DNA of 63,776 nucleotides, filler included, from Craspedostauros australis (taxonomy: Eukaryota): the NCBI GenBank assembly GCA_030167865.1. It is 9 parts of 9 records of this genome, joined end to end, with 100 filler letters (N's around TTAATTAATTAA, not from the genome) between each part and the next. Parts side by side here need not be neighbours in the genome. Positions count along the whole stretch, not along the records: positions 27,646 to 34,811 come from JALAGF010004945.1; positions 34,912 to 37,029 come from JALAGF010004946.1; positions 37,130 to 49,398 come from JALAGF010004947.1; 6 more parts are not named here. One strand, given 5' to 3'. The position numbers and the translations under genes are program-made. How positions within the stretch are numbered: the stretch's first letter is position 1; each line of letters begins with the position of its first letter. Below are positions 1-63,776 of this stretch, piece after piece. The notes under the pieces are model-generated. The model searched no databases. It saw nothing but the letters and a program-made list of their open reading frames with translations, and was not told the DNA's origin.

Positions 1-928
1 CTCCCCCCACACACACAATACCCACATCCCCCAATACTACTTGTATCATATACTAGTATATGAGCTGCGAGTATCAGGATCTCCTCTCACATCGCGGAGC
101 GCTTCATAGCAATCCTTGACTCGGCACAACTCAATGGCCCTCGATGTACCATACGACTACGTGTGCTGGAGTTGGACGCTGCGCTCAACTCTATTCGTGT
201 TGGCCGCAACATCTTCTCTGCTCGGCTCGTATGTCACGATCATTCTGTATCTTCAACACCCATGGGCCATCACCGCAAACGTGCTCTCCATCGCACTCTC
301 CATCACACTCGCATGTTTGCTCTGCCTTGTTCATCTCTCCACCATGCCACACGGGGTGCAACATCCATTGATCAATCAATTTCTGTCTGGCCATTCCTCG
401 ATACATCCATCCTGATCCATGAGGCTAAGTATTGTTGCTGGGCAGCATTGGTGGGCACAAATTGCGGGCAGAGAGGGTGGACGCAGGCTGCGGAGCCTTT
501 TCACTCAACGACGCGTTCCTCATGCCATCAAAATAACTGGTGACTGGCACAAGTCACAGATGAGATCTCTGTTCGGTTCTCATCTGTTCCTTCTTCTTTT
601 CTGTTTGGGCACTTTTCGCACGATCACAGTCTTTGTTGCTCGTGCACGATGCATCTTGGGTCTTTTCCTTCCTTTTCCCTCTGTGTGCGAACAGCACATC
701 ACAACGGCGACGTTCTGTCTGGCATCGCCGACGATGCTGGTCACATCACCACATCACCACATCACCACATCATCCAACACGCACACACAACATCACATCA
801 CCAACAAGCTCACAACCAAGAACAACAAACAGACACCACCGATCAGGTCATAAAATCAAACTGAGGCACTGCATTCCACTCCACAACACCAACAAGCAAC
901 AAGCAACAAGCAACGCACAGCAAGCAAC

Positions 929-1501
929 ATGATGACCCGCACGCCAACCGTCTCCCTCCTCTCCGTCTGCTCCTTGATCATCATCGCCATCACGGTCATG
1001 CCATCGCACAACACAGCTGCGGCATTCCGACCATCCTTCAGCATTCGAAGGCGGCTGGGACGAGCATTGCGTCGCAACCAGCGTCCTCAGATCATGGACG
1101 ACAGCATGAGCAGTAGCAGTACCTCCAATGCGCTACCTGCCGTTGCCATCGCACCAATCACACCCAATTTCAACAACCCACCATCATCGTTCAGCAGCAG
1201 CAGCGCGAGCACAGGCGCAGCCACGGCGCAAGCCCCGCGGCAGGAGTACACACAAGACATCTTGCAGACCGCAACCACGACAGACAGTCATACTATGATG
1301 GCATCCGTCCGGTTGATGGATCTGCCAATGAAGAGCTCCCAAAGCAACATCAACAGAAAATCACTGATGACATCGTATTTGGAAATGGAATTGAATCTGG
1401 GACGCATGGCGATCCTTGCGGCTATGTCATTCTTCATCGGCGAGATGGTGACGGGAATGTCCATCTGGGATCAGTTGCTCACCGTCTTCGTCATGCCATG
1501 A
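929..1501 (+). CDS. Plastid-targeted LHC-like one-helix protein (HLIP/OHP/SEP-like)
   Basis: Hydrophobic signal peptide ends in AAA-F-RP, like the diatom ASAFAP cleavage motif. A Ser/Arg-rich transit-like region follows. The C-terminal helix MELNLGRMAILAAMSFFIGEMVTGMSIWDQL resembles the LHC motif ExxNGRxAM...E.vTG. Confidence 0.75.
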   Translation: MMTRTPTVSLLSVCSLIIIAITVMPSHNTAAAFRPSFSIRRRLGRALRRNQRPQIMDDSMSSSSTSNALPAVAIAPITPNFNNPPSSFSSSSASTGAATAQAPRQEYTQDILQTATTTDSHTMMASVRLMDLPMKSSQSNINRKSLMTSYLEMELNLGRMAILAAMSFFIGEMVTGMSIWDQLLTVFVMP

Positions 1502-3973
1502 TTCCACACATGGTGCGGCGCACAGATCCATCGATGAGTCTGAAGTGCAATGCCTGGACAAAACAGAAAGGAAGGGAGAGAGGGAGGGTGTAACCTTGGC
1601 AAAGAGCGACGACGGCTTCGTCATCATGCATCCGAGGCAAAGCCAAGGCAAGTGCAAAACCGCAACGCAGAATTCCAGCCAACTGTCAACCAATCCTTGC
1701 CAACCAATCCTCGCCAATGCAAAGCAAAAGCAAGACACAAGCGCACGTCCATTTCGCCACTCTCAGCAAACTGCAGAGACAAGCGGAACGATGTCACAAT
1801 ACTATGTACTCTACATACGAATACTGATACCACTAGATATACCATTATCACCATACTAGTTACGTACACTGTCATACTTCACAGCGGAATGCAATGCACT
1901 GCGCAGATCCCCAACAACGATGAGAGCAGATGCAGCAATGCGCAAAGAGAGAGAGAGAGCGAGGACAGCTTCAGTAGAAGCGCCATGGATACCAATCCAA
2001 ATACTCCTGCGAAGGCAGCACAGGCACGGCGGCGGATTCTATTCAGTTCCAAGAGCGCCCAGCATCGACATACACAACGTTGACGAAGACAGACAGATTG
2101 TGGCATGAAACATGTCATTATCGACTGCACATCGACTGCACGCCAATAGTCGCGCCGCTGATAGCCGCATCAACGGTAAGCAATGCAACCGAAGATGCAG
2201 TGAAGGATGCAATGGGAAATATATTTGATCCGATGTCACCGATGAAGAGGAGCCTATCGTAATCAACGAACGAATGACGAATCTGCCAGCTATATCCGGA
2301 AAACGCCCGACCTCCAGGTCGGACTCGGTCCCGGTCAACTCATTCGTCCATGTCGAACTGCATCTCCTGGCGGATTCAACGACACGATCTGAAAAGGGCC
2401 AGTTCTTCCCCACCAGCATGATCTTGCACACCGCAGGGAAGACAGACCGTACCAACGCCAACGCCGACTGATCACGTTTCAGCACCAGAAGAGTGGCCTT
2501 CGGCACGTCCTCGACGGTGTCCTCCTTGGAGTTGCATCATCCTCGCTGCAGAGCTTGTTGGATGTGGTCGATTTGCACTCCTACTTGTACAGAGCAGTGC
2601 AACACAGCAACCATAATCGAAAGAACACAGGTCAAGTATGCCCCTGAGACGAGGGTTGGCAGCCACGAAGGCCAAACCTTGCCAGATGACAAGAACCGTC
2701 GCGCGAGCTTGAATTGGTCAGAATCCACACACCTCGGCAAAAGGTCGTGCTCACGATTCCGTGCTCACAATGCCGAGATCACGAAGTGAAAGTCTTCATT
2801 GGGGGCGTTGCCCGTGCCTCCTTGAAGCAGGAGCCCGGCTCAAAACGGTTGGTGCATCTGAATGACGTCGTTGACCTGTCTCCCATTGAATGACTTCATT
2901 GGACACAATGGTGACAAGTGCATCGTTTCGGCCCACCCTGAAGTCCAATTCATGGTTCGTAGACGGCCACAGCAGCTTGTTGAGGATAGAGTGATGCTTG
3001 TTGCTGTCCAGCAGCTTGATAGTCCGATGGTCGCCGCATCCCACAGTCATCCGCTCTGCTGCGATTCCATTCAGACGGATTTGGTCGTTGTGAGTCGCAA
3101 CCGTGTGCACCTCCAACCATGAAGATTTGCGGCTGGAGCTGCTGATCGCCATGTCTCCATGGGCTGAAGAAGGAATGCGATAATAGTCAGCGCGACCTTT
3201 GGCGGTGTTTGCGAAACGAAGGGCATTGCGGAGGTTGCAAAGGTGCAAGGTGTTGGCAATCGTTGGATGGAGGGTGTCACCATTTGCGTCGCAGTTGAAG
3301 TGTTGGTTGTTGGATCTGTTGAATGATACGACTATCCCATACACATGATAAATGCTATAGTATAAAGAATACTGTTCAGAAAACAACACATGACAACCGT
3401 CAAGAGCAGAGTACTTTGATAGTATCATGATTGGCCTCACCTTTGGGTGTTTGGTGTTGGGAAAACGTTGCTCTTGGAACAATTCTGGATCTTTCTGTGA
3501 TAGCCACCTTTGCCATCGCCATCGCCGATACCATCGCCATCACTAACAGCAGATCGACATTGACATCAAGATCGACAATGGCATCGACACTGCCATCCAC
3601 CACGGCTATCCACAGGCTTGTGCTAGTGAGTACGATCAGCCTACTCCATGCAGACTATTTGGAATGAGCACCTGCTAACCACATCCAGCCACACACTCAA
3701 TGCCACATCCAACAACGCAGATTCCATCAGTTTTGGTGCAGGTTATGACAGCAGGAGGATCGCCAGTCGTATGTCGTACCCTTGTGCATAAGAGCCAACC
3801 ATCAACAACAAACCAAAACCAACCATGACGACTATGACACAAGCGCGCCGCCGCCAATCATCGTCATCACTGTAGCTCCCGCTCTGGGCTTGACGCAGGC
3901 TTGCGGCCTGGACAAGTCCGCTGATGAGGCACTCCCTTTGGCGGTGGGCACGACGGGTCGGTCGCGCCATAGG

Positions 3974-4028
3974 ATCCATCCATCCATCCATCCATCCATC
4001 CATCCATCCATCCATCCATCCATCCATC
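3974..4028. repeat. (ATCC)n microsatellite
   Basis: About 14 tandem ATCC units, directly visible. Confidence 0.95.
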
Positions 4029-4555
4029 AAGGCCATCGTTGTGCAGGTTCCGGCGTTGGCATTGGGGTTGAAATCCGACCTCGGTTTGATGGGAAGTGAT
4101 CCTTGGAATACGTGTATGACAGCTGGTGTCGGCAAGGTGTTGGGAGCAATGTTGCGGTGGATGCATGCAAGCATTGAGCAAGGGCAGCCTTAGTACATCC
4201 AGCTGGTGGGAGAACCAGGGTCCAATGCCATGATGCAAAATCCCAGCAATGTAATTGTCTACGCATCTGCGTTGGTGCTGACCAACACGGACAAACCGAA
4301 ATGGCAGAACGCAGCGACCATGGCATCCACAATGGAGGCATTGTTTTCACGCTCGCTGAGTCGTGCTGGGAAGGTCCAATGCCCATTGCTGCTCATTGCA
4401 GCAGAAAAGATATACTATGTCCTGCAGCAGCAGTTCGCAAGGCTGCAGCCGCAATGACCCATGCAACACTGATGGAAATACTGTCTGCAGGTCATCTCAA
4501 TGTGTATGCTGGCAAACCAATTGAGGAAATCATTGCAGCCACAATTGAGTTCTAG
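4026..4555 (+). pseudogene. Alpha/beta-hydrolase pseudogene fragment (C-terminal half)
   Basis: Motifs KAIVVQVP ... W.N ... V.CPLLLIAAEK/DILCP ... GH.nVY.G are spread over two frames. There is an in-frame TAG at 4191-4193 and a 1-nt frameshift near 4405-4410. Confidence 0.65.
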
Positions 4556-4573
4556 CACAAACACATCTGATGG

Positions 4574-5116
4574 ATGAGTCAGAGCACTTGTGTGCATATG
4601 CATACAATGGATTTGTGGCAGAAGGGAAGCTTCAATGCTGAGGTCATGCCCAATTCTGACACCACCAAACACAACTACACTCTCCTCGTCTTCTACCATG
4701 GTATCCACTGCCCCATCTGCCTTGGTCAGATCAAACAGATCGAGGCCTACTACTCCAAGCTCCTCAACACCAACGTGAGCATTGTCACCATTTCCATGGA
4801 TATGAAGGAGAAAGCTTTCACCATGAAGGACGCAGTTGTCGACAAGAGCGATGCAGAGCTGAAGCTTCCATTGACATACGGCCTCACCACAGAGCAGGCC
4901 AAGGAATGGGAATTGTACATACCAGGTGGTCGCCCGGATACTTCCAAGCCCGGCGTATTTTTGGAGCCTGGTCTGTTCATGATCGACAGCAACAAGAACC
5001 TATTCTTCGAGGTGTCTCAGTTGGTGCGATTCAGCCATCCGAACATCGAGGAGTTGGTCGGTGGTCTATCGTGGGCCCGCGCCAACTACTACCCAGCTCG
5101 AGTTCAGATGCGCTAG
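4574..5116 (+). CDS. AhpC/TSA redoxin-like (thioredoxin-fold) protein, probably degenerate
   Basis: Motifs LVFYHGIHCPIC (CxxC), YGLT.EQAKEW.LY, F.EPGLF and C-terminal YPAR fit a bacterial-type peroxiredoxin-like family. Several normally conserved residues look mutated. Confidence 0.7.
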   Translation: MSQSTCVHMHTMDLWQKGSFNAEVMPNSDTTKHNYTLLVFYHGIHCPICLGQIKQIEAYYSKLLNTNVSIVTISMDMKEKAFTMKDAVVDKSDAELKLPLTYGLTTEQAKEWELYIPGGRPDTSKPGVFLEPGLFMIDSNKNLFFEVSQLVRFSHPNIEELVGGLSWARANYYPARVQMR

Positions 5117-5383
5117 TTATCTTGCAACTAGATGTGCGGGTGGGTCACAGCCATTGCATGCAGCTATTCAAAGCCTGATTCCACAACGAGCAAGTCGGAC
5201 GGGAGGTGGATGCACATACCATACACAAGGCAGTCCACAAACACTCCTATCTGCGCCTATGAACTGCTGAATGAGCGGACCACCAAATCAAGCAACGCGC
5301 AAATGAAGCGATGGAGGAATGAAACAACGAAGTACGCAACGAAAGATACCGGATCATAGAATAGATCTCCCAATGATGAGTGA

Positions 5384-6030
5384 TTACACACATGTGTTGC
5401 AAATGGATGAACAATCGCACTCATCAGTGGCTGGCTTTGCCTTTGGCATCGTTTTTTCCTGGATACAGGGCGATGGCAGTCTGGTGCCCATCCAACACAT
5501 GAACAAGAGCATCACTGCCGTTATCTGATCTCGGCACAACGCTGTCATACTATCATGTTTGCAGATGAGCACAATACTCCATTCGAATAGAACTGTAGTG
5601 CTGCAGAGCGTTCCACTCAATGATTGTAGAACATTATAGAGCAGAATGGATACGTTCAAGTTCGCACCGATGATCCATCTGGCCATTGGACACGTACCGC
5701 CACATTTCAACTACGTCGCCTCGACTCGTTCTCGACTCTGTCGTGCTATTGTCGGAGCGACGCGCTTCATCGTTCTGCGAACAGTCGAATTGAGATAAGA
5801 ATGCACCAGGGATGATGATGGTAGTGAATTGTTTTCTGGCTCCCGATTTTAGCATCGCATCAACAACCAACTCCTCTCCTCGCATGTGTGTGCGCGCACC
5901 ATTCCAACACCCATCTCTCTTCGCCTATTGGCTTTGATCTTGTGTAGTAACTGTTCTAATTCCTTTAACAAGGAATTGTCGGGCATCGCCCGACACTTGT
6001 TAAAACTATTTTTCACACGGGGAGGATCCC
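5384..6030 (-). mobile_element. Highly decayed CoDi-type copia reverse-transcriptase relic
   Basis: Fragments KELEQLLH, TTIIIPGAFL and LQSLSGTL occur in the same order as KELKQVH, TADVPGAFL and LTKALYGTL in the intact CoDi ORF at 29875. Confidence 0.45.
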
Positions 6031-6571
6031 TTGTGCTTGCACAATATCTCTCCAAGGATGGTCCTGGCATTTCACACACCGCCTTGACTGTCCACCACCC
6101 CCATCTAACTCCCCCCCCCACACACACACACACCATTCATCCACAACAAACTCCCGCTTCCTCACAAGCAGCCACCATCGCAGCTCATTGGGTGGCAACA
6201 CGCTTGATCTGGGGTCCCAATCATTCCTCTCGTGCTTTGCTTCTACCCGCGTCAGCTCAAGTAACTACGGTCGTCCGTACGTGCTCCACAATTCGAACGG
6301 TGATGGTACATCCGCGTGAGTACACGACAAGCAATCGACGGTTGTTGCGATACACGATCCTACATTCTGGAGTGTAGTATTACGAGCAACCACGCTCCGA
6401 TTGGTTTTCCTACGACTACTCTATTGTGGAACACGTGTACTTGGAAGAGGAGGATTGCATAATGTTGTTGTTGTGGTTGGCGTTGCTGTTGCTATTGGCA
6501 TTACGAAAGACCGTTCCGCTGTCTCACATGCAATCCATCCTCTCTATCCTTTCTCTCTCTCTCTTCTCGCT

Positions 6572-8187
6572 CTAGCAACCATCAGGAATGTTCTTCAACA
6601 CCTCCGATCCGATGTTGCCACCAGAGTGCAGCTGCTTTCCGTCGGCAACCAACGTGAAGCCGTCTCCGCTGATGCCATCACCAAAGGCATCGAAGAAATC
6701 AAAGTAAGTGCAACGATCACGTGGAACGCATGCCTTGTATTCGGGATACTCCGTGTTGGACCTAATGAAGCCAGACTCGTTCCAGTACTCTGTGCTCGAA
6801 TCTTGAGAGTCATACATCATGAAGGATGTGTCTTCTGGGAAGTCATCGGTGCGGAGCTTCAACGTGACAGAGATGCAGGAGCTGTCATCATCGCCACCAT
6901 CATCGTTGTTGTTGTCATTCTCATCATCGTTGTTTCCACCTCCTGTGCCGCACAACTCGGATGGTACTTTGGACATGGCACATGCGTTCTCCTGTGGGTG
7001 TAGGAGTATTGGGAGAGTGGGGAAGAGTACAATAGAATGGAATGGAATAGTGAGCTCATTGTTGTGATCATACCATATATCTTTGCATACTCACCATACA
7101 TGCCATACTCTTTCCTGCTTCAACCATACTTCGATAATACTTCCATCATGTATTGACATGCATGCACCCACTCGGATGTACGTACCTTGATCCATTCATA
7201 CGTGTTGCTCACACGAGAGTACACACCAGGATATCGCTGCTGAGCACAACCGATACCCCAAGACACCACGCCCACCTGAACGCGCTCGCCACCCTCTGTC
7301 ACAAACACGGGACCACCAGAGTCACCCTGACACGAGTCCTTGGCACCCTGGTGGACACCATCCTTCACAAAGCCAGCGCAGAACTCCGCCTCATCGCTGA
7401 CCTGTCCGTTGTATCTGTCCTGATCGTTGCACCACGCAGTATCGACCTGCTGGATGTCCAACTCCATCAGAGTCTCTGATGGGGAGCCACCGTCCGATGT
7501 GTCTCCAAAACCAATCACCGTCATGGTCTGCGGATTTCCCGAGCCATCCGTGCCTGGAGTGCTGAACTTGCTGTTGATCTTCATCATCGGCACATTGGAT
7601 GGTGCAGGGTTGGACAGACGGAAGAGCATGATGTCGTTGATCTGAGTGGCGGCATAGTCTGGATGGACGCGCTTGTCATCGATCTTGCGTGCGTTGGGTC
7701 CTGTTGGCTGGTTCCATGCAAACTCATCGTACGCGCTGATGATGGCGTCCATTCCGATGGTCTGGTCGGAGTCGCAATGTGCCGCAGTGAGAACGATGTC
7801 GGGTGCGATGAGCGATCCGCCGCATCCCACGGCCCAATGGACGAACTCTGGGTATTCTCCCTTCGTCGCTTCGTTTCCTCCTACGATGTGCGTCTCATAG
7901 TTGTTGGCGTTGATGGAGTGGGTGCGCTTGTTGTGGGTTGGGCTGCTGCCATGTCCATGCCTCTTTGGACGATCTCCGCCACGCGTGGTCTTCTTCGCGT
8001 TGGTGTGAGAATCATGATGATGCGGAGCAGAATTGTTGGTCCGGGCACCGCCTCTGAGTGCGCGTCCTTCGGTGTCATGTTGGGAATCACGGCCGGAGGC
8101 AGAATGATGGTCTGTTGCCGATGCAACGGTGTTTGGGGCAGTCGCGATAACTGCGATGAAGATGGGAAGGGCTGATGAAAGCTTCAT
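6572..8187 (-). CDS. Secreted trypsin-like serine protease (S1) with C-terminal extension; 2 exons (8187-7186, 6991-6572)
   Basis: Signal peptide MKLSSALPIFIAVIA, then IVGG, LTAAHC, NDIML and KDSCQGDSGGP (full catalytic triad, Asp specificity pocket). A GT..AG intron at 7185-6992 joins EWIK to ENACAMSKVP in frame. Confidence 0.92.
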
Positions 8188-10417
8188 GGTTGCTCGTTCG
8201 TGTTGGCGTTGGTGTTGGCGTTGATGGCGAGTACGTTTTTGTTGCGTTGGTACTGTTGTTGCTGAATGCGATTTGATTTTATGAGATGAGAAGAGACGAC
8301 GAGGGATGGAAAGGAATCCAAAGGAGGTTGCATTCCACTCATTCATGTATTCCTGCATTCCACTCGTTCGCTGGTGCAGGAGGAGTATACAGGACTGCTA
8401 CTGCTCTGTAGTTTGTGCATGGCACATCTCGATCGATCATCGAATTGAGTCCATTGCAAGATACATGTCGGCGCAGGACTACAATCGGTTGCGGATTGCA
8501 AGAGCAAGACCCATGTTGATGGCACTTCGCTCGAGCGGGCGATCCATCGACTGTTGCATCTACTTGATCATACTAGTATGTACTCTCACTCTTCTGGAGT
8601 GCTCGTCGCATGTATCCATCATAGCAATTGGTCTTGTTTCTCACCCGTGCCCCCAGTTTCGTTCGTGCCGAGACTCCAGCGAATCGTTTGTTGTGATGGA
8701 TTGGAGCGTCAATTCAATAGCACCAACAGTCCTAAAAGGGATAATAGTGCTAATAGTGCTAATATTGTTAATAGTACCAGCGGTGCCGATTGTTGGTACT
8801 GGTATGAACGACATCGTTTGAGTATTGGTCATGAGACGAGTGCTGGGAGTGACGCCACACAGAGAACATGTGATGTGATGTGTTGAATTTGTGGCGTTGG
8901 TTTTGTTCGACATCGGGAATGACTGGGTGCGACGCTCGCGTGTTTTGATTGGTGACTGTAGCCGACAGGCGCAACAAGACCAAGAACTGAATCGATTGAT
9001 CTCGATAAGTGTAATAGCTACAAATATCGTACACTCGTGGTTTGGTCCCGTATTGTTCGGCTCAATGTCCACTTGTCGTCCCTTGTTGAGACAACTCTCG
9101 CCCAATGAGTGAACAGTAAAACAGATCGCGACGATTCGCCACAATTCGCAATGTTTTGTGATGGCAAGCAGCGCTCTGCGATGATCAATCAACCAAGCGA
9201 CCAAGCGAACAAGCGACCAAGTGAAAGGCAAGCCACACACCACCCATTCTTCGCACAGTTTCGCATTCGTACTCATAGCTTCACACGTCGCATGATGTTG
9301 GTGTTGGTGTTGGCGCTGTTGGCGCTGCATCTCCATGATGTGCTCTCCATTCAGCACGGTCAGTATCGAGCGACGGTAGTGCGAGGTCGTACTGCATGTA
9401 TGGAGTGGATCGCCGGCGTGCCGGGGGTGCTGGAGTGCTGGAGTTGTTCCAGTCCTGTTCGCCACCAGTATCACTATTCCATTCCTATTCTACTCTTCTA
9501 TGCCGGGCTCCCATTGTTTTCATCGATTCGTACAGCAGACGGAGCTGCGCTCGCCATGTGCTGATCGATCCGCTGGTTGTGTCCGAATCAGTGTGGCTCA
9601 AAGCGACTCGGAGTGCGTGCGTTTCGAGCGCCAGTAGGTATGAGCAAGTCAGCCCATGCGCCGCGAACGAGCTTCGTCGTCACGCAGCTCTGCGTGTCAG
9701 CGAACCTGTGCATAGTTGTACCCGCGATGTACTCGAGCACACTTGCAGAAGAGTTGTTCGGAAGCAATTGACAAGGATCTTGGGACCGCATGTTCCGAAC
9801 ACGCACGTCCATTCCGCTTTCACATGAAGCAAGCAAAACATTGCAAAGGAAAGCATGAGTGCCAGGCTATTCAACGGTTGACCTGAGCGGCAAAGAGAAA
9901 GTTCGTTGCAACCTGCACGATGTGGGTGTCCTTACCCTGCTCGCAAGTGCGATCATGCATGCTTCCAGATACTTCTACTCTGCTCTGGCCTCGATGGCGA
10001 TCGCAAGGCAACCTCCATCAACTCTCCGCCCCACCTCTCTCTTGAGAGAGACGTTCGTCCCAGTGCATCGTGATCTATCCTCTAGCAAAGCGGATGGCAT
10101 TATTCCCTTCGGCGCATCCTTCGTGCAAGGCAACGACCCTGATGTTTGGTCTGCAGATGGATGCTGCCATCGCCGTCGTCGTCTGAGCACACCAAGGTGC
10201 AATCATGCCATGACGATTGCATGTGAGCGGAAAGCTCCGCTCGACTGAAGATCGCAGGAACCACACTCAGAACCATGCGAGGGTGTTTTTGTGCCGATTT
10301 GATTCGCCACGCGAGCGTATGAACTATTTGTACATTTTACATCGCTGTTGTACTGACGGATTGCTCCAGCCGATCTTCCGTTGCGTGCCTTCGTCGGGGA
10401 AGTGCTATGCTGATATC

Positions 10418-12718
10418 TCAGGTCACCTTCATGCGTTTGTTCGGACGAGCTTCATCCAATAGCACTCTGACTTCATCGTAGCCCCTTTCGTTCGCAATAT
10501 CGAATGCTGTTTTACCCTCATGGTTCTTCACATCGGAAGAAGCAGCCACACTCTCTGCTTTGATCAATGACTTCAGCAATCTCTTTCGATTCCATTTGCT
10601 GGCCGTGTGTAATGCAGTATCACCAGCACAGTTTCGAATTGTCGGGTCTGCCCCCTTGAATGCTACCAATGACTCCGCTGACCTCAAAAGGTTTCGGCGG
10701 ACTGCGATATGCAACGGAGTGTCGCCATTCTTGTCTTGCAGGTTCGCCGATGGCGGCGCCGACGCGATCAACCGATCTATCGCATCTCCGTTTGCGACGG
10801 TGCAGGCTTGATGCAAGTTGCGGTATCCTATGGCTCTGTTTCGGATCAGATCGTAGAGTCTGGTGAGCTTCATTTCCTCGTCAATTGGAAATAACCGGCG
10901 ATCTCGTTTGAGAACGTGCATGGGTGTTTCACCATTCTTGTTCCTGACGGTGGGATCAAACTTGTCTTTGTGCCATCTCGAGATATATCTGAGAATGTAC
11001 CCGGAGCCCTCCCGGGATGCGACATGCAGGGGTGTATCGCCATGGTTGTTCTGGGCATTGAAATTTACGTTTGGCAGGTCCGATGCAAAAAACGCATACG
11101 CCGTACTCGTGTCGGCAGACTTATTGGCGCACAGGGCGTGAAGTGCAGTATCCCCCTTGTGGTTTCGGATGCTGCCGTCGACAACAAGAGAGTCGGATTT
11201 AAGCATCATTGCGCGTATGTCTGTGTTGCTGTTTTTCATTCCAAGGTGTAATGCCGTGTCGCCGTCTTTGTTCTGAATCGTCGCGTCCAAAGTTCCCTTG
11301 TTGGGACATATCAACGACAGGCACTTCCGCGAGTGATTGTCGATCAATGCGACATGAAGGAGAGTGTTGCCATCATTGTTTTGCATCTCTCTCTTCATCT
11401 CGGCTTCATGTGACTTGATCAGATATGAAAGCATGTCTTGACCTCTGGAAGCGAATGCGATGTGAAAAAGAGTATCACCTTTTCCGTTCTTCGTCTGAAC
11501 GCCAACGTCCACTTTACTCGACTCGATCAAGTACCTGACTACATTCACGTTCTCAGAGCGGCAGGCGGCGTGGAAAGCTGTGTCCCCATCCTTGTTTTGG
11601 ATGCGGAAAGCTTCGGGGAACTTCTTGATTGCCATCCAGCATCGTACCGCACGGACGGACCCATTGCGAAACGCACAATGGACCGGGGTGTCGCCGGATT
11701 TGCTGTCTTGGACAGTGATGTCAATGCTTGGATCCAACATCACCAAATAAGGTGCCATGGTTTGATCTTTATTCTGGCGACATGCAAGCTCAAATGGAGT
11801 GTGACCCTCCGTGTTCTTTCTGTGGAAATCGAGCTTTGGGAGTCTCGGCTTCTTTATCATGTTCTGGATTACTTTTCTCTGGGCGGAGGAGCAGATCAGA
11901 TGCAGCGGCGTATCACCGTTCTTATCGGCAATGTTTGGGTCGACATCCATATGTGAATGTCGATCAAGTAAAAGCCGCATCATTCTGTCGTCGCGGCTGC
12001 GACAAGCAAGGTGGAGAGGTGTCCTTCCTTCGTCATCTTGGATGTTGGCATTCATGTTGGGTACGTTGGACCCAATGAAGCAAGCCAGTATCTTGGAGTG
12101 GTCCAGCTCGCATGCGTAGTGGAGCGGTGTCTTCCCGTCCGTGTCCTTCACGTTGACGTCGATCTTCTGGGCTGTCGTTGAACTCAGCATGAACTTGAGC
12201 ACCTCTAGATTGTGGTTCATGCATGCGCGATGGAGCGCTGTAATGCCATTTTTGTTTGGTGTGCTGCAAATTGAGTTGGTTTTGTCGGCTTCCATCAGGA
12301 TCTTCAGGATTGGGATGGACCAATCGTAGCACACGATGTGAATTGGCAGAGTGCCCCAGCAGTCTTGAATGAACTGGTTGACCTTGAGGTCATCCGTTTC
12401 GCACAGATACTTCACGACCTGGACGCAGTTGTTTCTGCAGGCACGGTGCAATGGCGTTTCCAGATTATTGTTTTGCACGTTGACGTCGATGGAACCGTGT
12501 TTGGATTCGATGAGGCACTTCGCCACGTCCGCGTTGCTGGCGGCGCAAGCGTAATGAAAGGCGGTGTTGCCTTCGGGGTCTTTGATGGCTCCTGGTGGAT
12601 ATCGGCATGCGCTTCTTGATTCGAGCTGATGCTTGACCTGTGCAATATCTTGGTTCCGGCATGCGCGCATCAGCGACGTCTCGCATGCGCGGGTCTGTCT
12701 GTCTACGTTGGATGCCAT
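10418..12718 (-). CDS. Multi-ankyrin-repeat protein
   Basis: More than 15 repeats of G.TPLH.AC / GDTALH. The likely start is MASNVDRQ at 12718. The C-terminus RPNKRMKVT is basic and NLS-like. Confidence 0.9.
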   Translation of the reverse strand: MASNVDRQTRACETSLMRACRNQDIAQVKHQLESRSACRYPPGAIKDPEGNTAFHYACAASNADVAKCLIESKHGSIDVNVQNNNLETPLHRACRNNCVQVVKYLCETDDLKVNQFIQDCWGTLPIHIVCYDWSIPILKILMEADKTNSICSTPNKNGITALHRACMNHNLEVLKFMLSSTTAQKIDVNVKDTDGKTPLHYACELDHSKILACFIGSNVPNMNANIQDDEGRTPLHLACRSRDDRMMRLLLDRHSHMDVDPNIADKNGDTPLHLICSSAQRKVIQNMIKKPRLPKLDFHRKNTEGHTPFELACRQNKDQTMAPYLVMLDPSIDITVQDSKSGDTPVHCAFRNGSVRAVRCWMAIKKFPEAFRIQNKDGDTAFHAACRSENVNVVRYLIESSKVDVGVQTKNGKGDTLFHIAFASRGQDMLSYLIKSHEAEMKREMQNNDGNTLLHVALIDNHSRKCLSLICPNKGTLDATIQNKDGDTALHLGMKNSNTDIRAMMLKSDSLVVDGSIRNHKGDTALHALCANKSADTSTAYAFFASDLPNVNFNAQNNHGDTPLHVASREGSGYILRYISRWHKDKFDPTVRNKNGETPMHVLKRDRRLFPIDEEMKLTRLYDLIRNRAIGYRNLHQACTVANGDAIDRLIASAPPSANLQDKNGDTPLHIAVRRNLLRSAESLVAFKGADPTIRNCAGDTALHTASKWNRKRLLKSLIKAESVAASSDVKNHEGKTAFDIANERGYDEVRVLLDEARPNKRMKVT

Positions 12719-25957: not shown

Positions 25958-26480
25958 CTAATACAGGTCCTTGATCCGACTCCACAGCTCTTTGTTCACA
26001 GGACACTCAATGCGAAGTTGCCGTCCCTTCCTCACGATGAAGCCGTTGAGATGATCGATTTCAGTTTCCCGCATGTTGCGGGCATCCTGATTCATGGACG
26101 ACCGATTGTTGGCGGTATCACGGATCACTTCGCCCACAAACTGAAGCAACGACGTCTCCTCCAGACGGTTGTCGATCGTGCCGCAAGCTTTCGTGACGGC
26201 CGCAACCTCTTCCGTGACACCCACCAAGTACTCTGGAAACGACGGCTCCATGAGGAGCTGTCCGTTGGGACACCGCAGGATGGCCGTCAGTGGATTGATG
26301 ACGCAGTTGGCGGCAAGCTTTTGCCACAGGAGGATGTCCATGTCGTGTGATGACAACGCCTTGCCGTGCAATCCCGATTGTTGCCACAGAGTGGACATCT
26401 CATTCGCGAAATCCGTGTTGGTCTCGGTCTGTTCAATGTAGGACTTGCCTTTTCCCGCGTAGTCTATGTGCTGGATACTG
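25958..26480 (-). CDS. Ketopantoate reductase (PanE/ApbA) C-terminal domain; N-terminal domain not found, possibly a fragment
   Basis: Motifs LWQKLAANCVINPLTA, N.SSM.QD and R.TEID.LNG.IV..G. Confidence 0.75.
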
Positions 26481-26724
26481 TATTGGTACCGATCAAAAGT
26501 GAAAAGGAATTGGTCGTCCGATGGAAGTAGGAGACTTCCAACTTCTGCTGCTACGACTACGACGGACATTGTGTATCACTCCAGAGCCATGCCACACAAC
26601 ATTGTTTGTATGTATGTACTGATATCGCAACGTGCCGCATCCCACCGAATATTGGCAGGCATGGGCAGCACTTGTTTCTCCGAACAAAGATGGCAAAACC
26701 AGCAACAGCAGCAGCATTTCTGGC

Positions 26725-27545
26725 TCACTGCTGGTGCATGTATCCTTCGTCACCGTCGCTCCGTCTCTCATTCCTCGCCTGGGGACCGTTCGTGGAATTG
26801 CTGGGATCTTCGTCGTCCGTCAAGGTCGCAGCCTGCCCCCGCGCGATGCGCTCACCGCCCAGCATGTCCTTGGCACGGTCGCGGAATTCCTGCATCTTCA
26901 GCGGCGTGAGCTGCTTCGTGCCGAGCCTGCCGGTCTGCAGCGTCTGATCCACGAGCGTTTGGTAGATGGTGTGTTGGTGTTCGTCGAGGAAGCCGCCGCC
27001 GTCGCCACCAGGGTGAATGCCACCGTGGAAGGACTTGTCGAGTCGCAGCACCTCGTCCTTGACGGAACTGCGGAACAGGCCCGGGCTGGCGAGGATGCAG
27101 AAGAACGGCAGCATGAAGACGAGCGCCCAGCCCATGACGAAGACCATGCCCACGCACTGCGCACCGAGCAGGTGGAACAGTTTTGTATCGGCGTCGTTGA
27201 AGATGCCGTGGAACAGACCAGCATGGTCCGAGACGCCGTACGCCTGCTGCATGCGCGTGGGCGATGCAAAGAGACCGACGCTGATGAGGCCTCACGCATC
27301 GCAGAACATGTGGCCGGGGACGGCGTTGACGACGTCATCGATGCGCCAGCGAACGAGCAAGGCGGAACCGGCCAGGTACAATATGCCGCCGATCATGCTG
27401 ATGAGGACGGCCGCCCAAGGTTCGACGACACCGCATCCTGCCGTGATGGAGACCAGGCCGCTGAGGACGCCGTTCATGGCAGGATCGAGATCGTAGTGCG
27501 CCTGGCCTTCGATGATGTCCTGCGCGATCATGTTGACGATGAGGG
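26725..27545 (-). pseudogene. AMT: Ammonium transporter (Amt family), C-terminal part, with in-frame TGA
   Basis: Motifs NGVLSGLVSITAGC.VVEPWAA, IDDVVNAVP.H, GLFAS and GLFHG. TGA at 27294-27292 sits where the conserved Trp of 'G.WG' is expected. The 5' part lies beyond the contig end. Confidence 0.85.
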
Positions 27546-28527
27546 NNNNNNNNNNNNNNNNNNNNNNNNNNNNNNNNNNNNNNNNNNNNTTAATTAATTA
27601 ANNNNNNNNNNNNNNNNNNNNNNNNNNNNNNNNNNNNNNNNNNNNCGTCAGAAAAGCAAGACAGGCGCACGGAAAGGAACCCCTGAGACATGACCAATGA
27701 CGCCGTGCTGCATCGCGACGTTTTTTTTTATTTTATCGCCAAATAAATGAGTTACTCGAAGGAGTCAGAAAAAAAAACAACCCACTTTCGGGTTTCGGAC
27801 CGAAATGGGTGTTTTTTTTTTGCAACACGGGACATCGTGGAGGAATGTGGGACTTAAGTAGTACGTTGCCATTTTCGGCGACCTTCCGTTTGTCTCCACA
27901 GGCAAATGGGGGTCNNNNNNNCTGTGGAGGCAAATTGAGACTTCAATTTGCCTGTGGAGACAAGCTACGTAGAGTTTGTCTCCACAGACATGAAAACCCT
28001 CATTATGGATATCGATTGCGTACTTGTGAACACAAATAAAATGTCAAATAGAAAATCGATGTTTCGTGATTTTGTCATTGCATCGTTCTTTGCATGTTGC
28101 ACAGTGTTCTATTTCGTCTGTGAAACAGGAGGATGATTTGGACTTACGGAACAGAGAGTGATGTCACGATCAGAATTAACCTTCCGAATACTCGAACAAG
28201 TGAAAGCACACGAACCAACTCTTGCACAGTGTTTCAGTGACAGAAACGCGGAGGCATGGCGCCGGACAAGCAGTCTAAATGTGGAGATGCTGTCCTCTGT
28301 TTGTATGGTACGGTTTAATTGGTATCTACATACATTGGTACATCAACTATTGATGATACTGCGATGGGTACCAAAGGTCAACAAGGATGCGTCAGACCAG
28401 GGTGGGAGGCGACTGGGAAATTGGTCTCCCGCAGCTCCCAACGTCGGCCACCACGACACGGTGTCGAACCGATGATAAAATAGATAAGTGGAAATCATTT
28501 CACAACGGAGGAATAGAATAGTATATT

Positions 28528-28891
28528 TGTTACGACATAAGGTGCTGCGGAATCGAACCGCTCTGCCTACCAGGCCACCTTAGTCGAAACTGCTACTGTC
28601 TAGATACAAATACCTGTTCTGACACCCTTCCTATTGGTAACTAGACTAGCCCTTCAGCCCCTACCAGCCCTTCCGGCTACGTAGTCAGACCGCTCACACT
28701 CTATGTTTATCCTCCCGCTGTAGGGAGACGGCATTTCGTCCCAGTCGCCAACAAGGCATGATGTTTTCGAGGACTCGAACCCGCGACCTTACCATGTTAC
28801 GACATAAGGTGCTGCGGAATCGAACCGCTCTGCCTACCAGGCCACCTTAGTCGAAACTGCTACTGTCTAGATACAAATACCTGTTCTGACA
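28528..28891 (-). mobile_element. TRIM (miniature non-autonomous LTR retrotransposon), 364 bp
   Basis: Two identical 97-bp TG..CA direct repeats at 28528-28624 and 28795-28891. On the minus strand a TGG-starting PBS directly follows the 5' LTR, and the purine tract AATAGGAAGGG directly precedes the 3' LTR. Flanks are tATATT / cATATT. Confidence 0.92.
28805..28849 (-). ncRNA. Mini-tRNA-like structure inside the TRIM LTR (second copy at 28538-28582)
   Basis: Sequence TAAGGTG-GCCT-GGT-AGGC-AGA-GCGG-TTCGATT-CCGC-AG-CACCTTA forms a 7-bp closing stem, a small hairpin and a T-arm with a perfect B-box (GGTTCGATTCC). Confidence 0.7.
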
Positions 28892-29523
28892 CATATTATG
28901 ATCGTGCGAGTTGCTCCACAACATGACAGTCCGACCTGAAGTACTCCGCGAGTGCACACTCCATGTGCTTCGAGCAACGATGGATGGAGTATCATCGTCG
29001 CTGGTGTCATCACCAGCAATGCTATCGACATCATCGTTCTCCTCGTCAATGAATGATCGCGGACGACACGATGTTGGCGTCACAAGCTCAACGGCCAATA
29101 CGTGGAGACTCACCTTGAGAACAATCGATCGTGAAAAGGCCAGTCGGCACCTGTCACGTGATGTACGAGCATCGTGGACATTGACAACAACCCGCACTGC
29201 GCCACGCTACCGATGCTGCCACTACCAAACCAAGGCCAACGACCTGCAAAAAACGAAACAGCGCAAAGCATCATAGCACAACTCCGCTCATCTTCGTTGC
29301 AAGGTGAGGCGAGGCGAGATGTGACGAAACGAAACACGGCAGAACACGACGAAAACGAAACGAAACGAAACGAAACAGGTGTGACAACACAACACGATGC
29401 ATGATGAGACGGAACATGAGATCATGAGGGAAAGGCGTATTCTGGCAGCTCCATCCAACCATCTCTTCGAAGCTGTGTTCATAAAATGAATGAATCCTCT
29501 GCACAAATCAAACTTCTATCGCA

Positions 29524-32500
29524 TGTTGGTGCAGTAGACTCTGAGCGGAACAAAACCGCCGGAATGGAATCCGGACGGAGCAAGGACGCGAATGCCAACC
29601 ACCGATGCAAATCAACGGCTGGGAGCCATCATCAACATCATGCTGCGCAGCACAAGGCAAACAGCAAGAAGATGGCGAACAAGAACAACAAACAAGCAAA
29701 ACAGGCAAAGCAAACAAAAGCACACAAACTTGTGTAAACTATCTGATTACACCACCCACAACAATCTCACTTCTCTGCTTCTAGTCTATCGCTCCGGTTC
29801 ATTGCCGGGTTGGGACTGTGGCAAGAGTTGTTGTTTCAACATAGTTTACACAAGTTGCCCGCTCTATCACTGCGATGAGCAAAGAAACCAAGCCCAACCC
29901 GACAAAGCCCAAGGGCGGCGTTGGGAAGGCAAACAACCAACCCAGACGTTATCCGACGCCCCGCAAGTCCACGTTCACTGGCGCGTGCGAAGCACTCGAT
30001 GGACGTATCTTTGACTGTTCAGCATCCCGCACTAAGCAGGTGCTCCAGTACACAAAGACTCTTGACGCCATCGTGATCTACGCTGGAACAATGTACAGCC
30101 CGTACGTGCGAAAGGCCCTCGACAACATGGAGCCAACGACCTTCGATCCACCAGTTCGATACGCGAACGACGCGGACGACTACACCAAGGACCTCTGGAG
30201 GGCTCAATACAGGACGTACAGCGCACGAGTGGAGAACTACAACACCAAGATGATGGAGGTCTACGCCCTCATCCTCGGACAGTGTACCGACCTCATGCGC
30301 AGCCGTTTGACTGAGTCAACTGGCTTTGCCGCTGCCAAGTCGGCGCAAGACCCACTCAAGCTCCTTGAAGTCATCAAGAACGTGTCGTTCGATATCAACT
30401 CCAGTGAGAACATCGCCGTCACCATCTACAAGGCAATCAAGGCGTTCTACGCGATCCGCCAGACACCTCATCAGCCACTCCTTGAATACTACGAGACGTT
30501 CCTCTCACAGATCGAAGTCAACAAGAGCATTGATGCCAACCTTACTGGACATGATGGCCTCAACGACATGGCCGTGGAGCTGTCGGCACACGATGAACTG
30601 ACCGATGACAATCGGGCCAACATCCACGCGATCCGACGCGAGCGATTCCTTGCAGTCGCATTCTTGGAGGGCGCCGACCAGGGACGCTACGGCAAGCTCG
30701 TCGAAACCCTTCACAATGACTACCTCCTGGGCAGCAACAACTATCCAAGTGGCGTGACCGATGCATACAAAATGCTTGAGAACTTCCAGAACAACCCCAA
30801 GTACAACTCTGAACCTGGCGGTCCAAGCAACAAGGGCGCGGCCTTTGCCACCGTTAACGGCGCCAACAGCAAACCAGCAGGCACCGACGCCAGCACTCTC
30901 GTCACCGCAGGTGCGCCACACGGAGCCAACGATGAAGGAGATCACAACTACCACAACTACGCGCTCAACCAGTCGCCCAATCCCATCCCGGACACATGGT
31001 GGCTGCTCGACAACCAGTCAACGGTCGACATCTTCGCTGATGGTGGATATCTCTACGACATCCACGAGGTCGATGAATACCTCACTGTTCACTGCAACGC
31101 CGGGACAGCAACCACCAACCTGATGGGCACTCTCCCAGGGTACGGCGCAGTGTGGTATCATCCTGACGGAGTGGCCAACATACTCTCGCTCAGCAACATC
31201 AAGGATCGTTTCCGCATCACGTTCGACAGCGCTGGTGACAACCGGTTCATCATCCACAAGCCGGACGGCACCACCAAGGCCTTCGAAGAGTCCAGCTCTG
31301 GCCTCTACTACCATGACACGACAGTGTACCGCGGATCTGTCCTGGTGACTACTGTAGCGGGTAACAAGTCTAAGTTCTCGTCTATCGATTACTCACGTGC
31401 TCAGCTTGCCCGTTCTGTCCAGCAGCGCATTGGTCGTCCGTCCACTCGCAACTACATCAAGTATGTAAACAACAACATGATCCAGAACTGCCCCGTCACC
31501 AGTAAGGACATTCGCAATGCCGAGCTCATCTTCGGTCCTGATCTCGGATCACTCAAAGGCAAGACGGCTCGCACCACATCACCGCAAGTGCAAGCAGAAA
31601 TCACTGCTTTGCCCTTCTCCATCCTGCGTCAGTATCAGGAAGTCACACTCTCCGTGGACATCATGAAGGTGAACAAGATCCCATTCCTCGTCACCATTGC
31701 AAAGCACATCAAGCTTGGCACTGCTCACAAACTAGACTCCGAGTCTAGCACATCCATCACCAAGAGCATCATGATGATCGTGCGGGTCTACCAACAGCGT
31801 GGATTCAAGGTGGTCATGGTCCTCACCAACAACCAGTTCGAGCCCATCCGCGGCGCACTCGCAGCAGCAGGGACAGCGCTCAACGTCACAGCTCGTGACG
31901 AGCACGTCCCAGCAGTTGAGAGATACATTCGGACTATCAAAGAACGCACCCGCAGCATGTACAACGCGCTGCCATTCAAGCAGTACCCGCCAGGCCTCCT
32001 CATTGAGATGGTATACACCGCTGTGTACTGGCTGAACATGTTCCCGCATCACGACGGGATCTCCAAGCGAATGAGTCCGGCTGAGATTGTGGTTGGACGC
32101 AAGCTTGACTTCCACAAGCACTGCAAGGCGGAATTTGGAACGTACGTGCAGACGCACGAACAGCATGACAACAGCATGCATCCCAGAACCATCGCAGCAC
32201 TTGCACTGCGACCATCTGGAAACGACCAGGGAAGCTACCACTTCTACAGCCTTCTCACCGGAAGGATCCTGCACCGTAACAACTGGACGGAGTTGCCGAT
32301 GCCAGATGCTGTGATTAAACACGTTCACGATCTTGCCAAGCAGAAGAAAGGCCAGAATGACATCGTGTTCACAGATTCACACGACAACATCGTGATGTTG
32401 CCGACCATCGGTGCAACCAAGGACGATCCCAATGACGCAGATTACGATCCAGATGACGAATCTGAGGCCAGCGAAGAGTCGCTTGATGCTGACATCGAGT

Positions 32501-34811
32501 CAGATGAGGATTCCAATGACGATGACTCGGACGGCGATGATGCCGATGATGATGATCCAAACGATGCGGACTACGATCCCGCTGATGAGTCGGAGGCCAG
32601 CGACGATCCGCTGGAGCTCTATGTCGGCGCAGAGGGCGGCAACGATGATGATGATGAAGAGGAGGAGGAGGAGGAGGATGAGGAGGCGGATGACAGTGGC
32701 AGCGATGATGACAGCACCTTTGTCCCGAGTGACGCGGACGAGGACGATCACGACGATGATCACGATCCTGATGCTGCTGGACTTGAGCAAGAGGAAGCCG
32801 GCGCACTCTTGCCCGCCAAAGAGACAATGGACCAGCCAGCCATTGATCCGCTGATCGCACCCATCCATGACGTCGTGCACGAGTTCGTCAACGAAATGCA
32901 AGCTCGGCCAGGTGGTCCCAATGATCCAGGAGTGGACGGCGCTGCCGATGAACAGGAACCGGAGCAGGAAGGACGCCGCACTCGTGGAGGACCGCGACCT
33001 GACTATGCCAGGCTGCACAACGTGGGCACCACCGACACAGGAGCCCATGCAACGATGGTGCAGGTGTCAACCAATGCGGAGGACAAAGTCTGCGATGAGA
33101 AGGTGGGATACACTCTTCTCACCGAGCAGATGAATTGGAAGAGAGGCCTCAAGCTGTTCAACGAACGCGGAGAGGATGCAATCAGCAAGGAGCTGAAGCA
33201 AGTGCATGACATGGAAGGATTTGAGCCAAAGCATTGGCATCAGCTCTCCAAGGACGAGCGTCGCAAGTCGCTGCGATACCTCATGTATCTGAAGGAGAAG
33301 CGCACCGGTCTCATCAAGGGACGGGGGTGTGCGGACGGCCGACCACAGCGGCTGTACATGACCAAGGAGGAAACCAGCTCCCCCACCGTCTCCCTGCTCG
33401 GACTGATGCTCACATGCATTGTCGATGCACACGAAGGGAGAGACGTTGCCACCGCCGACGTCCCCGGAGCATTCCTTCAGACCACTTTTGACAAAGGCGA
33501 GATCGTGCATGTCCTCATTGAAGGACGCATGGCTGAGCTACTTGCCAAGATCGCTCCTGATGTGTACAAGAAATACGTCAACCAGAAGCGAGGACAATCG
33601 TCCATCTACGTGCAGCTGACGAAGGCGCTGTACGGAACCCTCAAGGCCGCACTTCAGTGGTGGAAGGATCTGACGACCACCCTCGTGGAAGATGGATTCA
33701 CCATCAACCCATACGATTGGTGCGTGGCCAACAAGGACGTCAACGGCAGCCAATGTACTGTCGTCTGGCATGTCGACGACCTGAAGATCTCTCACAAGGA
33801 CAGCTCGGTCGTCGACGATGTGCTCCAGATGCTCAGCGAGGCATATGGCAAGCACAGCCCGCTCGCTGTCACCAGAGGCAAGGTCCATGACTATCTTGGC
33901 ATGCAACTGGACTTCTCCAATCCCGATCAGGTGCAGATTGGCATGAGCGAGTACATCAATGGCATTCTCGAAGGAGTACCGGCAAACATGCATGGCAAAG
34001 CCACCACGCCAGCAGCTGAGCATCTGCTCGACATCAACGAGAACAACCCAGTCAAGCTGGATCAGGAGACAGCCGATCTGTTCCACCACACCGTGGCCAA
34101 GCTGCTGTTTCTGTGCAAGCGTGCACGACCAGACCTGCAGACCGCAGTCGCATTCCTGTGCACTCGTGTCAAGGCACCTGACGAGGATGACTACAAGAAG
34201 CTCACCCGCGTTATCAAGTATCTCCGTTCCACCAAGGATATGACTCTCACTCTTGGAGGGTCCTCGCTCGAGAATGTGCAGTGGTGGGTCGACGGATCCT
34301 TTGGCGTGCATGGCGACATGCGCAGCCACACTGGAGCACACATGTCCACCGGGGCCGGCACCATCTACGGCGTGTCGACCAAGCAGAAGCTGAACACCAA
34401 GAGCTCAACGGAAGCCGAGCTCGTTGCCGTGGACGACGTGATGCCGCAAGTGCTCTGGACTCGATACTTCCTCGAGGAGCAAGGCATCAAGGTGGAGCCA
34501 ACCACCATCCATCAGGACAATCAAAGCACCATGTTGCTTGAGAACAACGGCAGGGGCTCAAGCGGCAAGAAGACGCGTCATATCAGTATGCGCTATTTCT
34601 TCGTCAGCGACAGGATCAACAAAGGACAGATCTGTGTCAAATACTGCCCGACCGACGACATGATCGGCGATTTCTTCACCAAGCCAGTGCAGGGATCCAA
34701 GTTCCGCAAGTTCCGTGATCTCATCCTCAACCGCACAGAAGCCAATCCAACCAAGGCCAAGACCTACAAGCAGGCCCTCATTGGATCGAAGGAGTGTGTT
34801 GGTGCAGTAGA
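29524..34811 (+). mobile_element. CoDi-type Ty1/copia LTR retrotransposon, nearly complete (3' LTR cut by contig end)
   Basis: The 5' LTR is 29524-29841 (TGTTGGTGCAGTAGA…TTCAACA). The same start recurs at 34797-34811 after the purine-rich GAAGGAGTG. There is a single gag-pol ORF. Confidence 0.95.
29875..34811 (+). CDS. Copia Gag-Pol polyprotein (Gag, protease, integrase, RT, RNase H)
   Basis: Protease WLLDNQST; integrase VDIM…HVPAVER; RT DVPGAFL, KALYG, HVDD; RNase H VDGSF, SSTEAE, QDNQS, DFFTKP. Domain order is copia-type and the ORF reads into the 3' LTR. Confidence 0.95.
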
Positions 34812-36363
34812 NNNNNNNNNNNNNNNNNNNNNNNNNNNNNNNNNNNNNNNNNNNNTTAATTAATTAANNNNNNNNNNNNNNNNNNNNNNNNNNNNNNNNN
34901 NNNNNNNNNNNTCTCCATCTTCCGTGATTCCGGAGACCTTGACATCGCCCATGTCACCTTACGTCAAACGACCCCAATACCTGCCACTTTCACCCGCGGA
35001 ACGGTGGCAGATCCTGCAAAGGATCGGATCTCCTCCAAACCAAATCAAGAAAGCCATCACNNNNNNNNNNNNNNNNNNNNNNNNNNNNNNNNNNNNNNNN
35101 NNNNNNNNNNNNNNNNNNNNNNNNNNNNNNNNNNNNNNNNNNNNNNNNNNNNNNNNNNNNNNNNNNNNNNNNNNNNNNNNNNNNNNNNNNNNNNNNNNNN
35201 NNNNNNNNNNNNNNNNNNNNNNNNNNNNNNNNNNNNNNNNNNNNNNNNNNNNNNNNNNNNNNNNNNNNNNNNNNNNNNNNNNNNNNNNNNNNNNNNNNNN
35301 NNNCAACCAATCGCCATCGTATACGAACGTGATGAAGCGTCGTCTCGATTCCGACATCGCAAGGCACATCCAGTCCGTGCCATTTTAATAGCATGCCCAT
35401 GCTGTCCTTGCGCAAAGGGAGATCCACTCGGAATCACTCAAAGCAATACACTTGAGTGCAATTGCAAAATGGGATGGGATAGTGTGGTGTGGCAGTAACA
35501 GATAACATCACCTCTCTCTCTCTCTCTCTCTCTGGTGTTGCTTGACGGAGGTCGTCCGAGTACTCAATCTCTTGCGTCGACACCACGATCACAACAGTAA
35601 GAATCAACAACGAATGAGGACAGAATCAAGGTGTTTCGAAAAGTGCGGGACTTGTGCCATCTTGTGCGCACGCATTCTTTTCTCCTTCAACTTTATCACC
35701 GGAATCGTCGCGACCACCAATGACGTAGTTTTGTTCGGTGGAACTCTAATTGCTTGGTGAGCTGATTCGTCAGTTGAGTTCTCTGGACAGAATCTGTGAC
35801 TTTTCGCGTGTGCTTGTGGAGTCATCACACCGTTCGCGTTTGTCTGTCCCATAATTATCATTGTCACTCAGACAAGAAAAGGCATCGCAACAAGATAGCG
35901 AAGATGGAGGTGTCTTGCGCACAATTTGCCTGTCCGAACAACGCATCCGATCAACACCATGACGCATGTCACGAGTTGTGGTACCCACACGTTTTGTTCC
36001 TCCAACCTTCCCACAACCAGTCTGCCTCCAACACACACAGAGAGGGGACTGGAGCGTCTGATCATTCACAAGAGGGCGCGAGTGTCGGCACGGTATGGAA
36101 CTGCGTTTCTGGGAATGCCAAACGCATAGCCACTCCTCAGCCAGGTCATTCACCACGAAGAAAGCAACGACTGCTGTGGCGACATCATCATCCTCCTCCT
36201 CCAAAGAAGACAGTCAGAGCACCATCTCTCCAAGAGCGCGATTATTCGCACGAGTAGATAGTGATAGATAGAGACCCCCGCATCCTCGTACCTCCGTTCA
36301 TGCCTCCATTCGTACCTGCACTCACTGCCAACAAGTCAATCACAAACAAACGAACCCGATGCG

Positions 36364-36954
36364 ATGGGACAGGATCGCACTGATGCGCAGTACATAGCGA
36401 TGGGCGTCGCGATGACGACATCCAGCCTGCTCTCCATTGTGGGATCATCCTTGATCATCTACATGGCCAGACGCGACCTATCCTTGGTCTACCATCGCAT
36501 CCTCATCGTGATCTCCATCGCGGACATCATCGCTGGTGCATTCAATGCNGTCCATCTCTTCCTCGTCCCGTCCGACCGCACGGACAGCCCCATCGCATTC
36601 GGAAANGACACGACGTGCACCATGCTCGGTTTCGCCCTCAACAGCGCCCCCATGATCATCACGCCGTACAACACCTTCCTGGCCGTCAACTTTCTGCTGC
36701 AGATACGGTACCGATGGACGAATCAACAAATTGCAATGCAGATCGAGCCGTACGTCTTCCTCCTCACGATTCTCATGGCCGTCTGCATTCCCAGCGTCGG
36801 GCTCCTCCAGAATTCATTCGCATTGAACTACCTCAGCGGGTATTGCATCTTTGGCACGTACTACTCCGACCGGAAAGGATTCAGCCCGAACACAGGCACA
36901 GCACGCTCTGTTTTTGTCGTTCAGCCAGCCTCAGAAGCTGCGGGAGAAATATAA
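36364..36954 (+). CDS. GPCR-like multi-pass membrane protein, N-terminal four helices (appears truncated)
   Basis: Segments SSLLSIVGSSLIIY, YHRIL..ISIADI, CT..GF and LAVNFLLQIRYRW….IEP follow the pattern of cAMP-receptor/Git3-like 7TM proteins. Similarity is lost after about 36862. Confidence 0.7.
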   Translation: MGQDRTDAQYIAMGVAMTTSSLLSIVGSSLIIYMARRDLSLVYHRILIVISIADIIAGAFNXVHLFLVPSDRTDSPIAFGXDTTCTMLGFALNSAPMIITPYNTFLAVNFLLQIRYRWTNQQIAMQIEPYVFLLTILMAVCIPSVGLLQNSFALNYLSGYCIFGTYYSDRKGFSPNTGTARSVFVVQPASEAAGEI

Positions 36955-37129
36955 AACCACACAATCAAGTGCTGGTCGAATAAAAAGAAGCACGCCCGAC
37001 GGACCCTGATAATATGCGCTTAGAGAGTGNNNNNNNNNNNNNNNNNNNNNNNNNNNNNNNNNNNNNNNNNNNNTTAATTAATTAANNNNNNNNNNNNNNN
37101 NNNNNNNNNNNNNNNNNNNNNNNNNNNNN

Positions 37130-37324
37130 AGAGAGGATCTCGCGTACCGACTCATAGTCGGAGACTGAATCTACGAAACAGATTGAAGCGCCGAGAGCAT
37201 CGGGCAAGAGAACAGCGTACACCGAGAGGATCGGAGTAGCCAAGTAATGAAATAGCAAACAGACGACTATCAACCAACACCATCTTCCACGATCGTAGGT
37301 TACCGTGAGCGGAACTTGCCAACA
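37130..37324. mobile_element. LTR-like terminus (…GGAACTTGCCAACA), same family as 16013-16209
   Basis: Clear diverged repeat of 16013-16209, ending at the same CCAACA. Confidence 0.7.
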
Positions 37325-38318
37325 TGGGTGAATAGGGATCGCCTCTGTTTCGCTTTCTCACATTAGGTTCTCAGGGACGCGTCGACTTGTTCAGATATAT
37401 TGGTTGTCGCGCTCATTCGATTCACTCAGGGCTGGTGTGTTGCCATCGTCATAGATCTCTCGGTTCCCGACCGTTATCAGGACATGGCCGAGTAGGCCAC
37501 TGGATGAGGGTGCTTGGATGTCGCATAAGACAGGAAAGGCCATTGGGCTGTCCGAGTGCAACTGGTCGATTGCTAGGTTGCGGTTTGTCTGGGAGATGCT
37601 ATTGGGGGTTGCGGCAATCATGGGTATCTTTACACTTAATACCATTCCGGTTCCAGTCAGTCCTCATGGGATCTGCGGTAGAACACGGTATCTTTGCAAA
37701 GTCGTACCCCCGATTCCTGACACCGCTGCGCATGTTGCCCACCACGGCTGGGGCTGTGCCAACCGCTACCATGTATTCCGTCAATTCTGTCACCGACTCT
37801 TCGCATGCATCGTCTAACCCACCACAGATTAAAAGATGCCCCACTGTCTCCTCCTGACGGCAGTTGGGGCAGGCTGAGTCCCCTTGCTGCCCTGTCTGCT
37901 TCAATTTGCGGCCCACCGCCATGAACCCAGTGGAAAGCTTCGTCACAAAGTGGGTGTGCTCGCGGGCGGAGGCGGACTTGCGTGCCTTGGAGTACGCTAG
38001 CCAGTCCACCAAGGAGCAATCCAATTCGCTCCAGCCATGCTTCACTCGCCAGTAGTCGAGGATGTCTTCCCTCTGCGCGACTGCTTCCATTGCGGCGATA
38101 TCCATGTGTGAGTATGGAACGCCACTCCAACCGATTCGCCAAATAGAGGCCGAAACGACCCACTTGTCAATCGCCGGCAATGACGATACTGTCTCCCAGT
38201 GCCGCTTGGCTTCCGCGTCCGCACGTACGTTGAGCCTGGCCCAGATGTCGAGAGGGGATGAGGAGTCATCCTGGTGTCCTTTCACCCACCTCCAACTCAG
38301 GGAGCACTGGAGCATGGA

Positions 38319-39940
38319 TGTCAGGAATCGAGGGTGCGACTATGTCGTGTTATACCAGATTGCCGCACCTCCCATAGTACCAAAAATAGACTGACCCATA
38401 TACCAAAGTCGGACACGCTCCCAAGTCTATTGTGGACCTCCTCCTCTGTGTGTCAAGAGTATGACGGACGACGGACAGACTAATGATGTGACATGTTTTG
38501 AGGGTGATGACGAACCGGCAATGGCGAACAATGGATGTGAAAGGGAGACTGGAACACCGAAGTGTTCCAAGCATGAGGGTTGACCGGTTAACCTGAAACA
38601 TCTATGCGAAAACGCTATCACNGTTGAGTCGCTCGGAACCCAGAACATGATTACGTGACTGACAGAGAACCAGCGAAGGAGAACAAAGCGCGGACTGGAA
38701 CAGCATCGAAGAACTGGACTGATCGTGCCAGAACTCCATGTTCTGAGCAAGTGTGATTGTCGGTGAATGTGTGAGAAGAGTGAGTGAACAACACGGAAGA
38801 GTGTACTGAATGAGTGATGGATGCCTGATGAGAAGAGAGTGAATCAAGCATCGGCATGCATGCACCTTAGGAGTGTAGACCGATATCTCAACAGACGAGC
38901 ACGGTGAAATGCACTTGTCATGAGCAATGAAATGGGCATGACAGAGAGATTGCAATGATGATTATGAGGGGCAACTACAGGAGGCCATCAGCATCATCAT
39001 GGGCAAACGAGTCGACAATTTGAGAAATGAGTGTGTTGTTCTCACAGTTCTAAAACGGTACAGTTTTGTCAGGAATCGGGTGTTCTGAAACACCATATTG
39101 CCGCACCTCCCAAGAGTAAGGAGCCGAACGTGGGGATATTCTACATTACCGCAACTCCCACGTTTGATCATTGTGACACAGAAAAATGTGAGCTGCACGT
39201 AACTCGCGGTGGAGAACGCCACGTGCCGAATACGAACCATGCCTGACGTTCATGACTCCAATGCAGGAATGCGAATCACACGTGTATGTCGCAGGGGGCG
39301 GGGATGTTGGAATCGTGACCAACATCACGATACGAGCAACTACGGCCCCCACGTCGCAACCAATGAGATAAGAGTACTGGGAACGAACCTGGGAACGAAC
39401 CTAGGAACGAACCTGGGAACGAACCTGGTATGAGGAACATCCAGGAAGCCGGTGAAGTGATCGGCGAAGAAACAATCAGAAACGATCGGAGTCGACCAGN
39501 NNNNNNNNNNNNNNNNNNNNNNNNNNNNNNNNNNNNNNNNNNNNNNNAGCTCCCAACCAAGGCGTTCCCGCAACGGATGAGAGATCGTGATCTGATCGAA
39601 TGAGCCGATCTGTGTCATGCCTACGACTCGGTGATGTCTAAGGCATCGAAACTATTGGCGGAGGACAACGTGCTAATGTGCACGAATATGGGGTACTCGG
39701 TGGTGCATGCATGTCCATGATGAATCTGCGATGAATGCAAGATGGATGCCTGCTAGACCAACAGAGGGACCCATGGCAATCTCAGGAGGAGATTGGACTT
39801 TGCAATCAAGAGCAATGAAGAGCTCACAGTTCAGAGAAGTAGATTCTAACAAACGATTAGTTCTCTACTATCACACCACCCCGGATTTCCAACACAGTTT
39901 AATAAGCATTAGACTCTACTATAACCCCGGATTTCCAACA
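38319..39940. mobile_element. Solo-LTR-like element A (about 790 bp net) with 6-bp TSD CATGGA
   Basis: Termini are TGTCAGGAATC…GATTTCCAACA. CATGGA occurs at 38313-38318 and 39941-39946. Removal restores the LINE peptide EHVKSMLQC. Confidence 0.88.
39067..39894. mobile_element. Related solo-LTR-like element B nested in A, 6-bp TSD CAGTTT
   Basis: Same termini as A. CAGTTT occurs at 39061-39066 and 39895-39900. It contains (GGGAACGAACCT)x4 and an internal N gap. Confidence 0.85.
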
Positions 39941-41169
39941 CATGGACTTAACATGCTCGATCTCTGAGAGGATGTCCCAGTCTCTATGCGTAGGCCTTGG
40001 AGAGCCATCTCTAGCTCTGTTGAGGGCCTGCTTGCCATCTAACGCGAGGGTGATGGAAGGGATGCTCACCTCTTGCTCCAGAAGAAAAACGTGGATGAGG
40101 GAGGCGAGAATACCCGTCAGTTCGCTTCGATATGAGCTCTGCGTTGGGGCTGTCCCAGGGACCGTGGCCAACACCGAAACCAACTTCTTTGTACGGGTGT
40201 CGTAGATGATGGAGGCGGAGGTGCCCCGGCCATCTTTGTAGGAGCCGTCACTCACTGCCACAAGAGTACCCGCCTCGGACGCCCGCTGAGCGTCTTGGGG
40301 AGTAAGGTCGCCCTCCGTGCTTTGGATGTACTGGAAACACTCTGGCTCGTGGTGCGGGACTTCATCTTGCGTTATTTGAGGGCCGTGAGTGCCATCCTCT
40401 CCGACCGTCATGAAATTGATGTCTCCTCTCGGAAATGGCAACATCGAAACCGCGATGATTGCACGTACGGAGACTCAACGCTCCACTATGTTACTACTAA
40501 TAGAGATGATGCGGATCCAGTTCTAATGGATGCTGCACATCACATGCTCACAATCCTTTTGAAAGTCTCATTTGGATTCGTACAGCTTTAAAGACTAAGA
40601 CATACTCTCACTCTCAAACTCACCAACCTACTGCACTACCACAGATTGATCACCCTTCGGCGTTCAGTAAGTTCACCTCGTTTCCATTATCGTTTTATCA
40701 TCCCACGTGACGTAGTGTTCGTGCCTTGTTACCGAGACTCGGACTGCCTCCACTGGTATCGGTTCGCCGGTGGACATGGGGTTGAACCGTGATAGCCGAG
40801 TACGCTGTTGGCCTTGAGTCCGAGTATAGACGACCGTGGAGGCGGCCGTCACTTCGAAAATCGAATCAGTGAGCGGGTCAAGCCACCATCGCCACGTGTG
40901 TTCGTCAAAATGCCAGGGGCCAAGGGGCGTCGTCAGAGCTCCGTCTGGGTGCGACAGCCGGTCGCAAAACTTCTTCCACTCGTTCCACCAGCTTTCTGGT
41001 AGACTTGAAGGCAGTCGTGGCCAAGACTTTCGCAGCGTGGATGTTTGGTGCCCTGCCATGGCAGCTGCTGTGAGACGGGAGCCATCTGCAGTGGCGATGG
41101 CTGAGACGAACACCGCCCCAAGCAAAAGCCGGCACATGTTCACGCGCCGGAGCCGATGGCCGTGGTACC

Positions 41170-41375
41170 TATCAGCACAAAATCGAATAGTGCTAAGTAC
41201 GTTACTCCTGTAGCCCCCACTATCTATAAATTTCACTTGTGTTCGGTTCAGCAATCGCATCGCCTGTAGCTCAACGGTAGAGCACCAGTAATTCTAACTG
41301 AGGTTCCAGGTTCGAATCCCGGCATGGTACTTTGCTTTTGCTCGCCCCTTGTGATTTTTCAATAGTGCTCTAATA
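41170..41375 (+). mobile_element. 206-bp solo-LTR-like insertion carrying a tRNA-like sequence, 5-bp TSD GTACC
   Basis: GTACC occurs at 41165-41169 and 41376-41380. Termini TATCAG…CTAATA form an imperfect inverted pair. Removal restores the LINE peptide GHGYHGHRL. Confidence 0.85.
41260..41330 (+). tRNA. tRNA-like/pseudo-tRNA (nominal anticodon TTC, but non-canonical loop and mismatched acceptor stem)
   Basis: D-arm TA-GCTC-AACGGTA-GAGC, anticodon arm CAGT/ACTG with a 7-nt loop, T-arm CCAGG-TTCGAAT-CCCGG. T-runs lie downstream and TATAAAT lies about 35 nt upstream. Confidence 0.65.
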
Positions 41376-42935
41376 GTACCCGTGGCCCAGAGCTAACTCC
41401 GTCAGCGCTCTGTCGCCTTGCCTCTGTGGTATCATCGCCAGGGTGTTTTCCTGGATGTGGAACCTGGCCTCCTGTATGTCGCCCCACAGGTTGGAGATCC
41501 AACAGGGAGTGAGAGCATCTCGGAGGAGATGATGGGGGTGGTCAAAAAGGGAGCCTGACACACCCACTTCGTCTTTGAGGGCCTCTATCGAGTGCTCGAT
41601 CATCTTCCCTGTCGGGGTTGCCGCATGGACCTCCAGGAACATGGCCTGCACCTGTCGTACAACTTGGCGCCTCCAGGGATTCGGAATCCCAAGGCCTCCT
41701 TCGGCGACTGGTGCATAGAGAACTGTGCGGGGAAAAGTGCGCATCAGCTTCATCTTGGGGAGCGCGGCTTGCAAAGCTGGGGCTGTGATATAGTTCCATT
41801 GGTTGGGTGTTAGTTGCACCGCAGGCATCATGTACTCAATGGACTTCATAAACTGTAGTACCAGAGCAGTTTTGGCCTTGCTGGGGGACACTTGGGCCAC
41901 CCTCAGCTTTTCAGCAAACAGCTCTGCCTTCCAGTGAAGGGTGCTGACTTGGACATCGTTGCGACCGTCGAGAGAGATAGCCACGCCCAGCGTTTCGACT
42001 GGGTCGGTGTGACGCTTCCTTGAAATAGTGGCTCTGTCTTTGCCACTGCCTTGAATGTCCACGATGCCGTCTACGTGTGAGTCCTCTGCCCACCATTGGC
42101 CTGACTCGAAGGAGAAGTGAACTGCCCACCACGCAGATTTGGCGGGCACGATGGCGCCGCCCGTGGCTGCGAGTAAGCCGCTCCATTCCTCGATCATGGC
42201 TTGGAACTTCTGGAATCCCTCTTCCGGAGATTCTCTGGCCTTGGAGACACGGACGAGGTCTGTGTCGTCGACGAATGCGGACCCCAATACTCTCATCGGG
42301 GAGAGGCTGAGAGGCGCTCGAAGCACCGACTCATGCCCCTGAGCTTGCATTGCCTTGAACATTACGGAGCTAAAGGCTGCGGTCATACTCAGAGTAGCAT
42401 TCGCTACATGGGGACCAAAACCTGCACGCCGAACTCTAGTCAACATACAACATCGCATCCAGCTCCAATAACAGCATGAACTGACATGGTATTACACATG
42501 CAACGCATGCTACACACCAACCCAATAGTACACATATCTTGTGATATACTCTACTCCTGACTTTCTGCACTACCATTTGCTCTTCAGCTGTATGATCGAC
42601 CACTGGCAACAATGCACTCAACGGCCGGACAGTCGCAGACGTGCATCTTTGCAGTGTGCAAACGTGCATTGACGCCACAAATTGAAATTTTGTGGGTGAG
42701 CAGAGGTGCGCGACGTTGCGCACACAATTCGCAACGCGCTTCCAACAAGTCTGCGCAACTGCAAGGCACGGGAATTCCGTTGAAACTGACACTCGATCGC
42801 ACTTGACCAAGACGACCACTCCACAAACACAATCACGATTCGACTACAGCGACTAATATGCTCGACCAGTAGAAGAAAATATAACGTCTATAACCGTTAT
42901 TGTTTTAAAATCCGAACACCAGGCTAATCGCAAAT

Positions 42936-43146
42936 AAACGTTGAAACTAATGACGAAACGTTGAAACTAATGACGAAACGTTGAAACTAATGACGAAACG
43001 TTGAAACTAATGACGAAACGTTGAAACTAATGAAGAACCGTTGAAACTAATGAAGAAACGTTGAAACTAATGAAGAAACGTTGAAACTATCGGCGAGGTG
43101 TTGAAACTATCGGCGAGGTGTTGAAACTAATAGAGAGCCGTTGAAA
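42936..43146. repeat. 20-bp tandem array (AAACGTTGAAACTAATGACG and variants), about 11 units
   Basis: GTTGAAA recurs exactly every 20 nt from 42940 to 43140. Confidence 0.95.
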
Positions 43147-43173
43147 GCAGTCACGATTCATTCGTGAAGCCTT

Positions 43174-45266
43174 GTGACACTCCAGATGAAAAATGACGCA
43201 CGTAATTTGATCGAGGCGATGTCATCACACAACAGGGCAACGGCGGAAAAGCCTCCATTTCTGTTCGTGTTTTGTTGGCGCTCTTGCCATCCACTATCCA
43301 TTATCCATCAGTCATCATACAATCGAACAAGACAGGAAGCCCAACAAGCTGGGCAACGAGCACCTAAAGAAGGCATTGAGGCGGAGGCAGCGAGGGAAGC
43401 CTTGTCGCAACCATCGCGAGCAGCAGAGGATGGCAGCGAGGGAGGAACCACCACAACAACCATGAGGAGAAGGGGACGGCAGCGAGGCGGAGGCAGCGCG
43501 AGCAGCAGCACTGCAAGAATCGCCAGCAGCAGGGGGCAGCAGCGAGGAGGAGACAGCGAGAGCACCACCACCGCAACCGTTGCAAGCAGCAGAGGAAGGC
43601 AACGAGGCAGAGGCAGCACGAGCAGCAGCACCACAAGCATTGCAAGCAGCAGGGGACCGCGGCGAGGCGGAGGCAGCGAGAGCACCACCACCGCAAGTAT
43701 CGCAAGCAGCAAGAGCAGCAACACCGCAACAATCGCAAGCAGCAGGGGACAGCGGCGAGCCGGAGGCAGCAAGAGCACCACCACCGCGACCATTGCAAGC
43801 AGCAGAGGGCTGCAGCAAGGCGGAGGCGGCGAGAGCACCACCACTGCGAGCATTGCAAGCAGCAGACAGCTGCCGCGAGGCAGAGGCAGCGAGAGCACCA
43901 CCACCGCAAGTATTGCAAGCAGCGAGAGCAGCAACACCGCAACAATTGCAAGCAGCAGGGGACCGCGGCGAGCCGGAGGCGGCAAGAGCACCACCACCGC
44001 GACCATCGCAAGCAGCAGAGGACCGCGGCAAGGCGGAGGCGGTGAGAGCAGCAGCACCGCAAGCAGCAGACGGCTGCAGCGAGGCAGAGGCAGCGAGAGG
44101 ACCACCACCGCAAGTATCGCAAGCAGCGAGAGCACCACCACTGCGACCATCGCAAGCAGCAGACAGCTGCCGCGAGGCAGAGGCAGCGAGAACACGACCA
44201 CTGCAACCACCGCAAGCACCAGAGAAAGGCAGCACGATGGAGGCAGCGAGGGCAGCAGCACGGCAACCCAGAAATCAACCGAAACTGATTTCTTGGGGCA
44301 CCATGAAGTGCTCACACTTGGCCTCAAGTATGCCGGTTTCCGTCAGGAAAAGATGGCAGATCGCACGATGCAGACTCGCTTTGCTGCAACGTACGGACTG
44401 TGCCCTGAAAGCTTTGCTTCCCTCTTCGTGGATCTCTTCAACAGCCAAACGGCACAATTCAAACGTCCGCGTCCGCGCGATCTCTTTGTTGTCTTGAACT
44501 GGCTGAAAACATACTGCACAGAGCATGTGATGGCTGGCCGATGGAATTTGGATGAGAAGACTATCCGTGGTCTCATCTGGTCGTACTTGCCAGCTATTCA
44601 AGCCCTGCTGCCACAAAAGGCAAGTGTGACAAAGGGAATCTTGTGCTGGAATGCTTCTTTCATTTCCTTCTCTCGAACGAACTCTCTCACATGTTTCTCT
44701 TCTTTCTTTTCATTCTGGTACACCATCAATAGGTCATCTGGCCGCCAAACACAACAGAACTTGCAGGAGACGATAAACACTTCATCATCACTGTTGATGG
44801 TGTTCACATCAGGATCCAAGAACCACGGATGGACCCAGGAACCAAGTGGTACTCTCACAAGTCTCACTCAGCTGGTTTGACGTATGAGCTCGGGATATCC
44901 CTGGCAGAGAGCAAGCTGGTGTGGATCAATGGGCCATTTCCAGCTTCCACTTCAGATCTGGTGATGTATCGCAAGCCAGATGGTCTCAAATCCAAGATCC
45001 CACCGAATGCCCTGGTAATTGCTGATGGGGGGTACAACAATGAGCCTACAATCAGTGCCCCAAATCCGTGTGATTCTGCTGCTGTGAGGAAGTTCAAGAA
45101 TCGAGCAAGAGCACGGCATGAGAGCTTTAACGGAAGAATCAAGAACTTCCAAGCACTTGCGAATGGGTACCGCAATCAACTGAGCAAGCATCAGTGCCTA
45201 TTTGAGGCCTGCTGTGTTTTGATTCAGTACGAACTCGACCATGGCCATCCAATATTTGACATCTAA
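43174..45266 (+). CDS. ISL2EU/PIF-Harbinger-type DDE transposase with low-complexity repetitive N-terminus; GC-AG intron 44620-44732; start uncertain
   Basis: HTH-like region WLKTY.TE…AGRW. After splicing: ITVDGVH…EP, WYSHK, YELGI, WINGP, ADGGY and RARHESFNGRIKNF (D-D-E). Confidence 0.88.
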
Positions 45267-45338
45267 ACAACATGGGAGTCGAGTAGTAGGAACTAGTTGA
45301 TTACTTATAGAATACTTCAATGTTTGCAACAGATTGCT

Positions 45339-47227
45339 TCATGCCTGGGAATAGAAGAGTTCGAGTGCCTCGTCAACACTCTCAGAATCAGTGTCACTGC
45401 TTGGAACACGTGTGTTGACTGCAAGATCAATCGATGCAAGATCAATTGATGCAAGCTTGCTGTCTTCTTCATGCTTGTCAGCCTTCATCTTCTTCGGGAG
45501 ATTGTTGTGGCGCAGCACGGGATGAGAGCGCTTGAGGTGCTGCCCTTCGTCGCCCATGATTGTGTCTGTTGGGTTGCTCGAAGCTGCAGGGGCACAGCAA
45601 GCAACAGTAGCAGGCGCCACTGTCGCAATTTTAACTGCTGCTGGTTCTTCCGCAGCGGGCTTCAGAGCATCTGCTGGCGCAAATGGCAATTGCAAGTCCA
45701 ATGCATCGATGCCTTCCACAGTTTCAGCCGGATTCGCAGGAGCTGGATGGATGCCATTGTCATTGCTATAGACTGGGTCCGGACAAATTGGATAGATGCC
45801 ATCATCATTGCTATGGACTGGGTCCGGACGACCTGGATGGATGACACCGCCATGGCTGAAGGTTTGGTTTGGCGTAGGGTCTTCTGGGCTCTCTGCGTAG
45901 CTTGAGACGTCGCTCATGCTCATGTTGTCATTTGCATCATGCCTGCCACTACCGGCGACGGTAAGCGATGCTGTGCGAATCATGACAGTTTGGGTGCGTG
46001 CACGTCAATGAAGAAAGAGCAGTTGGTGTTTGTTTGTGAGTAATCAGTCTAATTTGATGTTACTACAATGGTAGAGCAAAGCACAGGTCAATCAGGTCGA
46101 ATCAAATGCTCGTTTTACGCACCGGCTTTGCCCATCATTGCGAAGAAATCGTCTTCACCCTCGCTGTGGTCTTCCTCGATGTCCACCTTTCCATCGAATC
46201 CCTTGATCGCAACTTTCCAGTACACCACATTCATTGGAATTTGATATTCCATGTGGCTCTTGTGGTGGATGTGATGCTTTGCGATCGGTCGGTACGTTTT
46301 CGCGAGGCGCTCTGGCTCGTTTCCAAAGTAGTTGGTGGAGAGCACCATGCCATCAGGGCAGATGAAGTAGGTGTACTTGGTCTCTGCACCTCTGTTGAGC
46401 TCTCTGTTGACGAGCTTGTTGAAGGCATTCTTTTCCCTCCCAATGTTGGGATCATGGTTCCCCTTCTTTGTGAGAAACATTGTTTGTGTGGATCTCTCGA
46501 GCATCACGGCTGGGACGCTTGGCTCCTCAATCTTGATAGAGATCCCATCATCGCACAGGGATGCCTTCACCTTCGTGACATCATCCTTGTCCAGAATGAA
46601 CTTGCGGATGACAAGGCAGTCCAGGGAGCGGCCATCCAGCAGCACGTCATTGACACGATAGATGATCGTGTTGTCGGCATTCTGGAAAGGGCGGTCGAGG
46701 TCTATCTTGTACTCCATCCCAGCATGATCTTCGTTGGTGAAGTTGCTGGTGTCATCGCTGTTCTTCGCCATCTTGTTCTTGTATGAGCTGAAGTTGATCC
46801 TTCGTCTTTGTGGTGGTGAGGTTGTTGTCGATACTGTTGATATTGGTGCGGTTGGCACGGAAGTGGGAGGTGTTGATGCGACTGTTGGCGTGTCGATCGT
46901 CTCCTTGGCTGGTTTGTGATCTCCTCTGTCATTCTCCAGCTCAAGGGCCTCTCTGTGTGTTTGCTGTAGTGCCAAAAGGCCAGCTCGGTCCAGCCGTCTT
47001 CTGAGGTAGTACATTCGTTGGCGGCTGGCTTCGCGCAGATCAGAATTGCGCTTGCCATGGATGTGCTGATTGTCGTCACAGTGAGCTTTGAATGTGTCCA
47101 AGCGACTTGCTCCGAGCAAAAAATCCAACACAGAGAGATCGACTTCACGAGTCACCGACTTCTTATTTGAACGGCTGGGAGTTTTTTGGCGGGCGGACCG
47201 CGGCGCGGGAGAAGTAATCTGTTCCAT
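45339..47227 (-). CDS. Hypothetical protein, probably transposon-borne; predicted intron 46122-45971
   Basis: Two long ORFs join in frame via G|GTGCGT…CACAG|. The gene is convergent with the transposase, whose stop lies 73 nt from its own. Confidence 0.55.
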
Positions 47228-47937
47228 CGTGTGCTGGAGTGTGGCGCAGAGTGTGGTGCCGAATGCGTTCTCTTGATTGGCTCCTGAATTTCTCTGCTGG
47301 TGGGTTTTGTGATGGTTCGGCAGAGTCCAATTTTGGCTGCCATTCAAACACCGACACCACCCACAGAAGAGCACGCAATGACACGAGGAAGAGAGGAAGA
47401 GATTTCTCTGTGTGCTGATGATGATCACTTCACACAAGACCATACCTACACAAACAATGACAGTGCCAAGTATAATACGAATGTGGTCCCACCAACTTGG
47501 AGAAAGCAAGGCCAACTGTAATTCGAACAACCGGATGAGCAACACAAGCCAGGAGATTGAAATGCAACAGCACCATGTGCAAGGACATGGTCAGCAACGG
47601 ACACACACGGAAACAGCACCATGGTCATGTGCAAATGCGGGTACAGGATAAACGGTATGTTGCACGGAAAGGTACCAGATGAAGCAACAATCTTGATACC
47701 AGTACCTTGGCAGCAACAGCAGAAGGTGCACCCAGGGCACCATTGCAACAACGCCAGCAAACTACATCGAATGGCATGGTGCGCATCCATGGTATCCAAA
47801 TTGGTGACATCGAGTGTTTTCAATGCAAGTCCATTGACACCGCAGCAAGACCATCATCACATACATCGTCTCTTCTTGGCACAGCCACCATCGCAACCCT
47901 CATCGTGAAAGCCTGGTGATCATCATCGCAAGACAGG

Positions 47938-48414
47938 ATGCCCATGAAATGGGCCGACGCAAAAGCAGTGCTGGAGAAGGACCTGAAGATGGGAGCCATC
48001 ACACCAGAGATGACTCCCAAGCAGATATACGAAGGGAGGGTTGAGTTTGGCAGCATCAAGTACACCAACTTTCGGAACAATCTCAATCGACTAAGAAAGA
48101 AATGGAGGAAGTACGAAGAAGAAGCAAACAAAGCTGATGAAGCACTTGCAGCATTTGAACGGATGCACATCTCAACACCTCGTGCATCAAAGCTGCGATG
48201 GGATGGATCGGAAGCACAGCGAATGCTGAAGCAAGACATGCAAGATGATGCTGTGAAATGCCTCTCATCAAAGCAGGTCCACAACCTGCGAAATTGCAAT
48301 CAGGTCTTTCCGATCGATCAGTTTCGAAAGCACTTTCACGCAGCAAAGAGATCGAAGTATGAATCACTCTACTGGCAGCAGCGAAAGAACAACAGGAAGA
48401 CGTCCAAGAAGTGA
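47938..48414 (+). CDS. Small basic protein with duplicated W…[KQ]D…F..FR motif (putative transposon accessory DNA-binding protein)
   Basis: Internal repeat: WADAKAVLEKDL…EF….Y..FR and WDGSEAQRMLKQDM…F….FRKH. Confidence 0.55.
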   Translation: MPMKWADAKAVLEKDLKMGAITPEMTPKQIYEGRVEFGSIKYTNFRNNLNRLRKKWRKYEEEANKADEALAAFERMHISTPRASKLRWDGSEAQRMLKQDMQDDAVKCLSSKQVHNLRNCNQVFPIDQFRKHFHAAKRSKYESLYWQQRKNNRKTSKK

Positions 48415-50511
48415 GGCCATTGCGCTCACGATCACTACCACACCCGGAGAAAATTAACAATAGTAGGAACTCAACACTCTGCATGTAATTAACTATCAAT
48501 CATCTTCAATGTATTTGGTTTCAGATATGATTGCTGGTTCTTGTTGTGTGTGTGCTGTGGTGTCCGTCTCTGTGCAGATCTGGGCGCGCGATGCACCACA
48601 CTCACTTGGCAAACCGATAGCACGAGTTGTACAGTTTTTAGATCTCCAGCGTGGGATTAGTCGTGTTGCGTAGCCCAGTCTGGAGCAAAATTGCAATCCA
48701 TCCCAAAAACGCTTATGATGCTATATCGCAACACCACATCATCTACAATTAAAACTAAGTGTACCATGTGAACAACTCGTTGGTTGCGAATAAGAATATT
48801 GGACTTAAATTGAAATTGACTTCAAATTTAACATCATTTTGTTGCCAACGTGCGATTGTGTGTGGCGCAAAATTCTGGATGGGACCATGCTGCCGTTGCT
48901 TTGCCATCCAAGACGATGCCCATGAATGTCTCATTTCGTTCACTTGCACACCTCATTGTCTCCATATACCCCATTTGTATCCATCCCTGGCAAGCATGCA
49001 CCAGTGTATCTCCCTTCAATCCGCATTGTCAGCTCACTGCTGAAAACCAACACCTTGACAATGAGGGTCGATCTTCACACAGCCGCTTCATCCGACCATA
49101 CCTCCTGTTCACAACCATCTATGTTCCTCCTCCCCCAAGCATCATACCTCGATCCCTGATTCATTGAGGGCATGTTGATGCATCCTCCAATGCCTCAGGA
49201 TGTATCTCTGCATTTCAATTCATCCCGATGCTGGTACCATGGCCAGCTTTCTTTGTCTCGGAAATGCGACTGCCACATTTTCTTGATTTCCACCTCTCCC
49301 ACTCAATCGAACCAATCCCCACTTCTCCACCCCATTCCCGACTTGATGATGAAGACATCTTATATGGGTCGTTTGGCAATGTGATGGATGTTCACATGNN
49401 NNNNNNNNNNNNNNNNNNNNNNNNNNNNNNNNNNNNNNNNNNTTAATTAATTAANNNNNNNNNNNNNNNNNNNNNNNNNNNNNNNNNNNNNNNNNNNNAA
49501 GAAGCACATCACTCCAATGCAGCGAGGAGATGGACATGATTCGCGAGGAACTCCGGCTTGCCAAACTCAAGCGCAACTACCACGATCTGCGCCTTCAGGA
49601 ACTCAATCTGAAGCTTCAGGTTGCTGAGGCGAAGAAAGAAATGGAGGAAGCGCATCACAATCGCTCGGAATGAAGGCATTGGGTGTCCAACTTTCACATG
49701 CGTGGATGGATGGAGAGGTGGAGCAATGGGGAAATCGGAGAAGGGGTGTGTATGCAGGATCCGATCGGTGGTGCCACTTTCAGGTGGGGTGGACATTCTG
49801 AAGAATATTTGAAGAATGTAATACAATAGAACAGATCACAGTTTGCACGGGCATGCGACCTTCTCTCTCCCATTAAGACTTCTGGATATGATCGTGCACT
49901 AGCTTACGAATGGTGTTTCGTGAATGCTTGTCGAGTTTGCGATAGTCGGAGCAGGTAGATACCACCCTCTCCACAAACGCAGATCGCAGAATACACGTAC
50001 ACGCCATAGGATGGTGCGAGTGAATGGCGCAATTCAAACGACGAACAAAGAAACAGAAACCTTGACCACTCTCAACGCAGTTTTGGTCCGTTGAGTCGAA
50101 CCTCCTTTTCCGTCCACGCAATGCGCGTGTACGCACGAAGGAGGCAAGTTCGCGAAATTGATCTGCATCAAATCATCAGAAACCAATGCGGATTCAAATC
50201 TCCATCAATGAGAAGTGCCATGCACATCGGCACCAAGTCACTTCAAGACCGCTGCTCGATGTCCATCGTCAATCATAACGGACACAGCAACAGCAGCAGA
50301 AGAAGCAACAGAGAGGCATCACACACCAATCGCCGCGTTGATCTTCCAACTTCACCTGCCCAGAAGACCGACGTTCAAACTTGTTTTCTTCTGTTTCGTC
50401 TTCATCGCTCGCAACTGCATCCACGAAACAAGAGCCAGTGCCATCGTCGAACATAGAACAACGTATGCCATCAAAGAAGACACTCAAACAGTACAAATCC
50501 ACTCCTTCACG

Positions 50512-51753
50512 ATGCCGCCTCTTGGCTGGACTCCAACGAAAGCGAGGTTTCTTTGCCTCGCCTTTTTGGAAGTAAATAAGAAACCACTCAAGCGTGGGGA
50601 ACGACCTTGGCCTCTCATCCTGAAGATGTTCAACCAGAGCATCGACCAATACAACCAAGAATTGGATGGAAAGCTCGCAAGCGGAGGCGTCACCAACGAT
50701 GATGAAGCAGCATCTAATGTCCACATACCGCTACACTCAAACCAATACAGTCTCGGAGCCTTCTTCAACAGAATCCGGCGCCCTGTCCTCCAACTTCGAG
50801 AACATCGCCCATCGACTCTGCACATGTCGCAAGAAGCCGACGTGCGATGGATTGCAGATTGGTACCAGTCACACAAGACGGAAGGCGAAAACTGTTCTCT
50901 CAGCGTCGAGATACTCGCGGCTTGTTGGAAGGTGCTGAAAGATGCTCCCCAGCTTGCGGAGAGATCGTCGCAAGCCACGATCTCTCCCGAATCCAGCCCG
51001 CGACCATCACCGAGACCTTCACTCACCTCCGCAAAGACCGACATGGAGTTCCCCACAAGTGCACCCGGCTGTCACGACGATCAATGCTCCGACGATAGTG
51101 ACCAAGAGAGTGAAGACGAAACCGAAGATGAGAGCGGCAATGGGAGCGACGACGGGAGCGGCGATGAAAAAGAACAAGATGACGGGAGCACCCCCATTCC
51201 ACCAAATGATGACGGCAACAACGGTAGCGACGGGAACGATGGCGCTATCGATCGTGACCGCGGAGACGATGAAAAGGAACAGAAACATCTCGGGTTTCGC
51301 CATACGAGGATCCGCATCCGATCAAAGAAGCGGAAGCGGAGAACCCAGTCAACTAGCAATGAGACAAGATCCGCTCACAGCCATAGTGCGACCAATGATG
51401 ATGATATCGCTGGCGATATTGTGGTTGCGGACGAAGTCACATCGTTCAATGATATCAGTGCTGGTGGAACTCGCCGCGCTCCTTCTCTTCCAGATCATCG
51501 TCCGAGTCCTCATTCTCGTGGTTCCAACAGCATCAACAGCATCAACAGCACTAACACCAATCCACAACACGACAGGTCATCGTCTCAGCACAAGCGGAAG
51601 ACAAAGAAGATTAAAATGCTTGAGCACAAGCTCCGGGTGGCGAAACTCGAGCGGATATGCCAGGATATTCGCGTTCGGCAACTAGATCTCAAGATGCAGC
51701 TGGCGAAGGCGAAGCAACGACTGGAAGAGGCACGTGGACATCCACCCATGTGA
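50512..51753 (+). CDS. Hypothetical nuclear protein: Myb/SANT-like N-terminus, acidic region, NLS-like stretch, C-terminal coiled coil
   Basis: GWTPTKARFLCLAFLEV…W at the N-terminus, a D/E-rich middle, KKRKRR, and a heptad-rich C-terminus. Confidence 0.55.
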   Translation: MPPLGWTPTKARFLCLAFLEVNKKPLKRGERPWPLILKMFNQSIDQYNQELDGKLASGGVTNDDEAASNVHIPLHSNQYSLGAFFNRIRRPVLQLREHRPSTLHMSQEADVRWIADWYQSHKTEGENCSLSVEILAACWKVLKDAPQLAERSSQATISPESSPRPSPRPSLTSAKTDMEFPTSAPGCHDDQCSDDSDQESEDETEDESGNGSDDGSGDEKEQDDGSTPIPPNDDGNNGSDGNDGAIDRDRGDDEKEQKHLGFRHTRIRIRSKKRKRRTQSTSNETRSAHSHSATNDDDIAGDIVVADEVTSFNDISAGGTRRAPSLPDHRPSPHSRGSNSINSINSTNTNPQHDRSSSQHKRKTKKIKMLEHKLRVAKLERICQDIRVRQLDLKMQLAKAKQRLEEARGHPPM

Positions 51754-52055
51754 AGGTGGAGGGTCCAATGGATTGAGGTTGAATGGGTCGCTCAGCAAGC
51801 CTGTGATCATCAACTGTCATAATGGGAGCGAAACGATCTTGTCCAGTTGTGCAGGTCACAACTGTCCGCTGTAGTCGTTTCTTTTGTGGTGTAGAATACA
51901 TAGCGCTACTCAATAGAATATGTAATTACCATCCGCGGTCTGACTGCGAATATTCTCCCTCCGATAACTAACTCGAGTCCTCTTGTCATCATCTCAAATC
52001 CGTCATGCGTCCGCTTCTTGAAAACTTCTGGTATGGCATGGTCTGGTGTGGCGCT

Positions 52056-52467
52056 TCACTCCTCTTCTCCAGCAGCACCGTCCGTCTCAATCATTTGGGA
52101 TGATTTGGTAGTCATAGAGCGGACGAAGTCCACCAATGTCACCCAATCCATGTATGAATCCACTTGCGCGATCCCCTCGTCTTCACCCACAACCTTGTAC
52201 AGCTCCATCATGGACATACAACTGTACTCATCATCAATACCATCACTCTCCGCTCCCCCATTGCGGAGGATATGAATGCCTCCCATCAGTTGAGGTTGTA
52301 GAATTAGTTTGCTTAAATATAGATGAGTGAACATATCTTTCTCACTTTCAGCTGCCACTCTCATTGCTGCATCCTTCAACACCACACAGTTGTGTTGATC
52401 AGCGAATATCAACGCATCTATCGTGGTGTCCTCTGTGAGATGCTTGCGGGCCAACTCTGCTTCCAGA
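52056..52467 (-). pseudogene. 3' part of a BTB/POZ (SPOP-like) gene, separated from its 5' part by a LINE insertion
   Basis: LEAELARKHL….IDALIFADQHNCVVLKDAAM matches the post-BTB (BACK-like) helices. The sequence begins immediately after the LINE (TTA)n tail. Confidence 0.65.
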
Positions 52468-54407
52468 ACAATAATAATAACTCAGTGATTACATCAGAGA
52501 TGTGCCATAAGGCTTTACCCTCGCCGTCGCCTGCCCCGTAGGACCTAGCTTCGAGCGAGCTGTCGAGATTATACTCAATCCAGGCCTAGCCACGTTGCCA
52601 TGGCCTGTCGTTCCGCTTGCATGGAGCGAGACCGTCGTCGGGCTTTGACTGCGGCCTGTACTGCCGTCATCGAATGCACCCATTGTCGCATTTGGGTTTC
52701 GGTGCCGTACTCGATGTTGCGTCCGTCTCGTAAGAGCTGCAGTTCTGACGCTGTCATGTCTTGGCTGGCACTCTGGGTTATCCGGCGCACCTGCCTGCGC
52801 AATTCCTGCGTAGTTGGGTGCTGATCCCCGTCGTGCACTTTCGCATTTCTCGCCGTCCATATCGTCCAAGGTACTTTCCAGATCCACCGGATTACCTCTC
52901 CTGCCCATGCCCTAGCGTCCGGGAAAAAGCACTCGTGCGTCGTCATCCACTGCCTCTGCGTCCGTACCCAATCCTTGTGTAGGAAGCCTGCTAGCAGAGG
53001 ATACCAACCTATCGCGCTCTGAGGTCCATCCGTTCTCAACTTCCGTCTCCACCGCACTAGCCCCACTCGCATGTTCTGGACCAGTCGCGGGGCCGTACCA
53101 ATTCTCACCATGGTAGCGATCAGATCGGCCGTGGAGTCCTGCCAAGCTTCCTGGTGTTCCGGGCACTGCAGCACGTGTTCCGTCGTTTCCTCGTGGGGAC
53201 AGAATTGGCACTTCGCCGTGGGTCGCTGTCCCATCTGATGCAATTTCTTGTTGACACCGATGAAACCCGAGGACCACTTGGACATGAAGGTGACCATCGT
53301 CTTGCTCTTTTTGGCCGACCTCGTTGACCTGTACGTATGCCAGTCCACCGCTGCGGCCTGTTCGTCCTCCCACTGAAACTTCGATGACCAATAAGTGGCA
53401 GCTTCCGCCGCCTGTAGTATCTCGTTCAATGCGTGCTTGTCCACATGCGAGGCATCCGTGTCTCGGAGACGTAAACGCCACCTGTCAGTGCTCGTGCTCC
53501 ATCTTTTCACCATTCGGCGTTGTGCTGTCTCAACCCAAAACCGCTTAGCATTGTCGTCGACAATCACATTGAGCCGCTCCAGGGTGGTCAGCGTCTTCCC
53601 AGTATCATCCTGGTGACCTTTGACCCATTCCCATTTTAGGGTGGCCCGAATCTGGCGCCGAAGCTTCCGAATCTCGGTGAGCACGTCCCAGTCTCGTTGG
53701 TGTGGGCGGAGCTCGTCCTCCTGCGCTCGTTGCATGGCCTGTTTACCGTCCAAGGCCAGCGTAATCACGCAGTCCTCGTCCAGCCCTGGCATCCTGGATA
53801 TGACTGCCAGAGACGCCCATACACCTGCCAGTTCGCTTCTGTAGGCGCTTTGTACTTCTCTGGGTCCTGGAACAAAGGTGTTGCAGCTCATGCTGGCGTT
53901 GGACTCGGCGTCAAACAGTATCGATGACGAAGTCCCTCGGAAATCCTTGAACGAACCGTCACTCACCACCAGTAGCTTTCCACGTCTGGCCGCCCTTACT
54001 GCGTCATGAGGCTGTAGGTCCCCCTGCAGCTGCTCGACCGGGTTGTAGCCTTCCGAGGGCTCGTCGCTCGGCTCAGCCAGGCCCACGTGGCCATCCCACT
54101 CGATTCCCGTTTCAATCATCGTGACAGACACGCGCTTGGCCCCCGTTGGGAGCACCTCGACGTGTCCAGCCCTAGTGAATCGCTGTCGACGGGTCCGGCT
54201 GGTGAGACGCTGCCTGTATCGCTGGATTGGACGAGTAGCCATGTCAAAGATCACATCTGTGTACGGTAGCTTCCACCACCGCCAGGTCCTATCATCGCTG
54301 TGCCACCTGCCCAGGGGTTGGTGGAGCGTCAAGCCTCGGAAGCACATGAATTTGCACCACCGCTGCCATTCCTTCCACCAGCCGCTCGGGAGGCGGTCAG
54401 GTTGGCT
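52468..54407 (-). mobile_element. Non-LTR retrotransposon 3' part (RNase H + CCHC, Ambal-like), ORF stop at 52575, short (TTA)n tail
   Basis: Motifs VSDGSFK, SAYRSELAG, WVKGHQD and CQFC..EETTEHVLQC. It is homologous to the 37380-42435 element. Confidence 0.9.
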
Positions 54408-54507
54408 NNNNNNNNNNNNNNNNNNNNNNNNNNNNNNNNNNNNNNNNNNNNTTAATTAATTAANNNNNNNNNNNNNNNNNNNNNNNNNNNNNNNNNNNNN
54501 NNNNNNN

Positions 54508-55830
54508 ATGTTGATCAGCTGGGGTGCCAGAAGCGTTGATCGTGCAGCATACAGCCAAGCACGCGATGGTGACCACCTACTGATTCCTTTCAAGTGCGAT
54601 TATTGCATATTTGTCAAGCTGAAGCACAGACAACCCATCACACTCAATGCTGTTGACAAACAGGTTATGGGTGCCATCTGGAGAGTCAATCTGGATGCTT
54701 TCTGGAGTCGAGCCTCCACCACCGTCAAGGCAAACGCCAGCAGAGCCAAACAGATGATTAAGGCAGCACAAGAACTCGGTCTGGAGGGACCATTCAAAGC
54801 CAAAGGTCTGCTACCCGCATACAACCATTGCAGTTATCAAGTGGCCATTCTAATGGTACTCGCGTTGCTGAAACCGGGACGATACTCCAAAACTCACATC
54901 CAGTACGACACTATCCGCAAATTGCGTGCCACCTACTCCAACCAAGTTCGCGCGTCGGCTGCCTCCACACAACAATCATTGAGCATGGGCAATCAGAATG
55001 ATAAGTACCAACGGATCGCTCATGACCCATGCGGCTCCTTCTGGTTCTCCAGGTTCAACGAGGGCTGTTGACACCGAATGGGACAGGACTGGAGACCCAA
55101 CAAAGGCTTCTCCACAGCACTCGTATTGGCAATCTTGGACATGGCACAACAACGATTCCATGAATGTGAACACAACGACCCCAGAACAACATTGATGGGC
55201 TGCTTTTGTGACCTGTGCTATGTTATCCTACACCATATCTCTTTGGGGTTCTGAGGCACAGATGTTGGACCCCAGGGCCACCATCAAGGAACAATCATGC
55301 CAAAAGCCAGACGACCATATCACCATTGTACTACTACAAGGCAAATTCAAAGGCAAACATCAGTCATACAAACATATCATCCCTCTATCCAAGCGAACCA
55401 AATCGGGTATCAACGTCCAAGGCATCATCAACACACCCCTGAGTGTGAAGCAGAAGTTGCAACAATATCACGGTCCCGCAATTTCATTGAAACAAGGTAC
55501 CCTCTACACTCTGAAAGATCTTGATGATGCACTCCATGACGTCTTGGAGGGTATATGGGAGACCAACCAAGGTTTTTTTCCCTCCTGACATCACCAATGC
55601 ATCCAAGCTACGCGAAAGCTATCACTGTTTCCGATCTTTCAGGCGAGCCTCGGACACATGCGCTCTGGAGCAAAAGGTGAGCAAAAAGTGACACCAAACT
55701 GGTCAATTGTTGGGAGAAACCAGGACCAGGAGGAGGACGGAGAAACAAAACCGACATGCAATTCCACTATGCCCAATTCGATCTGCTTGTCCAACCGTTT
55801 CTATGCTACACCGCTGCCATATGGCAGGCG
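54508..55830 (+). pseudogene. Tyrosine-recombinase relic (YR retroelement/Crypton-like), multiple stops and frameshifts
   Basis: Motifs GDHL..PF.CD.C and NLDAFWSR; SLWGSE (decayed LRG.E); GKFKG; YHCFRSFRRAS (box II-like). Confidence 0.7.
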
Positions 55831-56148
55831 GTACTATTGGGGGAATCAAGAAGTGCCCAAAAACAGTTTGGAATGGGTCATCGATATCCAGTGCAAACTG
55901 GTGGACTGATTTGATGTTGGAAGGCAGAAGCCACACTTGTGATAGCATTCGCTACATGAGGGCCAACACCCATACACCAAATCATAGTCTGTGCATGACA
56001 TCAAATCAATACTTAACGAGCATGGATTGACATGGTTGTACATGCAAGCATGCTCAACAACCATCCCAATAGCACTCATTTGACACTGTGATGAACACTA
56101 CTACTCAAACCTGCATTCCTTGTTGTACCCTTCTCTTCTTACGAACAA

Positions 56149-56911
56149 TGACAGACAGCGTTCAACTCAAAGGCCATGATTGCTGCACCTCCCAAGATTA
56201 TTTGTCACATGTTGGGAGACTATTCATCACACCTTTGGACATTATTCATCACATGATTGTCCACTATCCACCACACATTCGAGTCCTACTCGTCACACTG
56301 GTGAACCAGGAAAAACAGCCCGTCCTCATGAATCAAGAACAACCATGATGACGCTCGACAGGATGTCCTGACGCTAACCCAAACAAGACGACGGCACAAA
56401 CAAAGACGTCAGCAGGGCAGTGGACAAGAGCTTCATTCCATCTGGGGGGACAGCATGCGCCCCCCCCTACGGACAAAAACAACTGCAGGTTTGGCACTTC
56501 AGAAAGGGTCAGAATGACCGCAGGTTTGGGACATCACTGAGGGTGACAGCAAGTGTAAACAAGTGGAAACGAGATGTCACGAGGTCGAGAGCCGAAATAT
56601 ATGACAAGATAGCATGCAGGACTGTGGACCCCTACCACACATATGTAGAAGGGTACGAGTGTGCAGATGCGGACAATGAAGCATCAGGATGAGGGCATGA
56701 TAGAAGGTGCAGGAGGATGCATGAGCAAGACACATCAAATATGTTCAGGAATACAACAAAGCCTCGCTATGGCACCACAGAGAACGCCAACAATGAAATT
56801 GAAATTGAAATCGAAAGAGAGAGTGAGAGTGAGGATGTGCTCACAGTTCTAAAACGGTATGATCTAAAAACAGCTTAGATTCATGCTGACTATAACCCTT
56901 GATTTCCAACA
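56149..56911. mobile_element. Diverged copy (D) of the A/B solo-LTR-like family
   Basis: It shares ATTGC.GCACCTCCCA near the left end, CTCACAGTTCTAAAACGGTA, and the terminal ATAACCC..GATTTCCAACA. No TSD is visible. Confidence 0.65.
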
Positions 56912-57409
56912 ACTGTCAAGTAGGTAACCCATTGGTCGTACCAAGCTCACACACTACTCACACATGACTCACACATGACTCACACATGGCTCACAAATGG
57001 CTCACACACAGCTCACATACAGCTCACACATAATGGTTCACGCTGTGGATAATCCAAAATGCAAGGCACAGCCATTTCCATCACCCACCACATAATTCAC
57101 ACTGAGATGTGTGCAGTCACAGCCCATGCACACACTCCAACCACCTTGCACACTGACAACATGGTTGACAATGGTCGACACACAGTTCTGCAAGCTATAT
57201 ACGACTCACTCTAACCCTATGCATTGTACAGGAATGGCCATCACTCAACCCACAACAACAACTGGCCAATCTCGACCCCCAGCACATGCACACACTCCAA
57301 ACACTGCACACACTGTCCAAATGGTTGACACATGGTTGGAACATAGCTCACTCATGATGTTGCAAGCCAAACACAACTCATACACCCATAATGCAATAAA
57401 CATCAATTG

Positions 57410-60360
57410 CCATCATTAACGGCACAACACACATTGGCCGATATCTATTCTTATACCCCACCCCCAACCACGCAACTAACTCCTAAAAGTATTGCCCAAC
57501 CAAACCCTTGATACCAATTCATCGCACATTAACCCTTGATACAAATTCATCAGCCATTCACCCTTGCCACAAGTTCAACATGCTGGAACCCTTACCATCA
57601 CTCACGGCACAACACACATTGGCTGATATCCATTCCTATACCCCACCCCCAACCACGCAACTAACTGCTGCAAGTATTGCCCAAACTAACCCTTGATACC
57701 AATTCATCGCACATTAACCCTTGATACCAATTCATCGCACATTAACCCTTGATACAAATTCATCACCCATTAACCCTTGCTACAAGTTCATAAAGCCCCA
57801 ACCCTTTTCATCACTCACGGCACAACACACATTGGCTGATATCTATTCCTATACCCCACCCCCAACCACGCATACCCTAGCTAACTCCTAAAAGTATTGC
57901 CCAACCTAACCCTAAACCGATACCAATTCATCACACATTAACACTCTAACAAATTCATCACATACTAACCCTTGATACAAATTCATAACACCCTGACCCT
58001 TGCCATCACTCACAGCACAACACACATTGGCTGATATCCATTCCTATACCCCACCCCCAACCACGCAACTAACTCCTAAAAGTATTGCCCAAACTAACCC
58101 TTGATACCAATTCATCATCGATTAACACCCTAGCCCTTGATACAAATTCATCACACAGCAACACCCTAGCCCTTGATACAAATCCAACACACATTAACAC
58201 CCTAGCCCTTGATACAAATTAGTCACACAGCAACACCCTAGCCCTTGATACAAATTCATAACACCCTGACCCTTACCATCACTCACAGCACAACAAAAAC
58301 TAGCTGATATCCATTCCTATACCCCACCCCCAACCATGCATACCCTAGCTAACTCCTAAAAGTATTGCCCAACCTAACCCTTGATACAAATTCATCACAC
58401 ATACACACACATACACGTGCTCACACACACACACTCACACTCACTCACACACCCAAAATGGAATGCACAGCAACTGCCATCACTCACTGCACAGCACCCA
58501 CTTGCAGTCACTTCCAGCTTCTCTCTCAACACCTCTGATTGCAGTAGTCACACATCCAACAACGCCAGGAGGCGCCCCACACCACATATGACATGGCAGA
58601 AGCATGGCGCATGTGGTTGGCAACTCCATGATGCTCGTTGCCACACTCAAAGATGGATCATGATGGATGATGGATGATGGATGATGGATGATGGATCACA
58701 ATATCTCACACATGCAGACACTTCCGGCCCCTCTCACAACACCATCAGCTGTGATACTTGCACATCTCACAACGCCCACACACGCCCCATGGAACGTACA
58801 ATGCACAATACACCACATCCATATCACATCTGGTCAGAAACGACATGATGCTCGTTGTCACTGTAACAGTAACACTCAAAGATGAACCAAGATGGCTCAC
58901 AAAATCACATGCTTGCAGATACAATACTAACCCTAACCCTAACGGCTAACCCTAACTCTCACAACACGATCAACTGCACTAATCGCACATCCAACATCAC
59001 TCGCACATGTTTGATGGCACGCATGACATGGTACATCCGTATCACATGCGGTCGGCAACTCAAAGATACTTGTTGTTGCCTTCACACTCACATGTGGATC
59101 ATGGTGGAGCACAATTTCACACACATGCTGTCATTTCCAGTCCCTCTGCAAACACCATCTAATGCAGTGCATCACATATTCAACATTGTATGCACACGCT
59201 CCATAGCTATAGCACGTACAGCGTACAGCGTACAACGTACAATACACCACCTCCATGTCACACGTGGCTGGCAACTCCACAATGTTCGGTGTCACAGTCA
59301 CACTCAAAAGATGGACCATGATGGATCACACAATCTTGAATTATGCAGATGCTTCTGGCCACTCTCACAACACCATCAACTGCGATACTCGCGCACCCCA
59401 CAACGCTCACACACGCACCATGGCACATACAATACACCATACACAATACATCACATCCGTATCATATGTGGCTGGCAACTCCAGGATCTTCAGTTTTGCA
59501 CACAAACCTGGACCATGATGCATGATGGATCAGAATAATATCTCACACTTGCACACATTTCCAGCTAACCCTAACTCTCTCACCACCACCAATTGCGGTA
59601 ATGGCACAACCAACAACGCTCACACATGCCCCAAAACACTCATGACACGATACAAGCGTAGCACATGCGGCCAGCAACTCCAAGATGCTCATTGTTACTG
59701 TCACAGTAACACTCAAAGATGGACCATGGTGGATCATGTTGGATCACAATAATATCTCACAATTGCAGTCACTTCCAGCCCATGTCTCAACACCATCAAC
59801 AGCAATATACTTTACACATCCAACAATGGCCGCACTCGCCCATACCATGCATGACATCGACCAAGTGTATCACATGCGGCCAGCCACCCCAACGTGCTCA
59901 TTGTCACACTCAAAGATGGATCATGATGGATCGTGTTGGATCACAATAATATCTCACAATTGCAGTCACTTCTGGCCCATATCTCAACACCTCCAACTGC
60001 AGTAATCACACATCCAACAACGCTCATACACACTCCAAAGCTACCTTGACATGGACCAAGTGTATCACATGCGGTCAGATACTCCATGATGCTAGTTGTC
60101 ACACTCCAAAGTGGACCGTGATGGAGCAAAATAATATCTCACACTTGCACACATTTCCAGATACTCTCTCACCACTGCCAATTGCGGTAATCACACATCC
60201 AACAACGTTCATACACGTCGCGTAGCATGCATGACATGATACACGCGTGGCACATGCAGCCGGCAACTTCATGATTTTCATTATCAGACTCAAAGATGGA
60301 CCATAATGCATAATGGATCACAATGTTTCACACTTGCAGTCACTTGCAGCTCCTCACTCA
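57410..60360. repeat. Complex degenerate satellite (about 190-300-bp units), CpG-poor, with CCCTAA-like motifs
   Basis: TATACCCCACCCCCAACCA recurs five times in 57450-58340. CAAAGATGGA.CATG…GGATCACAATA recurs in 58590-60330. CTAACCCTAAC occurs near 57905, 58930-58955 and 59565. Confidence 0.85.
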
Positions 60361-61009
60361 CTGGCCAACACGCACACACAGACGGTGCACACAGTGCACA
60401 CACACTGATCACGCAGTTCCCTACAAGCTTGAATGGCCAAATCACAACACGCTGCCCTACAGTGCCCATACACTGCCCATACACTGCTCACAACAAGGAA
60501 ATGCACGAAAACCCAAGATACAGCATCACTAATAACCCCTAACCCTCCATACACGAGTAGCAAAGACACACAAGACACAAAAGACACACAAGGCACACAA
60601 GGCATGCACAGAGACAAGGCCATGGCACAACATGTCACCAACTGCTCACTACACACCCATGTATGATAACCCAAAGTACAATAAAACCAGGGCAATTTCC
60701 AGCACCCATCATACACTAAGACACTGCTCACTACAGGCCAAAGCACGATAATCCAGGACACAAAAGCATCACCCTAACAATTGACAGCACCAATCATACA
60801 TCAAGACGCAGCTCACTACACCACAATGCACAACAACCCAAAAAGAATGTTGCTCATAGCCCCCAACACACTGGCAGCAAAAACACGCACACACAAGCGC
60901 CCGAACAATGCCCACAAAGCCAAAACTTGATCACACAACATGCCAATGCACGATAACCCACAATACAAGGACGATACTACACCCTAAGACACACATGAGC
61001 AGCAATGGC

Positions 61010-61262
61010 ACGCACTCACCCTTGCACTCACCCTCGCACTCGCACTCACCCTCACCCTTGCACTCACCCTCACCCTCACACTCACACTCACCCTCACCCT
61101 CACCCTCACCCTCGCACTCACACCCACACCCACACTCACACTCACACTCACACCCACACCCACACCCACACTCACACTCACACTCACACCCACACCCACA
61201 CCCACACTCACACTCACACTCACACTCACACCCACACTCACACTCACACTCACACTCACACT
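61010..61262. repeat. Hexamer microsatellite (CACACT/CACCCT/CACACC)n
   Basis: Directly visible. Confidence 0.95.
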
Positions 61263-61798
61263 GACACAGCAAACAACGCACAACGACTGTACACACACTA
61301 CACAACACAGACTACACACTCACATTCACAACGCACAACAAACGACGTACAGACCAATGACTGTACACACACTACACAACACCCAAACGGACAAAGGGCA
61401 GACCAATTATCCACACTACAATACACTACGGACAACGCACGGACGCTAATGTACCACCCAATTCACCATTTCCCGCAACTCCCAAATGTACCACCCAATG
61501 CCCATTTCCCACACCTCCCAAAATACCCCTAATCAACCCAAAATAGTGACAAACTTCAACACCCCACAGCTCGCTCAATATCCACCCATTGACAAAAGCG
61601 AGCGTCACTACAGGTGCCCAAGAGCCCGCTCCAAACCACCAACCACCAAAAAGCCAAAAATAAAAACGAATTATTGTTCAGGTTCCGGCTTTTATAAANN
61701 NNNNNNNNNNNNNNNNNNNNNNNNNNNNNNNNNNNNNNNNNNTTAATTAATTAANNNNNNNNNNNNNNNNNNNNNNNNNNNNNNNNNNNNNNNNNNNN

Positions 61799-63776
61799 AG
61801 CAATCGTCCACGTAGATGGCCACGATCATGCTTCCTTCGTTCGTCTTCCTGTAGAACAGGCACGGGTCTGCTGCGCTCTGTTTGAAGTTGATATTCTTGA
61901 GGGTCGACACCAACATCTTGAACCATTGCCTGGCACTCTGCACAAGTCCGTAGATTGGCTTGTGTAGGGTCAGGGCTTCGTCTGGTTGATGATCCATCCC
62001 ATTGGACAGTTCATGTAGATCTCCTTGTCGAGGTCACCATGTAGGAATGCCATTACGACATTGACGAGTGCGCAGTCCATCTTCTTGATCAGCATGATCA
62101 CCATCATGACCCGATAGGTCACGTCATGGATGACGGGTGAATAATGCTCTTGGAAGTCCACTCCTGCGATTTGTGAATAGCCACATGCAACGAGTCGTGC
62201 TCGATGTGTGCCGTCACGCTTCAGCTTGAAGACCCATTTGCACTTGCAGCATCTGCGGCCGCGTGGGATGGCGTCTCGTTTGATCTTGCTGTACACCTTT
62301 CGTGTATCCATGGAGTCGAACTCCTTCTTGATGGCTGCTCGATATCCCTTTNGATGGATGGGATCTGGGTGATTGAAGGCTCCATCGAATGTCGTTGGTT
62401 CGATGTGCTTTTCTGGTTCCTTGTTCTCGTCCTGCATCGACAGTCCGATGTCGATCGCTGGTGCTTGGGTGATGATTGCGTTCATCCCGTATAGTCCTGT
62501 TGTGCTATGGTGAGTGATCTCGATCTCTTCTTCTTCGTCTACGATTTCTTCGTCATCTGTAGTTTCGTTGTTGGATTCGTCGGTTATCTCATCGCTCAGG
62601 TCGTCACTATTTTGGTTGGATGATGACTCGCTCTCATAACCTTCCTCCTTTCGACCTCGTTCGTTGAAGTCTGCGAGCTCACGCAGAGCTCTGGGAATGC
62701 TCTTCCCTGTAGTTGGCTTGAGGTTAGCTTCTCCCTTCCTGCCTCGTGCTTCATGACGTCGGATTCTCTCCTTTCTAGCTATGTCATGCTTGCTTGGTTT
62801 GCTTGGTGGAGATCTCAATGGTGTGTCATGTGTAGATCTCGCTGGTGTGTTTGGAGGAGTGACGCCTGTGTCATCGTCGGCTTCGTTGCCGGATAGTGCG
62901 GTCTCGTCATCCTCATGATTGGATTCGCTCCGATCTTCCTCGTCGTTATGGACTAGTTGAGTTACTGCTCCATTGTCCTCATCATCCTCGTCATCACTGT
63001 CTGATAGGATGTGGTATCTGTTGGTGTCAGCGAAAGATACTCTCTTCGCTTCTGATGTTCGACGCATTGCCGTTCTTGGCATTGCTCCCTTCCGTCCGAT
63101 GGTTGTGAAGCCGTCTGCGTCCGTTGTTCCTGCTTTGCTGGATATGTTCGGTGCTGGTGCCCAGCCACGGAACTGTCCGTATGATTGGTTGAGCCACTTG
63201 ATGTCGCGAGAACAGACCAACGATTTGGTTGATGGTCTGTACATGTTGTAGACTCCTGATGTGTGTTGGTGTGCATATCCAATGAACACCATCTCCTCTC
63301 CTCTATTCTTGAGCTTGGCGGTGATCCCACCGTAGGTAGTCTTCACAACACCCACCTCTCCGAATGTGCGGAGTGCATCCGCATATGGTAGATCGCTGCC
63401 AAAGAATCGTCAATGTGGTGACTCTTTCTGATTCTTCGCTACGGTGATGTTGGTGATGGCGGTGGCAGTGCTCGCAGCTGCTGCCCACAGGCTATGCCTA
63501 TACTCTTTGTCGAGTTGTGCTCCGTTGAGCATGGAGCGGGTTTTGGTGTAGAGATATGCGAACTTGCGCTCGACTCTACCGTTCTGTTGTGGCGTGTTGG
63601 ACGCCGTGAGCTCGAATTTCGCATTCAGTCCAGCCTCGATGAGAGTATCTTGTGTGGCCTTGTTCTCTCCGCTGTTGTCTCCTCGGAAGATGATTTGTTG
63701 ATCACCTGTGTGTGATTTGATTGTCTGGACGAATCGCTTGATGTATCCGGGCTGGTCACTCTTGTTCTTCAAGAAG
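61799..63776 (-). mobile_element. Decayed Ty1/copia element (integrase + RT), different lineage from the 29.5-kb CoDi
   Basis: Integrase RGDNSGEN…TPQQNGRVER; RT KWVFKLK, RARLVACGYSQIAGVDF, IYGLVQSARQW, IYVDD. There is an in-frame stop at 63412-63410, a frameshift near 61995, and the first RT Asp has changed to Asn. Confidence 0.92.

Follow-up and report, generated by a model that had tools for sequence, protein, structure and literature searches.

The window, by which we mean the whole stretch of 63,776 nucleotides that was analysed, carries on its minus strand a TRIM of recent insertion; the DNA around it is nuclear and eukaryotic. This element is rather probably a 365-bp non-autonomous LTR retrotransposon of the Helenus/TRIMp3 kind, which would be mobilised in trans and primed by a host tRNA. 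Both of its LTRs contain a short module that is plausibly tRNA-derived, but degenerate, and the 3' end of this module is complementary to the primer-binding site (PBS) of the same element. The questions addressed below are therefore what the module is, which molecule primes reverse transcription, and how the complementarity between LTR and PBS may have arisen.

A direct-repeat scan gave a total of 98 + 169 + 98 = 365 bp, that is, two direct repeats of 98 nt each, 100% identical and 267 nt apart from start to start, on either side of a short interior (Table 1). On the element strand the LTR starts with (G)TGTCAG and finishes with GTAACA, so that its ends are of the TGT..ACA type. Its 98th base is a G on the element strand, common to both copies (window positions 28625 and 28892), and because the LTR is counted as 98 nt, with this shared G, the 5-bp TSD on the two sides, ATATT on the plus strand, is perfect. 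The earlier note had described identical 97-bp LTRs; their identity is confirmed, whereas the length has to be corrected to 98 nt, which fits the TSD, the figure of 97 being the TG..CA version. The 5' LTR is followed by TGGTAAGGTCGCGGGTTCGAGTCC (28771-28794, element strand), in which the PBS, TGGTAAGGTCGC, starts at the very first base 3' of the LTR, and the sequence directly before the downstream repeat reads AATAGGAAGG on the element strand. As in other TRIMs, the direct terminal repeats are short, the interior is short and non-coding, the total stays below ~1 kb, the PBS adjoins the 5' LTR, a purine tract adjoins the 3' LTR, and the TSD lies within 4-6 bp. Among the listed open reading frames of at least 80 aa, the only one to touch the element is a spurious-looking frame (28847-29206) that enters from the flank. 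A hairpin at the purine tract was equalled in stability by 22 of 200 shuffles (z -1.32) and is therefore not notable. The identity as a TRIM, which the earlier note had proposed, is borne out by the identical LTRs, the PBS starting with TGG, the purine tract, the 5-bp TSD and a second LTR junction in sequencing run X1.

Table 1. Features of the element, with positions counted along the window.
Feature	Position	Strand	Remarks
TSD, left copy, ATATT (plus strand)	28523-28527		Identical to 28893-28897
3' LTR	28528-28625	-	98 nt (97 if the G at 28625 goes to the purine tract); 100% identical to 28795-28892
tRNA-like module, 3' LTR	28538-28582	-	7-bp stem, GCCT/AGGC hairpin, 4-bp T stem with TTCGATT loop
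B-box match inside the 3' LTR module	28549-28559	-	Motif search
Polypurine tract AGGAAGG, then G at 28625	28626-28632	-	Adjoins the 3' LTR; read from the sequence
Internal region, 169 nt	28626-28794	-	Sequence between the LTRs
Second B-box/T-arm-like motif, GGTTCGAGTCC	28771-28781	-	AGGTC directly before
PBS, TGGTAAGGTCGC	28783-28794	-	Sole exact match within the window
5' LTR, 98 nt	28795-28892	-	Repeat scan
tRNA-like module, 5' LTR	28805-28849	-	3' half (T arm and CACCTTA) can pair in cis with 28771-28794
TSD, right copy, ATATT	28893-28897		Matches the left copy

The window is composed of short draft contigs separated by N44-TTAATTAATTAA-N44 linkers, and the element lies on the contig at 27646-34811. 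The DNA is nuclear and eukaryotic, since the window holds a U2 snRNA (5911-6100, Rfam scan) and long open frames that encode ankyrin and trypsin proteins. It also holds a copia-type polyprotein on the plus strand (29845-34811; RVT_2, E 8.4e-14), which runs to the contig end, and a second copia-type RVT_2 fragment at 61970-63409. The first of these polyproteins has 1544 relatives, and among the 120 listed at least one bears a CCRYP_ label, which we take to stand for the diatom Cyclotella cryptica, so that the host is probably a diatom or related to one; no relatives were found among viral contigs. The copia element located 950 bp from the TRIM has, as far as it is readable, a different PBS, apparently of the internal-tRNA type. 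An autonomous partner sharing the PBS or the LTR ends of the TRIM was found neither in the window nor in viral contigs. A contig of 297 nt from run X1 equals 28528-28824 with 0 differences, and in another X1 contig, of 212 nt, the LTR end adjoins a different flank, so that at least one further LTR junction exists; X1 is possibly the source data of the assembly, and the depths of its contigs do not equal copy numbers. X1 alone of three public runs covers the element stretch, X2 and X3 having no coverage of it. Within the window, no second copy of the element was detected by blastn at word size 7, and the window-wide repeat scan returned no other LTR-like pairs. Patterns built on the LTR core had 0 matches in viral contigs, metagenome contigs and prokaryote genome contigs.

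In both repeats, LTR positions 44-88 (45 nt) read TAAGGTG GCCT GGT AGGC AGA GCGG TTCGATT CCGC AG CACCTTA and are directly followed on the 3' side by TGTCGTAACA. These letters, the acceptor-like stem and the T arm with its perfect B box (GGTTCGATTCC) are exactly as the earlier note wrote them, and the RNAfold optimum for 47 nt (-16.8 kcal/mol) is the structure drawn there. The fold of this 47-nt module is matched in stability by 16 of 200 shuffles (z -1.41), and that of the whole LTR by 5 of 200 (z -2.47). In the LTR fold the stem runs beyond its 7 bp, through a one-base bulge into CGAC/GUCG and further flank pairs. The T stem has 4 bp, the D-like hairpin has a loop of 3 nt, and a 2-nt AG bulge on the 3' strand of the module separates the 7-bp stem from the 4-bp T stem. 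In real tRNA that 3' strand is continuous, as is needed for the acceptor stem and T arm to stack. The module forms no cloverleaf, nor do its acceptor stem and T arm make up an unbroken 12-bp helix that leaves one discriminator base free.

The promoter-like letters of the module are likewise of mixed quality. The GGTTCGANNCC motif occurs 5 times in the window against an expectation of 0.44, a number reached by 0 of 100 shuffles, and 3 of the 5 occurrences are inside the element. The A-box-like string noted earlier, TGGCCTGGTAG, is indeed present, but it is compressed and lies merely 7 nt from the B box; TGGCC directly followed by TGG fits the letters of TRGCY..YGG, but again in compressed form. 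In tRNA genes the A and B boxes are ~32 nt apart, and a promoter function is doubtful here because the two boxes are just 7 nt apart. On the element strand, no T run of 4 or more appears before window position 28480, 48 nt past the 3' LTR. A TATA-like GTATTTGTATC lies ~25-30 nt upstream of the module.

Searches with tRNA models were largely silent on this module. ARAGORN called no tRNA gene anywhere in the window. With an E threshold of 10, the Rfam tRNA model did not match the LTR, and the sole Rfam match on the module was a 15-nt T arm of 8.8-10.7 bits. The degenerate tRNA-like sequence at 41265-41324, which the Rfam tRNA model picks up with 29.9 bits, serves as a positive control. Cassandra-type and retrozyme-type readings of the LTR were considered as well, and at E up to 10 Rfam matched neither 5S rRNA nor a hammerhead in it. 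Given the missing tRNA call, the 4-bp T stem, the short box spacing and the AG bulge, the module can therefore be no more than a severely shortened derivative of a tRNA.

These findings bear on the reading that the element is a plain Pol II-driven TRIM, primed by a host tRNA, in which the T-arm-like hairpins have no tRNA origin, or have decayed too far for it to matter, and amount to ordinary R-U5 and leader structure. The silence of ARAGORN and of the Rfam tRNA model on the LTR, although Rfam recognises 41265-41324, speaks for this reading, which is also in line with the short T-arm match, with an LTR fold that is only moderately unusual, and with the TATA-like string upstream of the module. 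It does not readily account for the presence, within 267 nt, of two different perfect GGTTCGANNCC motifs where the expectation for the entire window is 0.44, or for the fact that both have a canonical 7-nt T loop, one placed after AGGTC and the other after a TRGCY..YGG string. We consider this reading unlikely, although it deserves some weight.

The PBS begins with TGG followed by TA, so that its primer would have to end in CCA and carry A73 and U72. Eukaryotic initiator tRNA typically has U72, and U71-U72 is unusual for elongator tRNAs. A tRNA pattern with GGTCG at positions 3-7, a canonical T loop and the 3' end CGACCTTA, which requires Watson-Crick pairing at 3-7 and misses variants, matched 69 loci in metagenome contigs and 37 in prokaryote genomes, about as many as expected by chance on a rough estimate. 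None of the 106 matches, in collections that are poor in eukaryotic nuclear DNA, is a tRNA gene according to ARAGORN, which called 1 gene at the 69 loci, on the opposite strand, and 0 at the 37. The outcome of this pattern search would not strongly favour either a host-tRNA or a self-primer reading. The tRNA-like sequence at 41265-41324 in the window has a 3' end different from the one that fits the PBS. A PBS complementary to an anticodon loop, in the style of copia/Ty5, was also considered, and inspection by eye gave no plausible register. Taken as a whole, priming is most likely by a host tRNA.

The complementarity between the LTR and the PBS is the feature that gave rise to other proposals. 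When CCA is placed directly on ...CACCTTA, 9 contiguous anchored pairs form with the PBS, of which 6 are templated; the perfect pairing of the first 9 nt of the PBS with the CCA-tailed module end, as originally claimed, thus holds if no discriminator base is kept. With the next base (U) retained as discriminator, 3 anchored pairs remain. Beyond the anchored pairs there is a 1-by-3 internal loop and then interrupted pairing through the T arm, which the earlier note had given as continuing with two bulges, G-U pairs and one mismatch. The duplex between the last 26 nt and the 24-nt PBS region has an energy of -29.5 kcal/mol. Since ACCTTA is found anywhere in just 311 of 20000 shuffled LTRs, the match to the PBS is hardly pure chance. 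Local alignment of the LTR with the internal region gave a sense score of 21, reached by 85 of 500 shuffles, and an antisense score of 24, reached by 25 of 500, neither of them significant; alignment with the flanks was not above shuffles either. The T arm of the LTR and the PBS region can also form a hairpin in cis (85 nt, -29.8 kcal/mol, z -3.09), which none of 200 shuffles equalled in stability and whose stem was aligned by cmscan too. If the whole module is included (107 nt, -35.3 kcal/mol), the LTR-internal stem is preferred. The fold of the entire element (z -3.98) was discounted as evidence, since an LTR that is self-complementary and present twice will pair trivially.

There is also another way in which such complementarity may come about. 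The PBS region contains AGGTC and then GCGGG-TTCGAGT-CC, which is a canonical T arm in the sense orientation but not when read as the complement. AGGTC is the commonest variable loop of tRNAs, and because it directly precedes 28771-28781, this part of the element is readable as a sense variable loop plus T arm. Two sense T arms that are near-palindromic, each standing after TAAGGT, will always give rise to apparent complementarity.

The earlier note had gone further and proposed a private tRNA-mimic primer. Under this model the LTR module would be transcribed, by Pol III or as part of a longer RNA from which it is cut; RNase P and RNase Z would then trim it, CCA would be added, and the resulting mini-tRNA of ~48 nt would anneal to the element's own PBS and prime reverse transcription. 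Acceptor stem and T arm are the parts that RNase P, RNase Z and the CCA-adding enzyme read in principle, and functional PBSs can be as short as the 9-nt anchored match seen here, in which CCA adds to 6 templated bases. The retention of an acceptor-like stem and a T arm with loss of the anticodon arm, the 9 contiguous pairs and the duplex energy given above are consistent with the model. The same may be said of the rarity of ACCTTA in shuffled LTRs, of the U71-U72 that elongator tRNAs seldom have, and of the lack of a canonical tRNA ending in CGACCTTA among the 106 pattern matches. The templated part of the match is, however, limited to 6 bases before the 1-by-3 internal loop, and RNase Z normally leaves the discriminator base, in which case the anchored pairs fall to 3. 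The geometry is unfavourable as well, with a T stem of 4 bp, an AG bulge on the 3' strand and a CGAC/GUCG extension that is unlike pre-tRNA. Boxes 7 nt apart instead of ~32 and the absence of a T run of at least 4 until position 28480 speak against the model too, and the 47-nt fold is ordinary. Moreover, the module is called a tRNA by no model and is known from one family only, and the complementarity is explained as well by a cis hairpin or by a PBS region that is itself a sense tRNA fragment. In the described Helenus families, LTR-PBS complementarity was not found by the author (PMC10886601). With 6 templated bases, no discriminator, an unsuitable geometry and other explanations of the pairing at hand, the private primer is not supported. 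That the LTR keeps the top half of a tRNA for excision, CCA-tailing, annealing to TGGTAAGGT... and priming of the element's own reverse transcription is accordingly improbable in our estimation.

A Tf1-like variant, in which priming takes place in cis, appears more doubtful still. Here the U5-side ...CACCUUA would fold onto the PBS and a nick would free a 3' OH, so that TGG would be plain templated sequence instead of the footprint of CCA. Self-priming of the Tf1 type is established, and the 85-nt hairpin is both stable and unusual against shuffles, its stem having been aligned by cmscan as well. The complementary strand (LTR positions 83-88) nevertheless ends 13 nt upstream of the paired PBS bases, and therefore the first DNA would be 13 nt long and the repeat available for strand transfer ~10 nt. 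Tf1 uses as primer the first 11 nt of its transcript, right at the 5' end; here the likely transcript 5' end resembles the PBS and not its complement. The preference for the LTR-internal stem once the whole module is present (107 nt) is a further argument against folding in cis.

Finally, a non-mobile origin by local 267-bp tandem duplication (1.37 units) or assembly artefact, which the single copy in the window, the 100% identical LTRs and the draft state of the assembly (short contigs joined by N linkers) might suggest, is very improbable, as TGT..ACA ends coincide with a TGG that directly follows one repeat, a purine tract that directly precedes the other and a perfect TSD of 5 bp, one X1 contig links the LTR end to a different flank, and another repeats the LTR-internal-LTR sequence exactly, though X1 may be the source of the assembly.

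We therefore return to the trans-mobilised, host-tRNA-primed TRIM of the Helenus/TRIMp3 kind as the best explanation. In this scheme, the LTR module would descend from a tRNA or a tRNA-derived SINE with loss of the anticodon arm, and would now act, if at all, as a TFIIIC/Pol III promoter element or as R-U5 structure. A role as promoter or R-U5 structure has been proposed for Helenus and shown for Cassandra (PMC10886601). Copying in trans would be carried out by a copia-type reverse transcriptase and integrase, a mobiliser suggested by the 5-bp TSD together with the copia elements in the window. Minus-strand synthesis would start at TGGTAAGGTCG..., primed by the CCA end of a putative host tRNA with A73 and U72. 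The complementarity between LTR module and PBS would be a by-product, the PBS region being probably itself tRNA-like in the sense orientation (AGGTC and GCGGG-TTCGAGT-CC); as T arms are near-palindromic, the two would pair with each other, and the genomic RNA can thereby fold into a U5-PBS hairpin. Alternatively, the pairing may serve as a U5-PBS stem, and stems of this type are known in retroviruses.

Some observations sit uneasily with this explanation. A host tRNA fitting the PBS was not found in the window or in the pattern searches, whose collections are poor in eukaryotic nuclear DNA, and the exact 6-nt match to the PBS is improbable (311 of 20000 shuffled LTRs) if LTR and PBS are unrelated. 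In addition, tRNA models do not recognise the module, an autonomous partner was not seen in the sequences searched, and a search with four motifs of the element showed none shared with the described Helenus families.

The element adds a probable stramenopile/diatom lineage to the few known hosts of TRIMs with tRNA-like LTRs, hitherto fungi, animals and one lycophyte, and its tRNA remnant is unusually short. Its unusual point is that the remnant in the LTR is complementary to the PBS, a relation that was looked for and not found in Helenus (PMC10886601). If this pairing were functional, it would be the first known case of a retroelement that provides a tRNA-like primer for itself. A true self-primer would make the priming of a TRIM independent of the host tRNA pool and would provide a living parallel to the tRNA-like genomic tags at the ends of replicating RNAs. 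If the pairing is not functional, the element illustrates how apparent primer matches arise from T-arm sequence that is near-palindromic.

Several known systems resemble parts of this element. With the mascRNA-type mimics and minihelices it shares an acceptor-like stem and a T arm with a canonical T loop; it departs from them in that its T stem has 4 bp, its 3' strand bulges by 2 nt, its stem runs on into the flanking sequence, its PBS-compatible register leaves no discriminator free, and Rfam gives no tRNA-clan match beyond the 15-nt T arm. As in Tf1, part of the element's RNA upstream of the PBS can pair with the PBS and so fold into a hairpin, whereas the distance of 13 nt between this strand and the PBS, and a PBS that starts with TGG as in tRNA-primed elements, set the two apart. 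Cassandra, which is restricted to plants, carries a 5S rRNA-derived Pol III promoter in its LTR (PMC10886601). The two have in common a fragment of a small-RNA gene inside both LTRs of a TRIM and the proposed logic of Pol III-driven transcription; in the present case the fragment is of the tRNA type, Rfam giving no 5S match at E up to 10.

The closest described group is Helenus (Kojima 2024, PMC10886601), whose members are TRIMs 311-1263 bp long that carry a tRNA-derived LTR sequence, reported from fungi, animals and Selaginella. The statement in the earlier note that no described case was known to it is, for TRIMs with tRNA-like LTRs, outdated by these families. Helenus is placed there, together with the 5S-bearing Cassandra and Ajax, in a proposed class with Pol III promoters, TRIMp3; the group is polyphyletic according to its author, and its Pol III transcription is a proposal. 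The author also raised the idea that the tRNA-like LTR sequence might be the element's own primer and rejected it for Helenus, because no LTR-PBS complementarity was found (PMC10886601). The self-primer idea as such is therefore not new, although an LTR-encoded primer itself was not found described in the titles and abstracts of the papers listed on self-priming, PBSs and tRNA-like sequences in LTR retrotransposons. Among the papers listed for TRIMp3/Helenus since 2023, those that deal with retrotransposons, judged by titles, are the Kojima paper, a sugar-beet paper that cites it and a meeting report, and the PBS string and its complements gave what look like incidental matches in unrelated papers, judged by the titles and abstracts listed. 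A term search of a paper on diatom retrotransposons (PMC2806351) returned nothing on primer-binding sites, tRNA or TRIMs, 'PBS' being a buffer in the text searched. Four motifs of the present element were searched for in the Helenus supplement DataS1, where three gave 0 matches and tggtaagg gave 1, inside an unrelated internal region. This missing motif relation does not bar a structural Helenus label, because the group is polyphyletic (PMC10886601).

The element differs from the described Helenus families in its probable stramenopile host, in a tRNA-like piece of 45 nt that has no anticodon arm and escapes detection by tRNA models, in the lack of a T run after the module, and in the presence of LTR-PBS complementarity. 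It is like them in having two short LTRs, a PBS and a PPT with no coding capacity, in its length of 365 bp, which falls within their range of 311-1263 bp, and in the position of the tRNA-like piece in the 3' part of the LTR. The Helenus signature, TRGCY and YGG for box A and GGTTC for box B (PMC10886601), fits the letters of its LTR, perfectly for box B and in compressed form (TGGCC directly followed by TGG) for box A. T-arm-like strings also occur in some Helenus internal regions, for example in Helenus-2_PGr-I by our own reading of DataS1. Fungal and plant Helenus elements have 5-bp TSDs, and copia is their inferred mobiliser (PMC10886601); the 5-bp TSD of the present element is like that of these copia-dependent families.

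The flank at 28306-28515, just downstream of the TRIM (the short LTR retrotransposon on the minus strand), is itself repeated in X1, the public sequencing run containing the TRIM stretch, where it occurs as variant contigs with a depth of 133-214, as against 16-26 for the other flanking pieces. With the B-box-like GGTTCGACACC (Table), this flank carries a further T-arm-like motif oriented as in the TRIM, and the element may be nested in a second tRNA-related repeat. At the other edge of the 3' LTR, the internal-region end is complementary to LTR positions 14-34, so that the loop of the resulting hairpin contains the purine tract together with the beginning of the LTR; the energy of this hairpin is not significant (z -1.32, 22/200 shuffles).

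Upstream of the Copia-type polyprotein, a perfect 16-nt inverted repeat pair, AACTTGTGTAAACTAT / ATAGTTTACACAAGTT, may mark an LTR of about 119 bp, TGTAAACTAT...ATAGTTTACA, whose 3' counterpart would lie past the contig end. The sequence after this putative LTR, CAAGTTGCCCGCTC..., seems able to pair with the D-arm/anticodon-stem region of a tRNA and not with a CCA end.

Features mapped in the window
Feature	Position	Strand	Remarks
U2 spliceosomal snRNA gene	5911-6100	+	114.6 bits, full length
B-box-like GGTTCGACACC	28460-28470	-	within repeated flank
Internal-region end GCTAGTCTAGTTACCAATA + LTR start	28588-28656	-	complementarity
Candidate LTR region	29727-29856	+	upstream of polyprotein
Copia-type polyprotein, RVT_2	29845-34811	+	1655 aa up to contig end
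Degenerate tRNA-like sequence	41265-41324	+	Rfam tRNA model
T run near tRNA-like sequence	about 41335-41339
20-nt tandem repeat ACGAAACGTTGAAACTAATG	42893-43172		about 14 units
60/93-nt periodic repeat	43368-44270		inside open frame 43168-44880
Diverged tandem repeats	57400-60310		unit about 185-213 bp
CACACTCACAC-type low-complexity sequence	60977-61306		beyond diverged repeats
Linkers 1-4	13163-13262; 18038-18137; 27546-27645; 34812-34911
Linkers 5-8	37030-37129; 49399-49498; 54408-54507; 61699-61798

Since the window consists of short contigs chained by eight N44-TTAATTAATTAA-N44 linkers, neighbourhood across these is meaningless. The diverged tandem repeats comprise several overlapping families with identities of 61-92%, and together with the low-complexity sequence beyond them are satellite-like. 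The open frame containing the periodic repeat (570 aa) has no Pfam match. The degenerate tRNA-like sequence scores 29.9 bits against a gathering threshold of 29, in a local alignment which leaves out the acceptor ends; by eye, 4 of the 7 acceptor positions are paired, and ARAGORN calls no tRNA there. CTTTGCTTTT lies 3' of it. The sequence is probably either a tRNA pseudogene or part of a tRNA-derived SINE, of which it would form the head.

Follow-up and report, generated by a model that had tools for sequence, protein, structure and literature searches.

A putative self-priming Copia element beside a Helenus-like TRIM and a LINE-like remnant in the diatom Craspedostauros australis

Reverse transcription of an LTR element needs a primer, and the sequences near several mobile elements in this stretch of the genome raise the question of whether the primer is still a host tRNA. 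The window (the whole stretch of DNA analysed, 63,776 nt) is a chain of nine contigs with N44-TTAATTAATTAA-N44 spacers between them, and the region under study comprises contig c4 (27646-34811), contig c5 and part of contig c6 (37130-49398). A silicon transporter gene, a diatom marker, is also present in the window. Taking our explanation as a whole, we consider it likely that the region holds three mobile elements that are mutually unrelated, and that tRNA-independent priming occurs in only one of them, the CoDi-type Copia element.

A tRNA-like insertion in a LINE-like remnant

37599-42491, minus strand: non-LTR (LINE-like) retrotransposon remnant, recognised by its homologs, colinear ORF pieces and a weak zf-RVT match
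41265-41324, plus strand: degenerate tRNA-like sequence in an insertion of about 0.2 kb, recognised by an Rfam tRNA match

The original prediction counted here a third LTR element that carries a full tRNA-like gene. A tRNA-like sequence is indeed present, but it is degenerate and its host is a non-LTR remnant. The homologs of the remnant are about 1,900 aa long and contain RVT_1, Exo_endo_phos and zf-RVT; its ORF pieces are colinear with the homolog P0122, and the zf-RVT match in the remnant itself is weak. No LTR pair was found for this element and a PBS is absent; the missing LTR pair and the non-LTR type of the homologs together rule out an LTR retrotransposon. The tRNA-like sequence scores 29.9 bits (E = 0.035) with the Rfam tRNA model, whose gathering score is 29, and the match is confined to model positions 6-65. 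By our reading, only four of the seven acceptor pairs form, and ARAGORN calls no tRNA. The sequence lies in a small insertion that breaks the LINE-like ORF, with 9-nt direct repeats (AATAGTGCT) around it at 41186 and 41361; we had suspected terminal inverted repeats in this insertion, and a check did not confirm them. The tRNA-like sequence is unconnected to LTR priming, and the third element, being a LINE-like remnant with a tRNA-like insertion, is therefore uninformative on that subject.

The TRIM and its primer-binding site

28528-28892, minus strand: TRIM, Helenus/TRIMp3-like, 365 bp, no ORF, recognised by its LTR pair and TSD
28795-28892, minus strand: 5′ LTR of the TRIM (element orientation)
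28528-28625, minus strand: 3′ LTR of the TRIM
28805-28848, minus strand: mini tRNA look-alike in the 5′ LTR, with an acceptor-like stem AAGGTG/CACCTT, a small hairpin and the T-arm GCGGTTCGATTCCGC; anticodon arm absent
28538-28581: second copy of the mini tRNA look-alike
28780-28794, minus strand: PBS-like TGGTAAGGTCGCGGG, then sense T-arm-like GGTTCGAGTCC
28626-28635, minus strand: polypurine tract AATAGGAAGG, by sequence reading

The TRIM is a genuine, recent insertion with more than one copy. Its LTRs are 98-nt direct repeats that are 100% identical, and the 5-bp TSD ATATT occurs at 28523-28527 and 28893-28897. In sequencing run X1 (contigs; share 0.06), whose coverage is restricted to 28306-29525 and does not include the CoDi element, a 297-nt contig is identical to one LTR plus the internal part of the TRIM, and a second contig has a different flank at the LTR edge. 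The element is placed on the minus strand because TGG stands directly after ..GTAACA and a purine run stands directly before the other LTR. A plus-strand reading, which offers no TGG, no purine tract and just a weak imperfect hairpin, was rejected.

A mini-tRNA had been predicted in this LTR. A look-alike is present (fold of -16.1 kcal/mol), but the Rfam tRNA model does not match it, and Rfam models recognise solely its 15-nt T-arm, at 10.7 bits; nor were matches to it found in the genome contig or viral contig collections. Its box-A-like TGGCC..TGG and box-B-like GGTTC were read from the sequence with the motif definitions in the available text of PMC10886601 (box A TRGCY..YGG, box B GGTTC). 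Because the LTR contains a cut-down tRNA look-alike, we putatively assign the TRIM to the Helenus/TRIMp3 type, a published class, whose layout it has: it is non-coding and has two LTRs, a PBS, a PPT and a TSD. According to the available portion of Kojima 2024 (PMC10886601), Helenus/TRIMp3 and Cassandra likewise combine two short LTRs, a PBS, a PPT and a 5-bp TSD with LTR sequence that originated in a gene for a small RNA; neither the word diatom nor the word stramenopile appears in the paper. Compared with the Helenus elements described there, the diatom TRIM has no anticodon arm, and the 3′ end of its tRNA copy partly fits its own PBS.

Both PBSs in the region had been thought to match element-internal sequence. 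This holds for the CoDi element, with its perfect 16 nt, and only in part for the TRIM, whose PBS opens with TGG, as is canonical in tRNA-primed elements, and matches the look-alike in only 6 encoded bases. We assume, as the most likely case, that the TRIM would be primed by a host tRNA pairing with TGGTAAGGTCGC... and would be mobilised by some autonomous element. The partial match of the PBS to the element's own look-alike probably reflects a common tRNA ancestor; immediately behind the LTR lies a sense tRNA-like piece starting AAGGTCG, compared with AAGGTGG in the LTR copy. A self-priming layout of the CoDi type was looked for in the TRIM and not found, the best pairs between the LTR and the sequence after it being 6 nt long. 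The PBS string has no other occurrence in the window or in the 78 metagenome loci described below, ARAGORN called no tRNA gene in the window and none in 43 of these loci, and the only matches of the PBS or its complement in a string search of the literature were unrelated.

It is also conceivable, and in our judgement unlikely, that diatom LTR elements have broadly dropped host tRNA primers, so that the mini-tRNA of the TRIM primes its own PBS alongside a self-priming CoDi. Either RNase P and RNase Z would excise the mini-tRNA or Pol III would transcribe it, and CCA would then be added, which would explain a TGG that is present in the PBS and is not encoded in the LTR. The string TGG-T-AAGGT fits CCA, a discriminator A and ACCTT at the predicted acceptor 3′ end in the exact tRNA register, better than 97.5% of shuffles: the duplex of PBS and mini-tRNA reaches -15.9 kcal/mol against -9.2 +/- 2.8 in shuffles, of which 2.5% of 1000 are as good. 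Moreover, the case for self-priming of CoDi itself is solid. However, the match is limited to 6 encoded bases, or 9 with the hypothetical CCA, and two mismatches follow next. The A-box-like and B-box-like motifs have a start-to-start distance of only 18 nt, little for a Pol III promoter of the tRNA type, and the failure of the Rfam model to recognise the mini-tRNA also weighs against this explanation. Furthermore, only one family is concerned, with no variation between copies (the one further TRIM contig, from X1, is identical), and the third pillar of a broad abandonment is not an LTR element. The published Helenus families, in the available text of PMC10886601, have no such complementarity between LTR and PBS.

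We hold it quite unlikely that diatoms have two independent routes away from host tRNA primers, one in a Copia clade that uses its own 5′ RNA end and the other in Helenus-type TRIMs that use a processed, CCA-tailed mini-tRNA from the LTR; if this were true, either route would confer immunity to silencing by 3′ tRNA fragments. The TRIM and the third element give no support to a genome-wide trend. The proposed spectrum from captured tRNA gene through mimic to self-priming also finds no support.

The inverted repeat of the CoDi-type Copia element

29524 to contig end, plus strand: CoDi-type Ty1/copia element
29524-29841, plus strand: 5′ LTR, TGTTGG...TTCAACA, 318 bp, delimited by the repeat of its start at 34797-34811, the divergence of X1 and the conserved AACA end
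about 29524-29726, plus strand: U3
about 29727-29841, plus strand: R-U5
29727-29742, plus strand: 5′ arm, presumed first 16 nt of the transcript (putative self-primer), preceded by ACA
29792-29809, plus strand: U5 hairpin with a CCGG/CCGG stem; most relatives have a hairpin at the same position
29841-29856, plus strand: 3′ arm, the predicted primer-binding site, whose first base is the last base of the LTR
29875-34811, plus strand: Gag-Pol polyprotein ORF, open to the contig end, with RVT_2 at residues 1125-1368
34790-34811, plus strand: PPT AGGAGTG and the initial 15 nt of the 3′ LTR, which the contig end truncates; AGGAGTGTGTTGG also occurs in relatives

The left end of this element is marked by an X1 contig that tracks the flank and then diverges at 29525/29526, and the first 15 nt of the 5′ LTR are found again just before the contig end. 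Its polyprotein contains the Copia-type Pfam domain RVT_2 (PF07727), which is present in all homologs and rules out membership of the Tf1/sushi clade of Ty3/gypsy. Named relatives of the polyprotein include those from Fistulifera solaris and Fragilaria crotonensis; none was found in the viral contig collection. Judged by the polyprotein and its diatom relatives, the element is a CoDi-like Ty1/copia of diatoms, an assignment that stops short of a named CoDi group.

The prediction that the PBS of this element matches a self-complementary segment of the LTR proved correct: 29727-29742 and 29841-29856 form a perfect 16-nt inverted repeat, and the repeat region folds at -46 kcal/mol (z = -6.4), a value that none of 200 shuffles equalled. 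The relatives compared are 78 metagenome loci drawn from the best 80 of 536 confirmed relatives, and they therefore represent one clade. The gag N-terminus is present in 36 of them, and these were scanned for arm pairs. Because a MAFFT alignment had the 5′ arms out of register, the pairs were counted locus by locus in scripts. A perfect pair of at least 14 nt was counted in 34 of the 36; in locus L016 a perfect pair is split across the contig ends, and in L049, whose LTRs are 92.9% identical, the pair has decayed. Altogether, 35 metagenome relatives have a perfect pair of 14-17 nt in the same arrangement as the element in the window. With the latter included (36 elements), there are 29 distinct arm sequences, L074 and L075 having identical arms, and cross-pairing between the arms of different elements averages 4.8 nt. 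The LTR end ..AACA marks the start of the 3′ arm in every one of these elements. The 5′ arm is preceded by CA in 35 of 36 and by TCA in 28 of 36, the element in the window having ACA; TCAH+1W is a proposed diatom initiator according to the available text of PMC4686930. Judged on the PBS sequences themselves, none of the 29 begins with TGG, and the arms are paired in the minimum-energy fold of all 31 segments folded. The original prediction was to fall if its matches were not conserved within families; in the relatives of CoDi the pair is kept with complete covariation, and the test is thus answered for this family.

We consider it most likely, on these sequence data, that the CoDi-type Copia elements prime themselves in the manner of Tf1, with their own RNA start in place of a host tRNA. 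From the pairing, position and covariation of the arms we infer a transcription start, a cut and a priming step. Transcription would start at or adjoining the CA in front of 29727, and the first 16 or so nt of the RNA would fold back onto the complementary site 29841-29856, beginning at the last base of the 5′ LTR. The RNase H of the element would then cleave the RNA just after the paired arm, and the resulting RNA 3′ end would prime minus-strand DNA synthesis. At a later stage of the cycle, copying would return the primer to the PBS, which would hold the arms in perfect complementarity and leave their sequence free to drift from lineage to lineage.

Alternatively, the inverted repeat might act in packaging, dimerisation or the control of translation as a long-range RNA structure, and a different primer, for example a tRNA fragment, would be used. 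R-U5 has a conserved multi-helix fold that the arms close, and other retroelements use such structures in packaging. We nevertheless find this explanation very improbable: the 3′ arm lies exactly at the PBS position in all 36 elements, no other conserved candidate PBS exists downstream of it, and with 29 different arm sequences there can be no trans-acting primer that all elements share. Moreover, if the primer is copied into the PBS, intact copies are expected to pair perfectly in every case, as they do. That the matches are due to chance or to assembly artefacts is hardly credible: many arms are AT-rich and many loci are LTR-collapsed metagenome contigs, but the longest pair in shuffled upstream regions is 12 nt, the 78 loci and contig c4 (399,445 nt) contain 43 perfect inverted repeats of 14 nt or longer, of which 38 lie at this one conserved LTR end, and the arm layout is the same in L017, L049 and L035, which have two separate LTRs each.

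Self-priming in other elements and in diatoms

To our knowledge, the fission-yeast gypsy elements of Tf1 type are the only ones with proven self-priming; the Tf1 arm is 11 nt long. According to the available text of PMC5445492 and PMC6317226, Tf1 and Tf2 of Schizosaccharomyces pombe (Tf1/sushi, Ty3/gypsy) have, as is predicted for CoDi, a PBS directly after the 5′ LTR that is complementary to the start of their own transcript, and the Tf1/sushi group likewise lacks a tRNA-type PBS and has an additional U5 structure. The diatom element differs from Tf1 in that it belongs to Ty1/copia rather than gypsy, has arms of 14-17 nt and is known from its sequence alone. Within Ty1/copia, the plant TAR lineage (Houba, Osr-1) is predicted to be self-priming in the portion of PMC6317226 available; this is a green-plant lineage, and it is likened to the diatom clade by predicted mechanism only. 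The fungal GalEa elements and CoDi are both placed in Copia branch 1 (PMC5445492, available text). In the same text, GalEa is without a tRNA PBS, and the terminal A of its 5′ LTR forms part of the conserved sequence at the PBS position; the "conserved hairpin site" is a short local palindrome or hairpin, for which the authors found no complementary partner in the LTR or U5. In the diatom CoDi, by contrast, the partner lies inside the LTR, about 70-165 nt upstream.

In the literature searched, which leaves aside the supplements of the plant and fungal surveys, we found no description of self-priming in diatom CoDi elements; the PBS is not discussed in the available parts of Maumus 2009, on CoDi elements, or of Llorens 2009. 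LTR annotation pipelines seek tRNA-type PBSs, which is a reason for self-priming elements to be missed or misjudged.

The TRIM would add diatoms to the hosts of the Helenus/TRIMp3 class, which was described recently. The self-priming architecture of CoDi is ancient and clade-wide, and it did not originate within this genome. Self-priming that is fixed across a large and diverse clade of diatom Copia elements would be an old and widespread strategy, and the arms of these elements are a naturally occurring set of covariation data on the RNA structure concerned. More speculatively, the CoDi element may also escape silencing by tRNA fragments directed at the PBS.

The CoDi element and its primer binding site

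The window holds nine contigs joined by spacers of the form N44-TTAATTAATTAA-N44, and the region of interest takes in contigs c4 (27646-34811) and c5, the latter small, together with the opening third of c6 (37130-49398). The host is a diatom, as shown by a silicon transporter gene at 17316-18037 and by the named relatives of the Copia protein, which come from Fistulifera and Fragilaria. A U2 spliceosomal snRNA gene (5911-6100, plus strand; Rfam, 114.6 bits) was also found in the window, as were 89-nt terminal inverted repeats (13263-13351 and 15395-15483, about 2.2 kb apart and 98.9% identical) that probably delimit a DNA transposon. A second, different Copia fragment with RVT_2 and SH3_retrovirus domains, and with no readable LTR or PBS, occupies the edge of contig c9 (61970-63409, minus strand).

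Contig c4 carries both the short TRIM element and the CoDi-type Copia element, whose coding region is as follows.

29875 to the contig end: CoDi ORF for a polyprotein of 1,645 aa that includes a Copia-type RVT_2 domain

The final 15 nt of the contig (34797-34811, TGTTGGTGCAGTAGA) are a copy of 29524-29538 and are immediately preceded by the purine run AGGAGTG; therefore, the 5′ LTR starts at 29524. Independent support comes from a contig of the public sequencing run X1, which tracks the left flank (about 93% identical) as far as 29525/29526, where it departs. The LTR terminates in TTCAACA at 29841, and the 16 nt at 29841-29856, opened by the last A of the LTR, are perfectly complementary to 29727-29742 within the LTR. 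In the predicted RNA fold of 29727-29860, these two arms close a multi-helix domain (-46 kcal/mol, z = -6.4), and none of 200 shuffled sequences folded as well. An 18-nt perfect inverted repeat also occurs at 27890-27963, beside a 7-N gap in c4 and outside both elements.

Conservation of the arm pairing among relatives

Protein relatives of the CoDi polyprotein were gathered, and 25 were aligned. Metagenome-contig DNA of relatives gave 603 matching stretches, of which 536 were confirmed; the best 80 of these 536 were kept and yielded 78 loci with 38-63% identity. A profile built from the alignment located the gag N-terminus in 36 of the 78. In 34 of these 36 gag-bearing loci, four of which have short upstream sequence (L008, L021, L026 and L037), a script detected perfectly complementary arms of 14-17 nt. 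In L016, the pair is split, with the 5′ arm in the LTR copy at the opposite contig end, and L049 is an old copy (LTRs 92.9% identical) with mismatches in the arm pair. The original prediction that the PBS of this element matches a segment of its own LTR is thereby strongly confirmed and generalised.

With the window copy included, 36 elements display 29 different arm sequences, and these are not all independent, since the arms of L074 and L075 are identical and a single arm pair recurs in seven loci. The 3′ arm begins at the terminal A of the LTR or at the next base in all 36 elements, and the bases just before the 5′ arm are CA in 35 and TCA in 28. When the arm of one element was set against the PBS of another, the mean pairing was only 4.8 nt. 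Furthermore, an unbiased scan of the 78 loci and contig c4 (399,445 nt) recovered 43 inverted repeats without mismatch (14 nt or longer, with 30-300 nt spacing); 38 were located at a CAAC(A)/TAAC(A) LTR end, five loci outside the gag set among them, and 5 were elsewhere. The longest pair in shuffled upstream regions (30 shuffles per locus) was 12 nt. The arms are paired in the minimum-energy fold of 31/31 segments. In most of the folds, the 5′ arm is also followed by a small hairpin, and a long stem-loop occupies the centre.

Several further features were observed among the relatives. The R-U5 region (e.g., L007 2525-2648 and L054 11726-11851) carries a conserved CTGGTTTAC motif directly 3′ of the 5′ arm, as well as a likewise conserved U5 hairpin (..GTTGCCTTA..GCACGG..) in which the outer pairs differ among loci, and these features suggest that the structure extends beyond the primer duplex. 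The seven loci with one common arm pair (CTCTTTTTACGAAAT / ATTTCGTAAAAAGAG; L031, L039, L040, L041, L042, L046 and L047) belong to one sub-family within the presumed self-priming clade; their leader, from PBS to gag start, is unusually long, at about 300-570 nt. In NCBI, one protein relative, P0052, is assigned to a Marinobacter metagenome-assembled genome; it probably represents eukaryotic contamination of a bacterial bin.

tRNA-like sequences in TRIM and on contig c6

The TRIM element is flanked by ATATT on both sides and is bounded by the following repeats.

28528-28625 and 28795-28892, minus strand: TRIM LTR pair, 98-nt repeats, 100% identical

On the minus strand, TGGTAAGGTCGCGGG comes directly after the LTR end ..GTAACA, and AATAGGAAGG lies directly ahead of the other LTR; the element is therefore placed on this strand. 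A plus-strand reading, which has neither the TGGTAAGGTCGCGGG in PBS position nor the AATAGGAAGG, was ruled out. An X1 contig of 297 nt is identical to one LTR together with the internal region, and a second joins the LTR edge at 28795 to different DNA, so the family has more than one insertion. The sequence directly left of TRIM (28306-28515) is itself repetitive in X1 (contigs at depths 133-214, about 88-92% identity), and the matching contigs break off at 28515, 12 nt short of the element.

Each LTR carries, on the sense strand, a 44-nt tRNA look-alike with an acceptor-like stem (AAGGTG/CACCTT), a small hairpin, a T-arm (GCGGTTCGATTCCGC) and a discriminator A; the anticodon arm is absent, and the Rfam tRNA model gave no match, with only the T-arm scoring (10.7 bits). 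TRIMs with tRNA-derived LTRs are a published class, Helenus/TRIMp3, described in fungi, animals and one plant, and that paper does not mention diatoms (PMC10886601). Members of the class have box A/B motifs and, in fungi and plants, a TSD of 5 bp. The present TRIM likewise has a 5-bp TSD (ATATT), and its LTR shows, by reading, motifs resembling box A/B. The same paper reports finding no complementarity of the LTR tRNA-like sequence to the PBS.

The original prediction that this mini-tRNA matches the PBS holds only weakly. Six encoded bases match (ACCTTA/TAAGGT), or nine in exact tRNA register with a hypothetical CCA tail; two mismatches follow, and 2.5% of 1000 shuffles equalled the duplex. 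The segment after the LTR (AAGGTCG + CGGGTTCGAGTCC) also resembles a tRNA piece in sense orientation, so a single tRNA-derived module present in two copies may be enough to account for the fit. ARAGORN on the window and 43/78 loci found no host tRNA to set against this PBS. We consider priming by an ordinary host tRNA more likely than a primer encoded by the LTR look-alike, which we regard as improbable.

The third element, presented originally as an LTR element with a full tRNA-like gene, does not survive as such. On the Rfam tRNA model, 41265-41324 reaches 29.9 bits (gathering score, 29) and covers only model positions 6-65; ARAGORN did not accept this sequence as a tRNA. By reading, it forms four of the seven acceptor pairs and has a base other than U at position 33. 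ORF pieces run on the opposite strand from 42491 down to 37599, and the largest (41370-42491) has homologs of about 1,900 aa with RVT_1, AP-type endonuclease and zf-RVT domains, which are non-LTR retrotransposon proteins. The pieces align colinearly with one such RVT_1/endonuclease/zf-RVT protein, and just 8 residues are missing over about 236 nt at the tRNA-like sequence, which places it within an insertion of about 0.2 kb, where 9-nt direct repeats lie 175 nt apart. No LTR pair was found on contig c6. Because non-LTR elements have no PBS, this remnant is uninformative on LTR priming. The proposed evolutionary spectrum from captured tRNA gene through reduced mimic to self-priming is without support. 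Contig c6 also carries a DDE_Tnp_4 (Harbinger/PIF-type) transposase fragment (44733-45266, plus strand, E = 8.6e-16) beside long tandem arrays whose units measure 20 nt (42893-43172) and 60 nt (43368-44270).

Probable self-priming in the CoDi clade

Self-priming is proven in Tf1; the Tf1/sushi group and the TAR lineage of plant Copia elements are predicted to use it as well (PMC6317226). The CoDi layout matches that of Tf1, with a site in PBS position complementary to the presumed transcript start. The fungal GalEa elements, placed in the same Copia branch as CoDi, are described as having no PBS; their conserved hairpin is local and lacks a partner in the LTR (PMC5445492). The CoDi papers searched contain no discussion of a PBS, and a search for self-priming with diatom and Copia found no description in diatom elements.

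The conserved (G)CTCA ahead of the 5′ arm fits TCAH+1W, an initiator-like motif proposed for diatoms (PMC4686930), and transcription is thus predicted to start at or adjoining this arm. The 5′ arm of the RNA would then fold back onto the PBS, RNase H would cut after the arm, and the cut arm would prime. Under the standard model of LTR reverse transcription, the primer would be copied back into the PBS every cycle. The host-independent sequence differs among lineages, and this copying would account for arms that pair perfectly in every intact copy and yet change freely in sequence.

Follow-up and report, generated by a model that had tools for sequence, protein, structure and literature searches.

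A covarying LTR–PBS helix suggests that a diatom Ty1/copia retrotransposon probably primes its own reverse transcription in the manner of Tf1

Among self-primed retrotransposons are Tf1 and Tf2 of Schizosaccharomyces pombe, whose primer binding site (PBS) pairs with a part of their own LTR that is taken as the 5' end of the transcript (PMC7175516, PMC4600332); comparable sequence evidence led to the inference that Tj1 self-primes (PMC4600332). In copia elements (Pseudoviridae), the partner of the PBS is described as a host tRNA, most often initiator tRNA-Met (ICTV profile, PMC8515867). Self-priming is nonetheless not new to copia: it has already been predicted for the plant Ty1/copia TAR lineage, including Houba and Osr-1, which has no tRNA-type PBS (Neumann et al. 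2019, PMC6317226), and the original prediction for the locus described here, which took self-priming to be characterized for the Tf1/sushi group of Ty3/gypsy, was incomplete in leaving these plant elements aside. Fungal GalEa elements likewise have no tRNA PBS and carry a 'Conserved Hairpin Site' at the PBS position, for which, on the account given in PMC5445492, the authors never found a complementary LTR sequence; the same study places CoDi-like elements with Ty and GalEa in copia 'branch 1' (Donnart et al., PMC5445492). LTR retrotransposons dominate the mobile elements of diatoms and respond to stress (Maumus 2009, PMC2806351), and the copia-like CoDi elements among them have short LTRs, the 163-bp LTR of Blackbeard driving transcription (PMC2806351). 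The original prediction advised checking the CoDi literature for an earlier mention; in the open-access main texts searched, we found no statement on how copia elements of diatoms are primed, and the main text of PMC2806351 mentions neither primer binding nor tRNA, self-priming, priming or PPT.

The element studied here lies in a 63,776-nt stretch of joined contigs from Craspedostauros australis (assembly GCA_030167865.1), hereafter the window, and its features are collected in Table 1. Its LTR opens with TGTTGG, and the contig runs into an N/linker block at the start of the 3' LTR, leaving the element cut at its 3' side. Because the 3' copy is cut, a repeat search by itself missed the LTR, and the position of the 5' LTR end rests on the terminal inverted repeat and on relatives. 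L055, L012 and L060 retain both LTR copies, and in these three relatives the complementary stretch comes immediately after the repeat, which ends in ..AACA. The junction between polypurine tract and 3' LTR (..AGGAGTG/TGTTG) is also conserved among relatives. A purine-tract rule for locating LTR starts in them proved too strict. No A-tails marking the end of R were present on the contigs searched; for strand transfer, R would have to reach past the arm.

Table 1. Features of the Craspedostauros australis element, in window positions (a slash marks the predicted start)
Feature	Positions	Strand	Basis
5' LTR, 318 bp, terminal inverted repeat TGTTG...CAACA	29524..29841	+	first 15 nt recur at 34797-34811, after the purine tract; end motif ..TTCAACA common to relatives with LTR ends set by both LTR copies
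Putative U3 (promoter part of LTR)	29524..29726	+	length variation in relatives
Putative initiator region CACA/AA, predicted start ~29727	29723..29728	+	motif placement in relatives
LTR arm and candidate self-primer, taken as the opening 15-16 nt of the transcript	29727..29742	+	perfect complement of 29841-29856; homologous arms covary with PBS in 25 relatives
R/U5 enclosed by helix, predicted internal hairpins, single-stranded TTCAAC at end	29743..29840	+	folding
Primer binding site	29842..29856	+	adjoins LTR end; LTR base 29841 also paired
One gag-pol ORF of 1645 codons that stays open up to the contig end	29875..34811	+	ORF reading; relatives by protein search
Integrase-like region, residues 480-840	31312..32394	+	AlphaFold model and Foldseek
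Copia-type reverse transcriptase (RVT_2), residues 1125-1368	33247..33978	+	Pfam PF07727, E 8.2e-14
Polypurine tract region GAAGGAGTG abutting 3' LTR	34788..34796	+	junction conserved in relatives
3' LTR, first 15 nt only	34797..34811	+	cut by contig end

The element is a Ty1/copia retrotransposon, as had been proposed, with an RVT_2 reverse transcriptase and a region of integrase fold upstream of it. Pfam recognized no integrase, protease or RNase H in the window protein, and a profile search of PDB sequences returned only weak zinc-knuckle and capsid matches; the integrase was accordingly assigned by fold, the AlphaFold core having a pLDDT above 80 and Foldseek matching the region to retroviral integrases (best E-value 1.8e-8). 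Tf1/sushi elements are Ty3/gypsy chromoviruses with the order PR-RT-RH-IN and a gypsy-type RT; as the integrase fold here precedes an RVT_2 RT, membership in that group is excluded. Of 7997 candidates scored against the gag-pol ORF, 1365 are relatives at E<=0.001. The named relatives, the nearest ones included, come from diatoms, the one exception being a MAG labelled Marinobacter sp., and the nearest Atlas clusters are assigned to Bacillariophyta; at the level of the host, this supports a possible CoDi placement of the element.

Read directly from the sequence, positions 29727-29741 (AACTTGTGTAAACTA) are the exact reverse complement of 29842-29856 (TAGTTTACACAAGTT), as originally claimed, and one further pair, between T29742 and the last LTR base A29841, brings the helix to 16 bp, limited on the outside by A29726/G29857 and on the inside by C29743/C29840. 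The polarity also agrees with that proposed for minus-strand priming: the 3' end of the LTR segment (29741) lies opposite the first base past the LTR, and being paired at the LTR/PBS boundary it would, if extended, copy U5. The PBS of the window copy does not begin with TGG, as had been pointed out; it matches the element's own LTR, as in Tf1-type elements; the usual partner in Pseudoviridae is a host tRNA.

Short inverted repeats are common, and a chance repeat inside an LTR could in principle mimic such an arrangement. Nothing else speaks for it, and we regard it as hardly conceivable here. The 15-mer is present twice in the window, once per strand, where 0.03 occurrences would be expected even with two mismatches allowed, and none of 100 shuffles had two or more. 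Among 20,000 shuffles of the 318-nt LTR, a complement anchored at the boundary reached at least 10 nt eight times and at most 12 nt, once, against the 15 nt observed. Chance is refuted further by the recurrence of the helix, with differing and covarying sequences, in 25 related elements from public contigs, in each of which a 14-18 bp helix joins a stretch inside the LTR to the bases immediately following its end (..CAACA).

These relatives were gathered in several ways. A scan for perfect inverted repeats of at least 13 bp with loops of 30-180 nt, run over 320,815 nt made up of 79 related loci and the contig of the element, yielded 22 stems, 20 of which share one layout (YCA/arm ... AAC/A-arm, the latter directly past the LTR end); when the complete scanned set was shuffled five times, one stem came out in all. 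Six further elements fit the layout, namely L055 (with two G.U pairs), L069 (an imperfect helix), L012, L023 and L025 (in which one arm lies at each end of the contig) and L082, which comes from a second collection, of genome contigs, where one of four loci was testable. A collection of viral contigs contained no relative. Counted by locus, the helix is present in 22 of 25 with a gag N-terminal match and absent from L013, L061 and L076, the last of which was examined by the mismatch-tolerant scan only. L061 begins within gag, and in L013 no LTR was seen upstream. An earlier pass, anchored on a guessed gag ATG, had recovered the helix from the window copy and from no more than 12 of 23 loci, the misses being mostly due to wrong ATG calls or to arms split across contig ends. 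Wherever both LTR copies fix the LTR ends, the arm lies exactly at the boundary. Across the elements, the distance back to its partner within the LTR is 41-105 nt. This last feature sets the diatom elements apart from GalEa, which is of the same broad copia branch and also lacks a tRNA PBS, its hairpin being local and palindromic (PMC5445492). The Tf1/Tf2 elements resemble them in pairing the PBS with their own LTR; they have a structured U5 between the arms, such as folding predicts for the diatom elements, and the Tf1 duplex is 11 bp, as compared to 14-18 bp here (PMC7175516, PMC4600332). In 18 of the 23 diatom elements the final base of the LTR is paired as well.

The original prediction had proposed looking for PBS–LTR complementarity and compensatory changes in sister families, and the outcome is strongly positive. 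In a 17-sequence MAFFT alignment covering 15 helix pairs, 92.5% of cells were paired and 14 of the 15 pairs had changed on both sides, the covariation score being 0.872 as compared to 0.213 in shuffles (0/500 reached it) and 0.177 or less in slid registers; RNAalifold on its own predicts the same helix. Counted over 14 pairs in 23 elements, the 322 cells comprise 317 Watson-Crick pairs, four G.U pairs and one mismatch. Divergence of the arms equals or exceeds that of the neighbouring U5, and the primer sites of all 23 compared elements (the 22 tabulated right arms and L082) differ. Close pairs of elements behave in the same way: L015 and L030, with loops 85% identical, differ at two pairs, both changed on both sides, and in L060 and L068 both changed pairs are compensated (2/2). 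Complementarity between the post-LTR sequence and the same LTR is thus maintained by compensatory change across families, which supports the self-priming interpretation of this copia element.

Long-range stems around the PBS are known from retroviruses, and such U5-leader/PBS stems offer a precedent for a different role, in which the helix would be a structural clamp closing U5 and the true primer a host RNA (a tRNA, a tRNA half or another small RNA) that displaces the LTR arm. That copia elements are normally tRNA-primed (PMC8515867) also speaks for this possibility; however, we consider it improbable. The annealing site would be the right arm, and a site for a host RNA would stay constant within a host, yet there are 23 sequences in 23 elements, the window copy has no TGG start, and a purely structural stem would tolerate G.U pairs, which fill only 4 of the 322 cells. 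The sequence covered for comparison with tRNAs was the window and 14 long related loci; ARAGORN identified none there, and Rfam gave only a borderline tRNA at 41265-41324 of the window and nothing in 27646-29900; between the PBS and this single tRNA-like call there was no match or complement of 6 nt or more.

The R/U5 of the window copy folds with z-scores of -4.76 and -5.77, the terminal helix is kept in both MFE and centroid structures of all 15 folded elements, and each of the 15 folds has predicted internal hairpins between the arms (z -2.4 to -6.3), the loop alignment being too poor for covariation. A helix of this kind might serve gene expression, either by masking, within the 5' copy of R, a poly(A)-type signal rich in A/T or by controlling gag translation. 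The PBS is present at the 5' end only, as masking would require, the LTR arms are A/T-rich, several having TGTAA or TTTAAA-like strings, and the gag ATG lies 1-58 nt past the right arm in most elements (18 nt in the window copy). We nevertheless judge such a role, taken as the whole explanation, very unlikely: it leaves unexplained why the partner always starts at the exact LTR boundary and why the pairing is nearly pure Watson-Crick, and closeness to the start codon is not conserved, L023 having its PBS-position arm at 106-120 and its gag ATG at 826. A role in expression could also be added to priming instead of replacing it.

Tf1-like self-priming across the diatom copia clade appears to be the best reading of these data, and for the window element we think it probable that the 5' end primes reverse transcription as in Tf1. 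In this reading the transcript would start with the first base of the LTR arm, the likely site, at about 29727 in the window copy. TCAH+1W is an initiator-like motif of diatoms, and CACA has been quoted at a Phaeodactylum (P. tricornutum) TSS (PMC4686930); with +1 on the first arm base, TCAH+1W is found in 16 of 22 elements, against a background of 0.0072 per nt. In the relatives the length upstream of the arm varies (about 50-265 nt) and that from the arm to the LTR end is kept at about 60-120 nt, and this combination of a variable U3-like length with a kept arm-to-LTR-end length would be expected of a TSS at the arm. Self-priming might also operate by another route than in cis from a capped 5' end, the arm being supplied in trans by a second packaged genome, or the transcript starting upstream of 29727 and giving a 5'-tailed primer. 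Cis and trans are indistinguishable from sequence alone, six of the 22 elements have no exact TCAH+1W placement, and the window copy has CACA, not TCA, before the arm, an initiator match weaker than in most relatives; we still find these variants unlikely, given the initiator-like motif exactly at the arm edge in the 16 elements and the contrast between the varying and the kept lengths.

For priming in cis we envisage the following course. Pol II would initiate at the initiator-like site within the LTR, and the first 15-16 nt of the RNA would loop back across some 100 nt of R/U5, predicted to be structured, to pair with the 15 nt past the LTR, a pairing that is visible in the sequence and covaries in relatives. 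By analogy with Tf1, the RNase H of the element would cleave at the 3' edge of the duplex, and RT would extend the freed 3' end through U5 to produce minus-strand strong-stop DNA. Plus-strand strong-stop synthesis would then copy the primer back into the PBS, so that any change in the LTR arm would be written into the progeny PBS; that the arms stay perfectly Watson-Crick while family sequences drift would follow from this recopying.

More tentatively, and with confidence a little short of even, we speculate that this diatom-associated copia clade gave up tRNA priming altogether, adding one more independent origin of self-priming to those of Tf1/sushi and plant TAR, its primer being set by the LTR initiator and its arm and PBS behaving as a freely drifting, family-private 'barcode', because the PBS would be recopied from the primer in every cycle. 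Like the diatom element, TAR is a copia lineage with no tRNA-type PBS and with predicted self-priming; it differs in its land-plant hosts and in that its prediction comes from an annotation survey, and we compared it with the diatom clade by description only (PMC6317226). If CoDi-like elements do belong to 'branch 1' (PMC5445492), the TAR and diatom origins would be separate. If the clade does prime itself, its replication would be independent of host tRNA supply, its primer site would be a family-specific marker that is missed by annotation tools seeking tRNA-type sites, and self-priming would have arisen repeatedly in unrelated LTR lineages; on the more speculative view the clade could also be invisible to defence aimed at tRNA-type primer sites. 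For the diatom clade, unlike Tf1, self-priming is predicted from sequence.

The window copy itself may be non-autonomous, as a Gag CCHC knuckle is absent from it and residue 652 of the integrase-like region, a near-invariant Asp (36 of 37 aligned proteins), is Asn.

The 15 nt that follow the 5' LTR had been noted to be a perfect reverse complement of an internal LTR segment; this complementarity proved exact and extends by one further pair, T29742 with A29841, to give a helix of 16 bp. The LTR terminus CAACA at 29841 is the inverted complement of the first five bases of the LTR, and because the contig stops at 34811 the window copy retains very little of its 3' LTR. The 15-mer has two occurrences in the window, one on each strand (0.03 expected even with two mismatches tolerated), and none of 100 shuffles had two matches to it. 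The complement anchored at the LTR boundary is 15 nt long; the longest in 20,000 LTR shuffles was 12 nt (one case). In the RNA fold of 29727-29856 the 16-bp helix closes a structured loop (z = -5.77, or -4.76 with the gag start added). Upstream of the LTR lies a perfect direct repeat that contains a tRNA T-arm-like string on its minus strand; ARAGORN and Rfam made no call at this repeat. As the window consists of contigs chained by linkers, sequences on either side of a linker block have no genomic linkage.

Positions of the element, its proposed priming helix and other features in the window
Feature	Position	Remarks
U2 snRNA gene	5911-6100	114.6 bits
Linker blocks	13163-13262, 18038-18137, 27546-27645, 34812-34911, 37030-37129, 49399-49498, 54408-54507, 61699-61798	N44-TTAATTAATTAA-N44
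Contig carrying the element	27646-34811	
Inverted repeat, perfect, 18 bp	27890-27907 / 27946-27963	flanks a 7-N gap
Direct repeat, 98 nt	28528-28625 / 28795-28892	267 nt apart, ~630 nt upstream of LTR
5' LTR start	29524	TGTTGG; first 15 nt found again at 34797-34811, after GAAGGAGTG
Left arm	29727-29741	AACTTGTGTAAACTA
Right arm (PBS)	29842-29856	exact reverse complement of left arm
Single ORF	29875 to contig end	1645 codons, open
Gag C-terminal region	30850-30975	
Residue 652	31828-31830	
Acidic stretch	32400-33000	residues ~850-1040
Borderline tRNA call	41265-41324	29.9 bits (cut-off 29)
Tandem/simple repeats	42893-43172, 43368-44270, 57407-60311, 60977-61306	
RT-like fragment	61803-61973	minus strand; 33% identical to polyprotein residues 1246-1302

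The assignment of the element to Ty1/copia was upheld by its protein. The sole Pfam match was RVT_2, the copia-type RT, at residues 1125-1368 (E 8.2e-14), and ahead of it a structure model of residues 480-840, built with eight homologues (mean pLDDT 64.7, core >80), had a beta-beta-beta-alpha-beta-alpha-beta-alpha core for which Foldseek identified retroviral integrases (E 1.8e-8 against RSV integrase; TM up to 0.77 against HIV-1 catalytic cores). Integrase ahead of RT is the Ty1/copia order, and membership of the Tf1/sushi (gypsy) group is therefore excluded. A protein search identified 1365 relatives at E<=0.001 out of 7997 scored candidates; among the 120 matches listed, best-segment identity was 34–63% and the named sources were Fistulifera solaris, Fragilaria crotonensis and one MAG labelled Marinobacter sp. 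The closest Atlas clusters were eukaryotic RVT_2 clusters, with Bacillariophyta the most frequent phylum. A long Asp/Glu-rich low-complexity stretch, variable in length among relatives, separates the integrase-like region from the RT, and a short RT-like fragment elsewhere in the window is probably what is left of a different copia element.

When metagenome contigs were scanned with an alignment of 37 proteins, 79 related loci were recovered; a second scan, of genome_contigs, yielded four. Together with the element's contig, the 79 loci (320,815 nt in total) were searched for perfect stems of >=13 bp with loops of 30–180 nt, using no position prior, and 22 stems were identified, against one in five whole-set shuffles. 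One layout was common to 20 of the 22, with YCA before the left arm and the right arm starting either on the A of a conserved ..(T)TCAACA or directly behind it; the other two were a 13-bp stem in locus L013 and the 18-bp inverted repeat, the sole long stem of the element's contig other than the primer helix. Further loci also carried the helix: L055 (15 bp, two of them G.U), L069 (a mismatch and a single G.U pair), and L012, L023 and L025, whose contigs start in U5 with the PBS at the head and its complement in the LTR copy at the tail. Among the genome_contigs loci, L082 had a perfect 15-bp helix, and the junction was absent in the other three. The complementarity thus recurs in sister families, in 25 loci besides the window copy, and it is present in 22 of 25 loci that have a gag N-terminal match; the exceptions are L061, whose contig starts within gag, L013, in which no upstream LTR was seen, and L076, in which the mismatch-tolerant scan, the sole scan covering it, identified no helix. 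Three of the genome_contigs loci (L080, L082, with its full primer helix, and L083) lie in MAGs labelled bacteria or cyanobacteria, a sign that the bins contain eukaryotic contamination.

Compensatory change across families was likewise confirmed. In a MAFFT alignment of 17 R-U5-PBS regions, limited to loci with contiguous arms and similar loop lengths, the 15 helix pairs were 92.5% paired and 14 of them had changed on both sides; the covariation score of 0.872, lowered by the retained but visibly misaligned L017 and L039 rows, compares with 0.213 for shuffles (reached by 0/500) and no more than 0.177 when the register was slid by 1–3 columns. RNAalifold, unaided, returned the same helix of 14 pairs, all with compensatory change. 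A direct count over 23 elements and 14 pairs gave 317 Watson-Crick pairs, four G.U and one mismatch; the two G.U pairs of L055, whose LTRs are 92.9% identical to each other, look like post-insertion decay. Close relatives behave alike: L015 and L030 (loops 85% identical) differ at two pairs with both partners replaced in each, L060 and L068 are compensated at both differing pairs, and L011 and L082 (loops 71% identical) differ at 7/15 pairs, on both sides. As the arms differ at 7/15 pairs in L011/L082 and L011/L018 while the enclosed U5 is ~70% identical, primer and PBS evolve at least as fast as their surroundings with pairing still perfect. No two right arms were identical among the 23 elements, and a host RNA is difficult to square with this variety, since 23 different sequences occupy the one site to which a primer has to anneal. 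In self-priming, plus-strand strong-stop DNA copies the primer, such that the arm would rewrite the progeny PBS in every cycle; the near-absence of G.U and the fast joint drift of the arms fit a PBS rewritten in this way.

The position of the helix is equally constrained. Both LTR copies are present in L055, L012 and L060 (with a one-base ambiguity at the LTR end of L060); the repeat ends ..AACA in each copy, the complementary stretch follows the 5' copy only, and the 3' LTR start is likewise conserved (..AGGAGTG|TGTTG). Helices are 14–18 bp long with loops of 39–105 nt, and the last LTR base is inside the helix in 18/23 elements. The terminal helix was kept in all 15 folds of clade elements, and the predicted loop has three parts: a short hairpin on the 5' side, a long imperfect one, and an unpaired TTCAAC ahead of the PBS. 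If the stem were there purely for structure or regulation, both this exact boundary position and the Watson-Crick purity would go unexplained, though such a function may exist in addition. Kadono et al. (PMC4686930) have proposed TCAH+1W as an initiator-like consensus for diatoms, and in 16 of 22 elements its +1 is the base that opens the left arm (background 0.0072 per nt in the loci); L031 is one base off, and the window copy has CACA|AA in its place, CACA being quoted as -2 to +2 of a mapped P. tricornutum start (PMC4686930). This motif, the variable LTR portion upstream of the arm (~50 to ~265 nt) and the constant downstream part point to a U3|R boundary at the arm's 5' edge.

We therefore propose self-priming in this diatom copia clade, a reading well supported by the sequence comparisons and in keeping with a known mechanism. 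The geometry is that of Tf1-type self-priming: the 5' arm of the transcript would fold back onto the PBS, the duplex would be cut at its 3' edge, and the freed end would be extended through U5. If priming occurred in trans, or transcription began ahead of the arm, the mechanism would be a variant of this one. For Tj1, an active element, this mechanism was assigned from the same kind of evidence (PMC4600332). Pseudovirids are described as tRNA-primed in the ICTV profile (PMC8515867); however, the plant copia TAR lineage was predicted by Neumann et al. to self-prime, with Houba and Osr-1 cited there as subjects of earlier proposals (PMC6317226), and self-priming is therefore not a new idea for copia. 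Fungal GalEa copia elements are reported to have no PBS and a local hairpin without an LTR partner (PMC5445492), whereas in the diatom elements the right arm pairs with the LTR arm. The main text of Maumus et al. 2009 makes no mention of primer sites, and in the open-access main texts searched we identified no paper tying self-priming to diatom elements.

The ORF of the window copy is otherwise open, but the CCHC knuckle that 36 aligned relatives have in Gag is absent, and residue 652 is Asn where 36/37 aligned proteins have Asp. In the model, this column falls where the fourth strand of the integrase-like core ends, between those of D595 (invariant) and E690 (E in 31/37, D in 5/37); on the model, the three columns would form the DDE triad, with 652 the putative second residue. 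The window copy may rely on other copies for movement and is possibly non-autonomous. Other contigs of the window carry a U2 snRNA gene, a borderline tRNA call, and tandem-repeat arrays with periods of ~20, 60 and 185 nt together with CA-rich simple repeats.

Follow-up and report, generated by a model that had tools for sequence, protein, structure and literature searches.

What kind of mobile element leaves a 206-base unit, with a tRNA-like sequence in its middle and a short duplication on either side, inside the reading frame of another retrotransposon? The locus that raises this question lies in the genome of Craspedostauros australis (GenBank assembly GCA_030167865.1). The window, meaning the whole stretch of DNA that was analysed, is 63,776 nucleotides long including filler and joins 9 parts from 9 records end to end; positions 37,130 to 49,398, from JALAGF010004947.1, contain the locus. 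A first-pass annotation made from the sequence alone had described a solo-LTR-like insert carrying a complete tRNA-like Pol III unit, and had proposed that this tRNA was the primer for the element's own reverse transcription.

Genomic setting

The window is diatom nuclear DNA, and contains a silicon transporter fragment at 17316-18086 (Pfam Silic_transp, E 2.7e-84) and a U2 snRNA. Retroelements in it include two Copia polyproteins (RVT_2), at 29845-34863 on the plus strand and 61973-63409 on the minus strand; two LINE fragments, one of them surrounding the insert and the second elsewhere in the window; and a TRIM-like element at 28528-28892, which is 365 bases long, has two 98-base repeats identical to each other and is accompanied by a duplication of 5 bases, ATATT. 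No LTRs were found for the Copia element at 29845-34863, its surroundings having N-runs on both sides and yielding a 15-base match only. The Copia elements, together with the TRIM-like element and its ATATT duplication, indicate that integrase-type insertions with 5-base duplications occur in this genome.

A precise insertion in an older retrotransposon

The insert, its duplicated target and the element that received it are placed as follows.

37770-42491, minus strand: host element, a 5'-truncated non-LTR retrotransposon (from homologues, Pfam and tblastn)
41165-41169, no strand: left copy of the target-site duplication (TSD), GTACC (read from sequence; host frame restored on excision)
41170-41375, plus strand: insert, a mobile unit of 206 bases (read from sequence, from homologues and from contigs of another run)
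41376-41380, no strand: right copy of the TSD, GTACC (read from sequence)

The host element is LINE-like and older than the insert. Its span runs from the FVDD motif of the RT, via an RNase H-like part, as far as the C-terminal region; the minus-strand frame at 41370-42491 bears the FVDD motif, after which come another conserved part and the RNase H-like part, the insert being located between RT and RNase H. Proteins homologous to it are approximately 1900 residues long and have Pfam RVT_1, some of them also having the endonuclease family PF03372, and one comes from a named diatom, Cylindrotheca closterium. Homologue residues ~845-1700 map by tblastn to 42380-37770, and because only this portion of its relatives is represented, the host element is a 5'-truncated copy.

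The insertion of the 206-base unit is real and precise. Excision of 211 bases (the insert plus one GTACC) fuses two minus-strand frames into 535 open codons. Both halves of the restored frame are matched by 41 of 55 homologous retrotransposon proteins, with a gap between the halves of 1-3 residues in 40 of the 41 and of exactly 1 residue, the codon split by the insert, in 24. Since excision rejoins the host frame and homologues are nearly gapless at the junction, the GTACC pair is no chance repeat, and the 206-bp extent and 5-bp TSD given in the first-pass annotation are borne out. The duplication is 5 bases on both sides of the single copy examined, as expected of the fixed short TSD of Helenus-type elements discussed below. 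That the two GTACC copies are identical and the surrounding host frame is still open suggests that this small insertion is apparently young.

Anatomy of the insert

Outside its tRNA-like core, the insert contains four features.

41170-41175, plus strand: TATCAG, the 5' terminal hexamer, which in inverted orientation agrees at 5 of 6 bases with the 3' terminal hexamer CTAATA at 41370-41375
41186-41194 and again 41361-41369, plus strand: subterminal direct 9-mer AATAGTGCT (window self-comparison)
41225-41231, plus strand: TATAAAT, a TATA-like box at -35 to -29 relative to tRNA-like position 1 (read from sequence; putative function)
41336-41359, plus strand: T-runs TTTT (41336-41339) and TTTTT (41355-41359), Pol III terminator-like (read from sequence; putative function)

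Arranged in order, these give 90 bases with the TATA-like box, then the tRNA-like core, the T-runs and a short tail, a layout resembling U3-R-U5. LTRs as a rule end in TG...CA. The insert instead has the non-canonical ends TATCAG...CTAATA that had been noted earlier, which counts against reading it as an LTR. Hexamer agreement at 5 of 6 bases or better is found at 308 of 61425 window positions (0.5% of 206-base spans). No longer inverted repeat is significant: a local alignment between the 5' 40 bases and the reverse-complemented 3' 40 bases was equalled in 1132 of 2000 shuffles. The repeat score of the direct 9-mer, AATAGTGCT, was equalled in 11 of 2000.

These termini bear on one alternative, that the insert is a MITE that took up a tRNA gene together with flanking sequence, its mobility being due to a transposase making 5-base duplications. 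The short terminal inverted repeat and the subterminal 9-mers would suit such an element, as would the discrete ends common to copies in another run (see below), but we consider it improbable: a MITE would be expected to have terminal inverted repeats at least about 10 bases long and here only 5 of 6 terminal bases agree, the 40-base end alignment is no better than that of shuffled sequence, and the two halves of the insert differ in depth in the other run. To our knowledge neither MuDR nor PiggyBac is a 5-base-duplication family, and the 5-base TSD fits them poorly. These are the DNA transposon superfamilies given for a diatom in the available part of PMC5859163, which does report MITEs in a diatom, a point in favour of this explanation.

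A decayed tRNA-derived core

The core of the insert is of tRNA origin, and the following segments of it were delineated.

41260-41329, plus strand: decayed tRNA-derived core (Rfam RF00005 match at 41265-41324)
41267-41277, plus strand: A-box-like TAGCTCAACGG (read from sequence)
41309-41319, plus strand: B box GGTTCGAATCC (read from sequence and Rfam match)

The Rfam tRNA model RF00005 matches at 29.9 bits (gathering score 29), over model positions 6-65 only. The D arm is intact, the anticodon stem and the T stem have one mismatch each, and the acceptor stem forms 4 of 7 pairs; the anticodon loop, AATTCTA at 41290-41296, has A at position 33. The designation of TAGCTCAACGG as A-box-like follows the familiar A-box consensus. 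Both boxes are intact, as had been claimed, and the motifs TRGCY..YGG and GGTTC named in the available part of PMC10886601 are found in the insert.

Detection of the core as a gene fails beyond this match. ARAGORN called no tRNA in the whole window at default settings and none in the insert region down to 80% thresholds (its calls at a 70% threshold were implausible, fell on both strands and were disregarded). The minimum-energy fold is not a cloverleaf (z +0.90), and 168 of 200 shuffles fold as well. The 'cloverleaf' of the first-pass annotation is thus marginal, having the Rfam score just above threshold on its side and ARAGORN and the fold against it, while the remainder of that description holds for the core: the loop lacks U33 and the acceptor stem is mismatched. 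A functional tRNA gene would have a paired acceptor stem, U33 and a call by a detector; this core has none of these, and is a decayed relic. Its orientation on the plus strand is antisense to the host retrotransposon.

A short, non-coding, dispersed sequence with a tRNA-derived core and intact A and B boxes resembles a SINE2, and the insert could be a SINE-like retroposon propagated through target-primed reverse transcription by the reverse transcriptase of a LINE, in which case 206 bases would represent an unusual long form with a 90-base leader. Two LINE fragments are present within the window, and putative SINEs have been annotated in a diatom (available part of PMC5859163), both of which would be compatible with this origin. 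We nonetheless regard it as unlikely, if a serious contender. In SINE2 elements the tRNA-derived head is at the 5' end; here the tRNA-like part is central, with its first base at 91 of 206, so transcription driven by an internal Pol III promoter would miss the 90 bases in front of it. The insert's 3' end, ...CAATAGTGCTCTAATA, has no A-rich or simple-repeat tail, in agreement with the earlier description of a central tRNA without poly-A. Comparison with both LINE fragments and the rest of the window gave no match of 12 bases or more, and hence no LINE-like 3' end among the LINE sequences compared; inverted hexamers at the termini are likewise unexpected of a SINE. A dimeric SINE, with a second tRNA-like unit in the 5' 90 bases, was considered and rejected, as an Rfam search at E<=10 over 40000-42500 returned a single tRNA match.

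Copies in another public run

The window contains no second copy of the insert, and an exact-pattern search found 0 matches in viral, metagenome and prokaryote genome contigs. Two chance frames through the insert were compared with protein collections: the first, of 32 aa, had one marginal match (E 6.9e-4, nothing aligned) among 1.84 billion representatives, and the second, of 41 aa, had none in a 5.8-billion protein set, including near or longer lengths.

Copies do occur in contigs of another public run, X1 (word share 0.06; its kind, RNA or DNA, is a guess only), which was the one sequencing run listed as sharing words with the insert, and no RNA holder was among the listed results. Twelve of 13 X1 contigs are 95-99% like the insert and the remaining one 90-95%. 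They span 41170-41376 alone, leaving the surrounding sequence (3.2 kb compared, including the host LINE flanks) uncovered, and three of them continue into unlike sequence, at 41170, 41371 and 41376, with flanks that are all different. Because X1 contigs cover the insert alone and diverge at its ends, the insert is a discrete multi-copy unit, found with the same ends in other contexts elsewhere.

These copies are unevenly represented along their length. Depth is 37 over 41170-41289 (the 5' 120 bases, on one contig) versus approximately 327 summed over 41290-41376, a break at one fixed point that coincides with the first base of the anticodon loop and leaves the 3' part about nine times deeper. 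This imbalance indicates that most X1 copies are without a recognisable version of the upstream 120 bases, A box included. A 3' segment of 86 bases at roughly ninefold depth, whose 3' end adjoins several contexts, is what 5'-truncated copies would produce, and is more easily explained in SINE fashion than by solo LTRs. A break fixed at 41290 rather than graded is, however, not what a SINE would be expected to give.

The X1 flanks also contain motifs of the kind that border LTRs. Sequence adjoining the 5' end of the insert closes in a purine run, GTAGGGGAG, that is PPT-like, and one 3' flank has a PBS-like TGGTAGGATGC 7 bases beyond the point of divergence; the two contigs have similar depths, 37 and 31. 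These motifs, noticed post hoc, weakly favour an LTR. Against this, the PBS-like flank is on a contig whose divergence sets in 4 bases short of the insert's 3' end, and the contig with the exact 3' end of the insert, CTAATA, runs into a flank without TGG, so that exact end and PBS-like flank are on different contigs. In the window itself, the three 30-base X1 flank strings are absent at up to 3 mismatches, and the PBS-like 13-mer has 2 matches at 2 mismatches, against 1.7 expected.

The same flank is the nearest approach to the primer role proposed in the first-pass annotation, by which a tRNA-like RNA borne on the LTR would be made by Pol III, gain CCA and start reverse transcription of the element itself from a matching PBS, TGG(G)TACCATGCC. 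That PBS is absent from both X1 3' flanks, the nearest sequence being TGGTAGGATGC, with 9 of 12 bases in common with the predicted TGGTACCATGCC; in the window the predicted PBS does no better than chance, having 9 matches at up to 2 mismatches versus 5.1 expected, one of them the end of the tRNA-like part itself. Five of the 9 agreeing bases are the start TGGTA, which is expected generally of PBSs for initiator-tRNA-type primers, and the copy to which this flank is attached differs in its 3' end. With 4 of 7 acceptor pairs, a fold no better than shuffles and no ARAGORN call, the core would moreover make a poor tRNA. The closest published precedent, Helenus, offers no encouragement: Kojima 2024 looked for complementarity between the LTR tRNA-like part and the PBS in that group and found none (available part of PMC10886601). 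We therefore regard this part of the earlier proposal as unsupported and very improbable.

Relation to known Pol III-derived LTRs

A relic of a Pol III small-RNA gene inside an LTR is already in print, in Cassandra, Helenus and Ajax, and the insert may be a further example of this principle. Cassandra TRIMs and Ajax share with it the location of such a relic within the LTR, but theirs derives from 5S rRNA rather than tRNA, and they belong to plants and nemerteans (PMC10886601, available part).

Helenus is closer. According to the available part of PMC10886601, Helenus elements are TRIMs with tRNA-derived sequence in their LTRs, boxes A and B being conserved and a working tRNA unlikely; their LTRs range from 120 to 323 bases; TSDs are 5 bases in fungi and plants and 4 in animals; they often survive as solo LTRs between duplications; and fungal members are thought to be mobilised by Copia, whose duplication length is also 5 bases. 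The insert corresponds in being a short unit with a tRNA-derived core, both boxes and improbable decoding, in its 5-base TSD, as in fungal and plant Helenus, and in its 206 bases, within the 120-323 range; the frequency of solo LTRs flanked by duplications and the likely Copia partnership extend the parallel. It differs in being one unit, in which no internal part, PBS or PPT is seen, and in its TA...TA ends. Its core, moreover, is preceded by a TATA-like box and followed directly by T-runs, as a gene with flanks would be and not as a SINE head, and its host is a diatom, absent from Table 1 of that source, where the Helenus hosts are fungi, animals and one plant and no stramenopile is given.

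TA...TA ends are themselves a known non-canonical type, reported (in the available part of PMC9804982) for Copia elements of plants whose LTRs are short (mean 229 bases). These resemble the insert in their 5' TA and 3' TA, which still form a short inverted repeat, and in the shortness of their LTRs, but are autonomous elements and have no tRNA-like insert. In literature on diatom SINEs and TRIMs, and on Helenus/TRIMp3 since 2024, we found no diatom LTR or TRIM described as bearing a tRNA; a preprint of 2025 on diatom TEs mentions neither SINE nor tRNA.

Most likely, then, the insert derives from a short retroelement of the non-autonomous type, specifically as a solo LTR of a Helenus-type TRIM ('TRIMp3'), an assignment that we hold tentatively, at slightly less than an even chance, and that refers to a single copy in a window with no paired copy, PBS or PPT. 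It is based on the 5-base TSD, the inverted ends, the central promoter module with its TATA-like box, the size and the Copia-rich setting. To this extent the solo-LTR-like Pol III unit of the first-pass annotation is reasonable, given the Helenus precedent (PMC10886601, available part), while the paired copy, PBS and PPT that would complete it are not seen directly. The conclusion must also be tempered by the T-runs just past the tRNA-like core, which would halt Pol III inside a 5' LTR.

Under the solo-LTR assignment, the history of the locus could be reconstructed as follows. An element with two LTRs, both containing a tRNA-derived module, would have been integrated by a Copia-type integrase supplied in trans, landing in the reading frame of the older LINE-like element and duplicating GTACC. 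Later recombination between the LTRs would have removed the internal part and kept one LTR between intact duplications. The tRNA relic would be neither a decoding tRNA nor the element's primer, but may serve, or have served, as a promoter: TFIIIC, TFIIIB and Pol III would be recruited through the A and B boxes and the TATA-like box lying 29-35 bases upstream, and the resulting short Pol III transcript would terminate at the T-runs. The first-pass annotation had likewise named a TATA box and T-run terminators; the roles of the box and T-runs, like the identity as an LTR, the Copia partner and the recombination step, are suggested by analogy and position.

Implications for diatom genomes

If the insert is a solo LTR, the Helenus/TRIMp3 class would extend to diatoms, and thus to stramenopiles, with a variant in which TA...TA ends accompany a full gene-like Pol III unit of TATA box, tRNA relic and terminator. 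If it is a SINE, having the tRNA part in the centre would be unusual, and SINEs are barely described in these organisms. The very improbable self-priming proposal, if true, would mean a retroelement with its primer gene in its LTR. Units with a tRNA relic scatter Pol III/TFIIIC binding sites and false tRNA predictions across a genome, and so would have a bearing on diatom tRNA gene counts and repeat annotation. The insert is useful as a marker for a census of its family.

TRIM-like element

28523-28897: TRIM-like element, including flanking ATATT copies

This element is probably the 'TRIM' with which the first-pass annotation compared the 206-base mobile unit with a tRNA relic that lies inside the host retrotransposon. 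Its 98-base direct repeats (28528-28625 and 28795-28892) are 100% identical and separated by 169 bases, with ATATT present at each side. On the minus strand, the segment between the repeats opens with TGGTAAGG immediately after one repeat and closes with a purine-rich AATAGGAAGG before the other. Both repeats contain a T-arm-like GCGGTTCGATTCCGC, which scores only 10.7 bits against a tmRNA model, and no Rfam tRNA match was found in the repeats.

Host retrotransposon, its surroundings and other retroelement fragments

38400-39960: extra DNA (~1.6 kb) within the host retrotransposon
42893-43172: tandem array of about 14 copies of a 20-base unit, outside the host retrotransposon and adjoining its truncated 5' end
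43168-44880: 570-codon open frame, next after the array
52630-54377 (-): second fragment of the host's LINE-like family, about 25% identity to homologues
61973-63409 (-): second Copia polyprotein fragment, with RVT_2 and a retroviral SH3-like domain

Within the host retrotransposon, a 5'-truncated LINE-like element, the extra DNA separates the parts matching residues ~1476 and ~1500 of the homologous retrotransposon proteins; it looks like a second insertion or a rearrangement. An N-run lies in it, as does a tandem repeat of the 12-base unit GGAACGAACCTG at about 39379-39430. The 570-codon frame consists of 60- and 93-base repeats in which Ser, Thr, Arg and Gly are abundant.

Genes, N-runs and other repeats

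5911-6100 (+): gene for U2 spliceosomal RNA, full length, scoring 114.6 bits in Rfam
17316-18086 (+): silicon transporter fragment (Pfam Silic_transp, E 2.7e-84)
57100-61300: repeat region of about 4 kb, with satellite-like repeats in units of 185-213 bases and short tandem repeats rich in CA/CCCT

The silicon transporter fragment, interrupted by the N-run at 18038, identifies the window as diatom DNA. A pattern of 44 N, 12 bases and 44 N occurs at 8 sites (13163, 18038, 27546, 34812, 37030, 49399, 54408 and 61699), several of which adjoin repeats or transposon frames, so that the N-runs may conceal element ends such as Copia LTRs. Also adjoining N-runs are the 89-base arms of an inverted repeat (13263-13351 and 15395-15483; 99% complementary, with 2043 bases between), which may represent a DNA transposon or a foldback element. 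The repeat region at 57100-61300 shows strong GC skew.
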